From: a virus
Taxonomy: Duplodnaviria > Heunggongvirae > Uroviricota > Caudoviricetes
Virus record (IMG/VR): IMGVR_UViG_2526164667_000029
Strand: one strand, 5' to 3'
DNA: 36,097 nt
Shown: positions 1 to 36,097 of the stretch, one piece after another
Layout of the letters: the number at the start of each line of letters is the position of its first letter
Numbering within the stretch: the stretch's first letter is position 1
The notes under the pieces: model-generated
Told to the model about the DNA's origin: nothing
Seen by the model: the letters and a program-made list of their open reading frames with translations, nothing else
Databases searched by the model: none
Position numbers and translations under genes: made by a program

Positions 1-54
1 GGTATCCGTTCTGCTGAAGTGTCATGGCGTTGATTTTACGGTGACTCTTCGACA

Positions 55-84
55 GTGAAAAGAAAAAAGGCCGCAGAGCGGCCA
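55..84 (-). terminator. Candidate intrinsic terminator downstream of the int/ORF138 transcription unit
   Basis: GC-rich inverted repeat ggccgc-aga-gcggcc at about 69-83; the plus-strand A-run at about 63-68 gives a T-run after the stem on the minus strand. Confidence 0.4.
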
Positions 85-189
85 TAAACACAAACAAAAA
101 TCAATAAGTTAGATAATTATCAAAGACTTACAGACACACAAAAACACAGCCAACCACAACAAATAACAGGGATGTGGTCACTTTGTGGA

Positions 190-606
190 TCATTCGCTCC
201 CCTCTTTTTCCTTATTTCGTTGAACGCCAATTGCGACACACGTACTAAGCAAATCTTTACATTTCTCTACGTCTTCAGACTTACGCAATTTGATGCTTTT
301 TACAGACTGCGGGCTACTGTCCGTAGCACGATACATCGTTATTTCAATATCATTTCGGTCTAAGAGTCCCATAATGGCTTTTGCAACCTCCACACCCTTC
401 TTCGCGAAATCAAAGAACAGAGCAAGTTTATATGGATTTTCGACGGAAAAAACTTCAATTTTGCTAAAACCAACATCGTGTAGAGAAAAATATTGCTCAA
501 CCTCATCTCGAAGTTCTGGATCGCATACAATGTCTATTCTCCAGTACTGACCTAAATGCAAATCGCTATTAACTGTTTTTTCCACAACATCCTCCTTACC
601 CAGCAA
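190..606 (-). CDS. Hypothetical protein (138 aa), AT-rich moron immediately downstream of integrase
   Basis: Six-frame ORF; its start overlaps the integrase stop by about 10 nt; visibly AT-richer than the phage backbone; no motif I recognise. Confidence 0.5.
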   Translation of the reverse strand: MLGKEDVVEKTVNSDLHLGQYWRIDIVCDPELRDEVEQYFSLHDVGFSKIEVFSVENPYKLALFFDFAKKGVEVAKAIMGLLDRNDIEITMYRATDSSPQSVKSIKLRKSEDVEKCKDLLSTCVAIGVQRNKEKEGSE

Positions 607-1570
607 TAGGATTAAATCTCACCGCATCCTGCAAGTAATCCGGCGCAAGATGGGCATAAATCATCGTTGTCTGAATCTTTGCGTGCCCCAGAATTTTCTG
701 GAGCGTCAGAATATTGCCGCCGTTCATCATGAAATGACTGGCGAAGGTGTGGCGCAGCGCATGAACAGCCTGGCCGTCAGGAACATCAGGTGCGACCGTT
801 TTGATGACATCGCGAACCAATGGATAATCCAGCGTCGGAAACACCAGTTTCCCGCCCCGTTTTTTGATCTTTTCAAACAGGCTTTCAGAAATAGGAACGG
901 TACGGTTTTTGCTGTTCTTCGTTTTTGAAAAAGTGATTCGACAATGAAGAACACGGCGCTGCTCCAGTGCCGCTACCTCGCCCCATCGCGCCCCGGTCGA
1001 CAGAAGGATTTCGACAGCCAGCCGTTCATCGGGATTTTCAGCCAGTGCATCCAGCAACTGAACACATTCAGACTTACTCAGATATCCCATTTCGCGCTCG
1101 TTAACCTTCATTCCTTTAAGGCCTTGAACGGGGTTATCGTTAAGAAAATGGCCGGATGAGATGAGTGCGGTAAACATCGCGCTTAACGCCCCAATCTCTC
1201 GATTAATGGTGCTGGGCTGTATCCCCTGCTCTATCCTGGACACACGTAGCTCGGTGAGCATCGTTGTATTAAGTTTATGCACACACGGGTCATCCATTGC
1301 CTCACTCAAGCGCAGCAATTTAAGGCGCGTGTTATGCCCTGACTTCATTAGCTGGCCGTGGTATTTCCACCACAAGTCAATAAGCACCGACAGCGGACGG
1401 CGATCAATGGAGTTTCCTTTCCACTCATTGTTATGCTGTTGCGCCAGCACCCACCGCTCATATAAAACTGCATCCGATTTCGTTTTAAATTTTTTGCGAA
1501 TGCGTTTGCCTTTACGCCCCTCAGGGCGCATGTCAAGAAGATACCCTCCCGGAATTGATTTTATGCTCAT
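596..1570 (-). CDS. int: Tyrosine site-specific integrase (P2 Int-like)
   Basis: C-terminal catalytic region HALRHTFASHF...GHAKIQTTMIYAHL typical of tyrosine recombinases; the ORF is open to 1720 but the likely start is the internal ATG (MSIKSIPGGY) at 1570. Confidence 0.9.
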   Translation of the reverse strand: MSIKSIPGGYLLDMRPEGRKGKRIRKKFKTKSDAVLYERWVLAQQHNNEWKGNSIDRRPLSVLIDLWWKYHGQLMKSGHNTRLKLLRLSEAMDDPCVHKLNTTMLTELRVSRIEQGIQPSTINREIGALSAMFTALISSGHFLNDNPVQGLKGMKVNEREMGYLSKSECVQLLDALAENPDERLAVEILLSTGARWGEVAALEQRRVLHCRITFSKTKNSKNRTVPISESLFEKIKKRGGKLVFPTLDYPLVRDVIKTVAPDVPDGQAVHALRHTFASHFMMNGGNILTLQKILGHAKIQTTMIYAHLAPDYLQDAVRFNPIAG

Positions 1571-1619
1571 TCGTGAAACCCCAGCGTTACAAGACCACCA
1601 TGCCCCCAGCGTTCCATGA

Positions 1620-1931
1620 TTAGCCGGGCTGTGTACCAGTCTTGCGGGATTTTTGAGAAGACGATGTGTTTTCTGGCCCATCAGGGGAGAGAGAGGGACT
1701 GATCTGCCCAGCAGCCTCATTTGTTTTTCCCGTCATAAGCCATATAGTGTATTTTTCGAAATCCTTAGAATTAATTACGCGATCAACAACGCTTAAACCA
1801 ACCTCTCTTTTACCGCTCTCATAATTCTTTACAGTTCCGAGATTTATCCCAGTAACATCTGCAAACTCAGCTTGAGTTAACCCTTCACTTTTCCGTATCT
1901 CTTTCAGTTTTTTTTCGTACCCACTTGACAT
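1620..1931 (-). CDS. C: Immunity repressor, P2 C-like HTH protein
   Basis: 103 aa; HTH segment LTQAEFADVTGINLGTVKNYESGKR and the YTIWLMTGKT motif resemble P2 C (remembered YTLWFMTNQ); divergent to the early operon. Confidence 0.75.
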   Translation of the reverse strand: MSSGYEKKLKEIRKSEGLTQAEFADVTGINLGTVKNYESGKREVGLSVVDRVINSKDFEKYTIWLMTGKTNEAAGQISPSLSPDGPENTSSSQKSRKTGTQPG

Positions 1932-1941
1932 GGTGGTCTCC

Positions 1942-1986
1942 AGACGACTAAATTAACCCTAAAAGTCGCCTAGAGACGACTTTTAG
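1942..1986. promoter_or_regulatory. Candidate operator/promoter elements of the immunity switch
   Basis: Direct repeats AGACGACT at about 1942-1949 and 1974-1981; 10-bp inverted repeat CTAAAAGTCG / CGACTTTTAG at about 1959-1986; sits in the divergent C / early-operon intergenic region. Confidence 0.35.
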
Positions 1987-2022
1987 CAACAAATAACCAC
2001 AGACTGAACAGGTTATCACATC

Positions 2023-2301
2023 ATGACAAAGCTCTTGAACACATACGAGCAAGCGGATTTTGAGCGTTTGGCGGCGTTCTACCCATACCGCGATGAGCAT
2101 GGATTACCGGTACTCGAAGAAAGCCTGAAAGATTACGCGAAGCGTACCAATCAAACTGTTAATGCAGTGAAAAGGCAGGCTGACAGAGCAGCCCTTCCCA
2201 TCAACCAAGAAGAAAAAAACTCAAAACGTACAGTAAATCTCTTCGCAATTTTCCTGAAAACCATCAGAAACGCAGAGAAATATGTGCAGATGACAAAATA
2301 A
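2023..2301 (+). CDS. Early protein at the cox/apl position (putative excisionase/early regulator)
   Basis: 92 aa, first gene of the rightward early operon; assigned by position only, no clear similarity to P2 Cox that I can recognise. Confidence 0.4.
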   Translation: MTKLLNTYEQADFERLAAFYPYRDEHGLPVLEESLKDYAKRTNQTVNAVKRQADRAALPINQEEKNSKRTVNLFAIFLKTIRNAEKYVQMTK

Positions 2302-2315
2302 CGAGGTGTCATTTT

Positions 2316-2654
2316 ATGCTGAAGCAACGCCGTAATTTTCGCACCGAAACGGAACGCCAAGCTAACCGTTTCGCTACCAGCGCATCACGCAGCAACATCC
2401 GCTACAGCCTGAGCGAGACGCACGCAACGCCAGATGGCCATACAGTAAAACAAATTGGCGAACACACCTGGCTGATTGAAAAAGCTGGAATCGTGGTTCA
2501 CAGATGCCAACGCAACCCATTTACCGGAAACCGCATTTTTGCTCTGAGCAACGGCGACACTCAGTTTGGACAGGATTTCACATTGTACGAAGCACTTCGC
2601 ACGGTTGATCGTCTGCTTCGCGGGCAAAGTTTTATTAAACAGACTGATTTATAA
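2316..2654 (+). CDS. Hypothetical early protein (112 aa)
   Basis: Six-frame ORF in the early operon, co-directional and tightly packed. Confidence 0.5.
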   Translation: MLKQRRNFRTETERQANRFATSASRSNIRYSLSETHATPDGHTVKQIGEHTWLIEKAGIVVHRCQRNPFTGNRIFALSNGDTQFGQDFTLYEALRTVDRLLRGQSFIKQTDL

Positions 2655-2664
2655 CAGGTGCGTT

Positions 2665-2943
2665 ATGACCAAAGAGCATGCACAAGGTGTATTTATCCGT
2701 TTTATTGATTTTCGCGGTGAACTGTTATTGCGCGCATCAGCTATTGATGGAGTTGTCCCATCAGAAAAAAATGCAGCTACTTACGTTTATCTGAACGGCA
2801 CGCGCCTGACCGTAGAACTTCCGTACCAGACTGTACACGGAATCATTAGCGAAGCTGAAAAAGCACGTAAGATTAATGGCGATGAACCCTATATCGAAAT
2901 TATTTGTATGGATTCAGAAGCTGAAATTCAGAAAGCAGATTAA
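2665..2943 (+). CDS. Hypothetical early protein (92 aa)
   Basis: ORF track 2566-2943; likely start is the ATG at 2665 (MTKEHAQ) preceded by aggtg; this avoids overlap with the upstream ORF. Confidence 0.5.
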   Translation: MTKEHAQGVFIRFIDFRGELLLRASAIDGVVPSEKNAATYVYLNGTRLTVELPYQTVHGIISEAEKARKINGDEPYIEIICMDSEAEIQKAD

Positions 2944-2954
2944 AGGGCGTTGCG

Positions 2955-3197
2955 ATGGGCAAAGAATATAAAACTCTCATTAACAAAGCACTTGAGCGTT
3001 TTTATTTTCGCTTAAGTGCATCAGGTGCTCATGCTGAACGTGCAGCCCGTGACTCATTGACCAGGGCAATCCGGAGTCTGTATGACGTGGCTTTTTACGC
3101 TGATGATCTGGATGCACTTAACGAACTTTCCGAGCTGATCTGTGCCGCAGAATGCGGGGAGCATATTGAACCGTATAAGCTGGGGAATATTGCATGA
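2955..3197 (+). CDS. Hypothetical early protein (80 aa)
   Basis: Six-frame ORF in the early operon. Confidence 0.45.
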   Translation: MGKEYKTLINKALERFYFRLSASGAHAERAARDSLTRAIRSLYDVAFYADDLDALNELSELICAAECGEHIEPYKLGNIA

Positions 3198-3307
3198 GTA
3201 TATTTATCTCATGGCTTGTCCTGATTATTTCGGTGGTCTGCGCCATTGGGATTATGCAAATTATTCATTCAGTAAAAAAGATTGAACGCATTTTCACTGG
3301 CGAATAA
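3194..3307 (+). CDS. Small hydrophobic peptide (37 aa), putative membrane peptide
   Basis: ATGA overlap with the stop of the upstream ORF; translation MSIFISWLVLIISVVCAIGIMQIIHSVKKIERIFTGE has one hydrophobic helix and a basic tail; below the size cut-off of the ORF track. Confidence 0.3.
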   Translation: MSIFISWLVLIISVVCAIGIMQIIHSVKKIERIFTGE

Positions 3308-3394
3308 CAGCGCAAATAAAAACCCTAGGTTAAATAAGAAAATGTAAAAACAATCCGCATTCGCGGAGGTATTCGCACACGCCCAGGAGGCGTA

Positions 3395-3598
3395 ATGGCA
3401 ATTAAGCATTTTCCTGTCGTTCGTTTCACTTCCAGAGGACGTGAATACGAAGTCGACGAACGCCTGATTACCACAATCGACAAACACCGCTCAGAAAAGG
3501 ATGCACACCACATCTATCTCACTGACGGTACTTACTTCTGCGCCACTAATGTGGCGCGGGTGAATCTTATCCGACAGGTACAGGATCCTCGCAAATGA
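3395..3598 (+). CDS. Hypothetical early protein (67 aa)
   Basis: Six-frame ORF preceded by ggagg; overlaps the next ORF by 4 nt. Confidence 0.45.
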   Translation: MAIKHFPVVRFTSRGREYEVDERLITTIDKHRSEKDAHHIYLTDGTYFCATNVARVNLIRQVQDPRK

Positions 3599-3813
3599 GC
3601 AGGAGAAGAATCACTCGCAGACATCACCGCACACACCTGAATTCCTCAGCAACGCTAAAGGCACTTATTCAAAGCGAGATCGGTGATTTCTTCGCGGGAG
3701 TTGGCTCACTAGGTGAACCAGAAACACCAGAAGCGATGCAGCGTGAGCTCATGATACGCATAGATAACACTTTTGATTTCTTCTACAGCATGCACGGAAT
3801 TAAACAGAAATGA
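3595..3813 (+). CDS. Hypothetical early protein (72 aa)
   Basis: Six-frame ORF, translationally coupled to the upstream ORF. Confidence 0.45.
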   Translation: MSRRRITRRHHRTHLNSSATLKALIQSEIGDFFAGVGSLGEPETPEAMQRELMIRIDNTFDFFYSMHGIKQK

Positions 3814-3921
3814 ACCTCAAGCCAGCAATAACTACTCGTAGAACGCCAATTTCTGTAACCGACCGCTTCTGAGTTTTTTGGCAGGAAGCCTTCGCACATC
3901 CTTAGTAGAGAGAATTGCAGC

Positions 3922-4311
3922 ATGATTGACGCTCATGACTTCACAAGATGGGTGCGCACACAGGACACCCGTCTGGCTCCCATTCTTCGGGGATTATTTG
4001 ATCTCTACATTCGTGGTCGTGACAACAGAGCACGCACCACAAAACCGGAGAATGTGGATACCCTTTATTTCACAGTAGACGACTGCTACCGCGTGGACTT
4101 CACACCACACGGACTGGCGTTGCACTGCCTGACACCGCACGGCGAATCACTGCTGGCGTATTACGACTCCCCGGCCTCCGTATTTGCGGCAATGCTGGCG
4201 CATCGCACTGCTGGCGGGTGTGTCTCGCTGAGTGAATACACCGCTGAATTTAACCGCCTTTCCACCATCTTCTTGCAGGAGTGGCAGCGCGTGACGGGAT
4301 ACCAGCCATGA
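3922..4311 (+). CDS. Hypothetical early protein (129 aa), immediately upstream of A
   Basis: Six-frame ORF ending at the start of the replication gene. Confidence 0.5.
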   Translation: MIDAHDFTRWVRTQDTRLAPILRGLFDLYIRGRDNRARTTKPENVDTLYFTVDDCYRVDFTPHGLALHCLTPHGESLLAYYDSPASVFAAMLAHRTAGGCVSLSEYTAEFNRLSTIFLQEWQRVTGYQP

Positions 4312-7148
4312 GTGAGTTTGCATGGAGCTGGAATGAACCACGACCAGCCATTGATCCGGCCAGATTTACGGAGCACAGGCAGGAAACTGAAACCGACCTG
4401 CAACGCGCCATCCGTTACTACCTTGAGGCAGACAAAAAGGCCCTGGAAGAACAGGAAGCGAAGGAGGAAGCCTTTTTCGCACAATCCACCGTGGGTAAAA
4501 AACTCATGGCATCCCTTGAGGAAGCCGGACAGCGTGAAAAGCTGGCACAAAGCATCATCAGCAAGCGTCAGGCAACAGAACAAGACCCGGTGGCCCGTGC
4601 TTTTGCCACACTGAAAGTGCTTCCCGTTTATCTGCGTGAACCTCTGAGCCGCCACCTCTCTTTCCTGCGCAAAAAACAGGAATCCGATCGTCAGAAAGGC
4701 AAAAAGAGCTGGCAGGCTGAACGCTACGCGCGCGGAAACCTGCGCAAAATATTCGAACGCCTGGAACGCACCGATCACCGCTGGCTGACACCGGGTTATC
4801 GCTCCCTTACCGGACGCGAACGCCTGGACGATTTGCTTTACCTGCCGCAGCTCAACAAACACCAGATACAGACGCTGGCCACCATGACGGCGGCGATGTT
4901 CAGCAGCACCTTCGAAAAACTCTGCGATAGCTTTGGCGCGACTGATGGCGAGCTGACCATGGATGTAACGCTGAAGGCGTATCAGATGCTGGCCCGCATG
5001 GCGTTACACCTGCACGCCATGCCTCCACATTATGACGCACTGACAACAGACAAAGACCGGAGGAACGAACCGGACACGGAGCTGCTGCCGGGCGCAATCC
5101 TTCGCCTGACCTGTGCGGAATGGTGGAAACGCAAACTGTGGCTGTTACGTTGCGAGTGGCGGGAAGAACAACTCCGCGCCGCCTGTCTGGTTTCCAGAAA
5201 AACATCGCCCTATCTGAGTCAGGACGCATTAAGCGAGTTTCGCGCGCAGCGCGAGAAAACACGCGATTTCCTGAAAAGTTTCATGCTGGAAAACGAAGAC
5301 GGGTTCACGATTGATCTCGAGACAGTGTATTACGCGGGAGTAAGTAACCCGGTTCACCGTAAGGCAGAAATGATGGCCACCATGAAGGGGCTGGAACTTC
5401 TGGCCGAAGCCCGTGGCGACAGAGCGGTGTTTCTGACTGTCACCTGCCCGTCAAAATACCACGCCACAACAGAGAACGGTCATCCGAATCCCAAATGGAA
5501 CGGGGCCACCATGCGCGACTCCAGCGATTACCTGGTTAACACGTTTTTTGCGGCAGTCCGCAAAAAACTGAACCGCGACGGTCTGCGCTGGTATGGCATC
5601 CGCACGGTGGAGCCTCACCATGACGGCACCGTGCACTGGCATATGATGGTCTTTGCTCATCCGGAAGAAATCGACAGCATCGTGGCCATCACCCGCGATA
5701 TTGCCATTCAGGAAGACCGCCACGAGCTGGGCAATGATATTACTCCGCGCTTTAAGGTGGAGTATGTCGACGGCTCAAAAGGCACACCAACCAGCTATAT
5801 CGCGACCTACATCGGAAAAAACCTGGACAGCCGCGCCGTGGATGGCATCGACCCGAAAACGGGCAAGCCACGCGTTGACCACGAAACCGGAAAATCAATG
5901 GCCGAGAGCGTGGAACGCGCCATCGGCTGGGCGCGCCTTCACCGGGTTCGCCAGTTCCAGTTCTTTGGTATCCCCTCCCGTCAGGTGTGGCGTGAACTGC
6001 GCCGCCTTGCCAGCCAGATGGCACGCAACCCGGAAGGCCCGCAACGGCTGAAGGATGACGCAATGGATGCGGTACTCGCTGCCGCTGATGCCGGATGTTT
6101 TGCCACCTACATTGAAAAACAGGGTGGCGTGCTTGTTCCACGCAAGGACTACCTGATTCGCACCGCCTACGACCTCGCAGATGAGCTGAACGATTACGGC
6201 GAACAGAGCGTACAGATTTACGGGATCTGGTCACCACTCATCGGGGAATCCTCCCGTGTGTGCACGCATCCGGATAACTGGAAGCTGGTAAGACGTAAAC
6301 CAGAACCGGAAGACAACGCCCACGAAAATGGTTTTGACCTTCAGGGCGGCCCTGCCGCCTCTTGGACTCGTGGCAATAACTGTCCCCGTGTACAGGAAAC
6401 GGACAACAACGGGACAAAACAGCCGGAAGAACGGCCAGCACCGTGGCCGCAGCTCCCTGACGGCGTTGATGTGGATGAATGGATGCGCTCACTGAAACGG
6501 CACGAACGCCGGGCGCTGATGCGTTCGCTTCGTGACAAACAGGCAAAAAACAGCAGTGATGAAATGCAGAGCTGGACACAGAGCCGCAAACAGCAGCGGC
6601 CTTTGCCTGATAACCACGAATTACTCGCTAAAGAATGGCGGGAGTCTGCTGAATCTCTCGGCCTGCATATCGGTGAACAACAGATGCAGCACCTGTTACG
6701 GGGCGGCAGTCTGTACGTTGACGGCAGCATCATTGCACCGCAGGGATTTGAAATTGTACGCAAACCGGATACCCGCCCGGACAGCCGAATCACGCAGCTC
6801 TGGCAGCGCCTGAGCCGTAATCATGGCGTAAGCAGCACGGAGATCCGCCATAACCCGGTCGCCAGCTATCTGACACAGCTGGGGGCATCAGACCCTGAAG
6901 CCGCCGCACGCCTGGCATCCACACTTCAGCAGGACCAGAACACCATGAAAACACCCGTTACCGTGCTTTCTGACATGCTGCGCGCCATCCGCGACGCAGA
7001 GCACGCACAGAGAATCAGTGAAACCACTGAACGCGCCAGCCGCAAAGCAGACCTGCTGCGGGGTGGCCTGACCAGTGGAAACAAAAAACAGACAGAAACG
7101 GGACTCACGAATCCCGTAAATGAGCAAAAAACGCGCAGCGATATATGA
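4308..7148 (+). CDS. A: Rolling-circle replication initiator (P2 gpA-like HUH endonuclease)
   Basis: HUH-type motif VHWHMMVFAHPE and tyrosine pair in YIATYIGKN as in P2 gpA; ORF track starts at 4281, likely ATG at 4308 (MSEFAWSW); about 190 aa longer at the C-terminus than the P2 gpA length I remember (761 aa). Confidence 0.9.
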   Translation: MSEFAWSWNEPRPAIDPARFTEHRQETETDLQRAIRYYLEADKKALEEQEAKEEAFFAQSTVGKKLMASLEEAGQREKLAQSIISKRQATEQDPVARAFATLKVLPVYLREPLSRHLSFLRKKQESDRQKGKKSWQAERYARGNLRKIFERLERTDHRWLTPGYRSLTGRERLDDLLYLPQLNKHQIQTLATMTAAMFSSTFEKLCDSFGATDGELTMDVTLKAYQMLARMALHLHAMPPHYDALTTDKDRRNEPDTELLPGAILRLTCAEWWKRKLWLLRCEWREEQLRAACLVSRKTSPYLSQDALSEFRAQREKTRDFLKSFMLENEDGFTIDLETVYYAGVSNPVHRKAEMMATMKGLELLAEARGDRAVFLTVTCPSKYHATTENGHPNPKWNGATMRDSSDYLVNTFFAAVRKKLNRDGLRWYGIRTVEPHHDGTVHWHMMVFAHPEEIDSIVAITRDIAIQEDRHELGNDITPRFKVEYVDGSKGTPTSYIATYIGKNLDSRAVDGIDPKTGKPRVDHETGKSMAESVERAIGWARLHRVRQFQFFGIPSRQVWRELRRLASQMARNPEGPQRLKDDAMDAVLAAADAGCFATYIEKQGGVLVPRKDYLIRTAYDLADELNDYGEQSVQIYGIWSPLIGESSRVCTHPDNWKLVRRKPEPEDNAHENGFDLQGGPAASWTRGNNCPRVQETDNNGTKQPEERPAPWPQLPDGVDVDEWMRSLKRHERRALMRSLRDKQAKNSSDEMQSWTQSRKQQRPLPDNHELLAKEWRESAESLGLHIGEQQMQHLLRGGSLYVDGSIIAPQGFEIVRKPDTRPDSRITQLWQRLSRNHGVSSTEIRHNPVASYLTQLGASDPEAAARLASTLQQDQNTMKTPVTVLSDMLRAIRDAEHAQRISETTERASRKADLLRGGLTSGNKKQTETGLTNPVNEQKTRSDI

Positions 7149-7196
7149 AGCGCGCACAAAACAGGCAAAAACGGGATTTCAGAATCCCGTAAACGA
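7081..7196. repeat. Two imperfect ~40-bp direct repeats, each with an ACGGGA-N8-TCCCGT inverted repeat; candidate parC centromere/operator
   Basis: Copies at about 7081-7123 and 7155-7196, roughly 32 of 40 positions identical, directly upstream of parM; the first copy overlaps the 3' end of A. Confidence 0.4.
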
Positions 7197-7224
7197 TTAA
7201 TTAATCAACATAAGGAAAAGCGAC

Positions 7225-8184
7225 ATGAAAATTTGTATCGACGACGGCTCCACCAACATCAAGCTGGCATGGACTGAGAACGGCGAACGCCGCAACGCCA
7301 TCAGCCCGAACAGCTTCAAGTCGGAATGGTCTGCGCCGTTCGGTGGCACGCAGCCCGCGAACTACATGCTTGATGGCGTGCGCTATGGTTTTGATCCGGT
7401 CAGCGATCGCTTTGTCCAGACGACCGACACGCAATACCAATACAGCGATGTGAATGTCATTGCCATTCATCACGCGCTGGTCAAATCAGGCATCACACCA
7501 CAGGAGGTGGATGTGGTTGTCACCCTGCCACTGAGCGAGTATTTCGACACAAACGCACAGCCGGACATAGCCAACATCAACCGCAAAAAAGCGAACGTTA
7601 TGCGCCCGGTGGAGTACCAGAACGGCGAAGCATTCACTATCCGTAACGTGCGGGTTATGCCTGAATCCATTCCGGCTGGCTTTAAGGCACTGGCTGACAT
7701 GAGTCCGTTTGAATCCCTGCTGATTGTGGATTTGGGCGGAACCACGCTGGATGTGGCAAAGGTTCAGGGGCAACTGGCAGGTATCAGCCAGGTGTTTTGC
7801 GATCCACACGTAGGCGTTTCTCTGATGGCCGATGCCGTACTGGCGGTGATGGCCACTAACGGTATGCGCACCAGTCACCACATCGCCAATACCATTATCG
7901 AACATCGCCATGATGAAGCCTGGCTGCGCCAGCACATCCACAATGACGCGCATTACGCCAGCCTGATGGCGGTTATTCGTGAAAAGGAAGAAACACTGAA
8001 ACAACGCGTGATCCGCGCGCTGGCGGTTTTTTCGGGTTACGGGCGGGTGATGGTTGTCGGTGGAGGGGCGGAGATTGTGGCACCCGCTATCCGCGAAGCC
8101 TGCGGAGTTAATGCGACTTTCATCGCGGACGGGGTGCCACAGTTTGCTCTGGTTAATGGGCTGTACGCAATGGACAAGGAGTAA
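7225..8184 (+). CDS. parM: ParM actin-like segregation ATPase (type II partition)
   Basis: N-terminus MKICIDDGSTNIKLAW plus ISPNSFK, YSDVNVIAIHHAL and C-terminal LVNGLYAM closely parallel plasmid R1 ParM (remembered MLVFIDDGSTNIKLQW...). Confidence 0.85.
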   Translation: MKICIDDGSTNIKLAWTENGERRNAISPNSFKSEWSAPFGGTQPANYMLDGVRYGFDPVSDRFVQTTDTQYQYSDVNVIAIHHALVKSGITPQEVDVVVTLPLSEYFDTNAQPDIANINRKKANVMRPVEYQNGEAFTIRNVRVMPESIPAGFKALADMSPFESLLIVDLGGTTLDVAKVQGQLAGISQVFCDPHVGVSLMADAVLAVMATNGMRTSHHIANTIIEHRHDEAWLRQHIHNDAHYASLMAVIREKEETLKQRVIRALAVFSGYGRVMVVGGGAEIVAPAIREACGVNATFIADGVPQFALVNGLYAMDKE

Positions 8185-8188
8185 ACCA

Positions 8189-8500
8189 ATGACGACACCA
8201 ACCAGACGGATAAGTTTCTATCTGAAGCCTGCGGCCGTCAAGAACGAAAGCGAAGCATGCGCCTGGCTGGACAGCCTTACACCAGAAGCCCGCAAAAGCG
8301 GCCAACGCGTGGCTTTTCTGGCCGGGCTGGCACTTCTGAAAATGAATCCAGCAGAGGCTTACCGACTGGCTGCATGGGCTGACGATGAGGCGTTATCAGT
8401 GACACAAACCAGGACAGAATGCCCCGCGTCACAGCCAGTATCAACCGCACAGATAACCAGTCAGATGGCCGGAAATATCCGGGCATTATTTCCCGAATAA
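8189..8500 (+). CDS. parR: ParR centromere-binding adaptor
   Basis: Starts right after the parM stop with aggag upstream; RISFYLKP, AFLAGLALL and C-terminal IRALFPE resemble R1 ParR; the ORF track entry 8054-8500 extends upstream in a frame overlapping parM, so the internal ATG at 8189 is preferred. Confidence 0.6.
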   Translation: MTTPTRRISFYLKPAAVKNESEACAWLDSLTPEARKSGQRVAFLAGLALLKMNPAEAYRLAAWADDEALSVTQTRTECPASQPVSTAQITSQMAGNIRALFPE

Positions 8501-8573
8501 CACAACATCAGGGCGCATCCGCCCTGATGACTTTAATCCGGGAACATAAACAAGGGGGACAAAATGCAACACA

Positions 8574-8816
8574 TTGACAGAGAAAAAGGAAAAAAGCATG
8601 AACAGAAAACAGAAACAAGAGTTGAAATACTTCTTACGTAAAGAAATTGCCAGGCTTGAAGATGCAGAGTCACAATCATCAGAAATTCCGTTCGGAATGG
8701 ATATCAACGACGCCCGTATGCTTCAGGCATACCGTATAGCTCAGGCTGCACTACAGACAAAACCGTTAAATAACATACATGAAAAGTATGATTATTTTAC
8801 GGATACCGCTTGCTGA
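8574..8816 (+). CDS. Hypothetical small protein (about 72-80 aa) in the tin/old-position hotspot
   Basis: Six-frame ORF, AT-rich; alternative start MNRKQKQE at about 8598. Confidence 0.35.
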   Translation: MTEKKEKSMNRKQKQELKYFLRKEIARLEDAESQSSEIPFGMDINDARMLQAYRIAQAALQTKPLNNIHEKYDYFTDTAC

Positions 8817-9001
8817 CATCTGAAGAACAAAAGATAGCCCAACTTTTAGGCGACGCATGGAACCTGTATTTAACATTGCCAGTTGAGCATCCAATGGGTA
8901 GAGATGAATTTTGCCGGGCAATTCATCATTGCCAAAATATGATGTTGGCACGCCCGGCCATCAGGACGCTGGCCAGGAAGGGGCAAGGCTATAAAAGATA
9001 A
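8810..9001 (+). CDS. Hypothetical small protein (63 aa) in the tin/old-position hotspot
   Basis: Six-frame ORF with a non-ATG start, overlapping the previous ORF's end; could be a separate gene or a frameshifted continuation. Confidence 0.3.
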   Translation: MLTSEEQKIAQLLGDAWNLYLTLPVEHPMGRDEFCRAIHHCQNMMLARPAIRTLARKGQGYKR

Positions 9002-9004
9002 GTA

Positions 9005-9030
9005 AAACGCCCTCCTCCATGGCGTTTATT
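9005..9030 (+). terminator. Candidate intrinsic terminator after the early/partition operon
   Basis: Stem aaacgcc / ggcgttt with 9-nt loop, followed by tttattt. Confidence 0.45.
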
Positions 9031-9034
9031 TCAA

Positions 9035-9061
9035 TGCACAATAGTGCACAAATTTGCACAA
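9035..9061. repeat. Three direct TGCACAA repeats at 10-bp spacing
   Basis: TGCACAA at about 9035, 9045 and 9055, one helical turn apart, inside the cos-position intergenic region. Confidence 0.4.
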
Positions 9062-9433
9062 TTTTTTTGAACGACTTTTTGCCCTTCCGGCCCGCGTTGC
9101 GGCTGGATCCGTCAAGGATCCGTGCGTGCACAAAAAAACGCGCTTTTTCTGCGCGCAGGTGACGGGGGAACAGCCCGCGTTTCAGGGGGTAAATAGCATT
9201 CCCTGAACGATGTCGCAGAGACACAACAGAATGGCTGTATTTCTCACGCTGAGCATGAAAAATACGTGAGGGATTCTGATTTGATGGGGTGAAAGGTAAG
9301 GCCGTCAAAATCGCACTGAGGCGGCGAAGAACATGCAGTCAACGCGGTGGGATTGCGTAAGAGTCTGACCGCCGATGATGGCAATAAGCAGAAAAGCGTC
9401 GTGAAATTATCTGATTGATACAGGAGCTGGAGA

Positions 9434-9462
9434 GCCGGGGCATAAATTTTTTATGCCCCGGC
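9434..9462. terminator. Perfect 13-bp inverted repeat stem-loop just downstream of Q
   Basis: GCCGGGGCATAAA-ttt-TTTATGCCCCGGC located about 25 nt past the Q stop on the minus strand. Confidence 0.5.
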
Positions 9463-9486
9463 GAAGCAGCAGACAAGCGAAGCGCG

Positions 9487-10518
9487 TCAGGATGTGGGCT
9501 GGGTATCTAACAGTGCGTAAGGGTTAAAGCGGATCACCTCTTCGCCAAGCCAGTCATTGATGTGCTTCATGGCCTCCATGACGGGCATCAGCTCGTTAAT
9601 TGCGTAAACCCGCGCGGCCTTCTCCACATCACCAAACGCACTTTTTTCACCCGGCATCGCCCCCATCAGTTGCGGCGGAACGCGGTGCGCAGCCAGCACA
9701 TCATCACGGGATGCCGCCTTAACATTCATGAACTCATCCTTTGCGGTGATCTGCTGGAACGGCAAAATTTGCACCCCCTCTTTGCCCCCGTTGGGCGCAT
9801 GAATGAGCACGTTTTTAAACGCACCGCCACCACGTGCACCCTGTAGCGTTTCTTTCAGGGAGTCCATGCTTTCGCGGTTTACCTGCGCTGCACCGATGTA
9901 GATGATGCACCCGGCGTGGGATCCGTTGTCGTAATACAGTTTTCTGAACATGTCCGCCGAATGAGACAGGCTGGCCGAGAGTAATGCGCCGAGATATTCC
10001 GGCATGCCGTAGATTTCCTGGTTAATGTCAGGATTCATCAGGTGGCACACTTTGCCAGGGCGAAACTGGAACGCATCCTTGCCATCCTGCACATACCACC
10101 ATGATTCAAGATCGCTACCGCGTCGCATGTATTTCGCCAGGGCGTGCCGTAATTTAAGCGGTTCGCCGAGCATATTGCTTCGAAGCTCAAGGAATGCGTT
10201 ACCGAACACAAACCAGTCCAGCGCCAGCGCCGAGAAATCCTGCCGGGAAAGCAGCGGGTGCGGGATGTAGCAACCGAGTAATACATTGCGCTTAAAGTAA
10301 AGCGCAGACTGATGCCAGGACGTTTGCCGGGCAGCTCTTGCCAGACCGTACCAGTCCACCGGGGTTTCATACCACCGCCCGTTATCAGCACAGTACATAT
10401 TGTCCAGCAGGTCATGCCCGGTCAGGCGATAAGGACCATCAACCACCAGGAACAGCCGGAGGAACCACCACGGACACAGCGCCGCTGTCGCCGTTGCCAC
10501 TGCTGCCGTTTGCGTCAT
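9487..10518 (-). CDS. Q: Portal protein (P2 gpQ-like)
   Basis: 343 aa from the ATG at 10518 (ORF open to 10608); conserved blocks RWYETPV..GLARA, VLAAHRVPPQLMG and NDWLGEEVIRF resemble P2 gpQ as I remember it. Confidence 0.85.
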   Translation of the reverse strand: MTQTAAVATATAALCPWWFLRLFLVVDGPYRLTGHDLLDNMYCADNGRWYETPVDWYGLARAARQTSWHQSALYFKRNVLLGCYIPHPLLSRQDFSALALDWFVFGNAFLELRSNMLGEPLKLRHALAKYMRRGSDLESWWYVQDGKDAFQFRPGKVCHLMNPDINQEIYGMPEYLGALLSASLSHSADMFRKLYYDNGSHAGCIIYIGAAQVNRESMDSLKETLQGARGGGAFKNVLIHAPNGGKEGVQILPFQQITAKDEFMNVKAASRDDVLAAHRVPPQLMGAMPGEKSAFGDVEKAARVYAINELMPVMEAMKHINDWLGEEVIRFNPYALLDTQPTS

Positions 10519-11737
10519 ACCCAATCCATACCGGACGATTCCCCATCGGGCGGGGAGCAAAAGGTTTCCAGTCTTTCCAGTCGTCGTATCCGTCAACGCC
10601 ACAGCCAATCAGGATATTCAGGTTAAATGCCGATTCCCCTTCGCGGACAAACTCACACATATAGAGATTGAGGAACTCGTCTTCGGTGTTTTCATCACGA
10701 ATTTCATCAATATCGGTGTGTTTCCAGCCGTGATTAACCACATCTTCCAGCGTGACAATTTGCCGCCACGTCCGGTCAGGGCAGATAAGCCCGTTATGCA
10801 GCGTTTTCCAGTCCACAGAAAAACGCTGGCGTTTATGCGAGGCCTTTTTCTCGTTCCAGCGGTCGCCGTTCCAGTAGGCGTATGCCTCGTGCGTTTCGGT
10901 GGATGGCGTGGAGAAGTAGGTGCGCCGCAGTCCGCTGAGGGTTGCCATAGCGCCAGCCACCTTGCGCAGTTCAGCAAAGCGACTGACCCAGAAAAATTCA
11001 TCAAAATAAAAATTGCCCGTATAGGACTGTGCCGACGCAGCAGAAGTGCCGAGAAAATGCAGCTCTGCGCCGTTGGAGAGGATGATTTTATCGCCCCCTT
11101 TCAGCTCCACATCAACTTCAGCCGCGGCCTTCTGAATAATGCTTTTAAACTGGAACGCCTGACGACGCGACGCAGACAAAAAAATCTGGTTACGCTGGTA
11201 AGGTTGCGCCACATCGTCACGCAGCGCCATCAGCAGTGCTTCCTGTGCAAAATACCAGGTCGCCCCAATCTGTCGGGATTTCAGGATCATCCTGTTACGT
11301 ATCCCGGCTTCCCTGCAAAGGGTCAGGGAGTCAAACCAGCTCCGCTGATGCCACTCCAGCCTGCTGATGATTTTTTCCCGCAGTGCGGCAATCTGTTCCG
11401 GCGTGAAATGATTTTTGAGTTTTTTCGCCCGGCCTTTCTTTCCTGCGGCCATCACATCCGGCTGGCCATCATGCAGCTTTTTAAGCTGCCGTGTCAGCAG
11501 GTCTATTTCCTTAAAGTCACCGCCTGTTTTATTCTGTTTTTCAGTAAGCTGGATGAGGCGCGCATCGATGGACTGCGTGACACGCTGCACGGGTGGCGTT
11601 TCATCCCACTGGTCGCGTTTTTTCCACGCATAAATCGTGTTCGGGTTTATTCCCATCAGACGTGATATTTCTGCGGGCGGATAACCCTGCCAGTAAAGTT
11701 GCCGCGCACGCTGGCGCACAAAAGCGTCCTGAATCAT
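10439..11737 (-). CDS. P: Terminase large (ATPase) subunit, P2 gpP-like, apparently C-terminally truncated
   Basis: 432 aa with N-terminal HTH-like region, Walker A-like ILKSRQIGATWYF and Walker B-like NFYFDEFFW; ORF ends right after a nuclease-domain-like start VWIGYDANGSSGNGDSGAVSVVVPP and overlaps Q by about 80 nt. Confidence 0.8.
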   Translation of the reverse strand: MIQDAFVRQRARQLYWQGYPPAEISRLMGINPNTIYAWKKRDQWDETPPVQRVTQSIDARLIQLTEKQNKTGGDFKEIDLLTRQLKKLHDGQPDVMAAGKKGRAKKLKNHFTPEQIAALREKIISRLEWHQRSWFDSLTLCREAGIRNRMILKSRQIGATWYFAQEALLMALRDDVAQPYQRNQIFLSASRRQAFQFKSIIQKAAAEVDVELKGGDKIILSNGAELHFLGTSAASAQSYTGNFYFDEFFWVSRFAELRKVAGAMATLSGLRRTYFSTPSTETHEAYAYWNGDRWNEKKASHKRQRFSVDWKTLHNGLICPDRTWRQIVTLEDVVNHGWKHTDIDEIRDENTEDEFLNLYMCEFVREGESAFNLNILIGCGVDGYDDWKDWKPFAPRPMGNRPVWIGYDANGSSGNGDSGAVSVVVPPAVPGG

Positions 11738-11891
11738 TGCTCCCCCTGAGTAATTACAGGAAGATTACCCGCGCGCGAAACCGTTCTCCTTAACCCCCTG
11801 TTCTGGCCGTTTTCTTACAACAAAAGCCCTTTGTATCAGCCTGTTACGCTTTGCCATCATGACTGAAGAACCAGTCAGAGGGGCAAAAACT

Positions 11892-12728
11892 ATGGCTAAT
11901 GAAAAAAAGACATCCCGCAAAAAGTTTCGCGTGGCTGTCTCCGGAGCAACTGTTGATGGCCGCGAAATCAGTCCGGTGCATCTGCGTGAAGCCGCCGAGA
12001 ACTTCAACCCGGATGTTTACGCCGCCCGCGTGAACGTTGAGCACTATCTCTCGCCATGCCCGTCAAGCGAATTTTCCGCAATGGGTGATGTCACCGCACT
12101 GAGTACGGAAGATATTACGGAAGGCCCGCTGGCCGGACGTACTGCGCTGTATGCAGAAATTGAACCGACCGAGCGCATGAAGCAGCTTGTCGCGGACGGC
12201 AAGAAAATCTATTCCAGTATCGAACTGCACCCGCAGTTCTCCGTTAACGGGCGCGCCTATCTGGTCGGGCTGGCGATGACCGACACCCCGGCAAGCCTGG
12301 GCACTGAGCGCCTGAAATTCACGGCACAGCAACGTCAGGCGGTGATGACGTTCAACAGTATCCAGGGTGAAGCACCGCTTATCTCCGAAGCCATCGAGTC
12401 TGAAATCATCGAAATGGCAGAACAACGCCAGGAAGAAGGCACCCAGTGGTTTAACCGCGTAATGGGGATTATTGGCCGTGGCCGCAAAGCGGATGACGCC
12501 AGTTTTTCCCGCATTCAGGAAGCGGTGGAAGGCGTCGCAACGTCACAGGCCGACATTATCGACCGTTTTAATGCACTGGAAACCCGCCATCAGCAGGACC
12601 GCCAGAAAATCACTTCACTGACCACAGAGCTGGCAGCACTGAAGGAAAAACTGCGCACGCAGGACGGCGATCCGCAGAACCGGTTCACCGCAACGGGCGC
12701 AGCCTCCGACCAGCTGGCTGACTTCTGA
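11892..12728 (+). CDS. O: Capsid scaffolding protein (P2 gpO-like)
   Basis: MANEKKTSRKKFRV..VDGREISP..NVEHY..AYLVGLAMTDTPASLGTERLKF resembles P2 gpO; ORF track starts at 11859 with a non-ATG codon, ATG at 11892 preferred. Confidence 0.85.
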   Translation: MANEKKTSRKKFRVAVSGATVDGREISPVHLREAAENFNPDVYAARVNVEHYLSPCPSSEFSAMGDVTALSTEDITEGPLAGRTALYAEIEPTERMKQLVADGKKIYSSIELHPQFSVNGRAYLVGLAMTDTPASLGTERLKFTAQQRQAVMTFNSIQGEAPLISEAIESEIIEMAEQRQEEGTQWFNRVMGIIGRGRKADDASFSRIQEAVEGVATSQADIIDRFNALETRHQQDRQKITSLTTELAALKEKLRTQDGDPQNRFTATGAASDQLADF

Positions 12729-12751
12729 TAAGACAAAGGAGCAAATTTTTT

Positions 12752-13804
12752 ATGAATCTGGTGATGTCAGATATTACCCGCAACAAGCTGGGTTGCTATA
12801 TGGCGCAGCAGGCGTCGCTTAACAATATCCCGGTATCTGCACTGGTATCGCGATTTACCGTGGAACCCGCGGTGCAGCAGCGTTTTGAAAACGCCTCAAA
12901 GGAAAGTACCGAATTTACGAAAAGAATTAACGTGATCGGCGTGACCGACCAGAAAGGCGAAAAAATCCTCCTGGATACCACAGGACCAATTGCGCGCACG
13001 AATACCAGTTATGACGGAACAAAACGCCGTAACCCGAATAATGTGGTTGATCTGAAAAACCGCAAATACCAGTGCGAACAGGTGAACTACGACACGTTTA
13101 TTTCGTATCCGCAGCTTGATGCCTGGTCGGCACACCCTGATTTTCAGTCCCGCATCAGCGCACAGATTGCCCGACAGGTGGCGCTTGACCGCATCATGAT
13201 CGGTTTCAACGGCACGTCTCACGCGGATGAGTCCAACTTCAGCACCAACAAGCTGCTTCAGGACGTTAACGTGGGCTGGCTGGAGCACATCAGAACCGAC
13301 GCCAGCGAACGCGTTATGAATGACGTGACGCTGACCTCCCGCAACATGGACAACACCGTGGCACACGCGGGTAAGTATGCGAACGCTGATGCACTGGTAC
13401 AGGACGCGCGTTCATCCCTGCTGGATGAATGGCACAAGGAAGCTGACGACCTCGTGGTGATTATGGGGCGCAACCTGTTTAACTCGCTGCGTCTGCCCGT
13501 GCTGAACAGCATCAGCGGCCAGAATCCCAATGCGGAATTACTTGCCGGGCAGCTCATCCTGTCATCGCGCACCATTGGCGGGCTGGGCGTGTTCCTTGCG
13601 CCGTTCTTCCCGGATGCAACGATGCTGATCACCTCGTTCAACAACCTGTCGATTTACTGGCAGAAAGGTTCAATGCGTCGTCTGATGAAAGACGAACCGG
13701 AATACAACCGCATCGCCACCTATCAGTCCATCAATGACGCTTATGTCGTTGAAGACTATGGCAAGTGCGCGATGGTCACTGGCCTGAAGTTCGCCGACAG
13801 CTAA
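12752..13804 (+). CDS. N: Major capsid protein (P2 gpN-like)
   Basis: FTVEP, KYQCEQVNYDTF, GFNG, DLVVIMGRNL, MLITSFNNLSIYWQ and YVVEDYG blocks match remembered P2 gpN. Confidence 0.9.
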   Translation: MNLVMSDITRNKLGCYMAQQASLNNIPVSALVSRFTVEPAVQQRFENASKESTEFTKRINVIGVTDQKGEKILLDTTGPIARTNTSYDGTKRRNPNNVVDLKNRKYQCEQVNYDTFISYPQLDAWSAHPDFQSRISAQIARQVALDRIMIGFNGTSHADESNFSTNKLLQDVNVGWLEHIRTDASERVMNDVTLTSRNMDNTVAHAGKYANADALVQDARSSLLDEWHKEADDLVVIMGRNLFNSLRLPVLNSISGQNPNAELLAGQLILSSRTIGGLGVFLAPFFPDATMLITSFNNLSIYWQKGSMRRLMKDEPEYNRIATYQSINDAYVVEDYGKCAMVTGLKFADS

Positions 13805-13849
13805 TCAACTCACGGCGGGCATCATGCCCGCCTGTAACGGAGAGAAAAA

Positions 13850-14650
13850 ATGATTACTCCTGCACAGCAACACTGGCAGAACGTGATGGCACAGCGCGCA
13901 GGCCGGGCGAATGAAGGCGTGGACCACGCCGCGCGTACCGCGCATGAAGAGGTGCTGTATCGCCTGCGTCTGGCACAGGCCCGGCTTAAGGGCGTACAGG
14001 CCAGAAGCGCGAAAGCCGCCATCAAAAAAGAGTTGTTGCCGGACTTTTCCGGCTGGATTGAGGGAACGCTGGAGGCTGACGGCGGGCAGCAGGATGAAGT
14101 GATTGCCACGCTGATGGTGTGGGCGATTGACTGCGGCGATCTTCCGCTGGCGCTGCGTATTGGTGCGTATGTGGTCCGTCACAACCTCATTATGCCGGAT
14201 AACTTTGGCCGTACTGCTGCCACGGTACTGACCGAAGAAATCTGCAACCCGGTACTGACGCAGGCCGGGACGGATGCCGACGCGGATTTATCCGCCTTTA
14301 TCGAACCACTGGATACCCTCCGGGAGATTGTCACCGACCAGGACATGCCGGACGAAGTGCGCGCCAAATTATGCAAAGCGTGCGCCTTTGCCCGCCGTGG
14401 CCTGAGTGATGCGGACAGCATGGCCCTGTCACTGAAGCTGCTGCGCGAAGCAATGCACCTGAACCCGAACGCAGGTGTGAAACGCGAGATTGCAACCCTT
14501 TCCCGCGCCCTGAAAAAAGCCGATTCCGCAGCCGCACCAGAAGACGCCAGCGCACAGCAGGCGCAGGACGAAAGCAGCAAAAGTAAAAAGACAACGCGGA
14601 AGCCTGCAACACGAAAAACCACCGCGACGCAGAAGGCGAAGCGCGGTTAA
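13850..14650 (+). CDS. M: Terminase small (endonuclease) subunit, P2 gpM-like
   Basis: 266 aa ORF at the gpM position after N; basic C-terminal tail. Confidence 0.75.
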   Translation: MITPAQQHWQNVMAQRAGRANEGVDHAARTAHEEVLYRLRLAQARLKGVQARSAKAAIKKELLPDFSGWIEGTLEADGGQQDEVIATLMVWAIDCGDLPLALRIGAYVVRHNLIMPDNFGRTAATVLTEEICNPVLTQAGTDADADLSAFIEPLDTLREIVTDQDMPDEVRAKLCKACAFARRGLSDADSMALSLKLLREAMHLNPNAGVKREIATLSRALKKADSAAAPEDASAQQAQDESSKSKKTTRKPATRKTTATQKAKRG

Positions 14651-14751
14651 CGACTGACCCCGTCAGCGGGCGGCGTGCGCGGTGTTCCGGTTTGACTCCG
14701 TGACCGTTTACACCGCGCACCCACCGCCCGATTTTTTCAGGAGTGAACCCC

Positions 14752-15246
14752 ATGAGTATGGTTGCCAGAACCAACCCCGGACCCGCAGAGGACGACATCA
14801 CCGATACCGATGATGGTGATACCCGTATTTCAGCGGGTGCATTCTGGCCGGATATTGTGCTGCGTGAACTGCGTCTGGCGGTACGACTGCCGGGGCGCGT
14901 GACCACCTCCCGCCTGCTGCATACCGCCACCGGAGCTGTGGCACACGTTACCCGCGAGCTGGAAGCATGGCAGAAGGAACAGCAGGCAGCTGGCCATCAG
15001 ACGCTGGCCGATGTTCCGGCACCCGTAATTAACGGAGAAAGCGTCAATCTCTGGCACTGGCGCAATGCGGTTTACACCGCCACACGCGCCCTGATTCTGG
15101 AGCGTTACCGCGATGCGGACACAACGGACAAGGGCGACCGCCGGGCGGACGCACTGGATATACAGACATCGGATTTGTGGCGCGATGTGAGCTGGGCCAT
15201 CTCTGACATTCTGTGCCGCCCGCGAATCTTTGCGGAGCTGTGCTGA
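14752..15246 (+). CDS. L: Head completion/stabilisation protein (P2 gpL-like)
   Basis: Position and size (about 164 aa); ATG at 14752 with aggag about 9 nt upstream; stop overlaps the X start. Confidence 0.8.
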   Translation: MSMVARTNPGPAEDDITDTDDGDTRISAGAFWPDIVLRELRLAVRLPGRVTTSRLLHTATGAVAHVTRELEAWQKEQQAAGHQTLADVPAPVINGESVNLWHWRNAVYTATRALILERYRDADTTDKGDRRADALDIQTSDLWRDVSWAISDILCRPRIFAELC

Positions 15247-15446
15247 TGAAAGTGAAGGCACTGGAAGGCGACACCGTGGATTCGCTCTGTTTCCGGTACT
15301 ACGGCACGACGCAGGGCGTCACCGAAAAGGTGCTGGATGCCAACCCCGGACTCTGTCAGCAGGTATTTCTGGACGCCGGGCAGGAAGTGGAGATGCCGGA
15401 GCCGGAGAAGAAGAAACGAGAAATGATTCAGTTGTGGGGGGAGTAG
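15246..15446 (+). CDS. X: Tail protein X (LysM-like)
   Basis: MKVKALEGDTVDSLCFRYYGTTQGVTEKVLDANPGL resembles P2 gpX; start overlaps the L stop (tgATGa). Confidence 0.75.
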   Translation: MKVKALEGDTVDSLCFRYYGTTQGVTEKVLDANPGLCQQVFLDAGQEVEMPEPEKKKREMIQLWGE

Positions 15447-15448
15447 CA

Positions 15449-15772
15449 GTGAGCACCATTCAAACAGGGATCACAGAGCAGGTTATTGCGTGGCTCTTTG
15501 ACCACCTGCCAACGGTGTATGCAGTAGGCGCGGCGGTCAGCATTTCCGCGCTGATGAGTCTTTATGACGGACGAACACTGGTTCAGACCGTAACGGGATC
15601 GCTGGCGTGCGGCGTTCTTGCCATGGCCGTGGCCGGGTCGTTGCGCTTCTTCGGGTTTCCTGAAGATGCCGTGACGTTTATCGGCGCATCAATCGGTTTT
15701 ATGGGTGCAGAGAAAGCACGCGACAAGGTTATTGCGGCCTTTAATCGCAGGGTGAAGGAGAAGGACGAATGA
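15449..15772 (+). CDS. Y: Holin (gpY position)
   Basis: About 107 aa from a GTG at 15449; two or three hydrophobic segments and a charged C-terminus; directly precedes the endolysin. Confidence 0.6.
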   Translation: MSTIQTGITEQVIAWLFDHLPTVYAVGAAVSISALMSLYDGRTLVQTVTGSLACGVLAMAVAGSLRFFGFPEDAVTFIGASIGFMGAEKARDKVIAAFNRRVKEKDE

Positions 15773-16161
15773 GCAACACATTTAAATTCAGCAGCCGGAG
15801 CGAAAAGAATTTGCAGGGCGTAAATCCTGATCTGGTGAAAGTGACCCGACGGGCACTGGAAATTTCGGAAGTGGATTTTGGTATCACCGAAGGGTTGCGC
15901 AGCCGTTACCGCCAGAAGCAACTTGTGGCCACAGGTAAGAGCCAGACCATGAACAGCCGCCACCTTACGGGACATGCCGTGGATGTTGTGGCTTATATCG
16001 GCAGCCAGGTGTCATGGGAATGGCCGCTGTACGAAAAAATCGCAGCAGCATTCAGACAGGCCAGCCGGGAACTGAATATTCCGGTGGAATGGGGCGGCGA
16101 CTGGAAGACCCTGAAAGACGGACCACATTTTCAGTTACCACACGGAGCCTATCCGGCATGA
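15769..16161 (+). CDS. Endolysin, peptidase M15-type (L-alanyl-D-glutamate endopeptidase family)
   Basis: 130 aa with SRH..GHAVD and WGGDW..DGPHFQL motifs typical of M15 zinc peptidases; not the lysozyme-type P2 gpK. Confidence 0.8.
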   Translation: MSNTFKFSSRSEKNLQGVNPDLVKVTRRALEISEVDFGITEGLRSRYRQKQLVATGKSQTMNSRHLTGHAVDVVAYIGSQVSWEWPLYEKIAAAFRQASRELNIPVEWGGDWKTLKDGPHFQLPHGAYPA

Positions 16162-16565
16162 AGCTCTGGCCCACGCTGGGCGTCGCTTTCCTTCTGATTG
16201 CCGCATGGGGAACATCCATGCGTCTGTCATGGTCGCTTGGCCGGGAGAACGCCAGAAACGAAGCACAGGCCAGCACCCTGAAAAGTACCGTCGACACACT
16301 GAATATCATCAGTGCCGGGGTACAGGATATGCAGCAGGTGCTGGCGCAACTCCGCGTGGAAAATCAACAGCGAAATCAGGACGGAGAGGCCAGACGTGAA
16401 CAGCTACGCAACGATATTGCAAAAGATGAATGCGCCCACGCTTTGCCTGACGCTCGTTTTACTGACAGGTTGCGCAGGCACGCAGAACGCGCCACGGCCA
16501 GCGCCGTCAGTCCGGCTTATACCGCAGACGCTGACCATGCCGGTAACGCCTCCCCCCTTCCCTGA
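16158..16565 (+). CDS. lysB: i-spanin (LysB/Rz-like)
   Basis: N-terminal transmembrane segment MKLWPTLGVAFLLIAAWG then a coiled-coil-like charged region; start overlaps the endolysin stop. Confidence 0.7.
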   Translation: MKLWPTLGVAFLLIAAWGTSMRLSWSLGRENARNEAQASTLKSTVDTLNIISAGVQDMQQVLAQLRVENQQRNQDGEARREQLRNDIAKDECAHALPDARFTDRLRRHAERATASAVSPAYTADADHAGNASPLP

Positions 16566-16716
16566 CCAACCCACATGGGGAAACCTCGGAATATGGGGCG
16601 ACCGCCTTCTGGATGCACTGGAAACCTGTAACGCGGATAAACGGGCCATTGAATTACTGGAACAGCGCAGGCTGCAACGACTGAACAACGAGGACAACAA
16701 CCATGCTGAAAACTGA
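16426..16716 (+). CDS. lysC: o-spanin lipoprotein (LysC/Rz1-like)
   Basis: Lipobox LLTGC in MNAPTLCLTLVLLTGCAG; Pro-rich; starts inside lysB in another frame and extends beyond it, as in P2 lysB/lysC. Confidence 0.7.
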   Translation: MNAPTLCLTLVLLTGCAGTQNAPRPAPSVRLIPQTLTMPVTPPPFPDQPTWGNLGIWGDRLLDALETCNADKRAIELLEQRRLQRLNNEDNNHAEN

Positions 16717-17170
16717 TTCCCTGCGTGAAGCCATGACCCGTTCATGCCGATGGTGTCAGGCCAACCCGGAAAAATTCACCATTTTCGTGGAGAGCGGCAA
16801 CATTGAAACGACCGGAGAAACCCCATCGTTTGTTTACCGCTATCAGATGGTGATGTTTGTCATGGATTACGCCGGGGAGCTGGACGACCTCACGCTGCCG
16901 CTGCTGGCGTGGTTATCCGAAAATCAGCCACAGTTGTTGCTCAACCCTGAGCGTAATCAGGACATCAAATTTTCCGCCGTTATCAATGACGATGACAGCG
17001 CCGATCTCCTGTTTACGCTCCCCCTGCGGGAACGCGTTCGCATCACGCGCAGCAGTCAGGGCACACCGCAGGCAGAACACCTGCCGGAGCCAAAACCCCG
17101 CCTGCCATCTTCCGAAGGCGACTGGTCGCATGTATTCCAGGATGTGACGTGGGGTGAAAGCGATGGATAA
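16703..17170 (+). CDS. R: Tail completion protein (P2 gpR-like)
   Basis: 155 aa, same length as P2 gpR and in the same position. Confidence 0.8.
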   Translation: MLKTDSLREAMTRSCRWCQANPEKFTIFVESGNIETTGETPSFVYRYQMVMFVMDYAGELDDLTLPLLAWLSENQPQLLLNPERNQDIKFSAVINDDDSADLLFTLPLRERVRITRSSQGTPQAEHLPEPKPRLPSSEGDWSHVFQDVTWGESDG

Positions 17171-17798
17171 GGCATTCACCCGCGTGGATGAAACCTTTGA
17201 GGCCATCCGCGACAGCCTGAATCAGCAGGCCATCAATAACATCGCCAGAAAGCTGGCACAGGATTTACGCCGCGCCCAGCAGGCGCGCATCCGGTCACAG
17301 AAAGCGCCAGACGGGACCGCATGGACACCACGCAGACGCCGCGTAACCCGGATACAGGAACGCATTCGCTTTATCTGGAATAACGAAGCACGCACGCTGA
17401 AAAACTGGCATCACGACACGGGGAAATACGGGCGAACCATTACCGGGTGGGATGAGGATAAAAACAATATCCGCACGTTTTACCGGGATGACATCGACCG
17501 TTTTCTGGAAATACGCACCCGGCGCATCAACCAGGACAGCACAAAGCGCGTCCCCATGTTCGTAAAACTGCGCACCGCCCGCTACCTGAAAGCCCGTGCA
17601 GATGCTTCCGGTGTGACGGTGGGTTACAGCGGCGTGTCCGCACGTATTGCACGCGTTCATCAGTTTGGTGAGCGCGATCAGGTTGCGCCGGGCATTTTCA
17701 CCGATTACCCGGTACGTGAGCTGTTGGGTATCAGCCAGGCAGATGAGCGCCTGATTTATAACACGGTGCTGGGCCGGATTGCGGAGGCTGTACGGTGA
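17163..17798 (+). CDS. S: Tail completion protein (P2 gpS-like)
   Basis: Position after R; start MDKAFTRVD at 17163. Confidence 0.75.
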   Translation: MDKAFTRVDETFEAIRDSLNQQAINNIARKLAQDLRRAQQARIRSQKAPDGTAWTPRRRRVTRIQERIRFIWNNEARTLKNWHHDTGKYGRTITGWDEDKNNIRTFYRDDIDRFLEIRTRRINQDSTKRVPMFVKLRTARYLKARADASGVTVGYSGVSARIARVHQFGERDQVAPGIFTDYPVRELLGISQADERLIYNTVLGRIAEAVR

Positions 17799-18376
17799 GC
17801 GCTGAACTCATGCGACTGCTGAGCAACATCATCCGTACCGGGATCATCTCTGAAGTTGACGAGAAGTCCTGGCGCGTGCGCGTTCGCAGCGGCGAACTGG
17901 AAACAGGCTGGCTGCGCTGGAACACCACGCGCGCGGGTGCCTTCAATGTGTGGCTGCCGCCATCACCAGGCGAACAGGTGGTAATTGCCTGCATCGGCGG
18001 CAACCCGGAAACCGCCATGATAATTGGCAGTCTGTGGAGTGATGCCATTCCGGCACCCGGCAAAAGCCTGAAAGAAATCGTGGTCAGCGCGCCGGATGGC
18101 GCGGTGTTCCGCTACGACGCGGACGCAGGCGCACTGAGCGCCAGCGGCATGAAAACGGCCACTTTGCAGGCATCCGTCAGTGTGACACTGGACACACCTG
18201 TCGTGGAATGCACAGACCTTCTGAGAACAGCGACGCTTGACGTCACAAAAGGAGGAAAGATGAGCGGCAATATCACGCACAGCGGCGGCAACTTCACCTC
18301 AAACGGCATTACCGTGCATACGCATAAACACGGTGGCGTGAAAGGCGGCAGCGATTCGACAGGAGGCCCGCAGTGA
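17795..18376 (+). CDS. V: Baseplate spike (P2 gpV-like)
   Basis: IRTGIISEVD, VHTHKHGG and a C-terminal Gly-rich tail resemble gpV. Confidence 0.85.
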   Translation: MSAELMRLLSNIIRTGIISEVDEKSWRVRVRSGELETGWLRWNTTRAGAFNVWLPPSPGEQVVIACIGGNPETAMIIGSLWSDAIPAPGKSLKEIVVSAPDGAVFRYDADAGALSASGMKTATLQASVSVTLDTPVVECTDLLRTATLDVTKGGKMSGNITHSGGNFTSNGITVHTHKHGGVKGGSDSTGGPQ

Positions 18377-18723
18377 CAACCCGCTACACAGGAATGAATC
18401 CGGACGGGACGGGAAACCTGAACGATATGGAGCACCTGAAACAGTCAGTCAGGGATATCCTGACCACCCCGCTGGCAAGCCGGGTTATGCGACGGGAATA
18501 TGGCAGCCTTGTGCCTGATTTGATTGACGAACCCATGAATAACACCACGCGTCTGCAATGCATGAGTGCTGCCGTGATTGCGCTGACACGATGGGAACCC
18601 CGCATTGCCCTGGATGCCATCGACGTTGTCTGGAAAGCGGGAGGCCGCGCCGGGGTGACGCTGTCGGGCACTGTCATGCAGACCATGCAGAATGTTGAGT
18701 TAACCATCACGCTGAGGGAGTAA
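18373..18723 (+). CDS. W: Baseplate protein (P2 gpW-like)
   Basis: 116 aa, position and size. Confidence 0.8.
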   Translation: MTTRYTGMNPDGTGNLNDMEHLKQSVRDILTTPLASRVMRREYGSLVPDLIDEPMNNTTRLQCMSAAVIALTRWEPRIALDAIDVVWKAGGRAGVTLSGTVMQTMQNVELTITLRE

Positions 18724-18726
18724 ATC

Positions 18727-19623
18727 ATGCCCGCCGTTGACCTTTCCCAGTTACCGGAACCCGCCATCATCGCGGAGCCTGACTTTGAGGCAATTCTGGC
18801 TGACACAAAGGCCATGATGATTGCGGCTTATCCCGCCGAACAGCGTGAAGCCGTCTCCGCCGCGCTGGAGCTGGAATCGGAACCCCTGAACGTTATCGCC
18901 CAGACAACAGCGTTTCGTGAAATGCTGTTACGCCAGCGGGTCAATGAGGGGGCACGCGCCTGCATGTTAAGCCACAGCGCCGGGACAGACCTGGACAACC
19001 TCGCGGGCAATATGAACACAAAACGCCTGACCATCACTCCGGCAACGGATACCACCGACGCAGTGATGGAAAGTGACACCTCGCTGAGACTGCGGGCGCA
19101 GCGGGCGTACGATGGCCTGAGTGTTGCTGGCCCGTCAGGTGCATACGAGTATTTTGCACGCAGCGCCAGCGGTCTGGTGCGTGATGCGCGGGCCATCAGC
19201 CCGTCTCCGGCCTGTGTGACGGTTTCCATCCTGTCCACTGAAGGCGACGGCACAGCAACGGAGGCGTTGCTTAATACCGTTCGCGCCGTTCTGAATGCAG
19301 AAGATACCCGCCCGGTGGCCGACCGCCTGACCGTACAGAGCGCCAGAATCGTGACATGGCGGCTGAATGCAAAACTGTACTTTTACCCCGGCCCGGAATC
19401 CGAACCTATTCTGGCCGCGGCTGAATCGTCGTTCAGGAAGTGGCTGGCTGAGCAGGGGCTTATCGGTCAGGACGTGGCGTTGTCCGCCATTGCTGCCGCA
19501 CTGCATGTGCACGGTGTGCAACGCGTGGAGATAATCGAACCCACACAGAATATGGCCATCAGCGACATACAGGCGGCGCGCTGTGAGTCATTCACCATCA
19601 GCGAAGGTGGGCGCAATGAGTAA
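18727..19623 (+). CDS. J: Baseplate wedge protein (P2 gpJ-like)
   Basis: 298 aa, position and size. Confidence 0.85.
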   Translation: MPAVDLSQLPEPAIIAEPDFEAILADTKAMMIAAYPAEQREAVSAALELESEPLNVIAQTTAFREMLLRQRVNEGARACMLSHSAGTDLDNLAGNMNTKRLTITPATDTTDAVMESDTSLRLRAQRAYDGLSVAGPSGAYEYFARSASGLVRDARAISPSPACVTVSILSTEGDGTATEALLNTVRAVLNAEDTRPVADRLTVQSARIVTWRLNAKLYFYPGPESEPILAAAESSFRKWLAEQGLIGQDVALSAIAAALHVHGVQRVEIIEPTQNMAISDIQAARCESFTISEGGRNE

Positions 19624-20146
19624 TTCGTTGTTACCACCATCAGCCAGCAATTTCATGCGTTATGCCGAAGCCGTCGGAACACGCATTACAGACATTCCGG
19701 TAGACCTCAACACGCTGTGGTCGCCGGACACCTGCCCGGTGCACCTGCTGCCTTATCTCGCCTGGGCATTTTCCGTTGACCGCTGGGATCGCAACTGGCC
19801 GGAAGAGACAAAGCGACAGGTGATTCGTGACGCATGGCTGATACACCGACACAAAGGGACCATCAGCGCACTGCGCCGGGCCATTGAGCCGCTGGGATAC
19901 CTCATTCGTGTGTCTGAGTGGTGGGAGTTCGGCGGAGAACCGGGAACATTTACCGTTGAAGTCGGCACGCTGGACAGTGGCGTGACGGAGGAAATGTATC
20001 TGGAAATGGAGCGGTTGATTGCTGATGCCCGCCCAGTCAGCCGCCACATGACAGGGCTGAATATCATTCAGGAGATCCCGGGGGATATTTTCGCGGCGGC
20101 AGCAACTTACGACGGTGAAGTCATTACCATTTATCCGGACGATTAA
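19616..20146 (+). CDS. I: Baseplate protein (P2 gpI-like)
   Basis: Start MSNSLLPP at 19616 overlapping the J stop. Confidence 0.8.
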
Positions 20147-20148
20147 GC

Positions 20149-22281
20149 ATGAGTACCACAACACGAAAATTTAAAACCATTATCACTGATACTGGTGCCA
20201 AAAAATTAGCTCAGGCAGCCGCGCCAGATGGTAATCCTGTCCGCCTGACTCACATGGCCGTGGGCGACGGTGGCGGCACGTTGCCCACACCAGACAGTAA
20301 GCAGACCCGTCTGGTGCATGAGGTGTGGCGACATACTGTTAATCGCGTCATCCTGGACGCAACACATCAGAACCGCATTATTGCGGAGCTGGTTATTCCT
20401 CCTGAAACGGGAGGATTCTGGATCCGGGAAATTGGTGTGTTTGATGAGCACGGCGATTTAATCGCGGTGGGCAATACTGCCGAAAGTTACAAGCCAGCCG
20501 TTGCCGAAGGGTCCGGACGTGCACAAACATTTCGCACCATTCTGACAGTATCCAGCACTGCCACCGTGGCGCTTACCGTGGATAACACCATGGTTATGGC
20601 CACAGTGGATTACGTGGATAACAAACTGAAAGAGCATGAACAGTCACGACGTCACCCGGATGCCTCGCTGACCGCAAAAGGCTTTGTTCAACTCAGTAGC
20701 GCCACTAACAGCGATTCTGAAACGCTGGCTGCAACGCCGAAAGCGGTTAAGGTCGCGTATGATCTTGCTAACGGAAAATATACAGCGCAGGATGCCACAA
20801 CAGCGCGAAAAGGCCTTGTCCAGCTTAGTAGTGCAACCAACAGTACATCTGAAACGCTGGCGGCAACATCAAATGCAGTAAAAGCTGCCTATGACAATGC
20901 TGAAAAACGTCTGCAGAAAGCTAAGAATGGTGAGGATATCTCTGACAAAGACACCTTTACGAAAAATATCGGTGCCTGCCGTGCATATAGTGCAGAGCTG
21001 AATATTGGTGGAGATAGTGAAGCATGGACAACTGCGCAGTTGATTTTTTGGCTAGAGAGTCAGGGGGCATTTAACCATCCTTACTGGATGTGCAAAGGCT
21101 CATGGGCTTATGCAAGTAATAAGGTCATTACAGATACAGGTTGCGGAAATATTTGTCTTGCAGGTGCTGTTGTGGAAGTTATTGGCACCCGCGGCGCAAT
21201 GACCATACGCATTACCACACCGAGTACATCCAGCGGTGAAGGCATCCCTAATGCTCAATTTACTTATATTAATCATGGTGATGCTTATGCTCCTGGCTGG
21301 CGAAGGGACTATAACTCCAGGAATAAGCCAACAGCATCAGAGATCGGGGCGTTACCGTCAGATGGGACAGCAGTATCGTCAGTTAATCTGGCTTCAAAAG
21401 GTCGGCTGACCGCCCTGACAGATAATATGCAGGGGGCCACAGGTCTGGAGTTATACGAGGCGTATAACAACGGATATCCAACAACGTATGGAAATATCAT
21501 TCACCTGAAAGGGATGACAGCCGTTGGCGAAGGTGAGTTACTCATCGGCTGGAGTGGTACAAGCGGTGCTCATGCTCCGGCATTTATTCGTTCACGACGG
21601 GATACGATCGACGCAAACTGGTCGCCGTGGGCGCAGCTTTACACCTCGGCTCATCCTCCTGCAGAGTTTTATCCAGTCGGTGCACCAATCCCGTGGCCAT
21701 CAGATACCGTTCCGTCTGGTTATGCCCTGATGCAGGGGCAGACTTTTGACAAATCTGCATACCCGAAACTTGCAGCCGCTTATCCGTCAGGCGTGATCCC
21801 TGATATGCGTGGCTGGACGATTAAGGGCAAACCTGCCAGTGGTCGGGCCGTATTGTCTCAGGAACAGGACGGCATAAAATCGCACACCCACAGCGCCAGC
21901 GCATCCAGTACGGATTTGGGGACGAAAACCACATCGTCGTTTGATTACGGTACTAAAACGACCAGTTCATTTGATTACGGCACAAAAACCACAAATAGCG
22001 CAGGAGCTCATTCACACAATATACCTGTTGGTCACACTGGCGCGGGGAATGGTGTATCAGCCGGTTATAACGCTGCGTTAGGTACTGGTACCACGTCGAG
22101 CGCAGGAGAGCATGCTCACAATGTATATATCGGTGCCCATAACCACACTATCGGCATTGGTGCTCATGCCCATTCTGTCATTATTGGTCCCCACGGACAC
22201 ACCATCACCGTTAATGCTACGGGGAACGCAGAAAACACCGTAAAAAACATCGCATTTAACTATATTGTGAGGCTTGCATAA
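20149..22281 (+). CDS. H: Tail fiber protein (gpH-like) with a mosaic C-terminal receptor-binding region
   Basis: N-terminal about 270 aa nearly collinear with remembered P2 gpH, including the duplicated [19 protein letters not shown] motif; C-terminus carries [10 protein letters not shown] x3 and multiple HxH motifs. Confidence 0.9.
21918..21998 (+). repeat. Tandem ~30-bp coding repeats inside H ([10 protein letters not shown] x3)
   Basis: Near-identical consecutive units ending in ttgattacgg. Confidence 0.6.
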
Positions 22282-22859
22282 TGACATTCAGAATGAGTGA
22301 ACAATCACGGACCATAAAAATTTATAATCTACTGACCGGAACCAATGAGTTTATTGGTGAAGGTGATGCATACATTCCACCTCATACAGGTCTGCCTGCA
22401 AACAGTACCGATATTGCCCCGCCAGATATTCCGGCTGGCTTCGTGGCCGTTTTCAACAGTGATGAGGCATCGTGGCATCTCGTTGAAGACCATCGGGGTA
22501 AAACGGTTTATGACGTGGCATCAGGGGACTCGTTATTTATTTCTGAACTCGGTCCGTTACCGGAAAATGTTACCTGGTTGTCGCCGTATGGAGAGTATCA
22601 GAAGTGGAACGGCACATCCTGGGTGAAAGATGCAGAAGCAGACAAACTATTTCGGATAAGGGAGGCGGAAGAAACAAAAAACAGCCTGATGCAGGTAGCC
22701 AGTGAGCATATTGCACCACTTCAGGATGCTATAGATTTAGATATTGCGACGGAGGAAGAGACATCGTTACTGGCTGCATGGAAGACATATCGAGTATTGT
22801 TGCATCGTGTTGATACAACAGTAGCAGCAGATATTGAGTGGCCAGTCGCCCCACAATAA
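22281..22859 (+). CDS. G: Tail fiber assembly chaperone (gpG/Tfa-like)
   Basis: 192 aa directly after H, start overlapping the H stop. Confidence 0.8.
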
Positions 22860-22864
22860 AAAGA

Positions 22865-22895
22865 AAAAGCCATCGATAGAAATATCGATGGCTTT
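22865..22895. terminator. Bidirectional intrinsic terminator between convergent G and the acetyltransferase gene
   Basis: Inverted repeat aaagccatcgata-gaaa-tatcgatggcttt with A/T runs on both sides. Confidence 0.6.
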
Positions 22896-22902
22896 ATGTA
22901 CT

Positions 22903-23508
22903 CTATTTATACAATACAGCACCGCTCTTTTTAGTTATATATGTGCAGTTCGATGGTATATCTTTATTTATAAAAGACATTGCACCTATTTTTACATTAT
23001 CCCCAATTTTACGGGATAATCCAATGATGCAACAATTAGCTCCGATATCAACGTTGCTACCAATTTTTACTCTTGAACCAGGTATGTCACCATCTATCTG
23101 TCCAATGGTCGTATTCTGTCGTAACACCAGATTTTCACCAGCATCAACAGCAAAATGAACAACAATTCCAGCATGATGGGGAATTGTTAACCCTTTTCCA
23201 ATATTTGCGCCCAATCCAATTTCACAACCAAATTTGTTAATTATTTTACTGTTTAACTTTTTGGCTGCTTTCTTATGTAATTTATTACCATTAATATACA
23301 TTTCGTTAGCCAACCGCCACCAGAAAAGGAAATTCCGGTTACGCTGTTTTTTCTCTCTTAAAAGCCTCCAGATATCCATACGTTTCCGCCGAATTACTTC
23401 ATATTTCCAGAAGTTTTTTAAATTAGTAGAGTTCCCAAATAAAACAAAGTGAATTGCCATTAAGTAAGACAGCACGATAATCTCCTTAATTATTATTTCA
23501 GACGACAC
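22903..23508 (-). CDS. Hexapeptide-repeat (left-handed beta-helix) acetyltransferase, CysE/WcaB-like moron
   Basis: Hexapeptide pattern IGKGLTIPHHAGIVVHFAVDAGENLVLRQNTTIGQ...IGSNVDIGANCCIIG...IGDNVKIGAMSFI; strongly AT-rich compared with flanking phage genes. Confidence 0.75.
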   Translation of the reverse strand: MSSEIIIKEIIVLSYLMAIHFVLFGNSTNLKNFWKYEVIRRKRMDIWRLLREKKQRNRNFLFWWRLANEMYINGNKLHKKAAKKLNSKIINKFGCEIGLGANIGKGLTIPHHAGIVVHFAVDAGENLVLRQNTTIGQIDGDIPGSRVKIGSNVDIGANCCIIGLSRKIGDNVKIGAMSFINKDIPSNCTYITKKSGAVLYK

Positions 23509-23631
23509 ATATTATAAGGTTAAGAGATTATAAAATCCTGTTGTTTGTTATTCAAAAACAATTTTCTGAGAAGGACATACAACAGCAAGTCGCCAGTCAC
23601 CTTCATCAGGAAATTGGCGACATACGTTAAA

Positions 23632-24126
23632 TCAGAGCAGCCCCTTAACTGAGCTGGTCGCGCTATTAAGGGATGATGTCACCTTATCTTTGAAGCCGGA
23701 CAACATATCGCTGAACGATGAGGATTGCAGGCGCTCCCGCAAATCCTCATCACAGCGTTCAAGAGTCAGTGAAAATTCTATCTTTTTCGCCTTACCGTAG
23801 CGATCAAACTCGGAACGGGTCGTATTCGTTCCGGTCAGGACATACATGCCGTAAATCTGCCCGACGCCATCAATCAAAGGCCAGGGTCGTCCTGTATACG
23901 CCTGCGTGGTCAGCAGCGACAGCGACACTTCGCCACCTGTAATTTCAGGATAAAGCACACCAGAAAGAACGATGCGATCATCACCTGCACCGATATACTG
24001 CCAGCTTGCTGAACGGTTAACGCGTTCATTTTTCACATGCCGCCAGCTTTTGTTTTGCTGTAACTGCTGATGCGGCAGCGTGCGCAGCTCAAAAACAAAC
24101 ATGCCGTAGATCATCATCATGGCCAT
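23632..24126 (-). CDS. U: Tail protein (P2 gpU-like)
   Basis: 164 aa immediately downstream of the tape measure gene on the minus strand. Confidence 0.7.
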   Translation of the reverse strand: MAMMMIYGMFVFELRTLPHQQLQQNKSWRHVKNERVNRSASWQYIGAGDDRIVLSGVLYPEITGGEVSLSLLTTQAYTGRPWPLIDGVGQIYGMYVLTGTNTTRSEFDRYGKAKKIEFSLTLERCDEDLRERLQSSSFSDMLSGFKDKVTSSLNSATSSVKGLL

Positions 24127-24132
24127 GACTCC

Positions 24133-26976
24133 TCAATCTTTATCGTAAAAACTGCCACGCCCGGCACGGGCGCGCCGTTCCATTTCTGCCCTGACCATTT
24201 CACCGACCAGTTTCGCCAGTTCGCGGGGATTCTGCGTAACAACGTTATGCAGATGAACATGAATTTCACCACCAAATTCGGAGGCAACAGGCTCCCGGTT
24301 ACGGGAAGTTACAGGAACTGATGCCACTGGAGATCGTATAGCCTCCGCCACCGGGCGGGAGCTGGCCGCAACAACAGTGACCAGCGCCGGAGGCAGCGGA
24401 GCCGGGACCACGGGTGTGATATTAATTGCGGGGGCAGGCTTACTGACCTGCGCAATCTTCCGCTCCTGCCACTCCCCACGAACAGCAAGTGCCCGGGGCA
24501 GGTTTTTAAAGACAATATCGCCGGGGCCAATGCGTTTTTTCGTCTCCTCAACCAGCTTACCTGTGTTATCAGCAATTTTGCTGAGTCTGCGCAGCGTACC
24601 GGTATTGCTGTCTGTGAGCGGTTTATTGTCTTTGGGGTTATCACCTCCGGTGCCATTGCCATTTTCCACAGGCTTCGGCGGATTGATTTTCGCCAGGTCC
24701 CCCTGAAGCAAGGCAACCTTGTCCTGAAGAATGGCCGCACGCTGTGCGTCTTCGATTTTCTTGCGCGCCCTTTCCGCTTCATCCGGAAGCACACCAAGCT
24801 TTTCAAGTATCCACGCCAGCGTATCCAGCAACATTTTTGCAGGTGTCAGAACAAGTTGTAACGCACCGCCAAGAACGTTACCGAATATCTCGCCAGCACT
24901 GGTACATTTATCCAGAGTTTCCTTGCTGGACTCCATCGGTGACAGCAGCGATTTAAACCAGTTAAACACCTGGCTGATCCCACTCCCGATTGCGTCAAAA
25001 ACAGGACTAAACCGTTCAAAGGTTTCGCGCAACGGGGTCAGCCTTTCCATAATCCCGCTGAACACCCCGGCAAAAAATGCCCTGATGGGATCCCAGTATT
25101 TCCAGATAAGAACGGCAGCTCCGGCAAGCGCAGCCACGATAAGACCAACCGGACTGAACAACGCCCCGATAGCGCCTCCCAGCAAAGAAACGGAACCCGT
25201 CACCATTCCCCATAGTGCTGGCAGAACCCTGACAGCATTCATTGATCCGGTCAGGAGGGAAAAACCAAGACGCAGTTTTGCCAGCGGGCCAGCAAGCACA
25301 CCAATAGCCAGCGACAACGAGCCAACCGTTGCAGTCATTGCCAGCAGTGCACCGCCTGCAATCAGTAGCTGGCGCGTCAGTGCGGGATGGGCCTGCGCCA
25401 GCGCCGTCACCTTTGATACCACACGCGTGAGCCACTGCGTGACAGAACGCAGCGGACCGTCAATCAGATCTGCAATGCGGATGCGCAACCCTTCCCATGC
25501 ACTGCTGAGTGATTTCAGATCGCCGTCAAGGTTGTTGGCCATAACCTTTGCCGTGCGTTCAGCCTCACCGCGCGCACCTTCAAGTTCTTTTCTCAGTTTG
25601 GGTAAGGAGCCGTCACCTGCCGCATCAACGAGGGCCATAAATGATGTGAAAGCCTCTTCTCCGGCAATGTCCTTAAAGAACGATACCCGGTCAACTTCCC
25701 CGTATTTGCGGGTAGCTTTATAAAGGTCAGCCAGCACATCCTCCATCGGACGCATTTTGCCCCCGGCATCCGAGACAGACACGCCAAGCTCTTTCAGCGC
25801 CTCTGCTGCCGCCTTTGGCGGTGATGCCAGACGAGCCAGGCTGGCACGCATTGCCGTCCCGGCATCACTCCCTCTGATACCCATATTCGCCAGCACGCCC
25901 GCCATCGCTGCGGCCTGCTCCAGCGATATTCCCAGCTTGCCCGCCACCGGACCTGCATATTTCATGGTTTCGCCCAGTGCGCGAAGGTCAGTGTTGGTAC
26001 GGGTAAATGCTGCGGTGAGCGTGTCGCCAACCCGGTCCATCTGGTCAGCAGAAAGGCCGAACTGCGTCAGGATATTTGAGCCAATATCCGCCGTCTCGCC
26101 GAGATCCATGCCGCCAGCCGTTGCCATGCTCAGCACGCCCGGAAGCGCAGCCTGAATGGCCTGCGGAGTGAAGCCAGCCATTGCAAGAAATGCCTGCCCA
26201 CTGGCGGCATCGCCTGCGGTGAACTGCGTTTCAGAGCCAAGTTTTAACGCCTGCTCACGCAGCGCCTTAAACTGCGGGCTGTTTTTGTCGATTCGCGTCA
26301 GTGCCTGAACGCGGGACATCTCTTTGCCGAACCCGATCGCAGGCTGTAAAAAACGCCCGGCAGCATAGCCGCCAGCCGCTGCCGCACCAATTGCCAGCGC
26401 ACCACCTGTTTTCAGTTTTCCCGCGGTTTCCTGCACGCGCGAATACCGCTCACGCGCCCGCGTTACACGCGCAAGCGCCTGCCGTTCGCGTTCAAGCTGG
26501 TTGTTGTACTGTTCGGTGCGTCTGATGGCCTGCTGGATGGTGTTATCGCTGCCTGTCAGGGAAATGCCGTGGCGTTTCAGCTCTCCGCCAAGCTCCCGCA
26601 TTTTCTGAATTTCCCGTGTGCGCGATTCATTCAGGCGTTCAAGCCGGGTGCTTAACTGCTGCATCAGCTTTTGTTGTTTTTCGCTGAGCACTGTACCCGT
26701 GCGTTGTAACTGATTAAGGGCGTTAAGCTGGCGTCGTGCTTTCACGATACCCGCATCCGCTTTACTGACAGCGTCGCGGGCGCGCTCAAATGAACGCGCC
26801 TGACGCTCGAGATTTTTGATCGCCCCCTGCGTTCGCTGGATGGAGTCACCAAACTGCCCCATCAGGCGGCGGGCGTTTTCGGCAGGCCGGGTCAGCCTGT
26901 CAACGGCGCTGAAAGCGACCCGGATATCAAGAGTCTTCATTGTCTGCATTCCCGCTGCGAAGTGCCGCCCGCTCAC
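24133..26976 (-). CDS. T: Tail tape measure protein (gpT-like)
   Basis: 947 aa, Ala/Gly-rich with coiled-coil-like N-terminal part and hydrophobic stretches; exact start uncertain. Confidence 0.85.
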   Translation of the reverse strand: MSGRHFAAGMQTMKTLDIRVAFSAVDRLTRPAENARRLMGQFGDSIQRTQGAIKNLERQARSFERARDAVSKADAGIVKARRQLNALNQLQRTGTVLSEKQQKLMQQLSTRLERLNESRTREIQKMRELGGELKRHGISLTGSDNTIQQAIRRTEQYNNQLERERQALARVTRARERYSRVQETAGKLKTGGALAIGAAAAGGYAAGRFLQPAIGFGKEMSRVQALTRIDKNSPQFKALREQALKLGSETQFTAGDAASGQAFLAMAGFTPQAIQAALPGVLSMATAGGMDLGETADIGSNILTQFGLSADQMDRVGDTLTAAFTRTNTDLRALGETMKYAGPVAGKLGISLEQAAAMAGVLANMGIRGSDAGTAMRASLARLASPPKAAAEALKELGVSVSDAGGKMRPMEDVLADLYKATRKYGEVDRVSFFKDIAGEEAFTSFMALVDAAGDGSLPKLRKELEGARGEAERTAKVMANNLDGDLKSLSSAWEGLRIRIADLIDGPLRSVTQWLTRVVSKVTALAQAHPALTRQLLIAGGALLAMTATVGSLSLAIGVLAGPLAKLRLGFSLLTGSMNAVRVLPALWGMVTGSVSLLGGAIGALFSPVGLIVAALAGAAVLIWKYWDPIRAFFAGVFSGIMERLTPLRETFERFSPVFDAIGSGISQVFNWFKSLLSPMESSKETLDKCTSAGEIFGNVLGGALQLVLTPAKMLLDTLAWILEKLGVLPDEAERARKKIEDAQRAAILQDKVALLQGDLAKINPPKPVENGNGTGGDNPKDNKPLTDSNTGTLRRLSKIADNTGKLVEETKKRIGPGDIVFKNLPRALAVRGEWQERKIAQVSKPAPAINITPVVPAPLPPALVTVVAASSRPVAEAIRSPVASVPVTSRNREPVASEFGGEIHVHLHNVVTQNPRELAKLVGEMVRAEMERRARAGRGSFYDKD

Positions 26977-27163
26977 GCCAGCTAACCACTTCGCCGGGCG
27001 TCATCATGAAGATTTCGGCGGGCGACCAGTTAAAAATAACGGCAATATCTGCCACAAAGTCTTCTATGTGCTCAAAGCACACAACCGTGATCAGGCTTCC
27101 GTCGCCTGTTCGTTCTTCCCGCCAGAGTCCGCACCGCTCAAAAAATTTACGGCAACCACACAT
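26927..27163 (-). CDS. E' frame: -1 frameshift extension of the tail chaperone (gpE+E')
   Basis: ORF in the -1 frame relative to E, overlapping its 3' end; slippery heptamer TTTTTTG on the minus strand at about 27139-27145. Confidence 0.55.
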   Translation of the reverse strand: MCGCRKFFERCGLWREERTGDGSLITVVCFEHIEDFVADIAVIFNWSPAEIFMMTPGEVVSWRERAALRSGNADNEDS

Positions 27164-27456
27164 AACTGAATAAAGTCACGGGATGCCATTTTTTTGATCG
27201 TCACTTCATCCAGTCGCGGTGATGTCACGCGTGACAGCAGCGTAAACATGGATTCCGCTTTCAGATTCAGCACATCAGACAGCGACAAATCTCGCAGAGA
27301 TCCAGCCTGCTCAATAGCTCCGGTGATCTCCACATACGTGATTTTTTCGCCGCCTCGCTCAATTGGTTGGGTAAGTTTTACGCCACGCTCACTGGTTTCT
27401 TTCACAGTGTCAGCAACGACCGTGTTTTCGGTATCGATGTTTTTCGTCTCTTTCAT
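27091..27456 (-). CDS. E: Tail assembly chaperone (P2 gpE-like)
   Basis: 121 aa between tail tube and tape measure genes. Confidence 0.7.
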   Translation of the reverse strand: MKETKNIDTENTVVADTVKETSERGVKLTQPIERGGEKITYVEITGAIEQAGSLRDLSLSDVLNLKAESMFTLLSRVTSPRLDEVTIKKMASRDFIQLCVVAVNFLSGADSGGKNEQATEA

Positions 27457-27510
27457 CAGGAAACTCCTTTCAGTCAGAGGCGACGCACTGCGCCGCCTGC
27501 ATATTACTTA

Positions 27511-28023
27511 TCAGCCAAGCCCGAGCGCGGAACGGATGCGATCGGGCACAATGTCCTTGCCGTCCTTCCGGTAAATGAAGTTCAGCAGGTCAATCTCCCA
27601 CAACGGGCGATCGTTAACACTCAGCTTGTAGTAGGTGTTTTTAATGGCGTAAGTGTGTGATGTGGCTTCGCCCTGTTTGGCTTCCCCCATATCAATTTCC
27701 GTCACACGTCCGCGCATTTCGACTTCATACAGGTCGCTTTCTGCATCGGTGTAATATTCACCCGCAAAACGCAGCAGCGTGCCGTCAATCGTGCCGCCAT
27801 ACTTAAGGAACAGCTCACGAACTGCGCCCCCCATGACAAAGCTCGCATCAAGCGCGGAGTCGTCCAGACCGAGATCAATACTTACCGCACCCATCATGCC
27901 ACCACCCCGGTAGCTGTCGGTTTTGCGCGTCAGCTTAGGCAGAGTGACGGACGTCACCTTACCCACTTCGTTTTCACCATCCACAAACAGCGTAAAAAAG
28001 CGAAGATGTTTTGGCACAGCCAT
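27511..28023 (-). CDS. FII: Tail tube protein (P2 gpFII-like)
   Basis: 170 aa (P2 gpFII about 172 aa), directly downstream of the sheath gene. Confidence 0.85.
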   Translation of the reverse strand: MAVPKHLRFFTLFVDGENEVGKVTSVTLPKLTRKTDSYRGGGMMGAVSIDLGLDDSALDASFVMGGAVRELFLKYGGTIDGTLLRFAGEYYTDAESDLYEVEMRGRVTEIDMGEAKQGEATSHTYAIKNTYYKLSVNDRPLWEIDLLNFIYRKDGKDIVPDRIRSALGLG

Positions 28024-29207
28024 CAGGCACCTCCCAGCACCGCAAATGCGGGACCAAAGAATTCATCAGTAAACGTCTGGTAAAGCTCCATGTCTTCCAG
28101 TGGCGGAACGGGCGTATATTTGTAGCGAATACGCACACGCCCCTGACGTAAATCCGTGGTGCCGTTATCCACCACGTCATACCAGCACGACGCCCCAATC
28201 AGTTTCCCGGCAGTAACCAGTGAATCCAGTTTTGCCCTGATGGCACTGATAACATCTTTCACGTTCGCAGGCGTCAGTGGACTGTCGATGGTTTCAAACT
28301 GCGCTTCCGCAATTGAATCAGCCAGCACCTGTGCGGTTCGGGTATACACCTCAAAGATGTAGGCGTTCGTTTCCGGTGTGCGGTTGCCCCAGAAGCGGAA
28401 CCCGTTGCGACGAATAATGGTCGTGATTTCTTTGTTGTTGAGGCTGTTGGCATCACTGTCTTCGGCCTGCAACGACCAGAACACATGCCTCGACATCCCC
28501 AGCACATTCTTAACCGGAACGTTGGAGAGTGATTTGTGCCATCCCTGCTCATGGTCAATGTACGCACGAAGGCCGCACGCATAGGCAGGCGCGGGGAACG
28601 TTTCGTTTTTGCCACTTTTCGGGTTGTAGGCGATGAAGTCCGGCCATAAGAGCATCACCTCACGTTCGTTGAATTTCTGGCGGTAGGTAATCGCATCAGC
28701 CATCGTGTCACAGCCATGACATGAGGCATACACAAACGCGCGCAGTTTACCCGCAATCACGCACAGGGATTTTGTCACCGCCTCCGTATCCAGCTCCGGC
28801 GCGGCCAGAATACGCGGACGGTATCCGATGCTTTCATCCTGCTCTGCAACAAGCAGCGCATACATCCCCGTATAGCTGCCGTCAGATTCAGAACCACCGA
28901 TAACCAGTTGATCCTGCGTCTTTCCGTCTTCTTCTTTGTGTTCAGCCACGCGAACGACGATCACCTTTGTGCTCACCTGGTCTGCAATGGCCTTAAGCGC
29001 ACGATAAAGCGTCCCCGTTGTCCCGCATTTTCCCAGCACGTCATTGACGCGGGTCAGCAGTGTGGGCTTGTTCAGCGGGAACAGCTCCGCGTCCGCATCA
29101 TCCGCCGTTGCCACGATACCGATAACACTGGAATCAACATCATTAATCGCTGTTACCAGGTCGGTACTTTCCGTAACACGGGCACCATGAAAACGAGTTT
29201 CACTCAT
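28023..29207 (-). CDS. FI: Tail sheath protein (P2 gpFI-like)
   Basis: 394 aa; blocks LRAFVYASCHG, MLLWPDF, GFRFWGNRT, NYTRTAQVLADS and YKYTPVPPLE match remembered P2 gpFI. Confidence 0.9.
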   Translation of the reverse strand: MSETRFHGARVTESTDLVTAINDVDSSVIGIVATADDADAELFPLNKPTLLTRVNDVLGKCGTTGTLYRALKAIADQVSTKVIVVRVAEHKEEDGKTQDQLVIGGSESDGSYTGMYALLVAEQDESIGYRPRILAAPELDTEAVTKSLCVIAGKLRAFVYASCHGCDTMADAITYRQKFNEREVMLLWPDFIAYNPKSGKNETFPAPAYACGLRAYIDHEQGWHKSLSNVPVKNVLGMSRHVFWSLQAEDSDANSLNNKEITTIIRRNGFRFWGNRTPETNAYIFEVYTRTAQVLADSIAEAQFETIDSPLTPANVKDVISAIRAKLDSLVTAGKLIGASCWYDVVDNGTTDLRQGRVRIRYKYTPVPPLEDMELYQTFTDEFFGPAFAVLGGA

Positions 29208-29631
29208 AGCTTCAGCCCCTTGTATCCGTTAAATGATTCGGCAACAATCATCACCCACCACGCGCGTAATCTCACTCCTGCGCCGTTCTCCCGCCACGGC
29301 GACAACAAAAAGCAGTAACCCCCTCCGCACGCACATGCGACCATGCCGCACAGGGAGGGAACAGATGACCGACACCACCATGCAATTGCTCAGTCAGGGC
29401 ACAGACCCCGTGAAAATGCCGGATTTTGATATTCTCGCGGAGGGTAAAACGCTGTCAGGCGTGGCAGAGCGCCTGATGAGCCTGTCACTGACCGACAACC
29501 GGGGATTTGAAGCGGACCAGCTCACCATCACGCTGGATGATGCGGATGGTCAGTTGCAGCTACCGCCACGGGGCGCGCGCCTGACGGTTCTCATTGGCTG
29601 GAAAGGAGAACCGCTGACAGAAAAAGGCACT

Positions 29632-30852
29632 TGTAGATTCAATCTGTCAATGCAACACCCCTTTCAATTATCTCTTTCGGTGTTTTGAACTTCAGTGTCT
29701 TTCTCGGTCTGTTGTTTAGCTGAGCAGCAACCAGATCTAGTTCATGTTGAGTATATTGGGCAAGACATGTCTTTTTAGGAAAGTACTGCCGAATTAGCCC
29801 ATTTGTGTTCTCATTTGTTCCCCGCTGCCAAGGACTCTGAGGATCGCAGAAGTAAACTTTAACGCCGGTGCTGACAGTAAATTCTAGATGTCTGGCCAGT
29901 TCCATTCCTCTGTCCCATGTCAGTGATTTTCTGAGTTCTGACGGTAAACTCAGGAATTTGTCGGTAAGAGCCTGATTTACTGAGACAGAATCTTTGCCCC
30001 TGAGTCTGAGGATGATCGTATAACGTGATTTTCGGTCTACAAGTGTGGCTATATGAGAGTTTTTTGTACCTGAGACTAAATCGCCCTCCCAATGCCCCAG
30101 AGAGCGTCTGTTATCGATATTTCGGGAACGTTCGTGAATTGGTGTTCCGTTCACTATGTTAATCGTACCTCTTTCGCCTTTGCGGGTATGACGCCTGCCA
30201 TGGCGAAGGCTATGCGACCGTCGCAGATGCTGTATATTCAGGTGGTGTAGCGCTTCACGGCTACGAAAGTACAGCGTTTTATAAATTGTCTCAGGTGATA
30301 TTCGCAGCGTTTTTTGACGTGGTTTTGTTCGCCTTAACCATCCTGATATTTGCTCTGGAGACCATTTCATCTCCAGCTTTTCCAGAACAAGCTTTCGCAA
30401 TGGTAAATTTTGATCCAGTAAGCACGGTTTTGGCCTTTTCGCCATTCTGTTGGCTCGGTTATTAGCATCAACAGCTTTGTAATAGCGTCTGCCCCGATTA
30501 CGCTGAACTTCACGTGAGATCGTCGAAGGACTGCGATTCAGCGCAGTAGCTATCGCACGAATGCTCATTTTGGCTGACAAACCAGCTCGTATCTCCTCGC
30601 GCTCAGACAGTGTCAGGTGAGCTACAGCCCGCTTACGCTCATGGGGTTTTATGCCGCCAGTATCCCTTAACATAGTGAAGATCGTTCCGGGTTTTGAACC
30701 CAGGATATTCGCTATTTCACTGAAGCCTGTTCCGTTCTTCCATAGTTCAAAAACAGAGGCTTTTTCCTCTGCTGTAAATGTTCGTCTCATTCAAAAAACC
30801 TCCGCAACCCCATGTTTTCACATAACTGTTGCGTTGACCAATTGAATCTACA
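29632..30852 (-). mobile_element. IS30 insertion sequence (complete, about 1221 bp)
   Basis: Terminal inverted repeats TGTAGATTCAAT..GTCAA.GCAAC at both ends; 2-bp flanking direct repeat CT; one 383-aa transposase ORF. Confidence 0.9.
29639..30790 (-). CDS. insI: IS30 transposase
   Basis: 383 aa with N-terminal HTH and a DDE-type catalytic core; fills nearly the whole element. Confidence 0.9.
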   Translation of the reverse strand: MRRTFTAEEKASVFELWKNGTGFSEIANILGSKPGTIFTMLRDTGGIKPHERKRAVAHLTLSEREEIRAGLSAKMSIRAIATALNRSPSTISREVQRNRGRRYYKAVDANNRANRMAKRPKPCLLDQNLPLRKLVLEKLEMKWSPEQISGWLRRTKPRQKTLRISPETIYKTLYFRSREALHHLNIQHLRRSHSLRHGRRHTRKGERGTINIVNGTPIHERSRNIDNRRSLGHWEGDLVSGTKNSHIATLVDRKSRYTIILRLRGKDSVSVNQALTDKFLSLPSELRKSLTWDRGMELARHLEFTVSTGVKVYFCDPQSPWQRGTNENTNGLIRQYFPKKTCLAQYTQHELDLVAAQLNNRPRKTLKFKTPKEIIERGVALTD

Positions 30853-31855
30853 CTTACATTGTTGATGAAATCGCTCACGAAGGACCGCCGGACAGGCTGA
30901 CTGTTTCAGCCAGAAGCGCAGATTTTCGGGATGAATTTAACGTTAAACGTGAGGTGTCCTGGCATGATGTGACCGTTGAGCGTGTGGTATCCGCCATCGC
31001 TCATCGGTATGGTCTGAAACCGCAAATCAGCGAAATGCTGATGGATATCGAAATCGACCACGCCGACCAGACCGAAGAAAGCGACATGTCCTTCCTTACG
31101 CGCATGGCGGAAATGCTGGGCGCAATCACCACAGTAAAAAGCGGCAATCTGTTATTCATCATGCCAGGTGGTGGCGTGAACGCACAGGGCCAGCCGTTGC
31201 CCTCGTTCGCCATTACACGCAGCAGCGGCGATCGCCATCAGTTCCGTATTGCTGACCGCGAGGCGTATACGGGGGTACGCGCCTACTGGCTTGATCTTAA
31301 TTACGGGAAAAAGAAAAAAGTCAGCGTGAAACGCCGTAAACCGCCAAAACCCAAAAAGGAGAAAAGCAGCAGCCGTGAAGGTGATTATATGGAAGGCGCG
31401 GAAGGCAATGTGTTTGTGTTACGCAAGACTTATCAGAACGAGCAGGCAGCAAGACGCGCAGCGGCGGCAAAGTGGCAGCAGCTACAACGCGGAGCCGCAG
31501 CGTTCTCCATCACACTGGCACGTGGACGCGCAGAACTCTACCCCGAAATGCATGGCACGGTAACAGGCTTTAAAAGCGAGATTGATAATCAGGACTGGAT
31601 TATTGCGAAAGCCGAGCACACCATTGATAACAGCGGCTTTACCACGCAGCTTGAGCTTGAGGCAAAAATCCCGGAATGGATAGCAGAATGAGACTCTTAA
31701 ATGTATTAGTCCAGACACGTACTAGCGGGCTAAACGGCACAGTCTTATCTGACCATCTGCCCCTAACACAGAGCAGACGGTCCTTGATCTTACCCACTAA
31801 TAATGGACGCGCGACTAATATAATTTATTGCTTTTTATTTATACCTCACTGAGAT

Positions 31856-32491
31856 TTAGCGAGCTAATATATTCAAAGAATTTAACAATTGAGTGTCGAG
31901 TGTTTCAGTTGCAGGAATCGGTAATCCATTCGCAATGCGGTAATTTTTCACAGACAGCCTTGTGGATGGCCCCATTATGCCGTCAATATTTCCGTTATAA
32001 AATCCCCTGTCCAGCAATGCGAACTGAACTCGCATAATCAATCGCTTACGTTTCTCTGCATCAGAAGCAAGCCCATTACTCGTACGGTTAACCTCTGAAG
32101 TTCCAACAGAACTCGTGTTAGTGGTTCTATTATTATCGTTAGAACGAAGTGCACGCACCGAGGAAGAGGACGATGAGGAACTTGCACCTGAACTTGAAGA
32201 ACCAGATGAACGTGGTGAGCTGTATGTTTTTGGATAATAGGGGGTACTTCCACCATAGTATCCACCACCTGATGAGGATCTATGAGAGCTATGGCTCCTA
32301 TGAGAGCTATGGCTTCGATGCCCTGCGATATAAAATGGGACTTCCGTGTTAAGTGGAGCTATCACTAAATCATGCTCATTAAGAGTCATACCAGGTAAAT
32401 CACTCGCTCCTGTAGATGAATCGCTTGCCCATACAGAATTGTTGAGAGCCAAAAATCCCGGAAGTAGAGCAGCAAAATTAAACTTTTTCAT
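31856..32491 (-). CDS. hxsA: His-Xaa-Ser repeat protein (HxsA-like): signal peptide, HxS repeats, Ser-rich linker, peptidoglycan-binding-like C-terminus
   Basis: Signal peptide MKKFNFAALLPGFLALNNSVWA; repeat HRSHSSHRSHSSHRS; Ser-rich tract; C-terminal RVQFALLDRGFYNGNIDGIMGPSTRLSVKNYRIANGLP resembles a PG_binding_1 domain; start overlaps the stop of the upstream rSAM gene (ATGA); ORF track extends to 32569 in the same frame. Confidence 0.7.
   Translation of the reverse strand: MKKFNFAALLPGFLALNNSVWASDSSTGASDLPGMTLNEHDLVIAPLNTEVPFYIAGHRSHSSHRSHSSHRSSSGGGYYGGSTPYYPKTYSSPRSSGSSSSGASSSSSSSSVRALRSNDNNRTTNTSSVGTSEVNRTSNGLASDAEKRKRLIMRVQFALLDRGFYNGNIDGIMGPSTRLSVKNYRIANGLPIPATETLDTQLLNSLNILAR
32276..32320 (-). 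repeat. 18-bp tandem DNA repeats encoding the His-Xaa-Ser repeats of HxsA
   Basis: Plus-strand ctatgagagctatggct repeated about 2.5 times. Confidence 0.6.
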
Positions 32492-33600
32492 AAAATTGGT
32501 CTCGGTGATTGATGAAAACGGCCTTTTGAGGAACTGAAATAGCCAGCACAGGAAGGCTTCTGAGTACATTCATCACATTCTTTTGGATAGTAATTTTTCC
32601 AATCAGAGATCGACTGAACAGCAAGCTCCCTAGCCCTTTCAGGAAGATAACACAAAGGATAATTAAAAATTGTCAGAGGTATGCCTGACCTGTATGCAGC
32701 GTCTATGGCAGAGATTATTTTCTCACTATAACTACTGTGATCAATGAAGATGGTGGACCAGTTTTTTCGTGCCCAACCGATAGGCTCCAACCCCATAAGG
32801 GAAATCTGATTGATGTTGGAGAACACACGGCCAGCGAATTCTACAATATCATCCAATTCGGTATAGTTAGCCAGTGTAGGAATAACTCTAAGTTCGATAT
32901 TAATCCCCAAGTTTCCTGCATTGATTAACCCTTTAACCGTTTCATTAAATGCGCCATCACTCCCTACCAGATGATCATGCACAAGTGGTCTTGATGAGTA
33001 GAGCGGGATACCAAAGGTGATTTTGATCTTTTTGCTTCGCTTTGCCATTTCCTGTGTAAAGTTGATATCAGCAAATTTGCGTCCGTTTGTTAAAACATGT
33101 AAAGCAGTATCTGGTGAATTCTCGATGATAAAATCAATGAAGTGAAGGAAGTCATCCCCATATAGCAAAGGTTCACCACCGCTGACCCCAACAACTCCGT
33201 TCAAGCCAAATGAAGCTATAGCAAGAGCTGATTGGGTAAGTAGCCAGTCATCATTTATTTTCTTTGGTGGCTGCGAACAAAACAGACACAAGTTATTGCA
33301 GCGTTCCGTAACTAAGACAGTATTATGATTGGCTTTGCGTGACAGAATAACGCGTATCATATTGCCATTGTTGATTATCCCAATATCTCCATCTTCAATT
33401 GACTCAAATAATTCAGTGCTAATAACAGAGAAATCAAAGCATGGTGGAATGGCATCATTATTGCCTTCAGCAACTACTAGCAAATTGGGCAAAAAGAATA
33501 AAGGGTTCACTGGTTTTTGTTTGCATAACCGATAGAACCCCGTGGGCACGTTCTCTGTAGAAGCAAAATGAAAGATATCGTTCCTGATAACCTCAGACAT
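32488..33600 (-). CDS. Radical SAM maturase with C-terminal Cys-rich (SPASM/twitch-like) region, HxsB/HxsC-type
   Basis: 370 aa; CxxxCxxC motif CNNLCLFC; GGEP motif VSGGEPLL; C-terminal cysteines in CYLPERARE...CDECTQKPSCAGYF; 8-nt overlap with the upstream gene. Confidence 0.75.
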   Translation of the reverse strand: MSEVIRNDIFHFASTENVPTGFYRLCKQKPVNPLFFLPNLLVVAEGNNDAIPPCFDFSVISTELFESIEDGDIGIINNGNMIRVILSRKANHNTVLVTERCNNLCLFCSQPPKKINDDWLLTQSALAIASFGLNGVVGVSGGEPLLYGDDFLHFIDFIIENSPDTALHVLTNGRKFADINFTQEMAKRSKKIKITFGIPLYSSRPLVHDHLVGSDGAFNETVKGLINAGNLGINIELRVIPTLANYTELDDIVEFAGRVFSNINQISLMGLEPIGWARKNWSTIFIDHSSYSEKIISAIDAAYRSGIPLTIFNYPLCYLPERARELAVQSISDWKNYYPKECDECTQKPSCAGYFSSSKGRFHQSPRPIL

Positions 33601-34981
33601 ATGCCCATCCTTTTAGCATCTCAGCCTTCGAACCACCCTCTGAGATGCAGTTCATCAGATACCTGAACATCCCCTTGTGATATTGACAAAACGTTGAACG
33701 ACTCCTATCACCGACAGGCTCACCCTGTACACTTATGTTCTGGCATGGATCTGAACCACAAAATGGTTGATATGCACATGTATCACAACCTGGCAGAGCA
33801 AAATTGAACGATGAACTCAATACTGCGTTATAGTAAGGACTATCAGAAAATGATAGCGTCTTAACTTCACCCGCACTGAACTCCGTTTCAGGATTCACCT
33901 TCTGCAACATACGGCTCTCATCGCTACCATATACTCGACCGTCATAATTGAAAAGAATACTGTTAAGCACGACTCCACTTGGAGACTTTAAATCCGCATA
34001 ACCACTAAAACCGGGATTGAAGATCCTTTTCAGATGAATGGAGGCCGAATGTTCCACAACCCTTATCCCTTCATTATTAATCTTAAGGATTTCATCTATC
34101 AACGAGGCATAGAAGCTGAAGTATTCGTCCATAGAAAAGGTGAAAGAAGCTTTTTGTGCAAACCCATAGGGACTAACAGGTCGGATAAACATGTCCTTGA
34201 GACCAAGAGACAAGTGAGCCTGAACAATCGATTCAGGACGTTTGATAAGCTCTTTAGTAACTGTAGTAACCGTTGCAACGCGGCCAGCACCTAAAGAGTG
34301 TTTGATAGCCTCTACCCCTGACACTGTTCTACTGTACGCAAGCCCACGACCAAGAATTCGATTACTGTTGTGAACAACTTCCTCACCATCAAGCGACACA
34401 GAGAACGTTATGTTCCGGTCTCTCGACCATTCAATCATATCCTCATTCAAGACGGACAGACTTGATGCCACCACCATCTCAAAATTGGTTCTTCCCAGCG
34501 TTTCAGCACATTGATCATAGATGCTCTGAATTAAATCAAACCGCAAGAGAGGCTCCCCACCCTGTATCTCTATTTTGTAAGGTGGCGTTGATAGTTTTTT
34601 AATAGCCGAAATAATATCGGGGATGAGCTCAGGATTTAGGTCGTAACCTGAGGCATTAACAGAAGCTCTACTAACCTGGCAATACTTGCATGTATGGTCA
34701 CAACGTAATGTGGGTACAATCATGAAAATTGGCCTGACAGCCAGTTCATTCATCAATCGTTTTGCAAAAGCAGAACTTAAAGCATAGGGAGTTATAGCAG
34801 ATGAGCTTTCACTGGTTATGAAAAGCTTACTTTCTAGCACGTTTGATTGCTCCGAACTAATTCGCTCATCAGAAAGATCAATAAGGTCTTGCTCACCAAT
34901 GAAATGATGAAAACCTGCAAGGTTGCTTATAAACACCTGTCCATTAGGCAATCTGTCAAAATTAAATGGCATCAATTCCAT
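33593..34981 (-). CDS. Radical SAM maturase with N-terminal extension and C-terminal Cys-rich region, HxsB/HxsC-type
   Basis: 462 aa; CxxxCxxC motif CDHTCKYC; GGEP motif IQGGEPLL; C-terminal cluster PGCDTCAYQPFCGSDPC; start overlaps the hxsD stop (TAATG). Confidence 0.75.
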   Translation of the reverse strand: MELMPFNFDRLPNGQVFISNLAGFHHFIGEQDLIDLSDERISSEQSNVLESKLFITSESSSAITPYALSSAFAKRLMNELAVRPIFMIVPTLRCDHTCKYCQVSRASVNASGYDLNPELIPDIISAIKKLSTPPYKIEIQGGEPLLRFDLIQSIYDQCAETLGRTNFEMVVASSLSVLNEDMIEWSRDRNITFSVSLDGEEVVHNSNRILGRGLAYSRTVSGVEAIKHSLGAGRVATVTTVTKELIKRPESIVQAHLSLGLKDMFIRPVSPYGFAQKASFTFSMDEYFSFYASLIDEILKINNEGIRVVEHSASIHLKRIFNPGFSGYADLKSPSGVVLNSILFNYDGRVYGSDESRMLQKVNPETEFSAGEVKTLSFSDSPYYNAVLSSSFNFALPGCDTCAYQPFCGSDPCQNISVQGEPVGDRSRSTFCQYHKGMFRYLMNCISEGGSKAEMLKGWAYV

Positions 34982-35295
34982 TATGAAAGCCTCTCATCAA
35001 CACTGCGAAGCACTTTATGGACAATAGAGTCTCTCAACGCCCCTGTTTTATGCTGTAGCTTTTCTCGCAAAGAGTAATCATTAAGCAGCCTATCGAATTC
35101 ATAAAGGAATTTGGGATTATCGTTTTCAAAAGAGATTATCCAGTGGGAAACGTCTTCATGGAGTTTCCATCGAGTAAGCGGAGTCATCCAATATAGACTA
35201 TTGCGTATAACCCATTCAGAATATAGTTCTTTCTCAAACACTCTTTCGCTCATTGCAATTATCTTCCAATACAAATATTCATGATCAGCAACCAC
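34981..35295 (-). CDS. hxsD: HxsD-like small protein (LLNDYxLRE signature)
   Basis: 104 aa containing LLNDYSLRE, the motif that names the TIGRFAMs HxsD family (as I recall it); first gene of the operon. Confidence 0.6.
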   Translation of the reverse strand: MVADHEYLYWKIIAMSERVFEKELYSEWVIRNSLYWMTPLTRWKLHEDVSHWIISFENDNPKFLYEFDRLLNDYSLREKLQHKTGALRDSIVHKVLRSVDERLS

Positions 35296-35505
35296 TTTAA
35301 AGCGGATTTTTCCTATGGCAACAATAATATAACATATCCATAGATATGTTACAGATGCCTTGTTTCCCGTTGACTAATACATCACAACGTTAGTAATGGC
35401 TATCACAATTGTGAACTTCCACTTTTCACACAAGACAAGCTGTTAATTGGAATCTGTATCAGTACAACTTAGAATAGAGGAAGCACCACAGTAAGGGAGG
35501 TCGCT

Positions 35506-35766
35506 ATGTTCCGTTGTCCACTTTGTGGCGCATCTGCCCGTATCCGCACTAGTCGTCCGGAAAATGATTCAAACACTGTGCGGCAAAAGTATTACCAATG
35601 TAACAACCTAGAATGCGGCGTATGCTTCTCAACACTGGAAGCTTTCCATAAATTCACATCGAAACACGCCTCCGGCGCTCACTCTTCAGAAGGTATCCCG
35701 TGGCATGAACTGCCAGCTTCACACAAAGGAAACAATCAGATGAGTTTGCCCTTACCTCAAAATTAA
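35506..35766 (+). CDS. ogr: Ogr/Delta-family zinc-finger late transcription activator
   Basis: MFRCPLCGASARIRTSR...YYQCNNLECG with a Cys4 arrangement, as in P2 Ogr (remembered MFHCPLCQHAAHARTSR...); ggagg RBS upstream. Confidence 0.85.
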   Translation: MFRCPLCGASARIRTSRPENDSNTVRQKYYQCNNLECGVCFSTLEAFHKFTSKHASGAHSSEGIPWHELPASHKGNNQMSLPLPQN

Positions 35767-35956
35767 CAGGCAGAATTGCCGGAGTAACAAAAAAGAGATA
35801 GATTACGCGCGGGTGCCTTTCGGCTGATGGTCGGAGGGAATACCTGAAGGCCAGATGTGGAAAGGCCCCGGAAAACATTTCTGTTTAACCGAGGCCCTAA
35901 CCGCATTACCTTGACAAGTGAAAGGTTAGCGCCTCTCCGGAAAAGGAGCAAGTGCT

Positions 35957-36097
35957 ATGTCGCAAAAATCGCTTACGGCCATCACGTTCTGCGTGACGGC
36001 AATCCTCATCATCTGGATGTTGCACGGTTCGCTGTGCGAAATACGGATGAGCTTCTGGGGAGCGGAGTTTGCGGCGTTCTTACAGTGTAAGCAGTAA
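35957..36097 (+). CDS. Hok/Gef-family type I toxin (small membrane peptide)
   Basis: 46-aa translation MSQKSLTAITFCVTAILIIWMLHGSLCEIRMSFWGAEFAAFLQCKQ with the Hok signature SLCE(I/L)...E(L/V)AAF; an overlapping ORF at 35857-36090 may be mok-like; ends at the last base of the window. Confidence 0.65.
   Translation: MSQKSLTAITFCVTAILIIWMLHGSLCEIRMSFWGAEFAAFLQCKQ

Follow-up and report, generated by a model that had tools for sequence, protein, structure and literature searches.

A ParMR-type partition cassette with two conserved upstream palindromes in a P88-like prophage

Introduction

The prototype of type II partition is the ParMRC system (parA/stb) of plasmids R1 and NR1, which has a cis site followed by parM and parR, in this order. 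The cis site of R1, parC, is made up of ten 11-bp direct iterons in two clusters of five that flank the promoter. Among phages, P1-like prophages are maintained as plasmids, and the P2 type produces monomeric circles, i.e., plasmid-like substrates, through A-dependent rolling-circle replication.

Actin-like systems have been described in integrating elements as well. The srpMRC system of the SXT/R391 conjugative elements stabilizes a partition-defective plasmid and matters at the stage of the low-copy excised form, and its adaptor binds repeats that precede the gene of the ATPase (Carraro et al. 2015, PMC4489591). In the CGP3 prophage of Corynebacterium glutamicum, AlpAC/alpS links the circular prophage DNA to actin-like filaments; its induction follows early upon excision, and efficient replication of the phage DNA requires it (Donovan et al. 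2015, PMC4446434). As for the P2-like phages, about a quarter of them carry a putative partition system (Rousset et al. 2022, PMC9122126). This remark, together with the RefSeq annotation of both parM and parR as such, means that the cassette of P88-like phages is already known, but we found no paper in the literature testing the role of parMR in this phage family.

Results and discussion

A P88-like prophage integrated in the chromosome

The window, i.e., the whole stretch of DNA analyzed (36,097 nt), contains a P88-like prophage (Xuanwuvirus, Peduoviridae) with 97 to 98% identity to phage P88 over most of the genome and the same gene order (int-C-cox...A-parM-parR...Q-P-O-N). The integrase is located at 596 to 1720, on the minus strand. 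In the near-identical locus of O26:H11 11368, btuC is the left flank of the prophage and ihfA the right one. Synteny with P88 and these chromosomal flanks identify the element as a chromosomally integrated P2-like prophage of an O26-like E. coli; the preliminary description of this DNA had already recognized an integrating P2-like prophage. The category of phage-plasmid, an autonomous replicon in lysogens, was considered and rejected, the window copy being located between btuC and ihfA, next to an integrase. This particular copy is decaying, having lost DNA in the portal/terminase region, gained an IS and suffered a frameshift in a cargo gene, and is packaging-defective, so the cassette may currently do nothing in the window genome.

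Directly upstream of the cassette is gene A (4281 to 7148, plus strand), a replication endonuclease of the P2 GpA type (Pfam Phage_GPA, E value of 2.8e-130). In RefSeq, the near-identical O26 locus has it as a “replication endonuclease” that starts at the equivalent of position 4308 of the window. The gene stops at 7148 and parM comes 76 nt further on. The module occupies the interval from A to Q, which in P2 houses tin and old (PMC9122126), the location given in the first description. A defence system of this hotspot was another category discarded; PADLOC was blank for ParM, ParR and the two downstream ORFs.

ParM and ParR

The first gene of the cassette, parM (7225 to 8184, plus strand), codes for an actin-like segregation ATPase of 319 amino acids, and the second, parR (8189 to 8500, plus strand, with an ATG start at 8189), for an adaptor of the ParR/StbB family with 103 amino acids. 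Both had been proposed, from inspection of the sequence, to resemble the R1 proteins, and the HMM searches agree: the 319-residue protein matches StbA_N (3.5e-82) and the ParM C-terminal domain (1e-68) and the 103-residue protein matches PF10784 (Plasmid_stab_B, 1.7e-24), all of them beyond the curated Pfam cutoffs. They also match the PHROG “partition protein” families phrog_691 and phrog_2515. The similarity to R1 ParM (PDB 1mwk) is full-length (residues 2 to 316, E value of 1.5e-92, ca. 50% identity), and the phosphate-1, catalytic-Glu, phosphate-2 and adenosine motifs are common to both proteins. With DDGSTNIK (6 to 13), MPESIPAG (145 to 152), DLGGTTLD (169 to 176) and GGGAE (279 to 283), every nucleotide-binding motif is kept in the phage protein, and the Glu of PES is aligned with E148 of R1. 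Judged by domains and motifs, it is a ParM ATPase of type II with intact motifs for nucleotide binding and hydrolysis. Phage-borne ParMs form a cluster separate from those of plasmids, ICEs and R1.

R1 ParR belongs to PF10784 too (2.7e-30) and shares with the phage ParR an N-terminal strand and a C-terminal N-x-x-x-L, but the phage protein, at 103 amino acids, is shorter and devoid of ca. 25 residues after the helical core. Its N-terminal strand, TRRISFYLKP (residues 5 to 14), is followed by helices, and its C-terminal motif is NIRALFPE, in which N96 and L100 align with KNAMKL of R1 ParR. The C-terminal end of R1 ParR, aligned with NIRALFPE, is the peptide by which the R1 protein binds ParM. 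The motif N-x-x-x-L/F-F-P, aligned with the R1 C terminus, is kept in all phage ParRs, and N96, I97, F101 and P102 are unchanged in 24 out of 24. The sole solved structure matched by a phage ParR profile, in the N-terminal DNA-binding region, was the ParR of pB171 (StbB, PDB 2jd3), with an E value of 0.0016 using phage sequences only and 3.9e-14 with a wider alignment, although the sequence similarity between the two is low. The AlphaFold monomer of the phage ParR is poor (pLDDT of 56.7), with helices at 20 to 61, a C-terminal helix at 86 to 100 and residues 1 to 17 unmodelled, so the putative ribbon-helix-helix fold is assigned from sequence homology.

Two palindromic sites upstream of parM

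The two repeats of ca. 40 bp containing ACGGGA-N8-TCCCGT that had been noticed ahead of parM were confirmed as a single family of direct repeats of 42 nt, with two copies 73 nt apart that share 81% identity. Repeat unit 1 (7082 to 7123), with the palindrome ACGGGACTCACGAATCCCGT at 7098 to 7117, is still part of the coding sequence of gene A, at its 3' end, and unit 2 (7155 to 7196), with ACGGGATTTCAGAATCCCGT at 7171 to 7190, is intergenic. Both are putative parC-like sites, with 8-bp arms and a 4-nt centre that can alternatively be read as an 8-bp stem and a 4-nt loop. The exact motif was found only at these two positions in the 36-kb window. It should be noted that ca. one chance occurrence is expected at up to two mismatches, and thus, the significance lies in the exact pair and its position and not in the raw count. 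Wherever the two sites were both recovered in a locus of the E. coli clade, they are fixed at −127 and −54 from the parM ATG. The arms vary less than the centre and the flanks, and the A-rich tract 5' of each palindrome is invariant. In place of the iterons of the R1 parC, the phage has just two 20-bp palindromes with a spacing of 73 bp, the first of which falls within the coding gene that precedes the cassette. On two sites, as opposed to ten iterons, ParR may be unable to build a complete ring or helix.

An equivalent arrangement is present in Hafnia and Plesiomonas phages, with ParMs 62 to 63% identical to this one, as a pair of GGG-N10-CCC sites separated by 71 to 73 bp. The second site is found at −52 to −59 (−55 in Hafnia and −59 in Plesiomonas). 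When the 220 nt ahead of parM were dinucleotide-shuffled 20,000 times, such a pair at 71 to 73 nt never appeared, an outcome that was the same in each of three lineages. Besides, comparing clades by sequence, the type of site changes together with the N-terminal strand of ParR. The strand TRR(I/V)SFYL accompanies the palindrome pair, NRKISFYLKP (Serratia and Enterobacter phages) a pair of 20-nt inverted arms, and RRKIxFY, in the plasmid and ICE loci compared, clusters of R1-like TATCTC iterons. Residues 1 to 17 are almost invariant across mosaic ParR alleles, and these alleles share the same sites.

The palindromes could also be hairpins instead of ParR sites, with the true centromere elsewhere or absent. 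They would act either as tandem terminators on the minus strand, halting antisense transcription coming from the hotspot, or as processing or stability hairpins of the plus-strand mRNA. Both sites were indeed called terminator-like on the minus strand (8-bp stem, 4-nt loop and a T-rich tail, the invariant A-rich tract being the minus-strand T-tail), and their folding was predicted at −9 to −11.5 kcal/mol (z-scores between −1.4 and −2.3). We consider this improbable. In the Hafnia and Plesiomonas phages, position and the 71- to 73-bp spacing are kept, but the complementary arms are only 3 to 4 bp (GGG/CCC) around a 10-nt centre, too weak for a terminator; a two-site layout retained despite the divergence in sequence favours a ParR centromere or operator over an RNA hairpin. 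The changes in the E. coli arms are single-sided transitions, with no compensatory double changes, and the strand on which they would leave a wobble pair differs from site to site. More than 2 kb upstream of the sites is free of minus-strand genes, a far stronger hairpin is already found after parR (8506 to 8529), and the site type tracks the N-terminal strand of ParR across clades.

Regarding transcription, no plus-strand terminator-like site was found by the terminator scan between the gene A stop and parM, and consensus scans called neither a sigma-70 promoter nor a plus-strand terminator around the repeat sites, so the timing of parMR expression is a guess. There is an AT-rich box, ATTAATTAATCAAC (7196 to 7209, plus strand), not called by the consensus promoter scan, that is identical throughout 63 distinct upstream sequences, and ATTAATCAA is also found in the Hafnia and Plesiomonas loci. 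The box is a candidate for the −10 region of a parM promoter. The hairpin right after parR is GC rich, with a 10-bp stem, and is a likely terminator. It also separates the constant parMR module from the variable cargo of the hotspot.

A constant module under purifying selection

The cassette was found in 1,375 of 5,426 complete E. coli genomes, and 1,544 of its 1,546 places are chromosomal. In the preliminary description, a type II segregation system had been called unexpected in an integrating phage. The prophage does integrate, but “unexpected” is an overstatement for a module that is present in ca. one-quarter of E. coli genomes, is annotated by RefSeq, has been mentioned in print and has precedents in SXT/R391 and CGP3. 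Of the three options given there, plain hotspot cargo is the one that the data speak against. All 85 related loci that we examined have an intact parMR module at the same position. Between parR and the portal gene, by contrast, the length ranges from 987 to 4,168 nt, and the cargo of the window is common to only 6 of 58 loci. The dN/dS ratio of parM is 0.11, versus 0.355 for the C terminus of gene A. Hence, the cassette is a fixed module of the lineage and not variable cargo, with parM under strong purifying selection. Distant P2-like phages from Hafnia, Plesiomonas, Serratia and Enterobacter also have parM-parR between A and the portal gene; in these four further lineages, the identity of ParM is 54 to 63%, versus 31 to 56% for gpA and 31 to 52% for the portal.

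These figures leave almost no room for a relic, captured from a plasmid and persisting without function. The window copy of the prophage is itself decaying, and the protein database holds truncated ParM clusters (P0006, P0010 and P0017), which speaks for a relic, but such a dN/dS and intact ORFs in 85 out of 85 loci do not fit, nor does the same position in lineages whose gpA and portal are only ca. 31 to 56% identical. The GC content of parM and parR (55%) matches that of gene A (57%) and not that of the cargo (47%).

Constancy also bears on a possible function on the lysogen side, by which ParR and ParM of the prophage would exclude or destabilize incoming plasmids or phages with a related centromere, or would be an unrecognized defence system, like the other genes of the A-to-Q hotspot. 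The cassette borders a known P2 defence hotspot (PMC9122126), and its candidate promoter with an overlapping operator would, we infer, permit expression in the lysogen. However, true hotspot cargo turns over, neither ParM nor ParR matched any PADLOC defence model, and the complete architecture of a partition locus, cis plus trans, is kept. This ParR type is, moreover, essentially confined to P88-like and related prophages (tblastn of PLSDB matched prophage-bearing records only), so few plasmids would be available for interference. Altogether, we regard such a function as highly improbable.

Possible role in the episomal phases of the phage

The reading that we favour, with a probability of about 0.6, is that this is a bona fide ParMRC-type cassette of P88-like and related P2-family temperate phages that moves or positions circular phage DNA. 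ParR dimers would bind both palindromes, whose distance of 73 bp is about seven helical turns, and the C-terminal tail of ParR would capture the ends of ATP-driven ParM filaments. The filaments may then separate the ParR-bound phage circles or position them within the cell. Site 2, beside the candidate −10 box, probably also permits autoregulation of parMR by ParR. Since the prophage is integrated and the cassette ends the early replication operon (A-parM-parR), the most likely substrate would be the extrachromosomal circular phage genome in transient episomal phases, i.e., after infection and before integration, or after excision or during A-dependent replication. A stronger version, which we hold tentatively and think somewhat unlikely, has the cassette as essential for fitness, with a minimal centromere of two sites at the end of the replication gene and ParM filaments that spread or anchor the monomeric circles replicated by A or carry the genome through divisions preceding integration. 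If true, one-quarter of E. coli strains would harbour a working actin-like cytoskeleton switched on only in the episomal phases of a phage, and no type II partition system would have been demonstrated earlier to play a role in the life cycle of any phage of Gram-negative bacteria that integrates in the chromosome.

By analogy, srpMRC is the best functional counterpart for a role in a transient episome, as a ParM-type system on an element normally integrated in the chromosome. It differs in that SrpR has no recognizable similarity to ParR, the element is conjugative and not a phage, and srpMRC is cotranscribed with int, whereas the phage cassette comes after the replication gene A. AlpAC resembles the phage system in being carried by an integrated prophage and in combining an actin-like filament former with an adaptor for sites upstream of its own operon, but AlpC is a distant actin-like protein, the host is Gram positive and there is no ParM/StbB pair. 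With R1, the difference is in the host replicon, a plasmid there and an integrating phage here. Among the phage records of the collection, only one other, the 91-kb record of the P1-like D6, had a homologue of ParM (47.8% identity). It carries the annotation of a plasmid stability protein of the StbA type and has an obvious partition role in D6, whereas P88-like phages integrate.

D6, as a plasmid prophage with a 48%-identical ParM, also brings up stable plasmid lysogeny, in which the cassette and hok/gef would keep the phage for many generations as a low-copy circular plasmid prophage, an alternative to integration that Rousset et al. (2022, PMC9122126) raised in passing. A circular and complete P88-like genome of 34.4 kb with int, parMR and hok has been deposited as a plasmid (NZ_CP148288.1), and a Hok/Gef gene is located at the right end of the window prophage, with the same Hok variant in other P88-like phages. 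We consider this unlikely, given that complete E. coli genomes have the cassette in the chromosome in 1,544 of 1,546 places and that an integrase accompanies the module in the window, in P88, in the circular record itself and in the Plesiomonas locus. Hok homologues are common in integrating Stx phages too, and what the assembly of the one circular record caught might just as well be a replicative form after excision. Of the E. coli “plasmid” records in PLSDB that are P2-like and of phage size, only one was P88-like, so episomes are not enriched for the cassette; the remaining records belong to other P2-like lineages, with capsid identities of ca. 41 to 43%.

A plasmid-type partition cassette downstream of gene A

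Gene A of this prophage encodes a P2 GpA-type replication endonuclease of 955 aa (plus strand, stop at 7148; Pfam Phage_GPA, E 2.8e-130). It is followed, after 76 nt, by two genes in the same orientation within 7081-8500: parM (7225-8184, plus strand, 319 aa) and parR (8189-8500, plus strand, 103 aa, with the ATG read directly from the sequence). The preliminary description had recognized ParM and ParR genes at this place and named an HMM search as a check, in which both proteins score. Both Pfam domains of ParM are found in the 319-aa product (StbA_N at 3.5e-82, C-terminal domain at 1e-68), which also aligns end to end with the crystallized R1 ParM (ca. 50% identity, E 1.5e-92) and keeps the motifs DDGSTNIK (phosphate-1), PES (its Glu aligned with R1 E148), DLGGTTLD, and GGGAE. 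The 103-aa product matches PF10784, “Plasmid_stab_B” (1.7e-24), a family that also takes in R1 ParR (2.7e-30). A single-sequence phmmer search of ParR against the PDB gave no match, and pB171 ParR (2jd3) was reached by profiles only, as the top PDB match of a profile restricted to phage-type homologues (E 0.0016) and at 3.9e-14 with a wider alignment. The AlphaFold monomer of ParR (24-sequence alignment) was poor (pLDDT 56.7), and its fold is thus predicted from sequence only. Both proteins are assigned to PHROG “partition protein” families. Judged by gene content, gene order, and protein families, the locus is of the ParMRC type. A reading as a defense system was rejected, as no PADLOC defense model matched ParM or ParR. 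Within the module and around it, Rfam and tRNA scans turned up no relevant match.

P88 (Xuanwuvirus, Peduoviridae) and about 12 further P88-like phages with known sequences, Citrobacter phiSM among them, have the module at 98% identity, and the prophage genes follow the P88 order (int, C, cox, ..., A, parM, parR, cargo, Q, P, O, N). A prophage of E. coli O26:H11 str. 11368, which occupies the btuC-ihfA interval, is collinear with the window, with 99.5 to 99.9% identity at both ends and ca. 97% in the middle part, two rearrangements excepted. The cassette is already known: RefSeq names the two products at the 11368 locus “plasmid segregation protein ParM” and “plasmid partitioning/stability family protein,” the PHROG families exist, and its presence in P2-like phages was remarked on by Rousset et al. 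2022 (PMC9122126). We found no functional study of it in the literature searched. It differs from the R1 system in being carried by an integrating phage, in its shorter ParR, and in having, instead of ten iterons flanking the promoter, just two palindromes, the first of which is located within gene A.

Palindromic repeats upstream of parM

Two copies of a 42-nt direct repeat (7082-7123 and 7155-7196), 81% identical and 73 nt apart, precede parM. The first lies within the last codons of gene A and the second is intergenic, 54 nt ahead of the parM ATG. Each contains an exact ACGGGA-N8-TCCCGT palindrome (site 1, 7098-7117, and site 2, 7171-7190), and the pattern has no other exact occurrence in the 36 kb of the window. 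The observation of two repeats of ca. 40 bp with this palindrome, made before any database search, was therefore correct in every particular. Site 2 is followed by a box, ATTAATTAATCAAC, in which no variation was seen and whose core, ATTAATCAA, is common to the Hafnia and Plesiomonas loci; the conservation of the box makes it a candidate for the -10 region of a parM promoter. A consensus promoter scan called no promoter between gene A and parM.

The palindromes can alternatively be read as 8-bp stems with 4-nt loops, and a terminator scan flagged both as minus-strand terminator-like. The predicted stability of these hairpins is modest (-9 to -11.5 kcal/mol, with z-scores of -1.4 to -2.3). Within the E. 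coli clade, the positions are fixed at -127/-54 (occasionally -126 or -53) in the loci where both sites were recovered, and the CGGGA/TCCCG arms are less polymorphic than the 8-nt centers and the flanks. The changes seen in the arms are single transitions that would produce wobble pairs, with the strand concerned differing from site to site, and no compensatory double changes were seen in this clade. Two GGG-N10-CCC sites are also found upstream of parM in the Hafnia phage (-128/-55, 73 nt apart) and the Plesiomonas phage (-131/-59, 72 nt apart, the first inside gene A), in loci whose ParRs have the strands TRRVSFYLKP and TRRISFYLNP, respectively. In both, the complementary arm comprises only 3 to 4 bp, which is not enough to form a terminator or stable hairpin. 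This paired layout was never reproduced in dinucleotide-shuffled sequence (0 of 20,000 shuffles for each of the three lineages).

Other lineages carry other repeats. In Serratia and Enterobacter phages, with the ParR strand NRKISFYLKP, there are two 20-nt inverted arms (GGGAACGAxATAGAAAAAT ... ATTTTTCTxTTTCGTTCCC). These arms stand ca. 30 nt apart and look like a different putative centromere (compared loci L089 and L090, 5880-5960 in each, and L095-L097). Plasmid and ICE loci, with RRKIxFY, have TATCTC-type iteron clusters in the R1 style. Thus, in the handful of loci on which this cross-lineage comparison rests, found through contigs encoding divergent ParMs, the repeats are always directly upstream of parM and their type shifts with the N-terminal strand of ParR, as predicted for a coevolving adaptor/centromere pair. 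Viral contigs queried with the Hafnia and Plesiomonas ParMs yielded almost no divergent loci, the output of a Serratia ParM query was dominated by E. coli-type loci, and a single scan of genome contigs returned three near-identical loci only. We infer that the repeats are most probably bound by ParR and serve as the centromere, and that they probably act as an operator as well.

ParR itself is mosaic in E. coli, with at least four alleles (8189-8500 here and compared loci L003-L092) that are only ca. 52 to 57% identical between groups over residues 18 to 95 and keep a C-terminal N-I-x-x-(L/F)-F-P motif. A recombination breakpoint seems to be located close to codon 18. The ParMs beside these alleles are 98 to 99% identical; ParR residues 1 to 17, with the TRRISFYLKP strand, hardly vary, and the upstream sites are the same for every allele.

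Constancy and spread of the cassette

The parM ORF is intact, with 319 codons, in all 85 related loci. Its dN/dS, with the window copy as the reference, is 0.11, and that of the last 299 codons of gene A is 0.355. The segment from parR to the portal gene ranges from 987 to 4,168 nt, and the cargo of the window is found in only 6 of 58 loci. A strong hairpin lies 3′ of parR (8506-8529), and given the variability beyond it, the variable hotspot starts after this hairpin, with parMR as its constant left border. In GC content, parM and parR (55%) resemble gene A (57%), unlike the cargo (47%). One of the options offered beforehand, that the module is plain hotspot cargo, does not agree with a cassette this constant beside such variable downstream genes.

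The ParMs of Hafnia, Plesiomonas, Serratia, and Enterobacter (54 to 63% identity) have a PF10784 gene next downstream, and in these four lineages these two genes are flanked by a Phage_GPA gene on one side and by the portal and terminase genes of a P2-like element on the other. ParM is more similar across lineages than gpA (31 to 56%) or the portal (31 to 52%). Those ParMs at ca. 53% identity or less that we looked up were in plasmid-like or conjugative (Rep3, TraG/TraU) or other non-phage contexts, and in a neighbor-joining tree the phage-borne ParMs group together, apart from plasmid and conjugative ParMs and R1 ParM. Position, intactness, dN/dS, and grouping together indicate that the cassette is a long-standing, selected component of a P2-like sub-lineage.

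Possible role in an integrating phage

The terminator scan found no plus-strand terminator-like site between gene A and parM, so that transcription of the early replication operon probably extends through the cassette, which may in addition have a promoter of its own controlled by ParR. As the prophage is integrated, the lysogenic copy is segregated by the chromosome, and the natural substrate would be an extrachromosomal circle, i.e., the circular phage genome after infection and before integration, after excision, or during replication. Replication of P2-type phages from the nick made by A produces monomeric circles, and these would be plasmid-like. Two published precedents show that a cassette in such a setting can be functional: srpMRC of SXT/R391 ICEs stabilizes a partition-defective plasmid and matters at low copy of the excised form (PMC4489591), and in the integrated prophage CGP3, AlpAC tethers circular phage DNA to actin-like filaments, and efficient replication depends on it (PMC4446434).

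A stable plasmid lysogen would be another setting for the cassette, and one complete circular P88-like genome of 34.4 kb is indeed on deposit as a plasmid (NZ_CP148288.1, loci L002 and L177; 34,461 bp, pZ1323PEC0009-2 of a cat E. coli isolate, with int, parMR, hok, and com/methyltransferase). This record could be either a plasmid prophage or an excised replicative form. The 1.7-kb module occurs in 1,375 of 5,426 complete E. coli genomes (ca. 25%), but the overwhelming majority of copies are chromosomal (1,544 of 1,546 places), and an integrase accompanies the module in the window, in P88, in the circular record, and in the Plesiomonas locus. The phage-sized P2-like E. coli “plasmids” in PLSDB are mostly of other P2-like lineages, and no enrichment of P88-like phages was seen among them. 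The hok/gef gene carried by P88-like phages also points toward plasmid maintenance, although Hok homologues are common in integrating Stx phages too. Plasmid lysogeny is thus possible as an occasional state and unlikely as the main reason for the cassette.

The Hok/Gef-family toxin gene (35957-36097) occupies the right prophage end, and its stop codon closes the window. P88, P884B11, PhiR44_2, Chuche, and phiSM, all with parMR, have this Hok as well (at least 97.8% identity), as does phage 500465-2; the Hok common in Stx phages is 74% identical. This phage therefore holds homologues of the two loci that stabilize R1, parMRC and hok/sok.

The reason for which a full plasmid-partition cassette is kept under strong purifying selection in an integrating phage would bear on what P2-type phages do with the circular DNA that their replication yields, on the establishment of lysogeny, and on the boundary between prophages, phage-plasmids, and ICEs. 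The frequency of the cassette in E. coli gives this question breadth, and the two-palindrome geometry conserved across lineages, together with a site type that tracks the ParR strand, makes the matter concrete and cheaply testable.

State of the prophage copy

Relative to the O26:H11 11368 prophage and P88, the window has a deletion of about 547 bp at 10442/10443, which truncates the portal gene at its 5′ end and the large terminase gene at its 3′ end (nuclease domain). What is left of the terminase ORF (10439-11737, minus strand) retains Terminase_5 and Terminase_6N without the Terminase_6C nuclease domain, and this copy is probably packaging defective. The region of the tail gene D is interrupted by a 1.2-kb insertion (29633-30850) absent from O26 11368 and P88, with a minus-strand transposase of 383 aa (HTH_38 and rve) that we take to be IS30-like. 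The first cargo gene after parR (8598-9001), a 135-aa hypothetical protein in O26 11368, is frameshifted here into ORFs of 72 and 63 aa. Given this decay, the intact parMR may be without a present substrate in this prophage.

The second ORF of the frameshifted gene matches phrog_13916, labeled “DNA ligase.” Further cargo, between the truncated gene D and ogr, is an hxsABCD cassette (His-Xaa-Ser repeat protein and radical-SAM maturases), placed at ca. 31200-34600 by collinearity with 33194-36591 of the near-identical O26:H11 locus (L093) and its RefSeq annotation. In the tail-fiber region, 22624-22822 (plus strand) matches Rfam IS009 (RF02111) with 173 bits, against a gathering score of 117.

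Follow-up and report, generated by a model that had tools for sequence, protein, structure and literature searches.

A 547-bp deletion truncates the large terminase and portal genes of a defective P88-like prophage in Escherichia coli

Why does the large terminase subunit (gpP, or TerL) of an otherwise recognizable phage morphogenesis operon end after 432 residues, just where its nuclease domain begins? This question is posed by an open reading frame at 10439..11737 on the minus strand of the window, by which we mean the whole stretch of DNA analysed here, 36,097 nucleotides in length. The initial annotation had given the length of gpP of phage P2 as about 590 aa, had put the span from the start of P to the end of Q some 550 bp below that of P2, and had proposed a 3' deletion or frameshift that would abolish packaging or, less likely, a lineage with a naturally short terminase. 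The answer at which we arrive is that the window very probably represents a P88-like prophage in which a 547-bp deletion has truncated both TerL and the portal, which is packaging-defective, which also carries an IS30 element in its gpD-like gene (gpD::IS30), and which is transmitted vertically within a sublineage of E. coli.

Translation and Pfam searches bear out that the P ORF is 432 aa long and stops just inside the nuclease domain. Its C-terminus reads ...VWIGYDANGSSGNGDSGAVSVVVPPAVPGG in translation (the terminal residues are also given as ...RPVWIGYDANGSSGNGDSGAVSVVVPPAVPGG) and is followed directly by a TGA at 10441-10439 that was formed at the deletion joint. The product comprises native residues 1-432 and is 99.8% identical to the corresponding part of the 583-aa TerL encoded by the prophage of E. 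coli O26:H11 strain 11368, with no foreign residues at its end. The gpP-type N-terminal HTH domain (Terminase_5, aa 6-63; 11549..11722, minus strand; E=1.2e-26) is intact, and so is the ATPase domain (Terminase_6N, aa 150-374; 10616..11290, minus strand; E=5e-50, profile positions 1-211 of 215), in which the invariant columns of a family alignment place the preserved Walker A region at K153/R155/G158 and Walker B at D246/E247. The layout is thus one of 145 residues of HTH and linker, the ATPase, and just 28 aa of RNase H-like nuclease domain (aa 405-432; 10442..10525, minus strand), a stub that holds only strands β1 and β2 and the first acidic residue, D408. Terminase_6C was not detected by Pfam in the 432-aa ORF at E<=0.01. 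Among the features that characterize gpP-type large terminases, the HTH and ATPase domains are therefore present in the window, while the Terminase_6C nuclease and the 1-nt P/Q overlap are missing, and the ORF is a truncated member of this family.

The extent of the loss can be read from an intact relative, in which Pfam places Terminase_6C at aa 405-566. The deleted TerL residues 433-583 (151 aa) match this profile on their own with E=3.6e-27 over positions 25-154 of 155, such that the RNase H-like domain has lost ~84% (130 of 155 profile positions) and keeps positions 1-24, and the truncated protein ends 24 residues into the domain. Across an alignment of 49 full-length family members (27-78% identity), the residues conserved in the C-terminal part are G406, D408, D469, G473, G475, K499, R547, H553 and D555. 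Of these, the window retains just G406 and D408; D469, K499, H553 and D555 all fall within the deleted part, and two of the three conserved acidic residues of the nuclease domain are consequently absent. When the intact relative P0001 was modelled with AlphaFold2 (mean pLDDT 89.9), nuclease strands were seen at 402-409, 419-425, 434-441, 462-469 and further on, and judging from this model the truncated protein would retain just the first two of them. When the model was searched with Foldseek, it matched both full-length TerLs (T4 gp17, 3CPE; HK97, 6Z6D; D6E, 5OEB; Sf6, 4IFE) and isolated TerL nuclease domains (G20c, 5M1O, with a TM score of 0.72; P74-26, 5TGE; SPP1, 2WBN); the intact TerL sequence itself gave no relevant match among PDB chains. 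We also searched the window for a translocated copy of the nuclease domain and rejected this candidate, given that the deleted stretch has no second copy in the window, whether sought as DNA or as protein; residual nuclease-domain sequence, which the initial annotation had suggested looking for around the end of P, was likewise not found.

Could the window nevertheless represent a natural P2-like lineage with a short, ATPase-only TerL, in which cutting is performed by another subunit? Length alone is not damning for a 432-aa terminase, since some solved TerLs of only ~400-470 aa (D6E, Sf6) hold both domains, and it is domain content that is decisive. In addition, several phage records label gpP "terminase ATPase subunit", in keeping with the older P2 nomenclature, in which gpP is the "ATPase subunit" and gpM the "endonuclease subunit". 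Against this, once the HTH/linker and ATPase are accounted for, the 28 aa that remain are far from a nuclease domain, and the C-terminal domain is present in every intact relative, from 99% down to ~30% identity. The closest of these are the TerLs of P88 (YP_009113067.1), phage 520873 and the O26:H11 11368 prophage (WP_000613782.1), all of Xuanwuvirus, Peduoviridae. They are 98-99.8% identical to the window over residues 1-432 and share with it the flanking DNA and the gene order (portal and TerL leftward; scaffold, capsid and TerS rightward), yet unlike the window they encode a TerL of 583 aa with a complete Terminase_6C, whose gene shares 1 nt with that of a 348-aa portal.

The same picture holds well beyond these three genomes. 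A megablast search with positions 9400-11800 returned 16 records of Xuanwuvirus/P88-like phages at 98-99% identity, and all 16 aligned in two to three pieces spanning ~2930-3560 bp as against 2401 bp in the window, the extra 547 bp being present in each. Among complete E. coli genomes, the operon is found in 1125 of 5426 and is covered to at least 80% in 1098 of those 1125; 58 of 60 evenly sampled matches from this set are single-piece alignments over 99-100% of the operon. The best-scoring match, 99% identical to the ORF, belongs to a 90%-identity protein cluster that is represented by a 583-aa sequence and counts 7319 members. Homologues among the matches listed, from Salmonella, Enterobacter, Klebsiella, Citrobacter and others, measure 569-584 aa and all carry PF17289, and full-length relatives at 30-48% identity (558-667 aa) align through query positions ~560-583. 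P2 itself has the same architecture and P-Q overlap, and its gpP and gpQ match those of the window over essentially full length at 44% and 47% identity, respectively, but both its genes are complete, with gpP at 590 aa, in agreement with the initial annotation, and gpQ at 344 aa. Hence comparison with close prophage relatives and with P2 gpP yields full-length terminases of 583 and 590 aa and defines the gap precisely. Intact phages with a TerL of about 430 aa and the same P/Q overlap, the finding that would have spoken for a short-terminase lineage, were not encountered; besides the 16 phage records with the extra DNA, the junction occurs in none of the 5426 complete E. coli genomes. Finally, the end of the ORF was created by the joint itself, and the breakpoint takes the start of the portal gene as well, which would be intolerable for a functional lineage. 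Taken together, these observations render a natural short TerL so improbable that we give it virtually no credence.

The boundaries of the deletion were determined by pairwise mapping to three intact relatives, P88, phage 520873 and the O26:H11 11368 prophage, with the same result each time. The junction lies at 10442..10443, and the 547 bp missing from it correspond to positions 4044-4590 of the P88 locus (L001) and 15378-15924 of the O26:H11 11368 locus (L004). In terms of reading frames, the deletion opens at the third base of TerL codon 432 and closes at the first base of portal codon 31, and on the coding strand the joint reads GGT GG/T TGA (the slash marking the point of fusion), so that TerL keeps its native residues 1-432, has nothing added, and meets a stop codon immediately. 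The span from the start of P to the end of Q is 2251 bp in the window, 2807 bp in P2 (556 bp more, close to what had been estimated) and 2798 bp in P88 (547 bp more). Of the two 3' lesions originally envisaged, it is therefore the deletion, joining TerL codon 432/433 to portal codon 31, that holds, and not the frameshift.

With regard to its origin, microhomology at the joint is 0 bp, and no direct or inverted repeats or microhomology were found at the breakpoints beyond 4-bp chance matches. As far as sequence can tell, this combination of zero microhomology and no nearby repeats suggests homology-independent end joining or illegitimate recombination of the topoisomerase type, rather than slippage, and an end-joining event is what we infer. 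Two other candidate origins were considered and rejected. First, the joint does not look like a crossover between two phage lineages, because the SNP density with respect to the three references is similar on both sides and there is no switch at 10442/10443. Second, an imprecise excision of a mobile insert from the P/Q boundary does not apply, because the extra DNA of PhiR44_2-type phages, ~614 bp amounting to a 525-bp ORF downstream of the portal gene, sits 3' of portal.

The second gene affected is that of the portal protein (gpQ). The remnant at 9487..10442 (minus strand) opens with 2 nt of codon 31 and runs on through codons 32-348 to the stop codon; it is matched by tblastn over aa 29-348 at 99% identity and retains the Phage_portal domain (PF04860), whereas the native ATG and codons 1-30 are deleted, so a complete portal ORF with its own start is lacking in the window even though the domain is there. 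What obscures this is that the portal frame happens to be open for 55 codons upstream of the joint, within out-of-frame TerL sequence. The resulting portal-frame ORF, 9487-10608, carries the Phage_portal domain and seems to overlap P, but its upstream part (10443..10608, minus strand), which contains an ATG at 10518 and a GTG at 10500, is a spurious extension. This open stretch accounts for the apparent P/Q overlap and also for a 337-aa "portal" that was called in one public assembly (L007) with GTG 10500 as its start. The overlap of about 80 nt noted in the initial annotation is thus correct as arithmetic, the ATG at 10518-10516 giving exactly 80 nt, but that ATG and the next 25 codons are TerL sequence read out of frame and not portal. 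The genuine 1-nt overlap between the stop of P and the start of Q, found in P88, 520873, 11368, PhiR44_2 and P2, is destroyed.

Some N-terminally altered portal could still be made, as the remnant lies in an open frame with candidate upstream starts. Since it has neither its own start nor coupling to P, output would at best be low, and we would expect at most small amounts, produced from an adventitious start and bearing a foreign hydrophobic N-terminus. In an alignment to P2 gpQ, the 30 lost codons correspond approximately to the poorly conserved N-terminal stretch that precedes the conserved core (P2 gpQ residues 1-26). Processing of P2 gpQ is said to remove 26 residues. This proteolytic processing takes place during gpQ maturation (PMC7552001). 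That the portal gene is truncated along with TerL, and that the deletion is one of three lesions in this prophage, goes beyond what had been noted for this locus before.

Where else does this joint occur? Apart from the complete genomes, an exact junction search found none among GTDB species-representative genomes and none in IMG/VR, and one or both flanking halves occur as separate matches in 1061 complete E. coli genomes. The absence of the junction from complete RefSeq E. coli genomes, GTDB representatives and IMG/VR could conceivably mean that it arose as an error in sequencing or assembling the source genome. This is, however, very hard to reconcile with the recurrence of the same junction and the identical 432-aa product in independent assemblies. 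The exact protein is deposited in GenBank under four accessions (EFN9119339.1, EFO0842492.1, EGD9994386.1 and EHW53747.1, named "terminase [Escherichia coli]"), and a contig look-up places it on 10 contigs, three of which were compared with the window. Contig AATPQQ010000039.1 of GCA_013052565.1 (L006) matches the window at 99.995% identity over 21.3 kb and has the same junction. The junction recurs in two Logan assemblies, SRR094968 and SRR094969 (L007 and L008), which are 100% identical to the window. We therefore regard an artefact as very unlikely. Finding the same junction in several assemblies instead implies that the deletion was inherited within a small E. coli sublineage; this lineage was traced by exact-protein look-up, and the phylogenetic spread of the junction is known from draft assemblies only.

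The window is a P88-like prophage (Xuanwuvirus, Peduoviridae) that is almost identical to the one inserted between btuC and ihfA in E. coli O26:H11 11368, with 99.55%, 96.7% and 99.9% identity over three blocks. Of the 47 CDSs of the 11368 prophage, 44 are matched at essentially full length, and the exceptions are TerL, portal and one 135-aa accessory ORF. The latter (8598..9001, plus strand) is split by the loss of one GCTT unit, a 4-bp frameshift near 8810, and constitutes the third lesion. The second lesion is an IS30 of 1221 bp at 29632..30852 (minus strand; 383-aa transposase at 29639-30790), which interrupts a gpD-like late tail gene and has duplicated 2 bp of its target (CT), leaving the gpD halves at 29365-29631 and 30853-31691. 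The draft contig of GCA_013052565.1 begins at approximately window position 29629, which fits the presence of the same IS30 there, because repeats break short-read assemblies.

Of these three lesions, at least two strike essential morphogenesis functions, and the P/Q deletion, gpD::IS30 and the 4-bp frameshift, set against intact close relatives, mark the element as a defective (cryptic) prophage. It is not a phage satellite: the full set of P88-type head, tail and lysis genes is kept, and the ORF tables of the window showed no genes of the kind specific to satellites. The integrase, repressor, replication, partition and lysis genes remain intact, as do the cos-region DNA and the hxsDBCA cargo. 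In this respect the window resembles other cryptic prophages of E. coli, with their deletions, IS insertions and frameshifts: multiple morphogenesis genes are damaged and the regulatory, integration and cargo genes are spared. It differs from them in that its decay is at an early stage.

It is conceivable that such a lesion was kept because it is useful. TerL(1-432) might act as a dominant negative and interfere with packaging by incoming, superinfecting P2/P88-like phages; the prophage might be a cos-bearing hitchhiker that borrows TerL, portal and gpD from a related phage; or selection might repeatedly favor the "grounding" of these prophages through loss of the nuclease and of the portal N-terminus, a route that preserves the hxsDBCA cargo and cos for helper-dependent transfer. 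The ORF is indeed a clean native 1-432 with intact ATPase motifs and a native upstream region, all the integration, regulatory, lysis and cargo functions listed above have been preserved along with cos, and O26:H11 11368 holds a second P/Q-like place. Independent P-Q deletions in other genomes also speak for it. P0004 (708 aa) is a fusion of TerL 1-371 to portal from residue 12, produced by a 671-bp deletion with 0 bp of microhomology in an otherwise heavily degraded remnant; P0005 (698 aa) joins TerL 1-367 to portal from residue 18 through a 701-bp deletion with 2 bp of microhomology; and P0149 (415 aa) joins TerL 1-172 to portal from approximately residue 106 through a deletion larger than either. 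All three affect the same two-gene operon in the same prophage family as in the window, but they have independent breakpoints and encode in-frame TerL::portal fusions, in contrast to the out-of-frame deletion and TerL stop described here.

A deletion hotspot, or selection for loss of the nuclease domain, is not supported by these alleles beyond chance, the P0004 and P0005 breakpoints being near and that of P0149, upstream at TerL residue 172, far away. There is, moreover, a strong ascertainment bias: homology searches favor alleles that retain most of the query, and the collection is so large, with E. coli genomes in the hundreds of thousands, that a handful of such P-Q deletions is to be expected. 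Members of the lineage are ~100% identical, so that selection is not measurable among them, and the accompanying IS30 and frameshift look like neutral decay. A useful lesion thus strikes us as very improbable, and we return to decay of a P88-like prophage as the explanation of this locus.

In the model that we favor, one deletion of 547 bp, probably illegitimate and homology-independent, fused TerL codon 432 to portal codon 31. TerL consequently terminates at the joint, preserving the HTH and ATPase domains and forfeiting most of the RNase H-like domain, and the portal gene is left 30 codons short, with no start codon of its own and no longer coupled to the translation of P. In T4 gp17, the C-terminal domain contains the nuclease site and has a role in translocation and portal docking. 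By established terminase biology, a TerL from which this domain is gone should neither cut cos sites nor translocate DNA, and the earlier expectation that the deletion abolishes packaging is thereby supported, by analogy with other large terminases. Having no nuclease/translocation domain and no normally expressed portal, the prophage would be predicted to carry out neither cos cutting nor DNA packaging unless assisted by a helper. The P/Q deletion and the IS30 in gpD together would then have left it defective, or "grounded", and confined to vertical carriage in its E. coli sublineage.

We argue that the deletion is a routine instance of prophage decay rather than a novel type of terminase; the protein is already deposited in public databases. 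For annotation, this means that the ORF should be designated a terminase pseudogene or fragment, that "portal" calls starting from 10518 or 10500 are artefacts, and that the prophage should be scored as defective, with no virions to be expected in the absence of a helper. Although it raises no new biological question, the locus illustrates, with dating by lineage, the early decay of a prophage within a lineage of E. coli that is related to carriers of the O26:H11 prophage.

Terminase and portal sequences are also joined in frame within single ORFs of other E. coli genomes, encoding fusion proteins of 708, 698 and 415 aa (P0004, P0005 and P0149, respectively), with terminase::portal fusion loci at 10001-12127 in L009 and 10001-12097 in L011, two loci from such genomes. 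These fusions are the products of independent, separate deletions within the same operon; one of them bears the NCBI name 'phage portal protein'. When intact TerL was compared with PHROGs, phrog_3746 (374 positions), a 'terminase large subunit' family, matched the N-terminal portion only, and phrog_5909 and phrog_5713, separate families of the same name, matched the C-terminal portion only. Such partial-TerL families probably derive from prophage-derived records in which the terminase had been called in pieces; NC_049341 and NC_049343, each listing three terminase CDSs, are examples.

Two further genes are broken in the window. A hypothetical 135-aa ORF (8598-9001), whole in the near-identical prophage of E. 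coli O26:H11 11368, is split near 8810 by a 4-bp frameshift, one GCTTGCTT tandem repeat unit being missing; the split is identical in GCA_013052565.1, a draft assembly of the same sublineage. The gpD-like late tail gene is interrupted by a complete IS30 of 1221 bp (29632-30852; 383-aa transposase on the minus strand), which is flanked by a 2-bp CT target duplication and leaves gpD halves at 29365-29631 and 30853-31691; a contig of a same-lineage draft assembly has one of its ends where IS30 sits in the window. The gpD of the 11368 reference prophage (L004 35113-35960) contains no IS. All that RefSeq annotates for it is a CDS of 264 aa, named 'VgrG/Pvc8 family', and a partial pseudogene; the 5' part of this gpD may carry a lesion of its own or be mis-annotated.

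Between gpD and ogr, an interval that is a P2-type accessory-gene hotspot, lies a low-GC cargo block (31859-35253) comprising the His-Xaa-Ser system hxsD-hxsB-hxsC-hxsA, whose products include two radical SAM maturases and one repeat protein. The block is 100% identical between the window and O26:H11 11368, and 89 complete E. coli genomes cover at least 80% of the query 31600-35500, some of their copies being interrupted by IS2 or ISVsa5. A serine acetyltransferase-like gene (22906-23475), likewise common to the window and the 11368 prophage, directly follows the tail fibre assembly gene on the opposite strand, in the place occupied in P88 by the invertible fibre segment, and is possibly a lysogenic-conversion moron.

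Finally, two genes at 7225-8497, one encoding a 319-aa ParM-like actin and the other a partition/stability protein, adjoin the replication gene in the window, as they do in phage P88. The presence of these genes suggests that the P88-like family may be capable of persisting as a plasmid-like episome.

Follow-up and report, generated by a model that had tools for sequence, protein, structure and literature searches.

Two described phages frame the locus analyzed here. The first, P2 (Peduovirus P2, NC_001895), has the gene order Q P O N M L X ... V W J I H G, FI FII E E' T U D ogr. In its record H, G, FI, FII, E, T, U, D and ogr share one strand, as the initial annotation of the present DNA had stated, and FI-FII-E-T-U-D form one rightward operon in which U overlaps D. 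The divergent P/O pair of P2 has a single activator site, with starts mapped at 3016 and 3127, 55.5 bp on each side of the dyad centre. The second, P88 (Xuanwuvirus P88, NC_026014), is inducible and plaque-forming, with a contractile tail in electron microscopy. It carries U-T-E'-E-FII-FI on the minus strand and, across an FI-D spacer of 157 bp, D and ogr on the plus strand. This layout is also found in the further close relatives phiSM, 520873, P884B11, PhiR44_2, 500465-2, 503458 and Chuche; phiSM, from Citrobacter rodentium, has been described as a fully functional phage.

The DNA analyzed is a viral stretch of 36,097 nucleotides (IMG/VR record IMGVR_UViG_2526164667_000029), referred to below as the window. 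Its gene set is shared with P2; its order and strands are those of P88, with which it is collinear at 97–98% nucleotide identity. P88-collinear blocks cover ∼70% of the window, or ∼80% if an IS30 element and an hxs island are set aside. Relative to P88, the window adds the IS30 within D, the 3.8-kb hxsABCD island between D and ogr, and a 547-bp deletion in the terminase/portal genes, and its integrase and immunity region differs. The window is thus a defective P88-like (Xuanwuvirus-type) prophage of the P2 family, and its gene order is native to that group. Gene identities and strands were called with PHROGs, NCBIfam and PGAP names from a near-identical genome, as follows.

22281–22859, plus strand: G, tail fibre assembly (phrog_105, E = 6.6e-96; PGAP "tail fiber assembly protein")
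23632–24126, minus strand: U, tail protein (phrog_76, E = 7e-75; 46% identity with P2 U)
24133–26940, minus strand: T, tape measure protein (phrog_28, E = 7e-217; start according to PGAP and the P88 annotation)
27091–27456, minus strand: E (phrog_103; PGAP "GpE family" CDS)
down to 26927, minus strand: E', the −1 frameshift extension of E (read from the sequence)
27511–28023, minus strand: FII, tail tube protein (NCBIfam TIGR01611 tail_tube, 122.8 bits against a cut-off of 102.75)
28023–29207, minus strand: FI, tail sheath protein (phrog_23, E = 4.7e-125; 45% identity with P2 FI)
29208–29364, no strand: divergent FI-D spacer, 157 bp
35506–35766, plus strand: ogr, zinc-finger late activator of the Ogr/Delta type (Pfam PF04606, Ogr_Delta, 52.3 bits against a cut-off of 26.3)

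G is the final gene of the rightward V-to-G series of tail and baseplate genes, and U is the last gene of a leftward F operon. The P2-type structural set is present (sheath, tube, E/E' chaperones, tape measure, U and an interrupted D, by PHROGs, NCBIfam and tblastn against P2). The window also shares with P2 an Ogr-type activator, a divergent P/O pair, and the E/E' slippery heptamer, T-TTT-TTG, which was read intact at 27145–27139 and is annotated at the equivalent place in P2.

These calls confirm the minus strand for FI, FII, E/E', T and U (23632–29207) and the plus strand for H, G, D and ogr, with FI and D diverging over 157 bp. Set against the P2 record, the block is indeed reversed and D stands apart from the FI-led operon. 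The initial annotation had read this as an inversion of a kind that implied an unusual or recent rearrangement, or a misassembly, and that part is contradicted by the identical layout of P88 and its relatives. Intact P2-like phages natively have this orientation, as seen in P88, in phiSM, in all 23 clade loci of the species scan described below and in three ICTV genera. The orientation is therefore ordinary: it is the long-established, regular gene order of an entire viable P2-like clade.

The extent of that clade was assessed by scanning one genome per species; five further loci, in which D fell outside the fetched sequence, were left out. The P88 order was found in 23/23 species-level loci with an FI at least 58% identical, and the P2 order in 52/52 scorable loci with an FI at most 51% identical. 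The order in the window (G rightward; U-T-E-FII-FI leftward; D and ogr rightward) is that of P88 and of all 23 clade loci, and a neighbour-joining tree groups the P88-type sheaths in a single clade. The layout is carried by reference genomes of the ICTV genera Xuanwuvirus, Reipivirus and Novemvirus. In Reipivirus (Klebsiella phage ST16-OXA48phi5.4) and Novemvirus (Enterobacter phage phiT5282H), which have only ∼68–70% nucleotide identity to the window over part of FI, the block is inverted in the same way, and D and ogr point away from FI. Of 5426 complete E. coli genomes, 1358, about a quarter, have a contiguous FI-D junction. A synthetic U-D junction representing the P2 order gave no match in the 1411 E. 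coli genomes with these genes. We found no description of the inverted block in the literature searched, which covered P88, Xuanwuvirus, "Global genomic diversity of P2-like viruses" and a paper on Burkholderia P2-like phages; the layout is already visible in annotated reference genomes.

Apart from the orientation of the block, the window does have abnormal features, namely a D split by IS30 and an apparent 547-bp deletion, at 10442/10443, that truncates the terminase and portal genes (P/Q). Together these would be expected to prevent assembly, and no plaque-forming phage is predicted. The features to the right of the spacer are listed here.

29365–29631, plus strand: 5' part of D, 89 codons, ended by IS30 (phrog_52, phrog_4456; PGAP pseudogene "missing C-terminus")
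29632–30852, minus strand: IS30, 1221 bp (transposase 29639–30790; NCBIfam transpos_IS30, 276 bits against a cut-off of 80)
30855–31691, plus strand: 3' part of D (phrog_52, E = 4.7e-106; 96.7% identity with P88 D)

The transposase has the Pfam domains HTH_38 and rve, the element has terminal inverted repeats (TGTAGATTCAAT.../...ATTGAATCTACA), and a 2-bp target duplication (CT) borders it at 29630–29631 and 30853–30854. Removal of IS30 and one CT in silico restores an intact D of 367 amino acids. D and ogr, ∼50 bp apart in most relatives, are separated by 3.8 kb in the window due to the hxs island, which is an HxsABCD defence cassette by NCBIfam; PADLOC 2.0 did not recognise a system in this island and returned weak viperin-like matches only. 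The initial annotation had noted neither the split of D nor the distance from D to ogr.

Cargo is also found at the left border, where G and U converge.

22866–22895, no strand: hairpin with a perfect 13-bp stem between convergent G and the acetyltransferase gene, terminator-like, with the T-run on the minus strand
22903–23508, minus strand: hexapeptide-repeat (serine/sugar O-)acetyltransferase, a moron (Pfam Hexapep; PGAP "serine acetyltransferase")

The acetyltransferase gene, whose start codon is placed at 23475 by PGAP, has a low GC content (0.385) and matches an NCBIfam EpsC/CysE-like model below the cut-off. A promoter scan predicts a sigma-70-like promoter of its own at 23555–23527. The gene is missing from P88, with homology to P88 restarting at 23626; P88 instead has an invertible tail fibre segment with an invertase. 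The junction of Reipivirus between tail fibre genes and U differs again, in carrying a DUF262 gene pair. The convergent G-U junction is a cargo slot, equivalent to the Z/fun position of P2. The G-acetyltransferase-U junction of the window is contiguous in 495 E. coli genomes.

How the clade came by its order, and how D is transcribed, are best considered together. The joint explanation that we hold with considerable confidence has three parts: the order is native to P88-type phages, it arose by an ancestral inversion in place, and a dyad in the FI-D spacer would serve both directions. The F-operon promoter and the FI-FII-E/E'-T-U segment would have been inverted as a unit in the ancestor of a large enterobacterial clade of the Peduoviridae, leaving G and U convergent and FI and D divergent. 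The inverted order has become fixed, and living phages function with it. Amino-acid identity to P2 (tblastn) is even across modules, at 26–52%, both inside the block (FI 45%, FII 44%, E 32%, T 33%, U 46%) and outside it (Q 48%, P 45%, N 42%, D 48%), which fits an inversion in place.

The inversion would also have moved the activator site of the F operon beside D, where it may now be used in both directions. The relevant elements of the spacer are these.

29252–29247, minus strand: −10-like hexamer GATGAT
29287–29304, no strand: Ogr-type dyad TCT-N12-ACA
29336–29344, plus strand: extended −10, TGc-GACCAT
29353–29359, plus strand: Shine-Dalgarno sequence GGGAGGG of D (sequence read and alignment)

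The dyad lies 34 bp from a −10-like hexamer on either strand. This layout is that of P2 pP/pO (34/18/34), and the starts predicted from the sequence would be 111 bp apart, as in P2. The half-site in the window is imperfect, TCT rather than the TGT of pP/pO. The dyad was recognised only through the alignment of the clade and through a shared motif, TCT-N12-ACAAC, that is also found in the window's own P-O spacer (11802–11821). The exact pattern TGT-N12-ACA is absent from both the FI-D and the P-O spacer of the window, and the one-mismatch pattern gives 167 matches in the window, where ∼171 are expected; this count is at chance level, showing no enrichment, and is thus uninformative alone. In the alignment, the dyad and both −10-like hexamers are kept, with a spacing of 34/18/34(35) bp, in all 22 distinct clade spacers, which are related sequences and so do not count as independent events, and the spacer sequence otherwise varies. 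At the dyad position, the canonical TGT-N12-ACA aligns in three of the most divergent members. A hexamer on the far side of the dyad was found in 20/20 P88-type loci versus 3/14 P2-type loci; note that this control is small (n = 14) because the automated search for dyad and hexamer failed in 38 P2-type loci, where FI starts are imprecise or dyads divergent.

The FI-D spacer is thus probably a bidirectional late promoter, a prediction in which we infer the starts, the dependence on Ogr and the bidirectionality from the spacer sequence. The F promoter of P2, by comparison, is annotated as one-directional. Under the control of the single dyad at 29287–29304, leftward transcription of the FI-to-U operon would begin near 29240 and rightward transcription of D near 29351, giving D a short predicted leader of ∼14 nt. 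In most relatives the rightward transcript would continue into ogr ∼50 bp further on, which would not apply to this window. We lean slightly toward the view that the inversion placed the F-operon dyad beside an orphaned D and that this symmetric site was co-opted as a second bidirectional late promoter. A late promoter was also sought for the V operon of the window, and none was located; S and V overlap, and no convincing dyad is seen in the gap preceding R (16566–16702).

Among other accounts of the orientation, one would reverse the polarity, with the P88-type order ancestral and the P2 order a derived inversion. In a midpoint-rooted tree the P88-type clade is sister to all sampled P2-type sheaths, as that account would allow, but sister groups under midpoint rooting mean that the sheath tree does not fix polarity. 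In contractile-tail phages further removed, such as Mu, phiCTX and HP1, the sheath, tube, chaperones, tape measure and D homologue are on one strand, which would speak against a P88-type ancestor, as does the P2 order of the Burkholderia relatives in the species scan. We regard this polarity as unlikely and retain the inversion of a P2-type order. The sheath-to-U module might instead derive from a different phage lineage, having been inserted in the opposite orientation in place of the original. P2-like phages are mosaic, and the left border is prone to recombination, with a cassette of the H C-terminus, G and acetyltransferase common to unrelated phages. However, the block and its flanking proteins are about equally far from P2, and D identities follow FI identities across the clade; a replacement is accordingly judged improbable, and the ancestral inversion in place is preferred.

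A block that is switched by a site-specific DNA invertase of the Gin/Cin type is a far weaker proposal. It draws on the DNA invertase gene that P88 and several relatives have between the tail fibre genes and U. The window is without an invertase, and the P88 enzyme adjoins an alternative, oppositely oriented pair of tail fibre and assembly genes, its likely substrate. A single orientation was found across 1411 E. coli genomes and 23 species. There are also no inverted-repeat crossover sites around the block: as the initial annotation had noted of long inverted repeats at the two junctions, none pairs 22860–23631 with 29208–29364 in an inverted-repeat search. The 8-mer that it reported as shared by the junctions, CGTTAAAT, is present at 23625 and 29227, although on the same strand. 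It is thus a direct repeat that cannot mediate inversion, and its four copies in the window versus 1.16 expected are a marginal excess. Such a switch is very improbable.

The same lack of inverted repeats at the borders weighs against a recent inversion in this prophage or strain that separated D from the F operon. The reversal relative to P2 and the visible decay of the prophage, with IS30 in D and the deletion in P/Q, would favour it, but identical junctions are found in viable phages, in the 1358 complete E. coli genomes and in relatives from other genera with a sheath only 58% identical. No relative more than 95% identical has the P2 order among the 1411 genomes, and a recent event can practically be discounted. 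An assembly artefact at 23510–23630 and/or 29208–29364, which has nothing in its favour except the departure from P2, is dismissed with near certainty, as both junctions are contiguous in independently finished genomes (FI-D in 1358, G-acetyltransferase-U in 495) and the block junctions are contiguous also in records of phage genomes that were sequenced separately.

As an anomaly, the orientation of this block has little weight: it is how a very common prophage lineage is normally laid out. Its consequence is that P2 is unsafe as the sole synteny template for P2-like prophages, since about a quarter of complete E. coli genomes have the other layout. The lineage has cargo slots at the G-U junction and in the D-ogr gap, occupied here by an acetyltransferase and an HXS defence system, and they are useful in mining prophages for accessory genes. 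The conserved FI-D spacer leads to a testable prediction, namely a second bidirectional late promoter with a shared activator site. If true, this would be a natural case of operon splitting rescued through the reuse of a symmetric activator site, and in the many relatives with D and ogr ∼50 bp apart it would place ogr behind an Ogr-activated promoter, with possible positive feedback.

Genes in the window were mapped with PHROGs, Pfam and NCBIfam searches, by which it is a P2-family prophage carrying the following genes:

22281-22859, plus strand: G (tail fibre assembly)
22903-23508, minus strand: hexapeptide acetyltransferase
23632-24126, minus strand: U
24133-26940, minus strand: T (tape measure)
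27091-27456, minus strand: E
27511-28023, minus strand: FII (tail tube)
28023-29207, minus strand: FI (tail sheath)
starting at 29365, plus strand: D
35506-35766, plus strand: Ogr/Delta gene (ogr, late activator)

The slippery heptamer T-TTT-TTG of E/E′ is intact (27145-27139), with the -1 frame extending to 26927, and 157 bp separate FI from D. In the annotated P2 record, a single strand encodes H, G, FI, FII, E, E′, T, U, D and ogr, and U overlaps D. The P2 gene order given in the initial annotation agrees with this record, as does its claim that the sheath-to-U block runs opposite to that of P2.

The same layout is annotated in Escherichia phage P88, where U, T, E′, E, FII and FI lie on the minus strand and, after a 157-bp gap, D lies on the plus strand. 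In a search of phage records, the region was 94.5-99% identical to P88 and seven other distinct phages. Direct comparison showed the window and P88 to be collinear, with orientation unchanged throughout. P88 is mitomycin C-inducible and plaque-forming, with a measured burst size and a contractile tail seen by electron microscopy (PMC5285337), and a related phage of Citrobacter rodentium, phiSM, has been described as fully functional (PMC6456863). Because intact P2-like relatives natively have this orientation, the rearrangement is not peculiar to this prophage; the block is inverted relative to P2 as an evolutionary comparison, but is neither unusual nor recent. The nearest complete genome is that of E. 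coli 7_33_46A, in which the prophage sits between btuC and ihfA. Note also that ParM/StbA-type actin-like segregation genes occur in the early region (7225-8184 and downstream), as they do in P88, a hint that phages of this lineage may be capable of plasmid-like persistence as prophages.

To survey gene order, one genome per bacterial species was scanned by sheath alignment, yielding 80 loci, and D, U, T, FII, V, W, J, I, H, G and ogr were placed in each by tblastn. All loci with a sheath at least 58% identical to that of the window (23/23) had the P88 order; their hosts were Salmonella, Citrobacter, Edwardsiella, Enterobacter, Kosakonia, Pantoea, Mixta, Erwinia, Klebsiella, Pectobacterium, Symbiopectobacterium and others. 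The P2 order was found in 52 of the 52 D-scorable loci with sheaths at most 51% identical, Burkholderia loci among them; in five more, D lay outside the fetched sequence. P88-type sheaths formed a single clade in a neighbour-joining tree, and reference genomes of the ICTV genera Reipivirus and Novemvirus also have the P88 order. Among 5426 complete E. coli genomes, the FI-D junction was contiguous in 1358; the G-acetyltransferase-U junction was contiguous in 495 complete E. coli genomes. A synthetic P2-like junction of the U end with the D start was found in none of 1411 E. coli genomes carrying these genes. No inverted repeats joining the two block borders were found, and the 8-mer common to both junctions is a direct repeat in marginal excess. 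A recent inversion is thus excluded by the uniform clade and the junction counts, misassembly by the contiguous junctions in complete genomes, and a switchable segment by the single orientation observed. The P88-type order is ordinary, and reference annotations already show it.

How the order arose was considered from protein identities to P2. These are 45% (FI), 44% (FII), 32% (E), 33% (T) and 46% (U) within the block, and 48% (Q), 45% (P), 42% (N) and 48% (D) outside it. Because both sets are about equally distant from P2, the values fit an ancestral inversion of the resident block better than the import of a module from elsewhere. The sheath tree leaves polarity unfixed, since midpoint rooting makes the P88 and P2 types sister groups. 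In Mu, phiCTX and HP1 the sheath-to-D genes are collinear, and on this basis the P2 order was taken as probably ancestral.

The real abnormalities of the window are an IS30 in D and a deletion in P/Q, which together, judging from sequence, make this a defective prophage. The IS30 (1221 bp, 29632-30852, transposase on the minus strand) splits the essential tail gene D after codon 89 and is flanked by a 2-bp CT target duplication; removing it in silico with one CT restores an intact 367-aa D. Eleven complete E. coli genomes of different lineages share this insertion, among them ETEC H10407 and O157:H7 493/89. At 10442|10443, 547 bp of P88 and the best-matching E. coli prophages are missing, taking the 3′ end of terminase gene P and the 5′ end of portal gene Q; no microhomology was found at the junction. 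Since all of the best 12 E. coli matches listed retain these 547 bp, their absence here may be particular to the strain or may come from faulty assembly of the source.

The window ceases to match P88 at about 21300, inside H, and matches it again from 23626, which is 6 bp beyond the stop codon of U. Between these points, a cassette at 21673-23508 comprises the C-terminal part of H together with G and the acetyltransferase and shares 93-94% identity with unrelated E. coli phages, e.g. vB_EcoM-Ro157c2YLVW and JL22, whereas P88 has at the corresponding site a DNA invertase and an alternative fibre segment that can be inverted. An Rfam IS009 (RF02111) match (22624-22822, plus strand) scores 173 bits, above the gathering score of 117; it falls wholly within the 3′ half of G and probably reflects a prophage origin of the Rfam family rather than a separate RNA gene. 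A second insertion, of low GC and absent from P88, sits exactly between D and ogr:

31856-35295, minus strand: complete hxsD-hxsB-hxsC-hxsA cassette (all four proteins above NCBIfam cut-offs)

It encodes a His-Xaa-Ser repeat protein and two radical SAM maturases. HXS has been published as an anti-phage defence that acts by blocking the entry of DNA, in a paper reporting that most hxs operons lie outside predicted prophages (PMC13128918); this one is a prophage-borne copy in a slot not among the classic P2 hotspots. Since most relatives have a G-U gap of about 100-160 bp and a D-ogr gap of about 50 bp, with ogr beyond D, both positions act as cargo slots. In the Reipivirus Klebsiella phage ST16-OXA48phi5.4, a DUF262-domain gene and a second gene occupy the slot between tail fibre gene and U (1205-3108). 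These may be a defence pair, which, if true, would support the convergent junction as a cargo hotspot.

FI-D spacers from 22 distinct members of the P88-order clade were aligned. Three elements are conserved amid variable sequence:

29252-29247, minus strand (FI strand): -10-like hexamer GATGAT (GATTAT in most relatives)
29287-29304: 18-bp dyad T(C/G)T-N12-ACA (canonical TGT-N12-ACA in three of the most divergent members)
29336-29344, plus strand (D strand): TGn-extended -10-like hexamer TGc-GACCAT

The spacing between hexamer and dyad is 34 bp in 22/22 spacers on the FI side, and 34 bp in 20 and 35 bp in two on the D side, counts drawn from related rather than independent sequences. The window's dyad has one mismatch to the canonical form, and the one-mismatch pattern by itself is not enriched in the window. 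In a control comparison, 20/20 P88-type loci had the far-side hexamer, versus 3/14 P2-type loci with a recognisable F promoter. In the P2 record, the divergent promoters pP and pO (mapped starts 3016 and 3127) share one annotated activator-binding site. The sequence there has an 18-bp dyad with a hexamer 34 bp away on either side, and each start lies 55.5 bp from the dyad centre. The FI-D spacer has this geometry, and starts are predicted near 29240 (minus) and 29351 (plus), 111 bp apart as in P2. The divergent P-O spacer of the window (11738-11891) shares with the FI-D spacer the extended motif GTTCT-N12-ACAACAAAAGC, here at 11802-11821. Each strand has a -10-like hexamer, at distances of 34 and 35 bp, which matches the layout of P2's mapped pP/pO.

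The predicted bidirectional FI/D promoter with a shared activator is the sole mildly new point. Detached from the F operon, D would need a promoter of its own. Spacer conservation, the P2-like geometry and the far-side hexamer control suggest that, most likely, the inversion brought the F-operon activator site beside D, and that this symmetric site would now drive both FI-to-U and D.

Follow-up and report, generated by a model that had tools for sequence, protein, structure and literature searches.

Organization of the locus

The window, i.e., the whole 36,097-nt stretch of viral DNA that was analyzed, derives from an Escherichia coli P2-like prophage in which an acetyltransferase gene lies beside the tail-fiber genes. 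The features of this region are listed in order of position:

21668–23467, no strand assigned: mobile cassette comprising the fiber-tip part of H, tfa, a terminator, and the acetyltransferase gene (boundaries from megablast)
22281–22859, plus strand: tail-fiber assembly gene G/tfa (Caudo_TAP, 1.8e-40), convergent with the acetyltransferase gene
22866–22895, both strands: predicted bidirectional intrinsic terminator with a 13-bp hairpin, common to G (plus) and the acetyltransferase gene (minus)
22903–23475, minus strand: acetyltransferase gene, 190 aa (open reading frame with translation, and PGAP annotation)
23476–23508, minus strand: non-coding 5′ extension of the earlier open reading frame call, holding the Shine-Dalgarno sequence AAGGAG (23482–23487)
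23527–23555, minus strand: sigma-70 promoter-like site, TTGAAT-17 nt-TATAAT (consensus scan, 10/12 matches)
23589–23621, minus strand: hairpin past gene U, GUCGCCA...UGGCGAC and then a run rich in U (fold of -26.3 kcal/mol, z = -2.95)
23632–24126, minus strand: gene U (Phage_P2_GpU, 1.5e-38), in the same orientation as the acetyltransferase gene

The minus-strand open reading frame spans 22903–23508, of which only 22903–23475 is the coding part. The start codon is the GTG at 23475, which is also the PGAP start and follows AAGGAG by 6 nt; P1-like alleles have an ATG at the equivalent codon, and homology stops upstream of that codon. On the basis of the Shine-Dalgarno sequence, the PGAP start, and the P1-like ATG, the start originally called at 23508 was moved downstream by 33 nt (11 codons), which leaves ∼82–85 residues ahead of the β-helix instead of the ∼100 first estimated. 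The resulting protein is identical to WP_000954204.1, which PGAP names "serine acetyltransferase"; the allele in O157 Sakai is ECs_2638. The gene was originally described as clearly AT-rich, in agreement with its GC content of 34.9% (GC3 of 30.9%), compared with 46–57% for H, G, U, and T and 51.5% for the window. It is under purifying selection (dN/dS among alleles of 0.07–0.21), and it is intact in the IS-degraded prophage Sp13 of O157 Sakai and likewise in the window, although IS30 disrupts gpD there.

Position, transcription signals, and moron status

The gene was described as convergent with G, as is the case: it lies on the minus strand and G on the plus strand, with U and T co-oriented with it. 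Its placement at the equivalent of the P2 Z/fun position is no more than a loose analogy. P2 has its Z/fun and tin cargo in the interval from G to FI. Here the genes FI, FII, E, T, and U all run on the strand opposite to G, the FI-to-U tail operon being reversed in this phage group, so that the gene is bordered by G and by the 3′ end of U. The site is a variable cargo site right after G, but not the G/FI interval. The same slot holds an invertible alternative fiber/tfa set and a DNA invertase in relatives (P88, Gemsvirus, and 500465-2), and it is empty in PhiR44_2. The same prophage also holds a second cargo island, HxsABCD. Since the stretch downstream of tail-fiber genes is a generic moron hotspot, position alone does not point to a receptor-related function.

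The hairpin at 22866–22895 folds at -21.3 kcal/mol (z = -5.5; none of 200 shuffled sequences reached this stability), and its flanks, A-rich on one side and T-rich on the other, would allow termination both ways; the terminator scan and the fold thus bear out the bidirectional terminator originally placed beside the gene. The promoter-like site at 23527–23555, a candidate promoter, precedes the start codon by ∼50 nt, and its hexamers are kept in Sp13 of O157 Sakai. The hairpin at 23589–23621 may act as a weak terminator that would set the acetyltransferase unit apart from the tail operon. A search for tandem repeats in 22800–23700 (minimum score of 30) returned none.

Morons are independent prophage cargo units with their own promoter and terminator, atypical composition, and absence from close relatives. 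By its predicted promoter, Shine-Dalgarno sequence, and terminator, the gene is a self-contained moron, as the sequence-only reading had proposed; its low GC content relative to the window and its absence at this site from P88, 500465-2, and PhiR44_2 agree with that assignment.

Protein fold and family placement

The N-domain (residues 1–82) is basic and has five helices, and residues 83–190 make up a left-handed β-helix (LbH), with regularly spaced short strands at residues 84–151 in an AF2 model of pLDDT 94. The top 50 Foldseek matches in the PDB were all serine acetyltransferases (TM ∼0.7, probability of 1.00), and the Pfam matches were Hexapep at 23.6 bits (below the GA of 27) and Hexapep_2 at 17.6 bits. 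The catalytic pair, E85/H100, aligns with D143/H158 of E. coli CysE; all but one of the 51 family members aligned retain the acid/His pair, and across 81 homologs H100 is at least 90% conserved. The phage family PHROG 2154 matched at E = 2.1e-86 (residues 13–190 against profile positions 3–181 of 185), and the protein search recovered 336 homologs. Profile matches, PDB sequence matches, and Foldseek agree on a CysE/WcaB-like left-handed β-helix acetyltransferase, the class to which the gene had initially been assigned. The N-domain has a pI of 11.2, with 20 K/R and 13 W/F/Y within 82 residues, a basic and aromatic composition that would fit work at an anionic membrane surface.

The profile search that had been suggested as a check placed the protein closest to the polysaccharide-type, short SAT-like enzymes, with EpsC (NF041874) the best NCBIfam match at 74.2 bits against a cut-off of 150 and WcaB (TIGR04016) at 51.6 against 194.65, both below their cut-offs; K-12 WcaB is 35% identical over 103 residues only, in the β-helix part. 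The CysE profiles scored 60.9 bits against a cut-off of 210.65 (TIGR01172) and 35.9 against 397 (NF008349). In E. coli CysE, the serine-binding residues, which we take from SAT structures to be D92/P93, D157, and R192-H193, have no consistent counterpart in this family: the D92/P93 segment is an alignment gap, D157 stands opposite P99 at a variable site, R192 corresponds to a position that differs between family members, and H193 aligns with a gap. The C-terminus (...SGAVLYK) comes straight after the β-helix, and the CysE tail (...EYGDGI), whose terminal Ile binds CysK, has no counterpart. Membership in CysE was rejected on the sub-cut-off scores and the missing serine-binding residues and CysK tail, and the PGAP name is, judging from the sequence, almost certainly wrong. 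A housekeeping family in a chromosomal context, the outcome named as speaking against a moron, is likewise not what was found, given the sub-cut-off profile scores and the prophage and plasmid setting. We infer a cytoplasmic, acetyl-CoA-dependent O-acetyltransferase of a short, WcaB/EpsC-like branch of the SAT fold, probably trimeric.

A cassette shared with other phages

Nucleotides 21668–23467 are 92–94% identical to the P1-like phage-plasmids JL22 and vB_EcoM-Ro157c2YLVW. Among 14 non-redundant phage-borne IMG/VR variants, convergent tfa was the next gene in 9, and tfa lay within two genes in 11. As the acetyltransferase diverges from that of the window, tfa diverges roughly in step (acetyltransferase/tfa identities of 99/97, 88/93, 85/68, 65/46, and 44/38%), and the linkage is seen across P2-like, P1-like, and lambdoid phages; one homolog adjoins a P22-like tailspike. 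Lambdoid phages also carry the same fiber tip and tfa without the acetyltransferase. Strict linkage to tfa was rejected as a property of the whole family, as the 9 of 14 among phage-borne variants is matched by only ∼5 of 79 chromosomal loci, counted at one genome per species. The fiber tip resembles those of lambda Stf and T4 gp37, whose receptors include the protein OmpC. This resemblance, like the lambdoid phages lacking the acetyltransferase, counts against the envelope-glycan reading given below. The tight cassette common to P2-like and P1-like phages suggests a host-range module with its own cargo.

Distribution and gene neighborhoods

Of 5,426 complete E. coli genomes, 535 (∼10%) have the gene, with carriers including O157:H7, O111, O103, O26-type plasmids, O55:H7, and 55989. 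A total of 487 plasmids, 265 conjugative, have homologs at the protein level, and many of the carriers are resistance plasmids. IncI1/B/O and IncK2/Z plasmids have a backbone copy, 53–56% identical, next to repA and toxin-antitoxin (TA) genes, and the homolog on a Pseudomonas plasmid is surrounded by small unknown genes close to the relaxase.

Gene neighborhoods were read for full-length homologs at 40–65% identity, and several contain enzymes of glycan synthesis. At two loci (L090 and L091), HtrL/YibB (359.8 against an NCBIfam cut-off of 342) lies between the acetyltransferase and tfa; its K-12 member presumably adjoins the waa LPS-core cluster. At two others (L096 and L099), a phage glycosyltransferase (phrog_1962, 4e-98) is directly downstream of the acetyltransferase. 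An operon in Zophobihabitans runs GT9 heptosyltransferase, pyruvyl transferase, acetyltransferase, and GT25 LPS glycosyltransferase, and an Orbaceae genome has a GT9 heptosyltransferase immediately upstream. In Halopseudomonas, a Kdo/WaaP-like kinase (L139, a weak sub-cut-off Pfam match) is paired with the acetyltransferase, and the pair adjoins msbA, hldE, and a pseudaminic-acid cluster. Neighbors across the family include Kdo/WaaP kinases (n = 4) and NeuB (n = 6). In a neighbor-joining tree, phage-borne and LPS-cluster members interleave; the latter are just 40–48% identical to the window protein, a distance at which the substrate may have shifted. Many chromosomal loci are solitary and uninformative in context, e.g., in Rahnella, where a transporter and a GGDEF protein flank the gene. 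Of the functions suggested from the sequence at the outset, polysaccharide acetylation is the one best supported by these neighborhoods (HtrL/YibB, glycosyltransferases, and LPS-core clusters).

Proposed function and alternatives

Taken as a whole, the best reading is lysogenic conversion by an enzyme O-acetylating a glycan of the envelope, with the LPS core favored, a proposal on which we put even weight. Its central part, O-acetylation of an envelope glycan, merits even weight or slightly better, while the LPS core as the specific substrate is a tentative assignment. A sugar hydroxyl of the glycan would be acetylated during assembly on the cytoplasmic side of the inner membrane, most likely on the LPS core oligosaccharide and less likely on an Und-PP-linked unit. 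The surface change would then act as lysogenic conversion, with the receptors for phage fibers and IncI thin-pilus adhesins altered or masked. IncI PilV adhesins bind disaccharides of the LPS core (PMC10654706). In a wider form of this proposal, which we consider doubtful, phages and conjugative plasmids would share an exclusion enzyme that O-acetylates the LPS core and travels with adhesin modules; carriers would become poor targets for tail fibers that read the LPS core (P2-, P1-, and Mu-type) and for IncI PilV adhesins. To our knowledge, an O-acetylated LPS core is unreported for E. coli, and we know of no characterized LPS-core acetyltransferase of the LbH type. The literature on these phage and plasmid acetyltransferases yielded only annotations and no functional study of any family member. 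One paper states that it is unknown why the gene is present (PMC9603915), and the gene is not mentioned in the pESBL TnSeq paper.

Other targets would give the gene a different role. A single-gene anti-phage defense or an anti-defense/competition factor, acetylating a non-envelope target such as a small-molecule signal, a nucleotide sugar, or a component of the invading element, would account for a solitary, AT-rich gene that has its own predicted promoter and is found, like many defense genes, in prophages, phage-plasmids, and conjugative plasmids, and would suit both the HxsABCD cargo island in the same prophage and the setting of the Pseudomonas plasmid copy. However, none of the PADLOC-DB 2.0 families gave a match at E ≤ 1, a conserved partner or effector gene is lacking, and the informative neighbors are glycan enzymes; we consider this role unlikely. 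The enzyme might instead modify the receptor-binding apparatus of the phage itself, acetylating the tail fiber or the Tfa chaperone as part of a host-range cassette. The persistence of tfa linkage over 44–99% identity in P2-like, P1-like, and lambdoid phages would be expected under such a role, as would the co-orientation of the gene with the late tail operon in the window, and in P1-like phages the gene would be read with the alternative fiber after inversion. Against it, the gene is on the strand opposite to the fiber and tfa with a strong terminator between them, lambdoid phages use the same fiber tip and tfa without it, and close homologs reside in IncI/K backbones and LPS clusters that lack fiber genes; in addition, protein acetylation is not known to us for any LbH enzyme. 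A fiber or Tfa target is accordingly very unlikely.

Two further roles are metabolic or protective. LbH enzymes on mobile elements include xenobiotic acetyltransferases of the CatB and Vat types, and an enzyme detoxifying a xenobiotic, antibiotic, or bacteriocin, which would make the host resistant to a hydroxyl-bearing toxin, could be argued from the many resistance plasmids that carry the gene and from a weak CatB match of a paralog. The nearest branch is nevertheless SAT/WcaB/EpsC and not the XATs, no CatB or Vat match was obtained for the window protein at E ≤ 0.01, and the plasmid copies are in the backbone by repA and TA genes, outside the resistance regions, so that detoxification rates slightly below a fiber or Tfa target. 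A genuine serine O-acetyltransferase, i.e., an auxiliary metabolic gene raising cysteine or O-acetylserine synthesis, would match the PGAP name, the CysE structures that are nearest among those solved, and the retained catalytic pair; it is extremely improbable in view of the CysE profile scores, the missing serine-binding residues and CysK tail, and a family setting of mobile elements or LPS clusters.

The name "serine acetyltransferase" is applied systematically and hides a probable surface-modifying function. If an envelope glycan is acetylated, phage host range and the outcomes of phage therapy could be affected, and the ability to receive IncI-type resistance plasmids, as well as STEC serology and innate recognition, could change. 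If the LPS-core exclusion reading is true, this would be the first LbH-type LPS-core O-acetyltransferase, and core O-acetylation would be a previously unreported modification in about a tenth of complete E. coli genomes, O157:H7 included.

Comparison with known systems

The cargo slot resembles the Z/fun-tin slot of P2 in being a variable position immediately 3′ of the tail-fiber assembly gene in a P2-family phage; the acetyltransferase gene itself, however, has no sequence relation to Z/fun or tin. CysE is the nearest solved fold, the last helices of its N-domain and its β-helix aligning with the window protein and the D143/H158 equivalents being kept, whereas its ∼100 N-terminal residues, D92/P93 included, are missing. 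WcaB and EpsC share with the window protein a length of 162–190 aa, a short helical N-segment followed by a SAT-type left-handed β-helix, the acid/His pair, and an "HH" motif, and all would be expected to work in the cytoplasm on glycan intermediates. The window protein differs from them in its N-domain, which is distinct, longer, and very basic and contains the family motif FLFWWRLANEMY, and its gene is solitary on mobile elements, outside a wca or eps cluster.

Among lysogenic-conversion acetyltransferases, Sf6 Oac and phiV10 Oac are integral-membrane Acyl_transf_3 proteins that work on O-antigen. The proposed logic would be the same, with acetylation of a surface glycan blocking superinfection; the window protein, however, is an LbH enzyme, predicted to be soluble or peripheral, and is untied to one O-serotype. 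A closer parallel is NeuO, the polysialic-acid O-acetyltransferase of prophage CUS-3 in E. coli K1, which is likewise an LbH O-acetyltransferase carried as prophage cargo and whose gene also lies beside a receptor-binding gene. It belongs to another LbH branch, and the window protein lacks its heptad poly-psi domain; NeuO was absent from the 37 PDB sequence matches (E ≤ 0.01) and the top 50 Foldseek matches. The lack of tandem repeats in 22800–23700 argues against phase variation of the NeuO type, and the hosts of the window gene go beyond K1 strains. By analogy, NeuO is nonetheless the functional model for the putative role of the window gene: this prophage-encoded LbH enzyme acetylates the capsule glycan targeted by K1 phages and thereby protects against phage (PMC3046976, PMC13001214).

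Gene order and limits

The window is an E. coli prophage of the P2 family (Peduoviridae, P88/Xuanwuvirus-like) adjoined by ihfA-pheST. Several E. coli chromosomes are 100% identical to it over the acetyltransferase region, and a complete match around gpD was found only in strain 7_33_46A, where IS30 is present. V, W, J and I share the plus strand with H and G, and FI, FII and E share the minus strand with T and U.

Features of the region from H to T
20149-22281, plus: H, tail fibre
22281-22859, plus: G, tail-fibre assembly (tfa; Caudo_TAP 1.8e-40)
22866-22895: 13-bp hairpin at the 3′ end of the acetyltransferase gene (-21.3 kcal/mol, z = -5.5)
22903-23508, minus: ORF as first reported, between G and U
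23555-23527, minus: sigma-70-like site TTGAAT-17-TATAAT, consensus match, ~50 nt upstream of the start
23589-23621: hairpin after U (-26.3 kcal/mol, z = -2.95)
23632-24126, minus: U (Phage_P2_GpU 1.5e-38)
24133-26976, minus: T

The sequence-only reading had proposed an AT-rich gene at 22903-23508, convergent with G, and the gene was confirmed; its start, however, is a GTG at 23475 rather than 23508, as indicated by AAGGAG 6 nt before it, by the PGAP start (WP_000954204.1, 190 aa), and by P1-like phages, which have ATG at the equivalent codon and in which similarity stops just upstream. The GC content is 34.9% (GC3 30.9%), compared with 51.5% in the window overall and 46-57% in flanking genes. 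Both hexamers of the sigma-70-like site are kept in O157 Sakai, and the hairpin after U may separate the gene from the tail operon. The hairpin at 22866-22895 has one A-rich and one T-rich flank, and is thus able to terminate both the G and acetyltransferase transcripts, bearing out the bidirectional terminator suggested earlier. Together, the gene's own start, promoter-like site, terminator and low GC give it, as read from the sequence, the anatomy of a moron.

The IS30 transposase (383-aa ORF, 29639-30790, minus strand) interrupts the phage late-control/tail gene D, annotated as VgrG/Pvc8 family and “late control D,” so the prophage probably has a defective tail; strain PV0838 has an IS-free copy of it. 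A second cargo island, an HxsA/C/B/D cluster (His-Xaa-Ser repeat peptide and two radical-SAM maturases), occupies about 31856-35250 (minus strand) between gpD and ogr, with limits drawn from ORFs 31856-32569, 32488-33600 and 33593-34981 and the PV0838 annotation. Located 3′ of the replication endonuclease gene, a ParM-like gene (7225-8184, plus strand) and the short gene after it are plasmid partitioning/stability genes, annotated stbA and partition protein in O157 Sakai Sp13; unusual for an integrated P2-like prophage, they hint at a plasmid-prophage lifestyle or ancestry. Genes for hok/gef-family toxins lie at P2-like prophage ends, past ogr at the window prophage end (locus L001, 32035-32175) and at 4662-4802 in loci L003-L008. 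In a second prophage type, an acetyltransferase homologue (P0029) directly follows hok at the prophage-chromosome junction, adjoining a P-type heavy-metal ATPase gene.

The protein

The AlphaFold2 model (pLDDT 94, built on 81 homologues) has five helices at the N-terminus (residues 2-82) and then a beta-helix, and all 50 of the 50 best PDB fold matches were serine acetyltransferases (SATs; TM about 0.7). Pfam gave only sub-threshold Hexapep matches, and the best NCBIfam matches, EpsC (74 bits, cut-off 150), CysE (61, 211) and WcaB (52, 195), all fell short; PHROG 2154, a family without assigned function, matched at 2e-86. The CysE/WcaB-like left-handed beta-helix (LbH) fold proposed from sequence was therefore upheld by model, fold matches and profile similarity, and the protein belongs to the same SAT-like branch as CysE, WcaB and EpsC.

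In alignment to E. coli CysE, E85 and H100, conserved in the family, are the counterparts of catalytic D143 and H158. Alignment with CysE and WcaB showed that the CysE D92/P93 segment is absent and the D157 position is a variable P99; the CysE R192-H193 loop is not conserved, and the CysE alignment showed no CysK-binding tail. With these serine-site residues and the tail missing and the scores below cut-off, membership in CysE, WcaB or EpsC was rejected, and “serine acetyltransferase”, as databases call it, is very probably a misnomer. The product is best read as a SAT-fold acetyltransferase without the serine site, predicted to be catalytically competent by its retained residues and probably using the chemistry of the branch. 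Basic and aromatic residues are strongly represented in the N-domain (pI 11.2), and FLFWWRLANEMY, IPHHxGIV, IRQNTTIG and IGDNVKIGAMSF define the family.

The G-U slot, distribution and neighbours

At the G-U junction, P88 (3823-5971 of locus L011) and Gemsvirus 500465-2 (4292-5748 of L012) carry a fibre-switching segment made up of an alternative C-terminus for the fibre, a second tfa and an invertase for DNA; in the window the acetyltransferase stands in its place, and in PhiR44_2 the junction is empty. The slot is therefore variable, and strictly not the Z/fun equivalent that had been supposed, in a reading otherwise largely right. A block spanning the fibre tip, tfa, terminator and acetyltransferase to its start codon (21668-23467) recurs at 92-94% identity in the P1-like phage-plasmids JL22 and Ro157c2YLVW, in JL22 beside U′/S′ and cin, where P1 has its invertible C segment; pO26_10153_1 has the same arrangement, with the acetyltransferase at 89% nucleotide identity. 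Lambdoid phages share the fibre tip and tfa but lack the acetyltransferase, which is thus accessory to fibre function. The C-terminal third of H, with tandem repeats and a series of HxH motifs, resembles T4 gp37 and lambda Stf-type tips, and the tip is common to lambdoid phages, among them mEp460 and HK630 (about 87-88% identity).

The gene occurs in 535 of 5,426 complete E. coli genomes; plasmids account for 71 of the matching places, and protein-level homologues occur on 487 plasmids, 265 of them conjugative. IncI1/B/O and IncK2/Z plasmids have a backbone copy (53-56% identical), with a toxin-antitoxin pair that lies downstream of repA on one side and a gene of the ProQ/FinO family on the other. 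Further homologues lie at prophage ends, beside an integrase remnant in Salmonella, on a Pseudomonas plasmid and, in Orbus, as a lone gene. On IncY P1-like plasmid NZ_CP083486.1 (L020:5998-6543), a 36% identical homologue is convergent with and overlaps a different tfa; T and Y replace the catalytic E85/H100 pair, and this homologue may either lack activity or rely on a different chemistry.

Among 14 non-redundant IMG/VR variants (<90% identity), a convergent tfa was the next gene in nine and within two genes in 11, and one variant abuts a P22-like tailspike; identity to the window drops roughly in step for acetyltransferase and tfa. On chromosomes, few loci have an adjacent tfa (about 5 of 79, one genome per species). 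In other prophages, downstream of tfa, two loci (L090, L091) have an HtrL/YibB protein above the NCBIfam equivalog cut-off between acetyltransferase and tfa (L090:1591-2445, minus strand), and two others (L096, L099) a phage glycosyltransferase (phrog_1962) directly after the acetyltransferase (L096:7161-7889, plus strand); these pairings look like two-enzyme glycan-modification cargo cassettes. The K-12 HtrL/YibB member lies beside the waa cluster.

Several chromosomal members in the one-genome-per-species loci have LPS-core settings: Zophobihabitans has the order GT9 heptosyltransferase, pyruvyl transferase, acetyltransferase, GT25; an Orbaceae genome has a GT9 heptosyltransferase, then the acetyltransferase; and Halopseudomonas/Pseudomonas pair it with a kinase of the Kdo/WaaP family, matched strongly in four loci and weakly in L139, next to msbA-hldE and a pseudaminic-acid cluster. 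In Orbaceae bacterium ac157xtp, the family member is immediately followed by another hexapeptide acetyltransferase of EpsC/WcaB-like type (L113:6770-7381, plus strand), forming tandem paralogues in an LPS-core setting by a GT9 heptosyltransferase. Phage-borne and LPS-cluster members interleave in a neighbor-joining tree (no bootstrap).

Selection and putative function

Across five alleles (dS up to 0.43), dN/dS was 0.07-0.21. The gene is intact in the window though IS30 interrupts gpD, and in the 21-kb, IS-eroded Sp13 of O157:H7 Sakai (ECs_2638), a prophage that has a tape-measure pseudogene. The acetyltransferase gene is predicted to be independently transcribable, and is under selection and horizontally mobile.

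We infer that the product is an uncharacterised phage-borne glycan O-acetyltransferase. Its acceptor would be a sugar of an envelope glycan under assembly at the cytoplasmic membrane face, most plausibly the LPS core, and the enzyme would serve in lysogenic conversion or in masking a receptor. The stretch that follows fibre genes is a general hotspot for cargo, and identity between the LPS-cluster homologues and the window protein is only 40-48%. We know of no report of O-acetylation of E. coli LPS core. The fibres of P1, P2 and Mu use LPS core. IncI PilV adhesins likewise have LPS core disaccharides as ligands (PMC10654706), giving the carriers of the acetyltransferase a common logic; LPS-core acetylation as an exclusion device common to phages and IncI plasmids is of low to moderate probability. 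The one paper found discussing the gene gives its role as unknown (PMC9603915).

The established precedent for a prophage enzyme of this fold is NeuO of prophage CUS-3, an LbH acetyltransferase whose action on a glycan that serves as phage receptor gives protection from phage (PMC3046976, PMC13001214). NeuO comes from another LbH branch and is phase-variable, unlike the window acetyltransferase.
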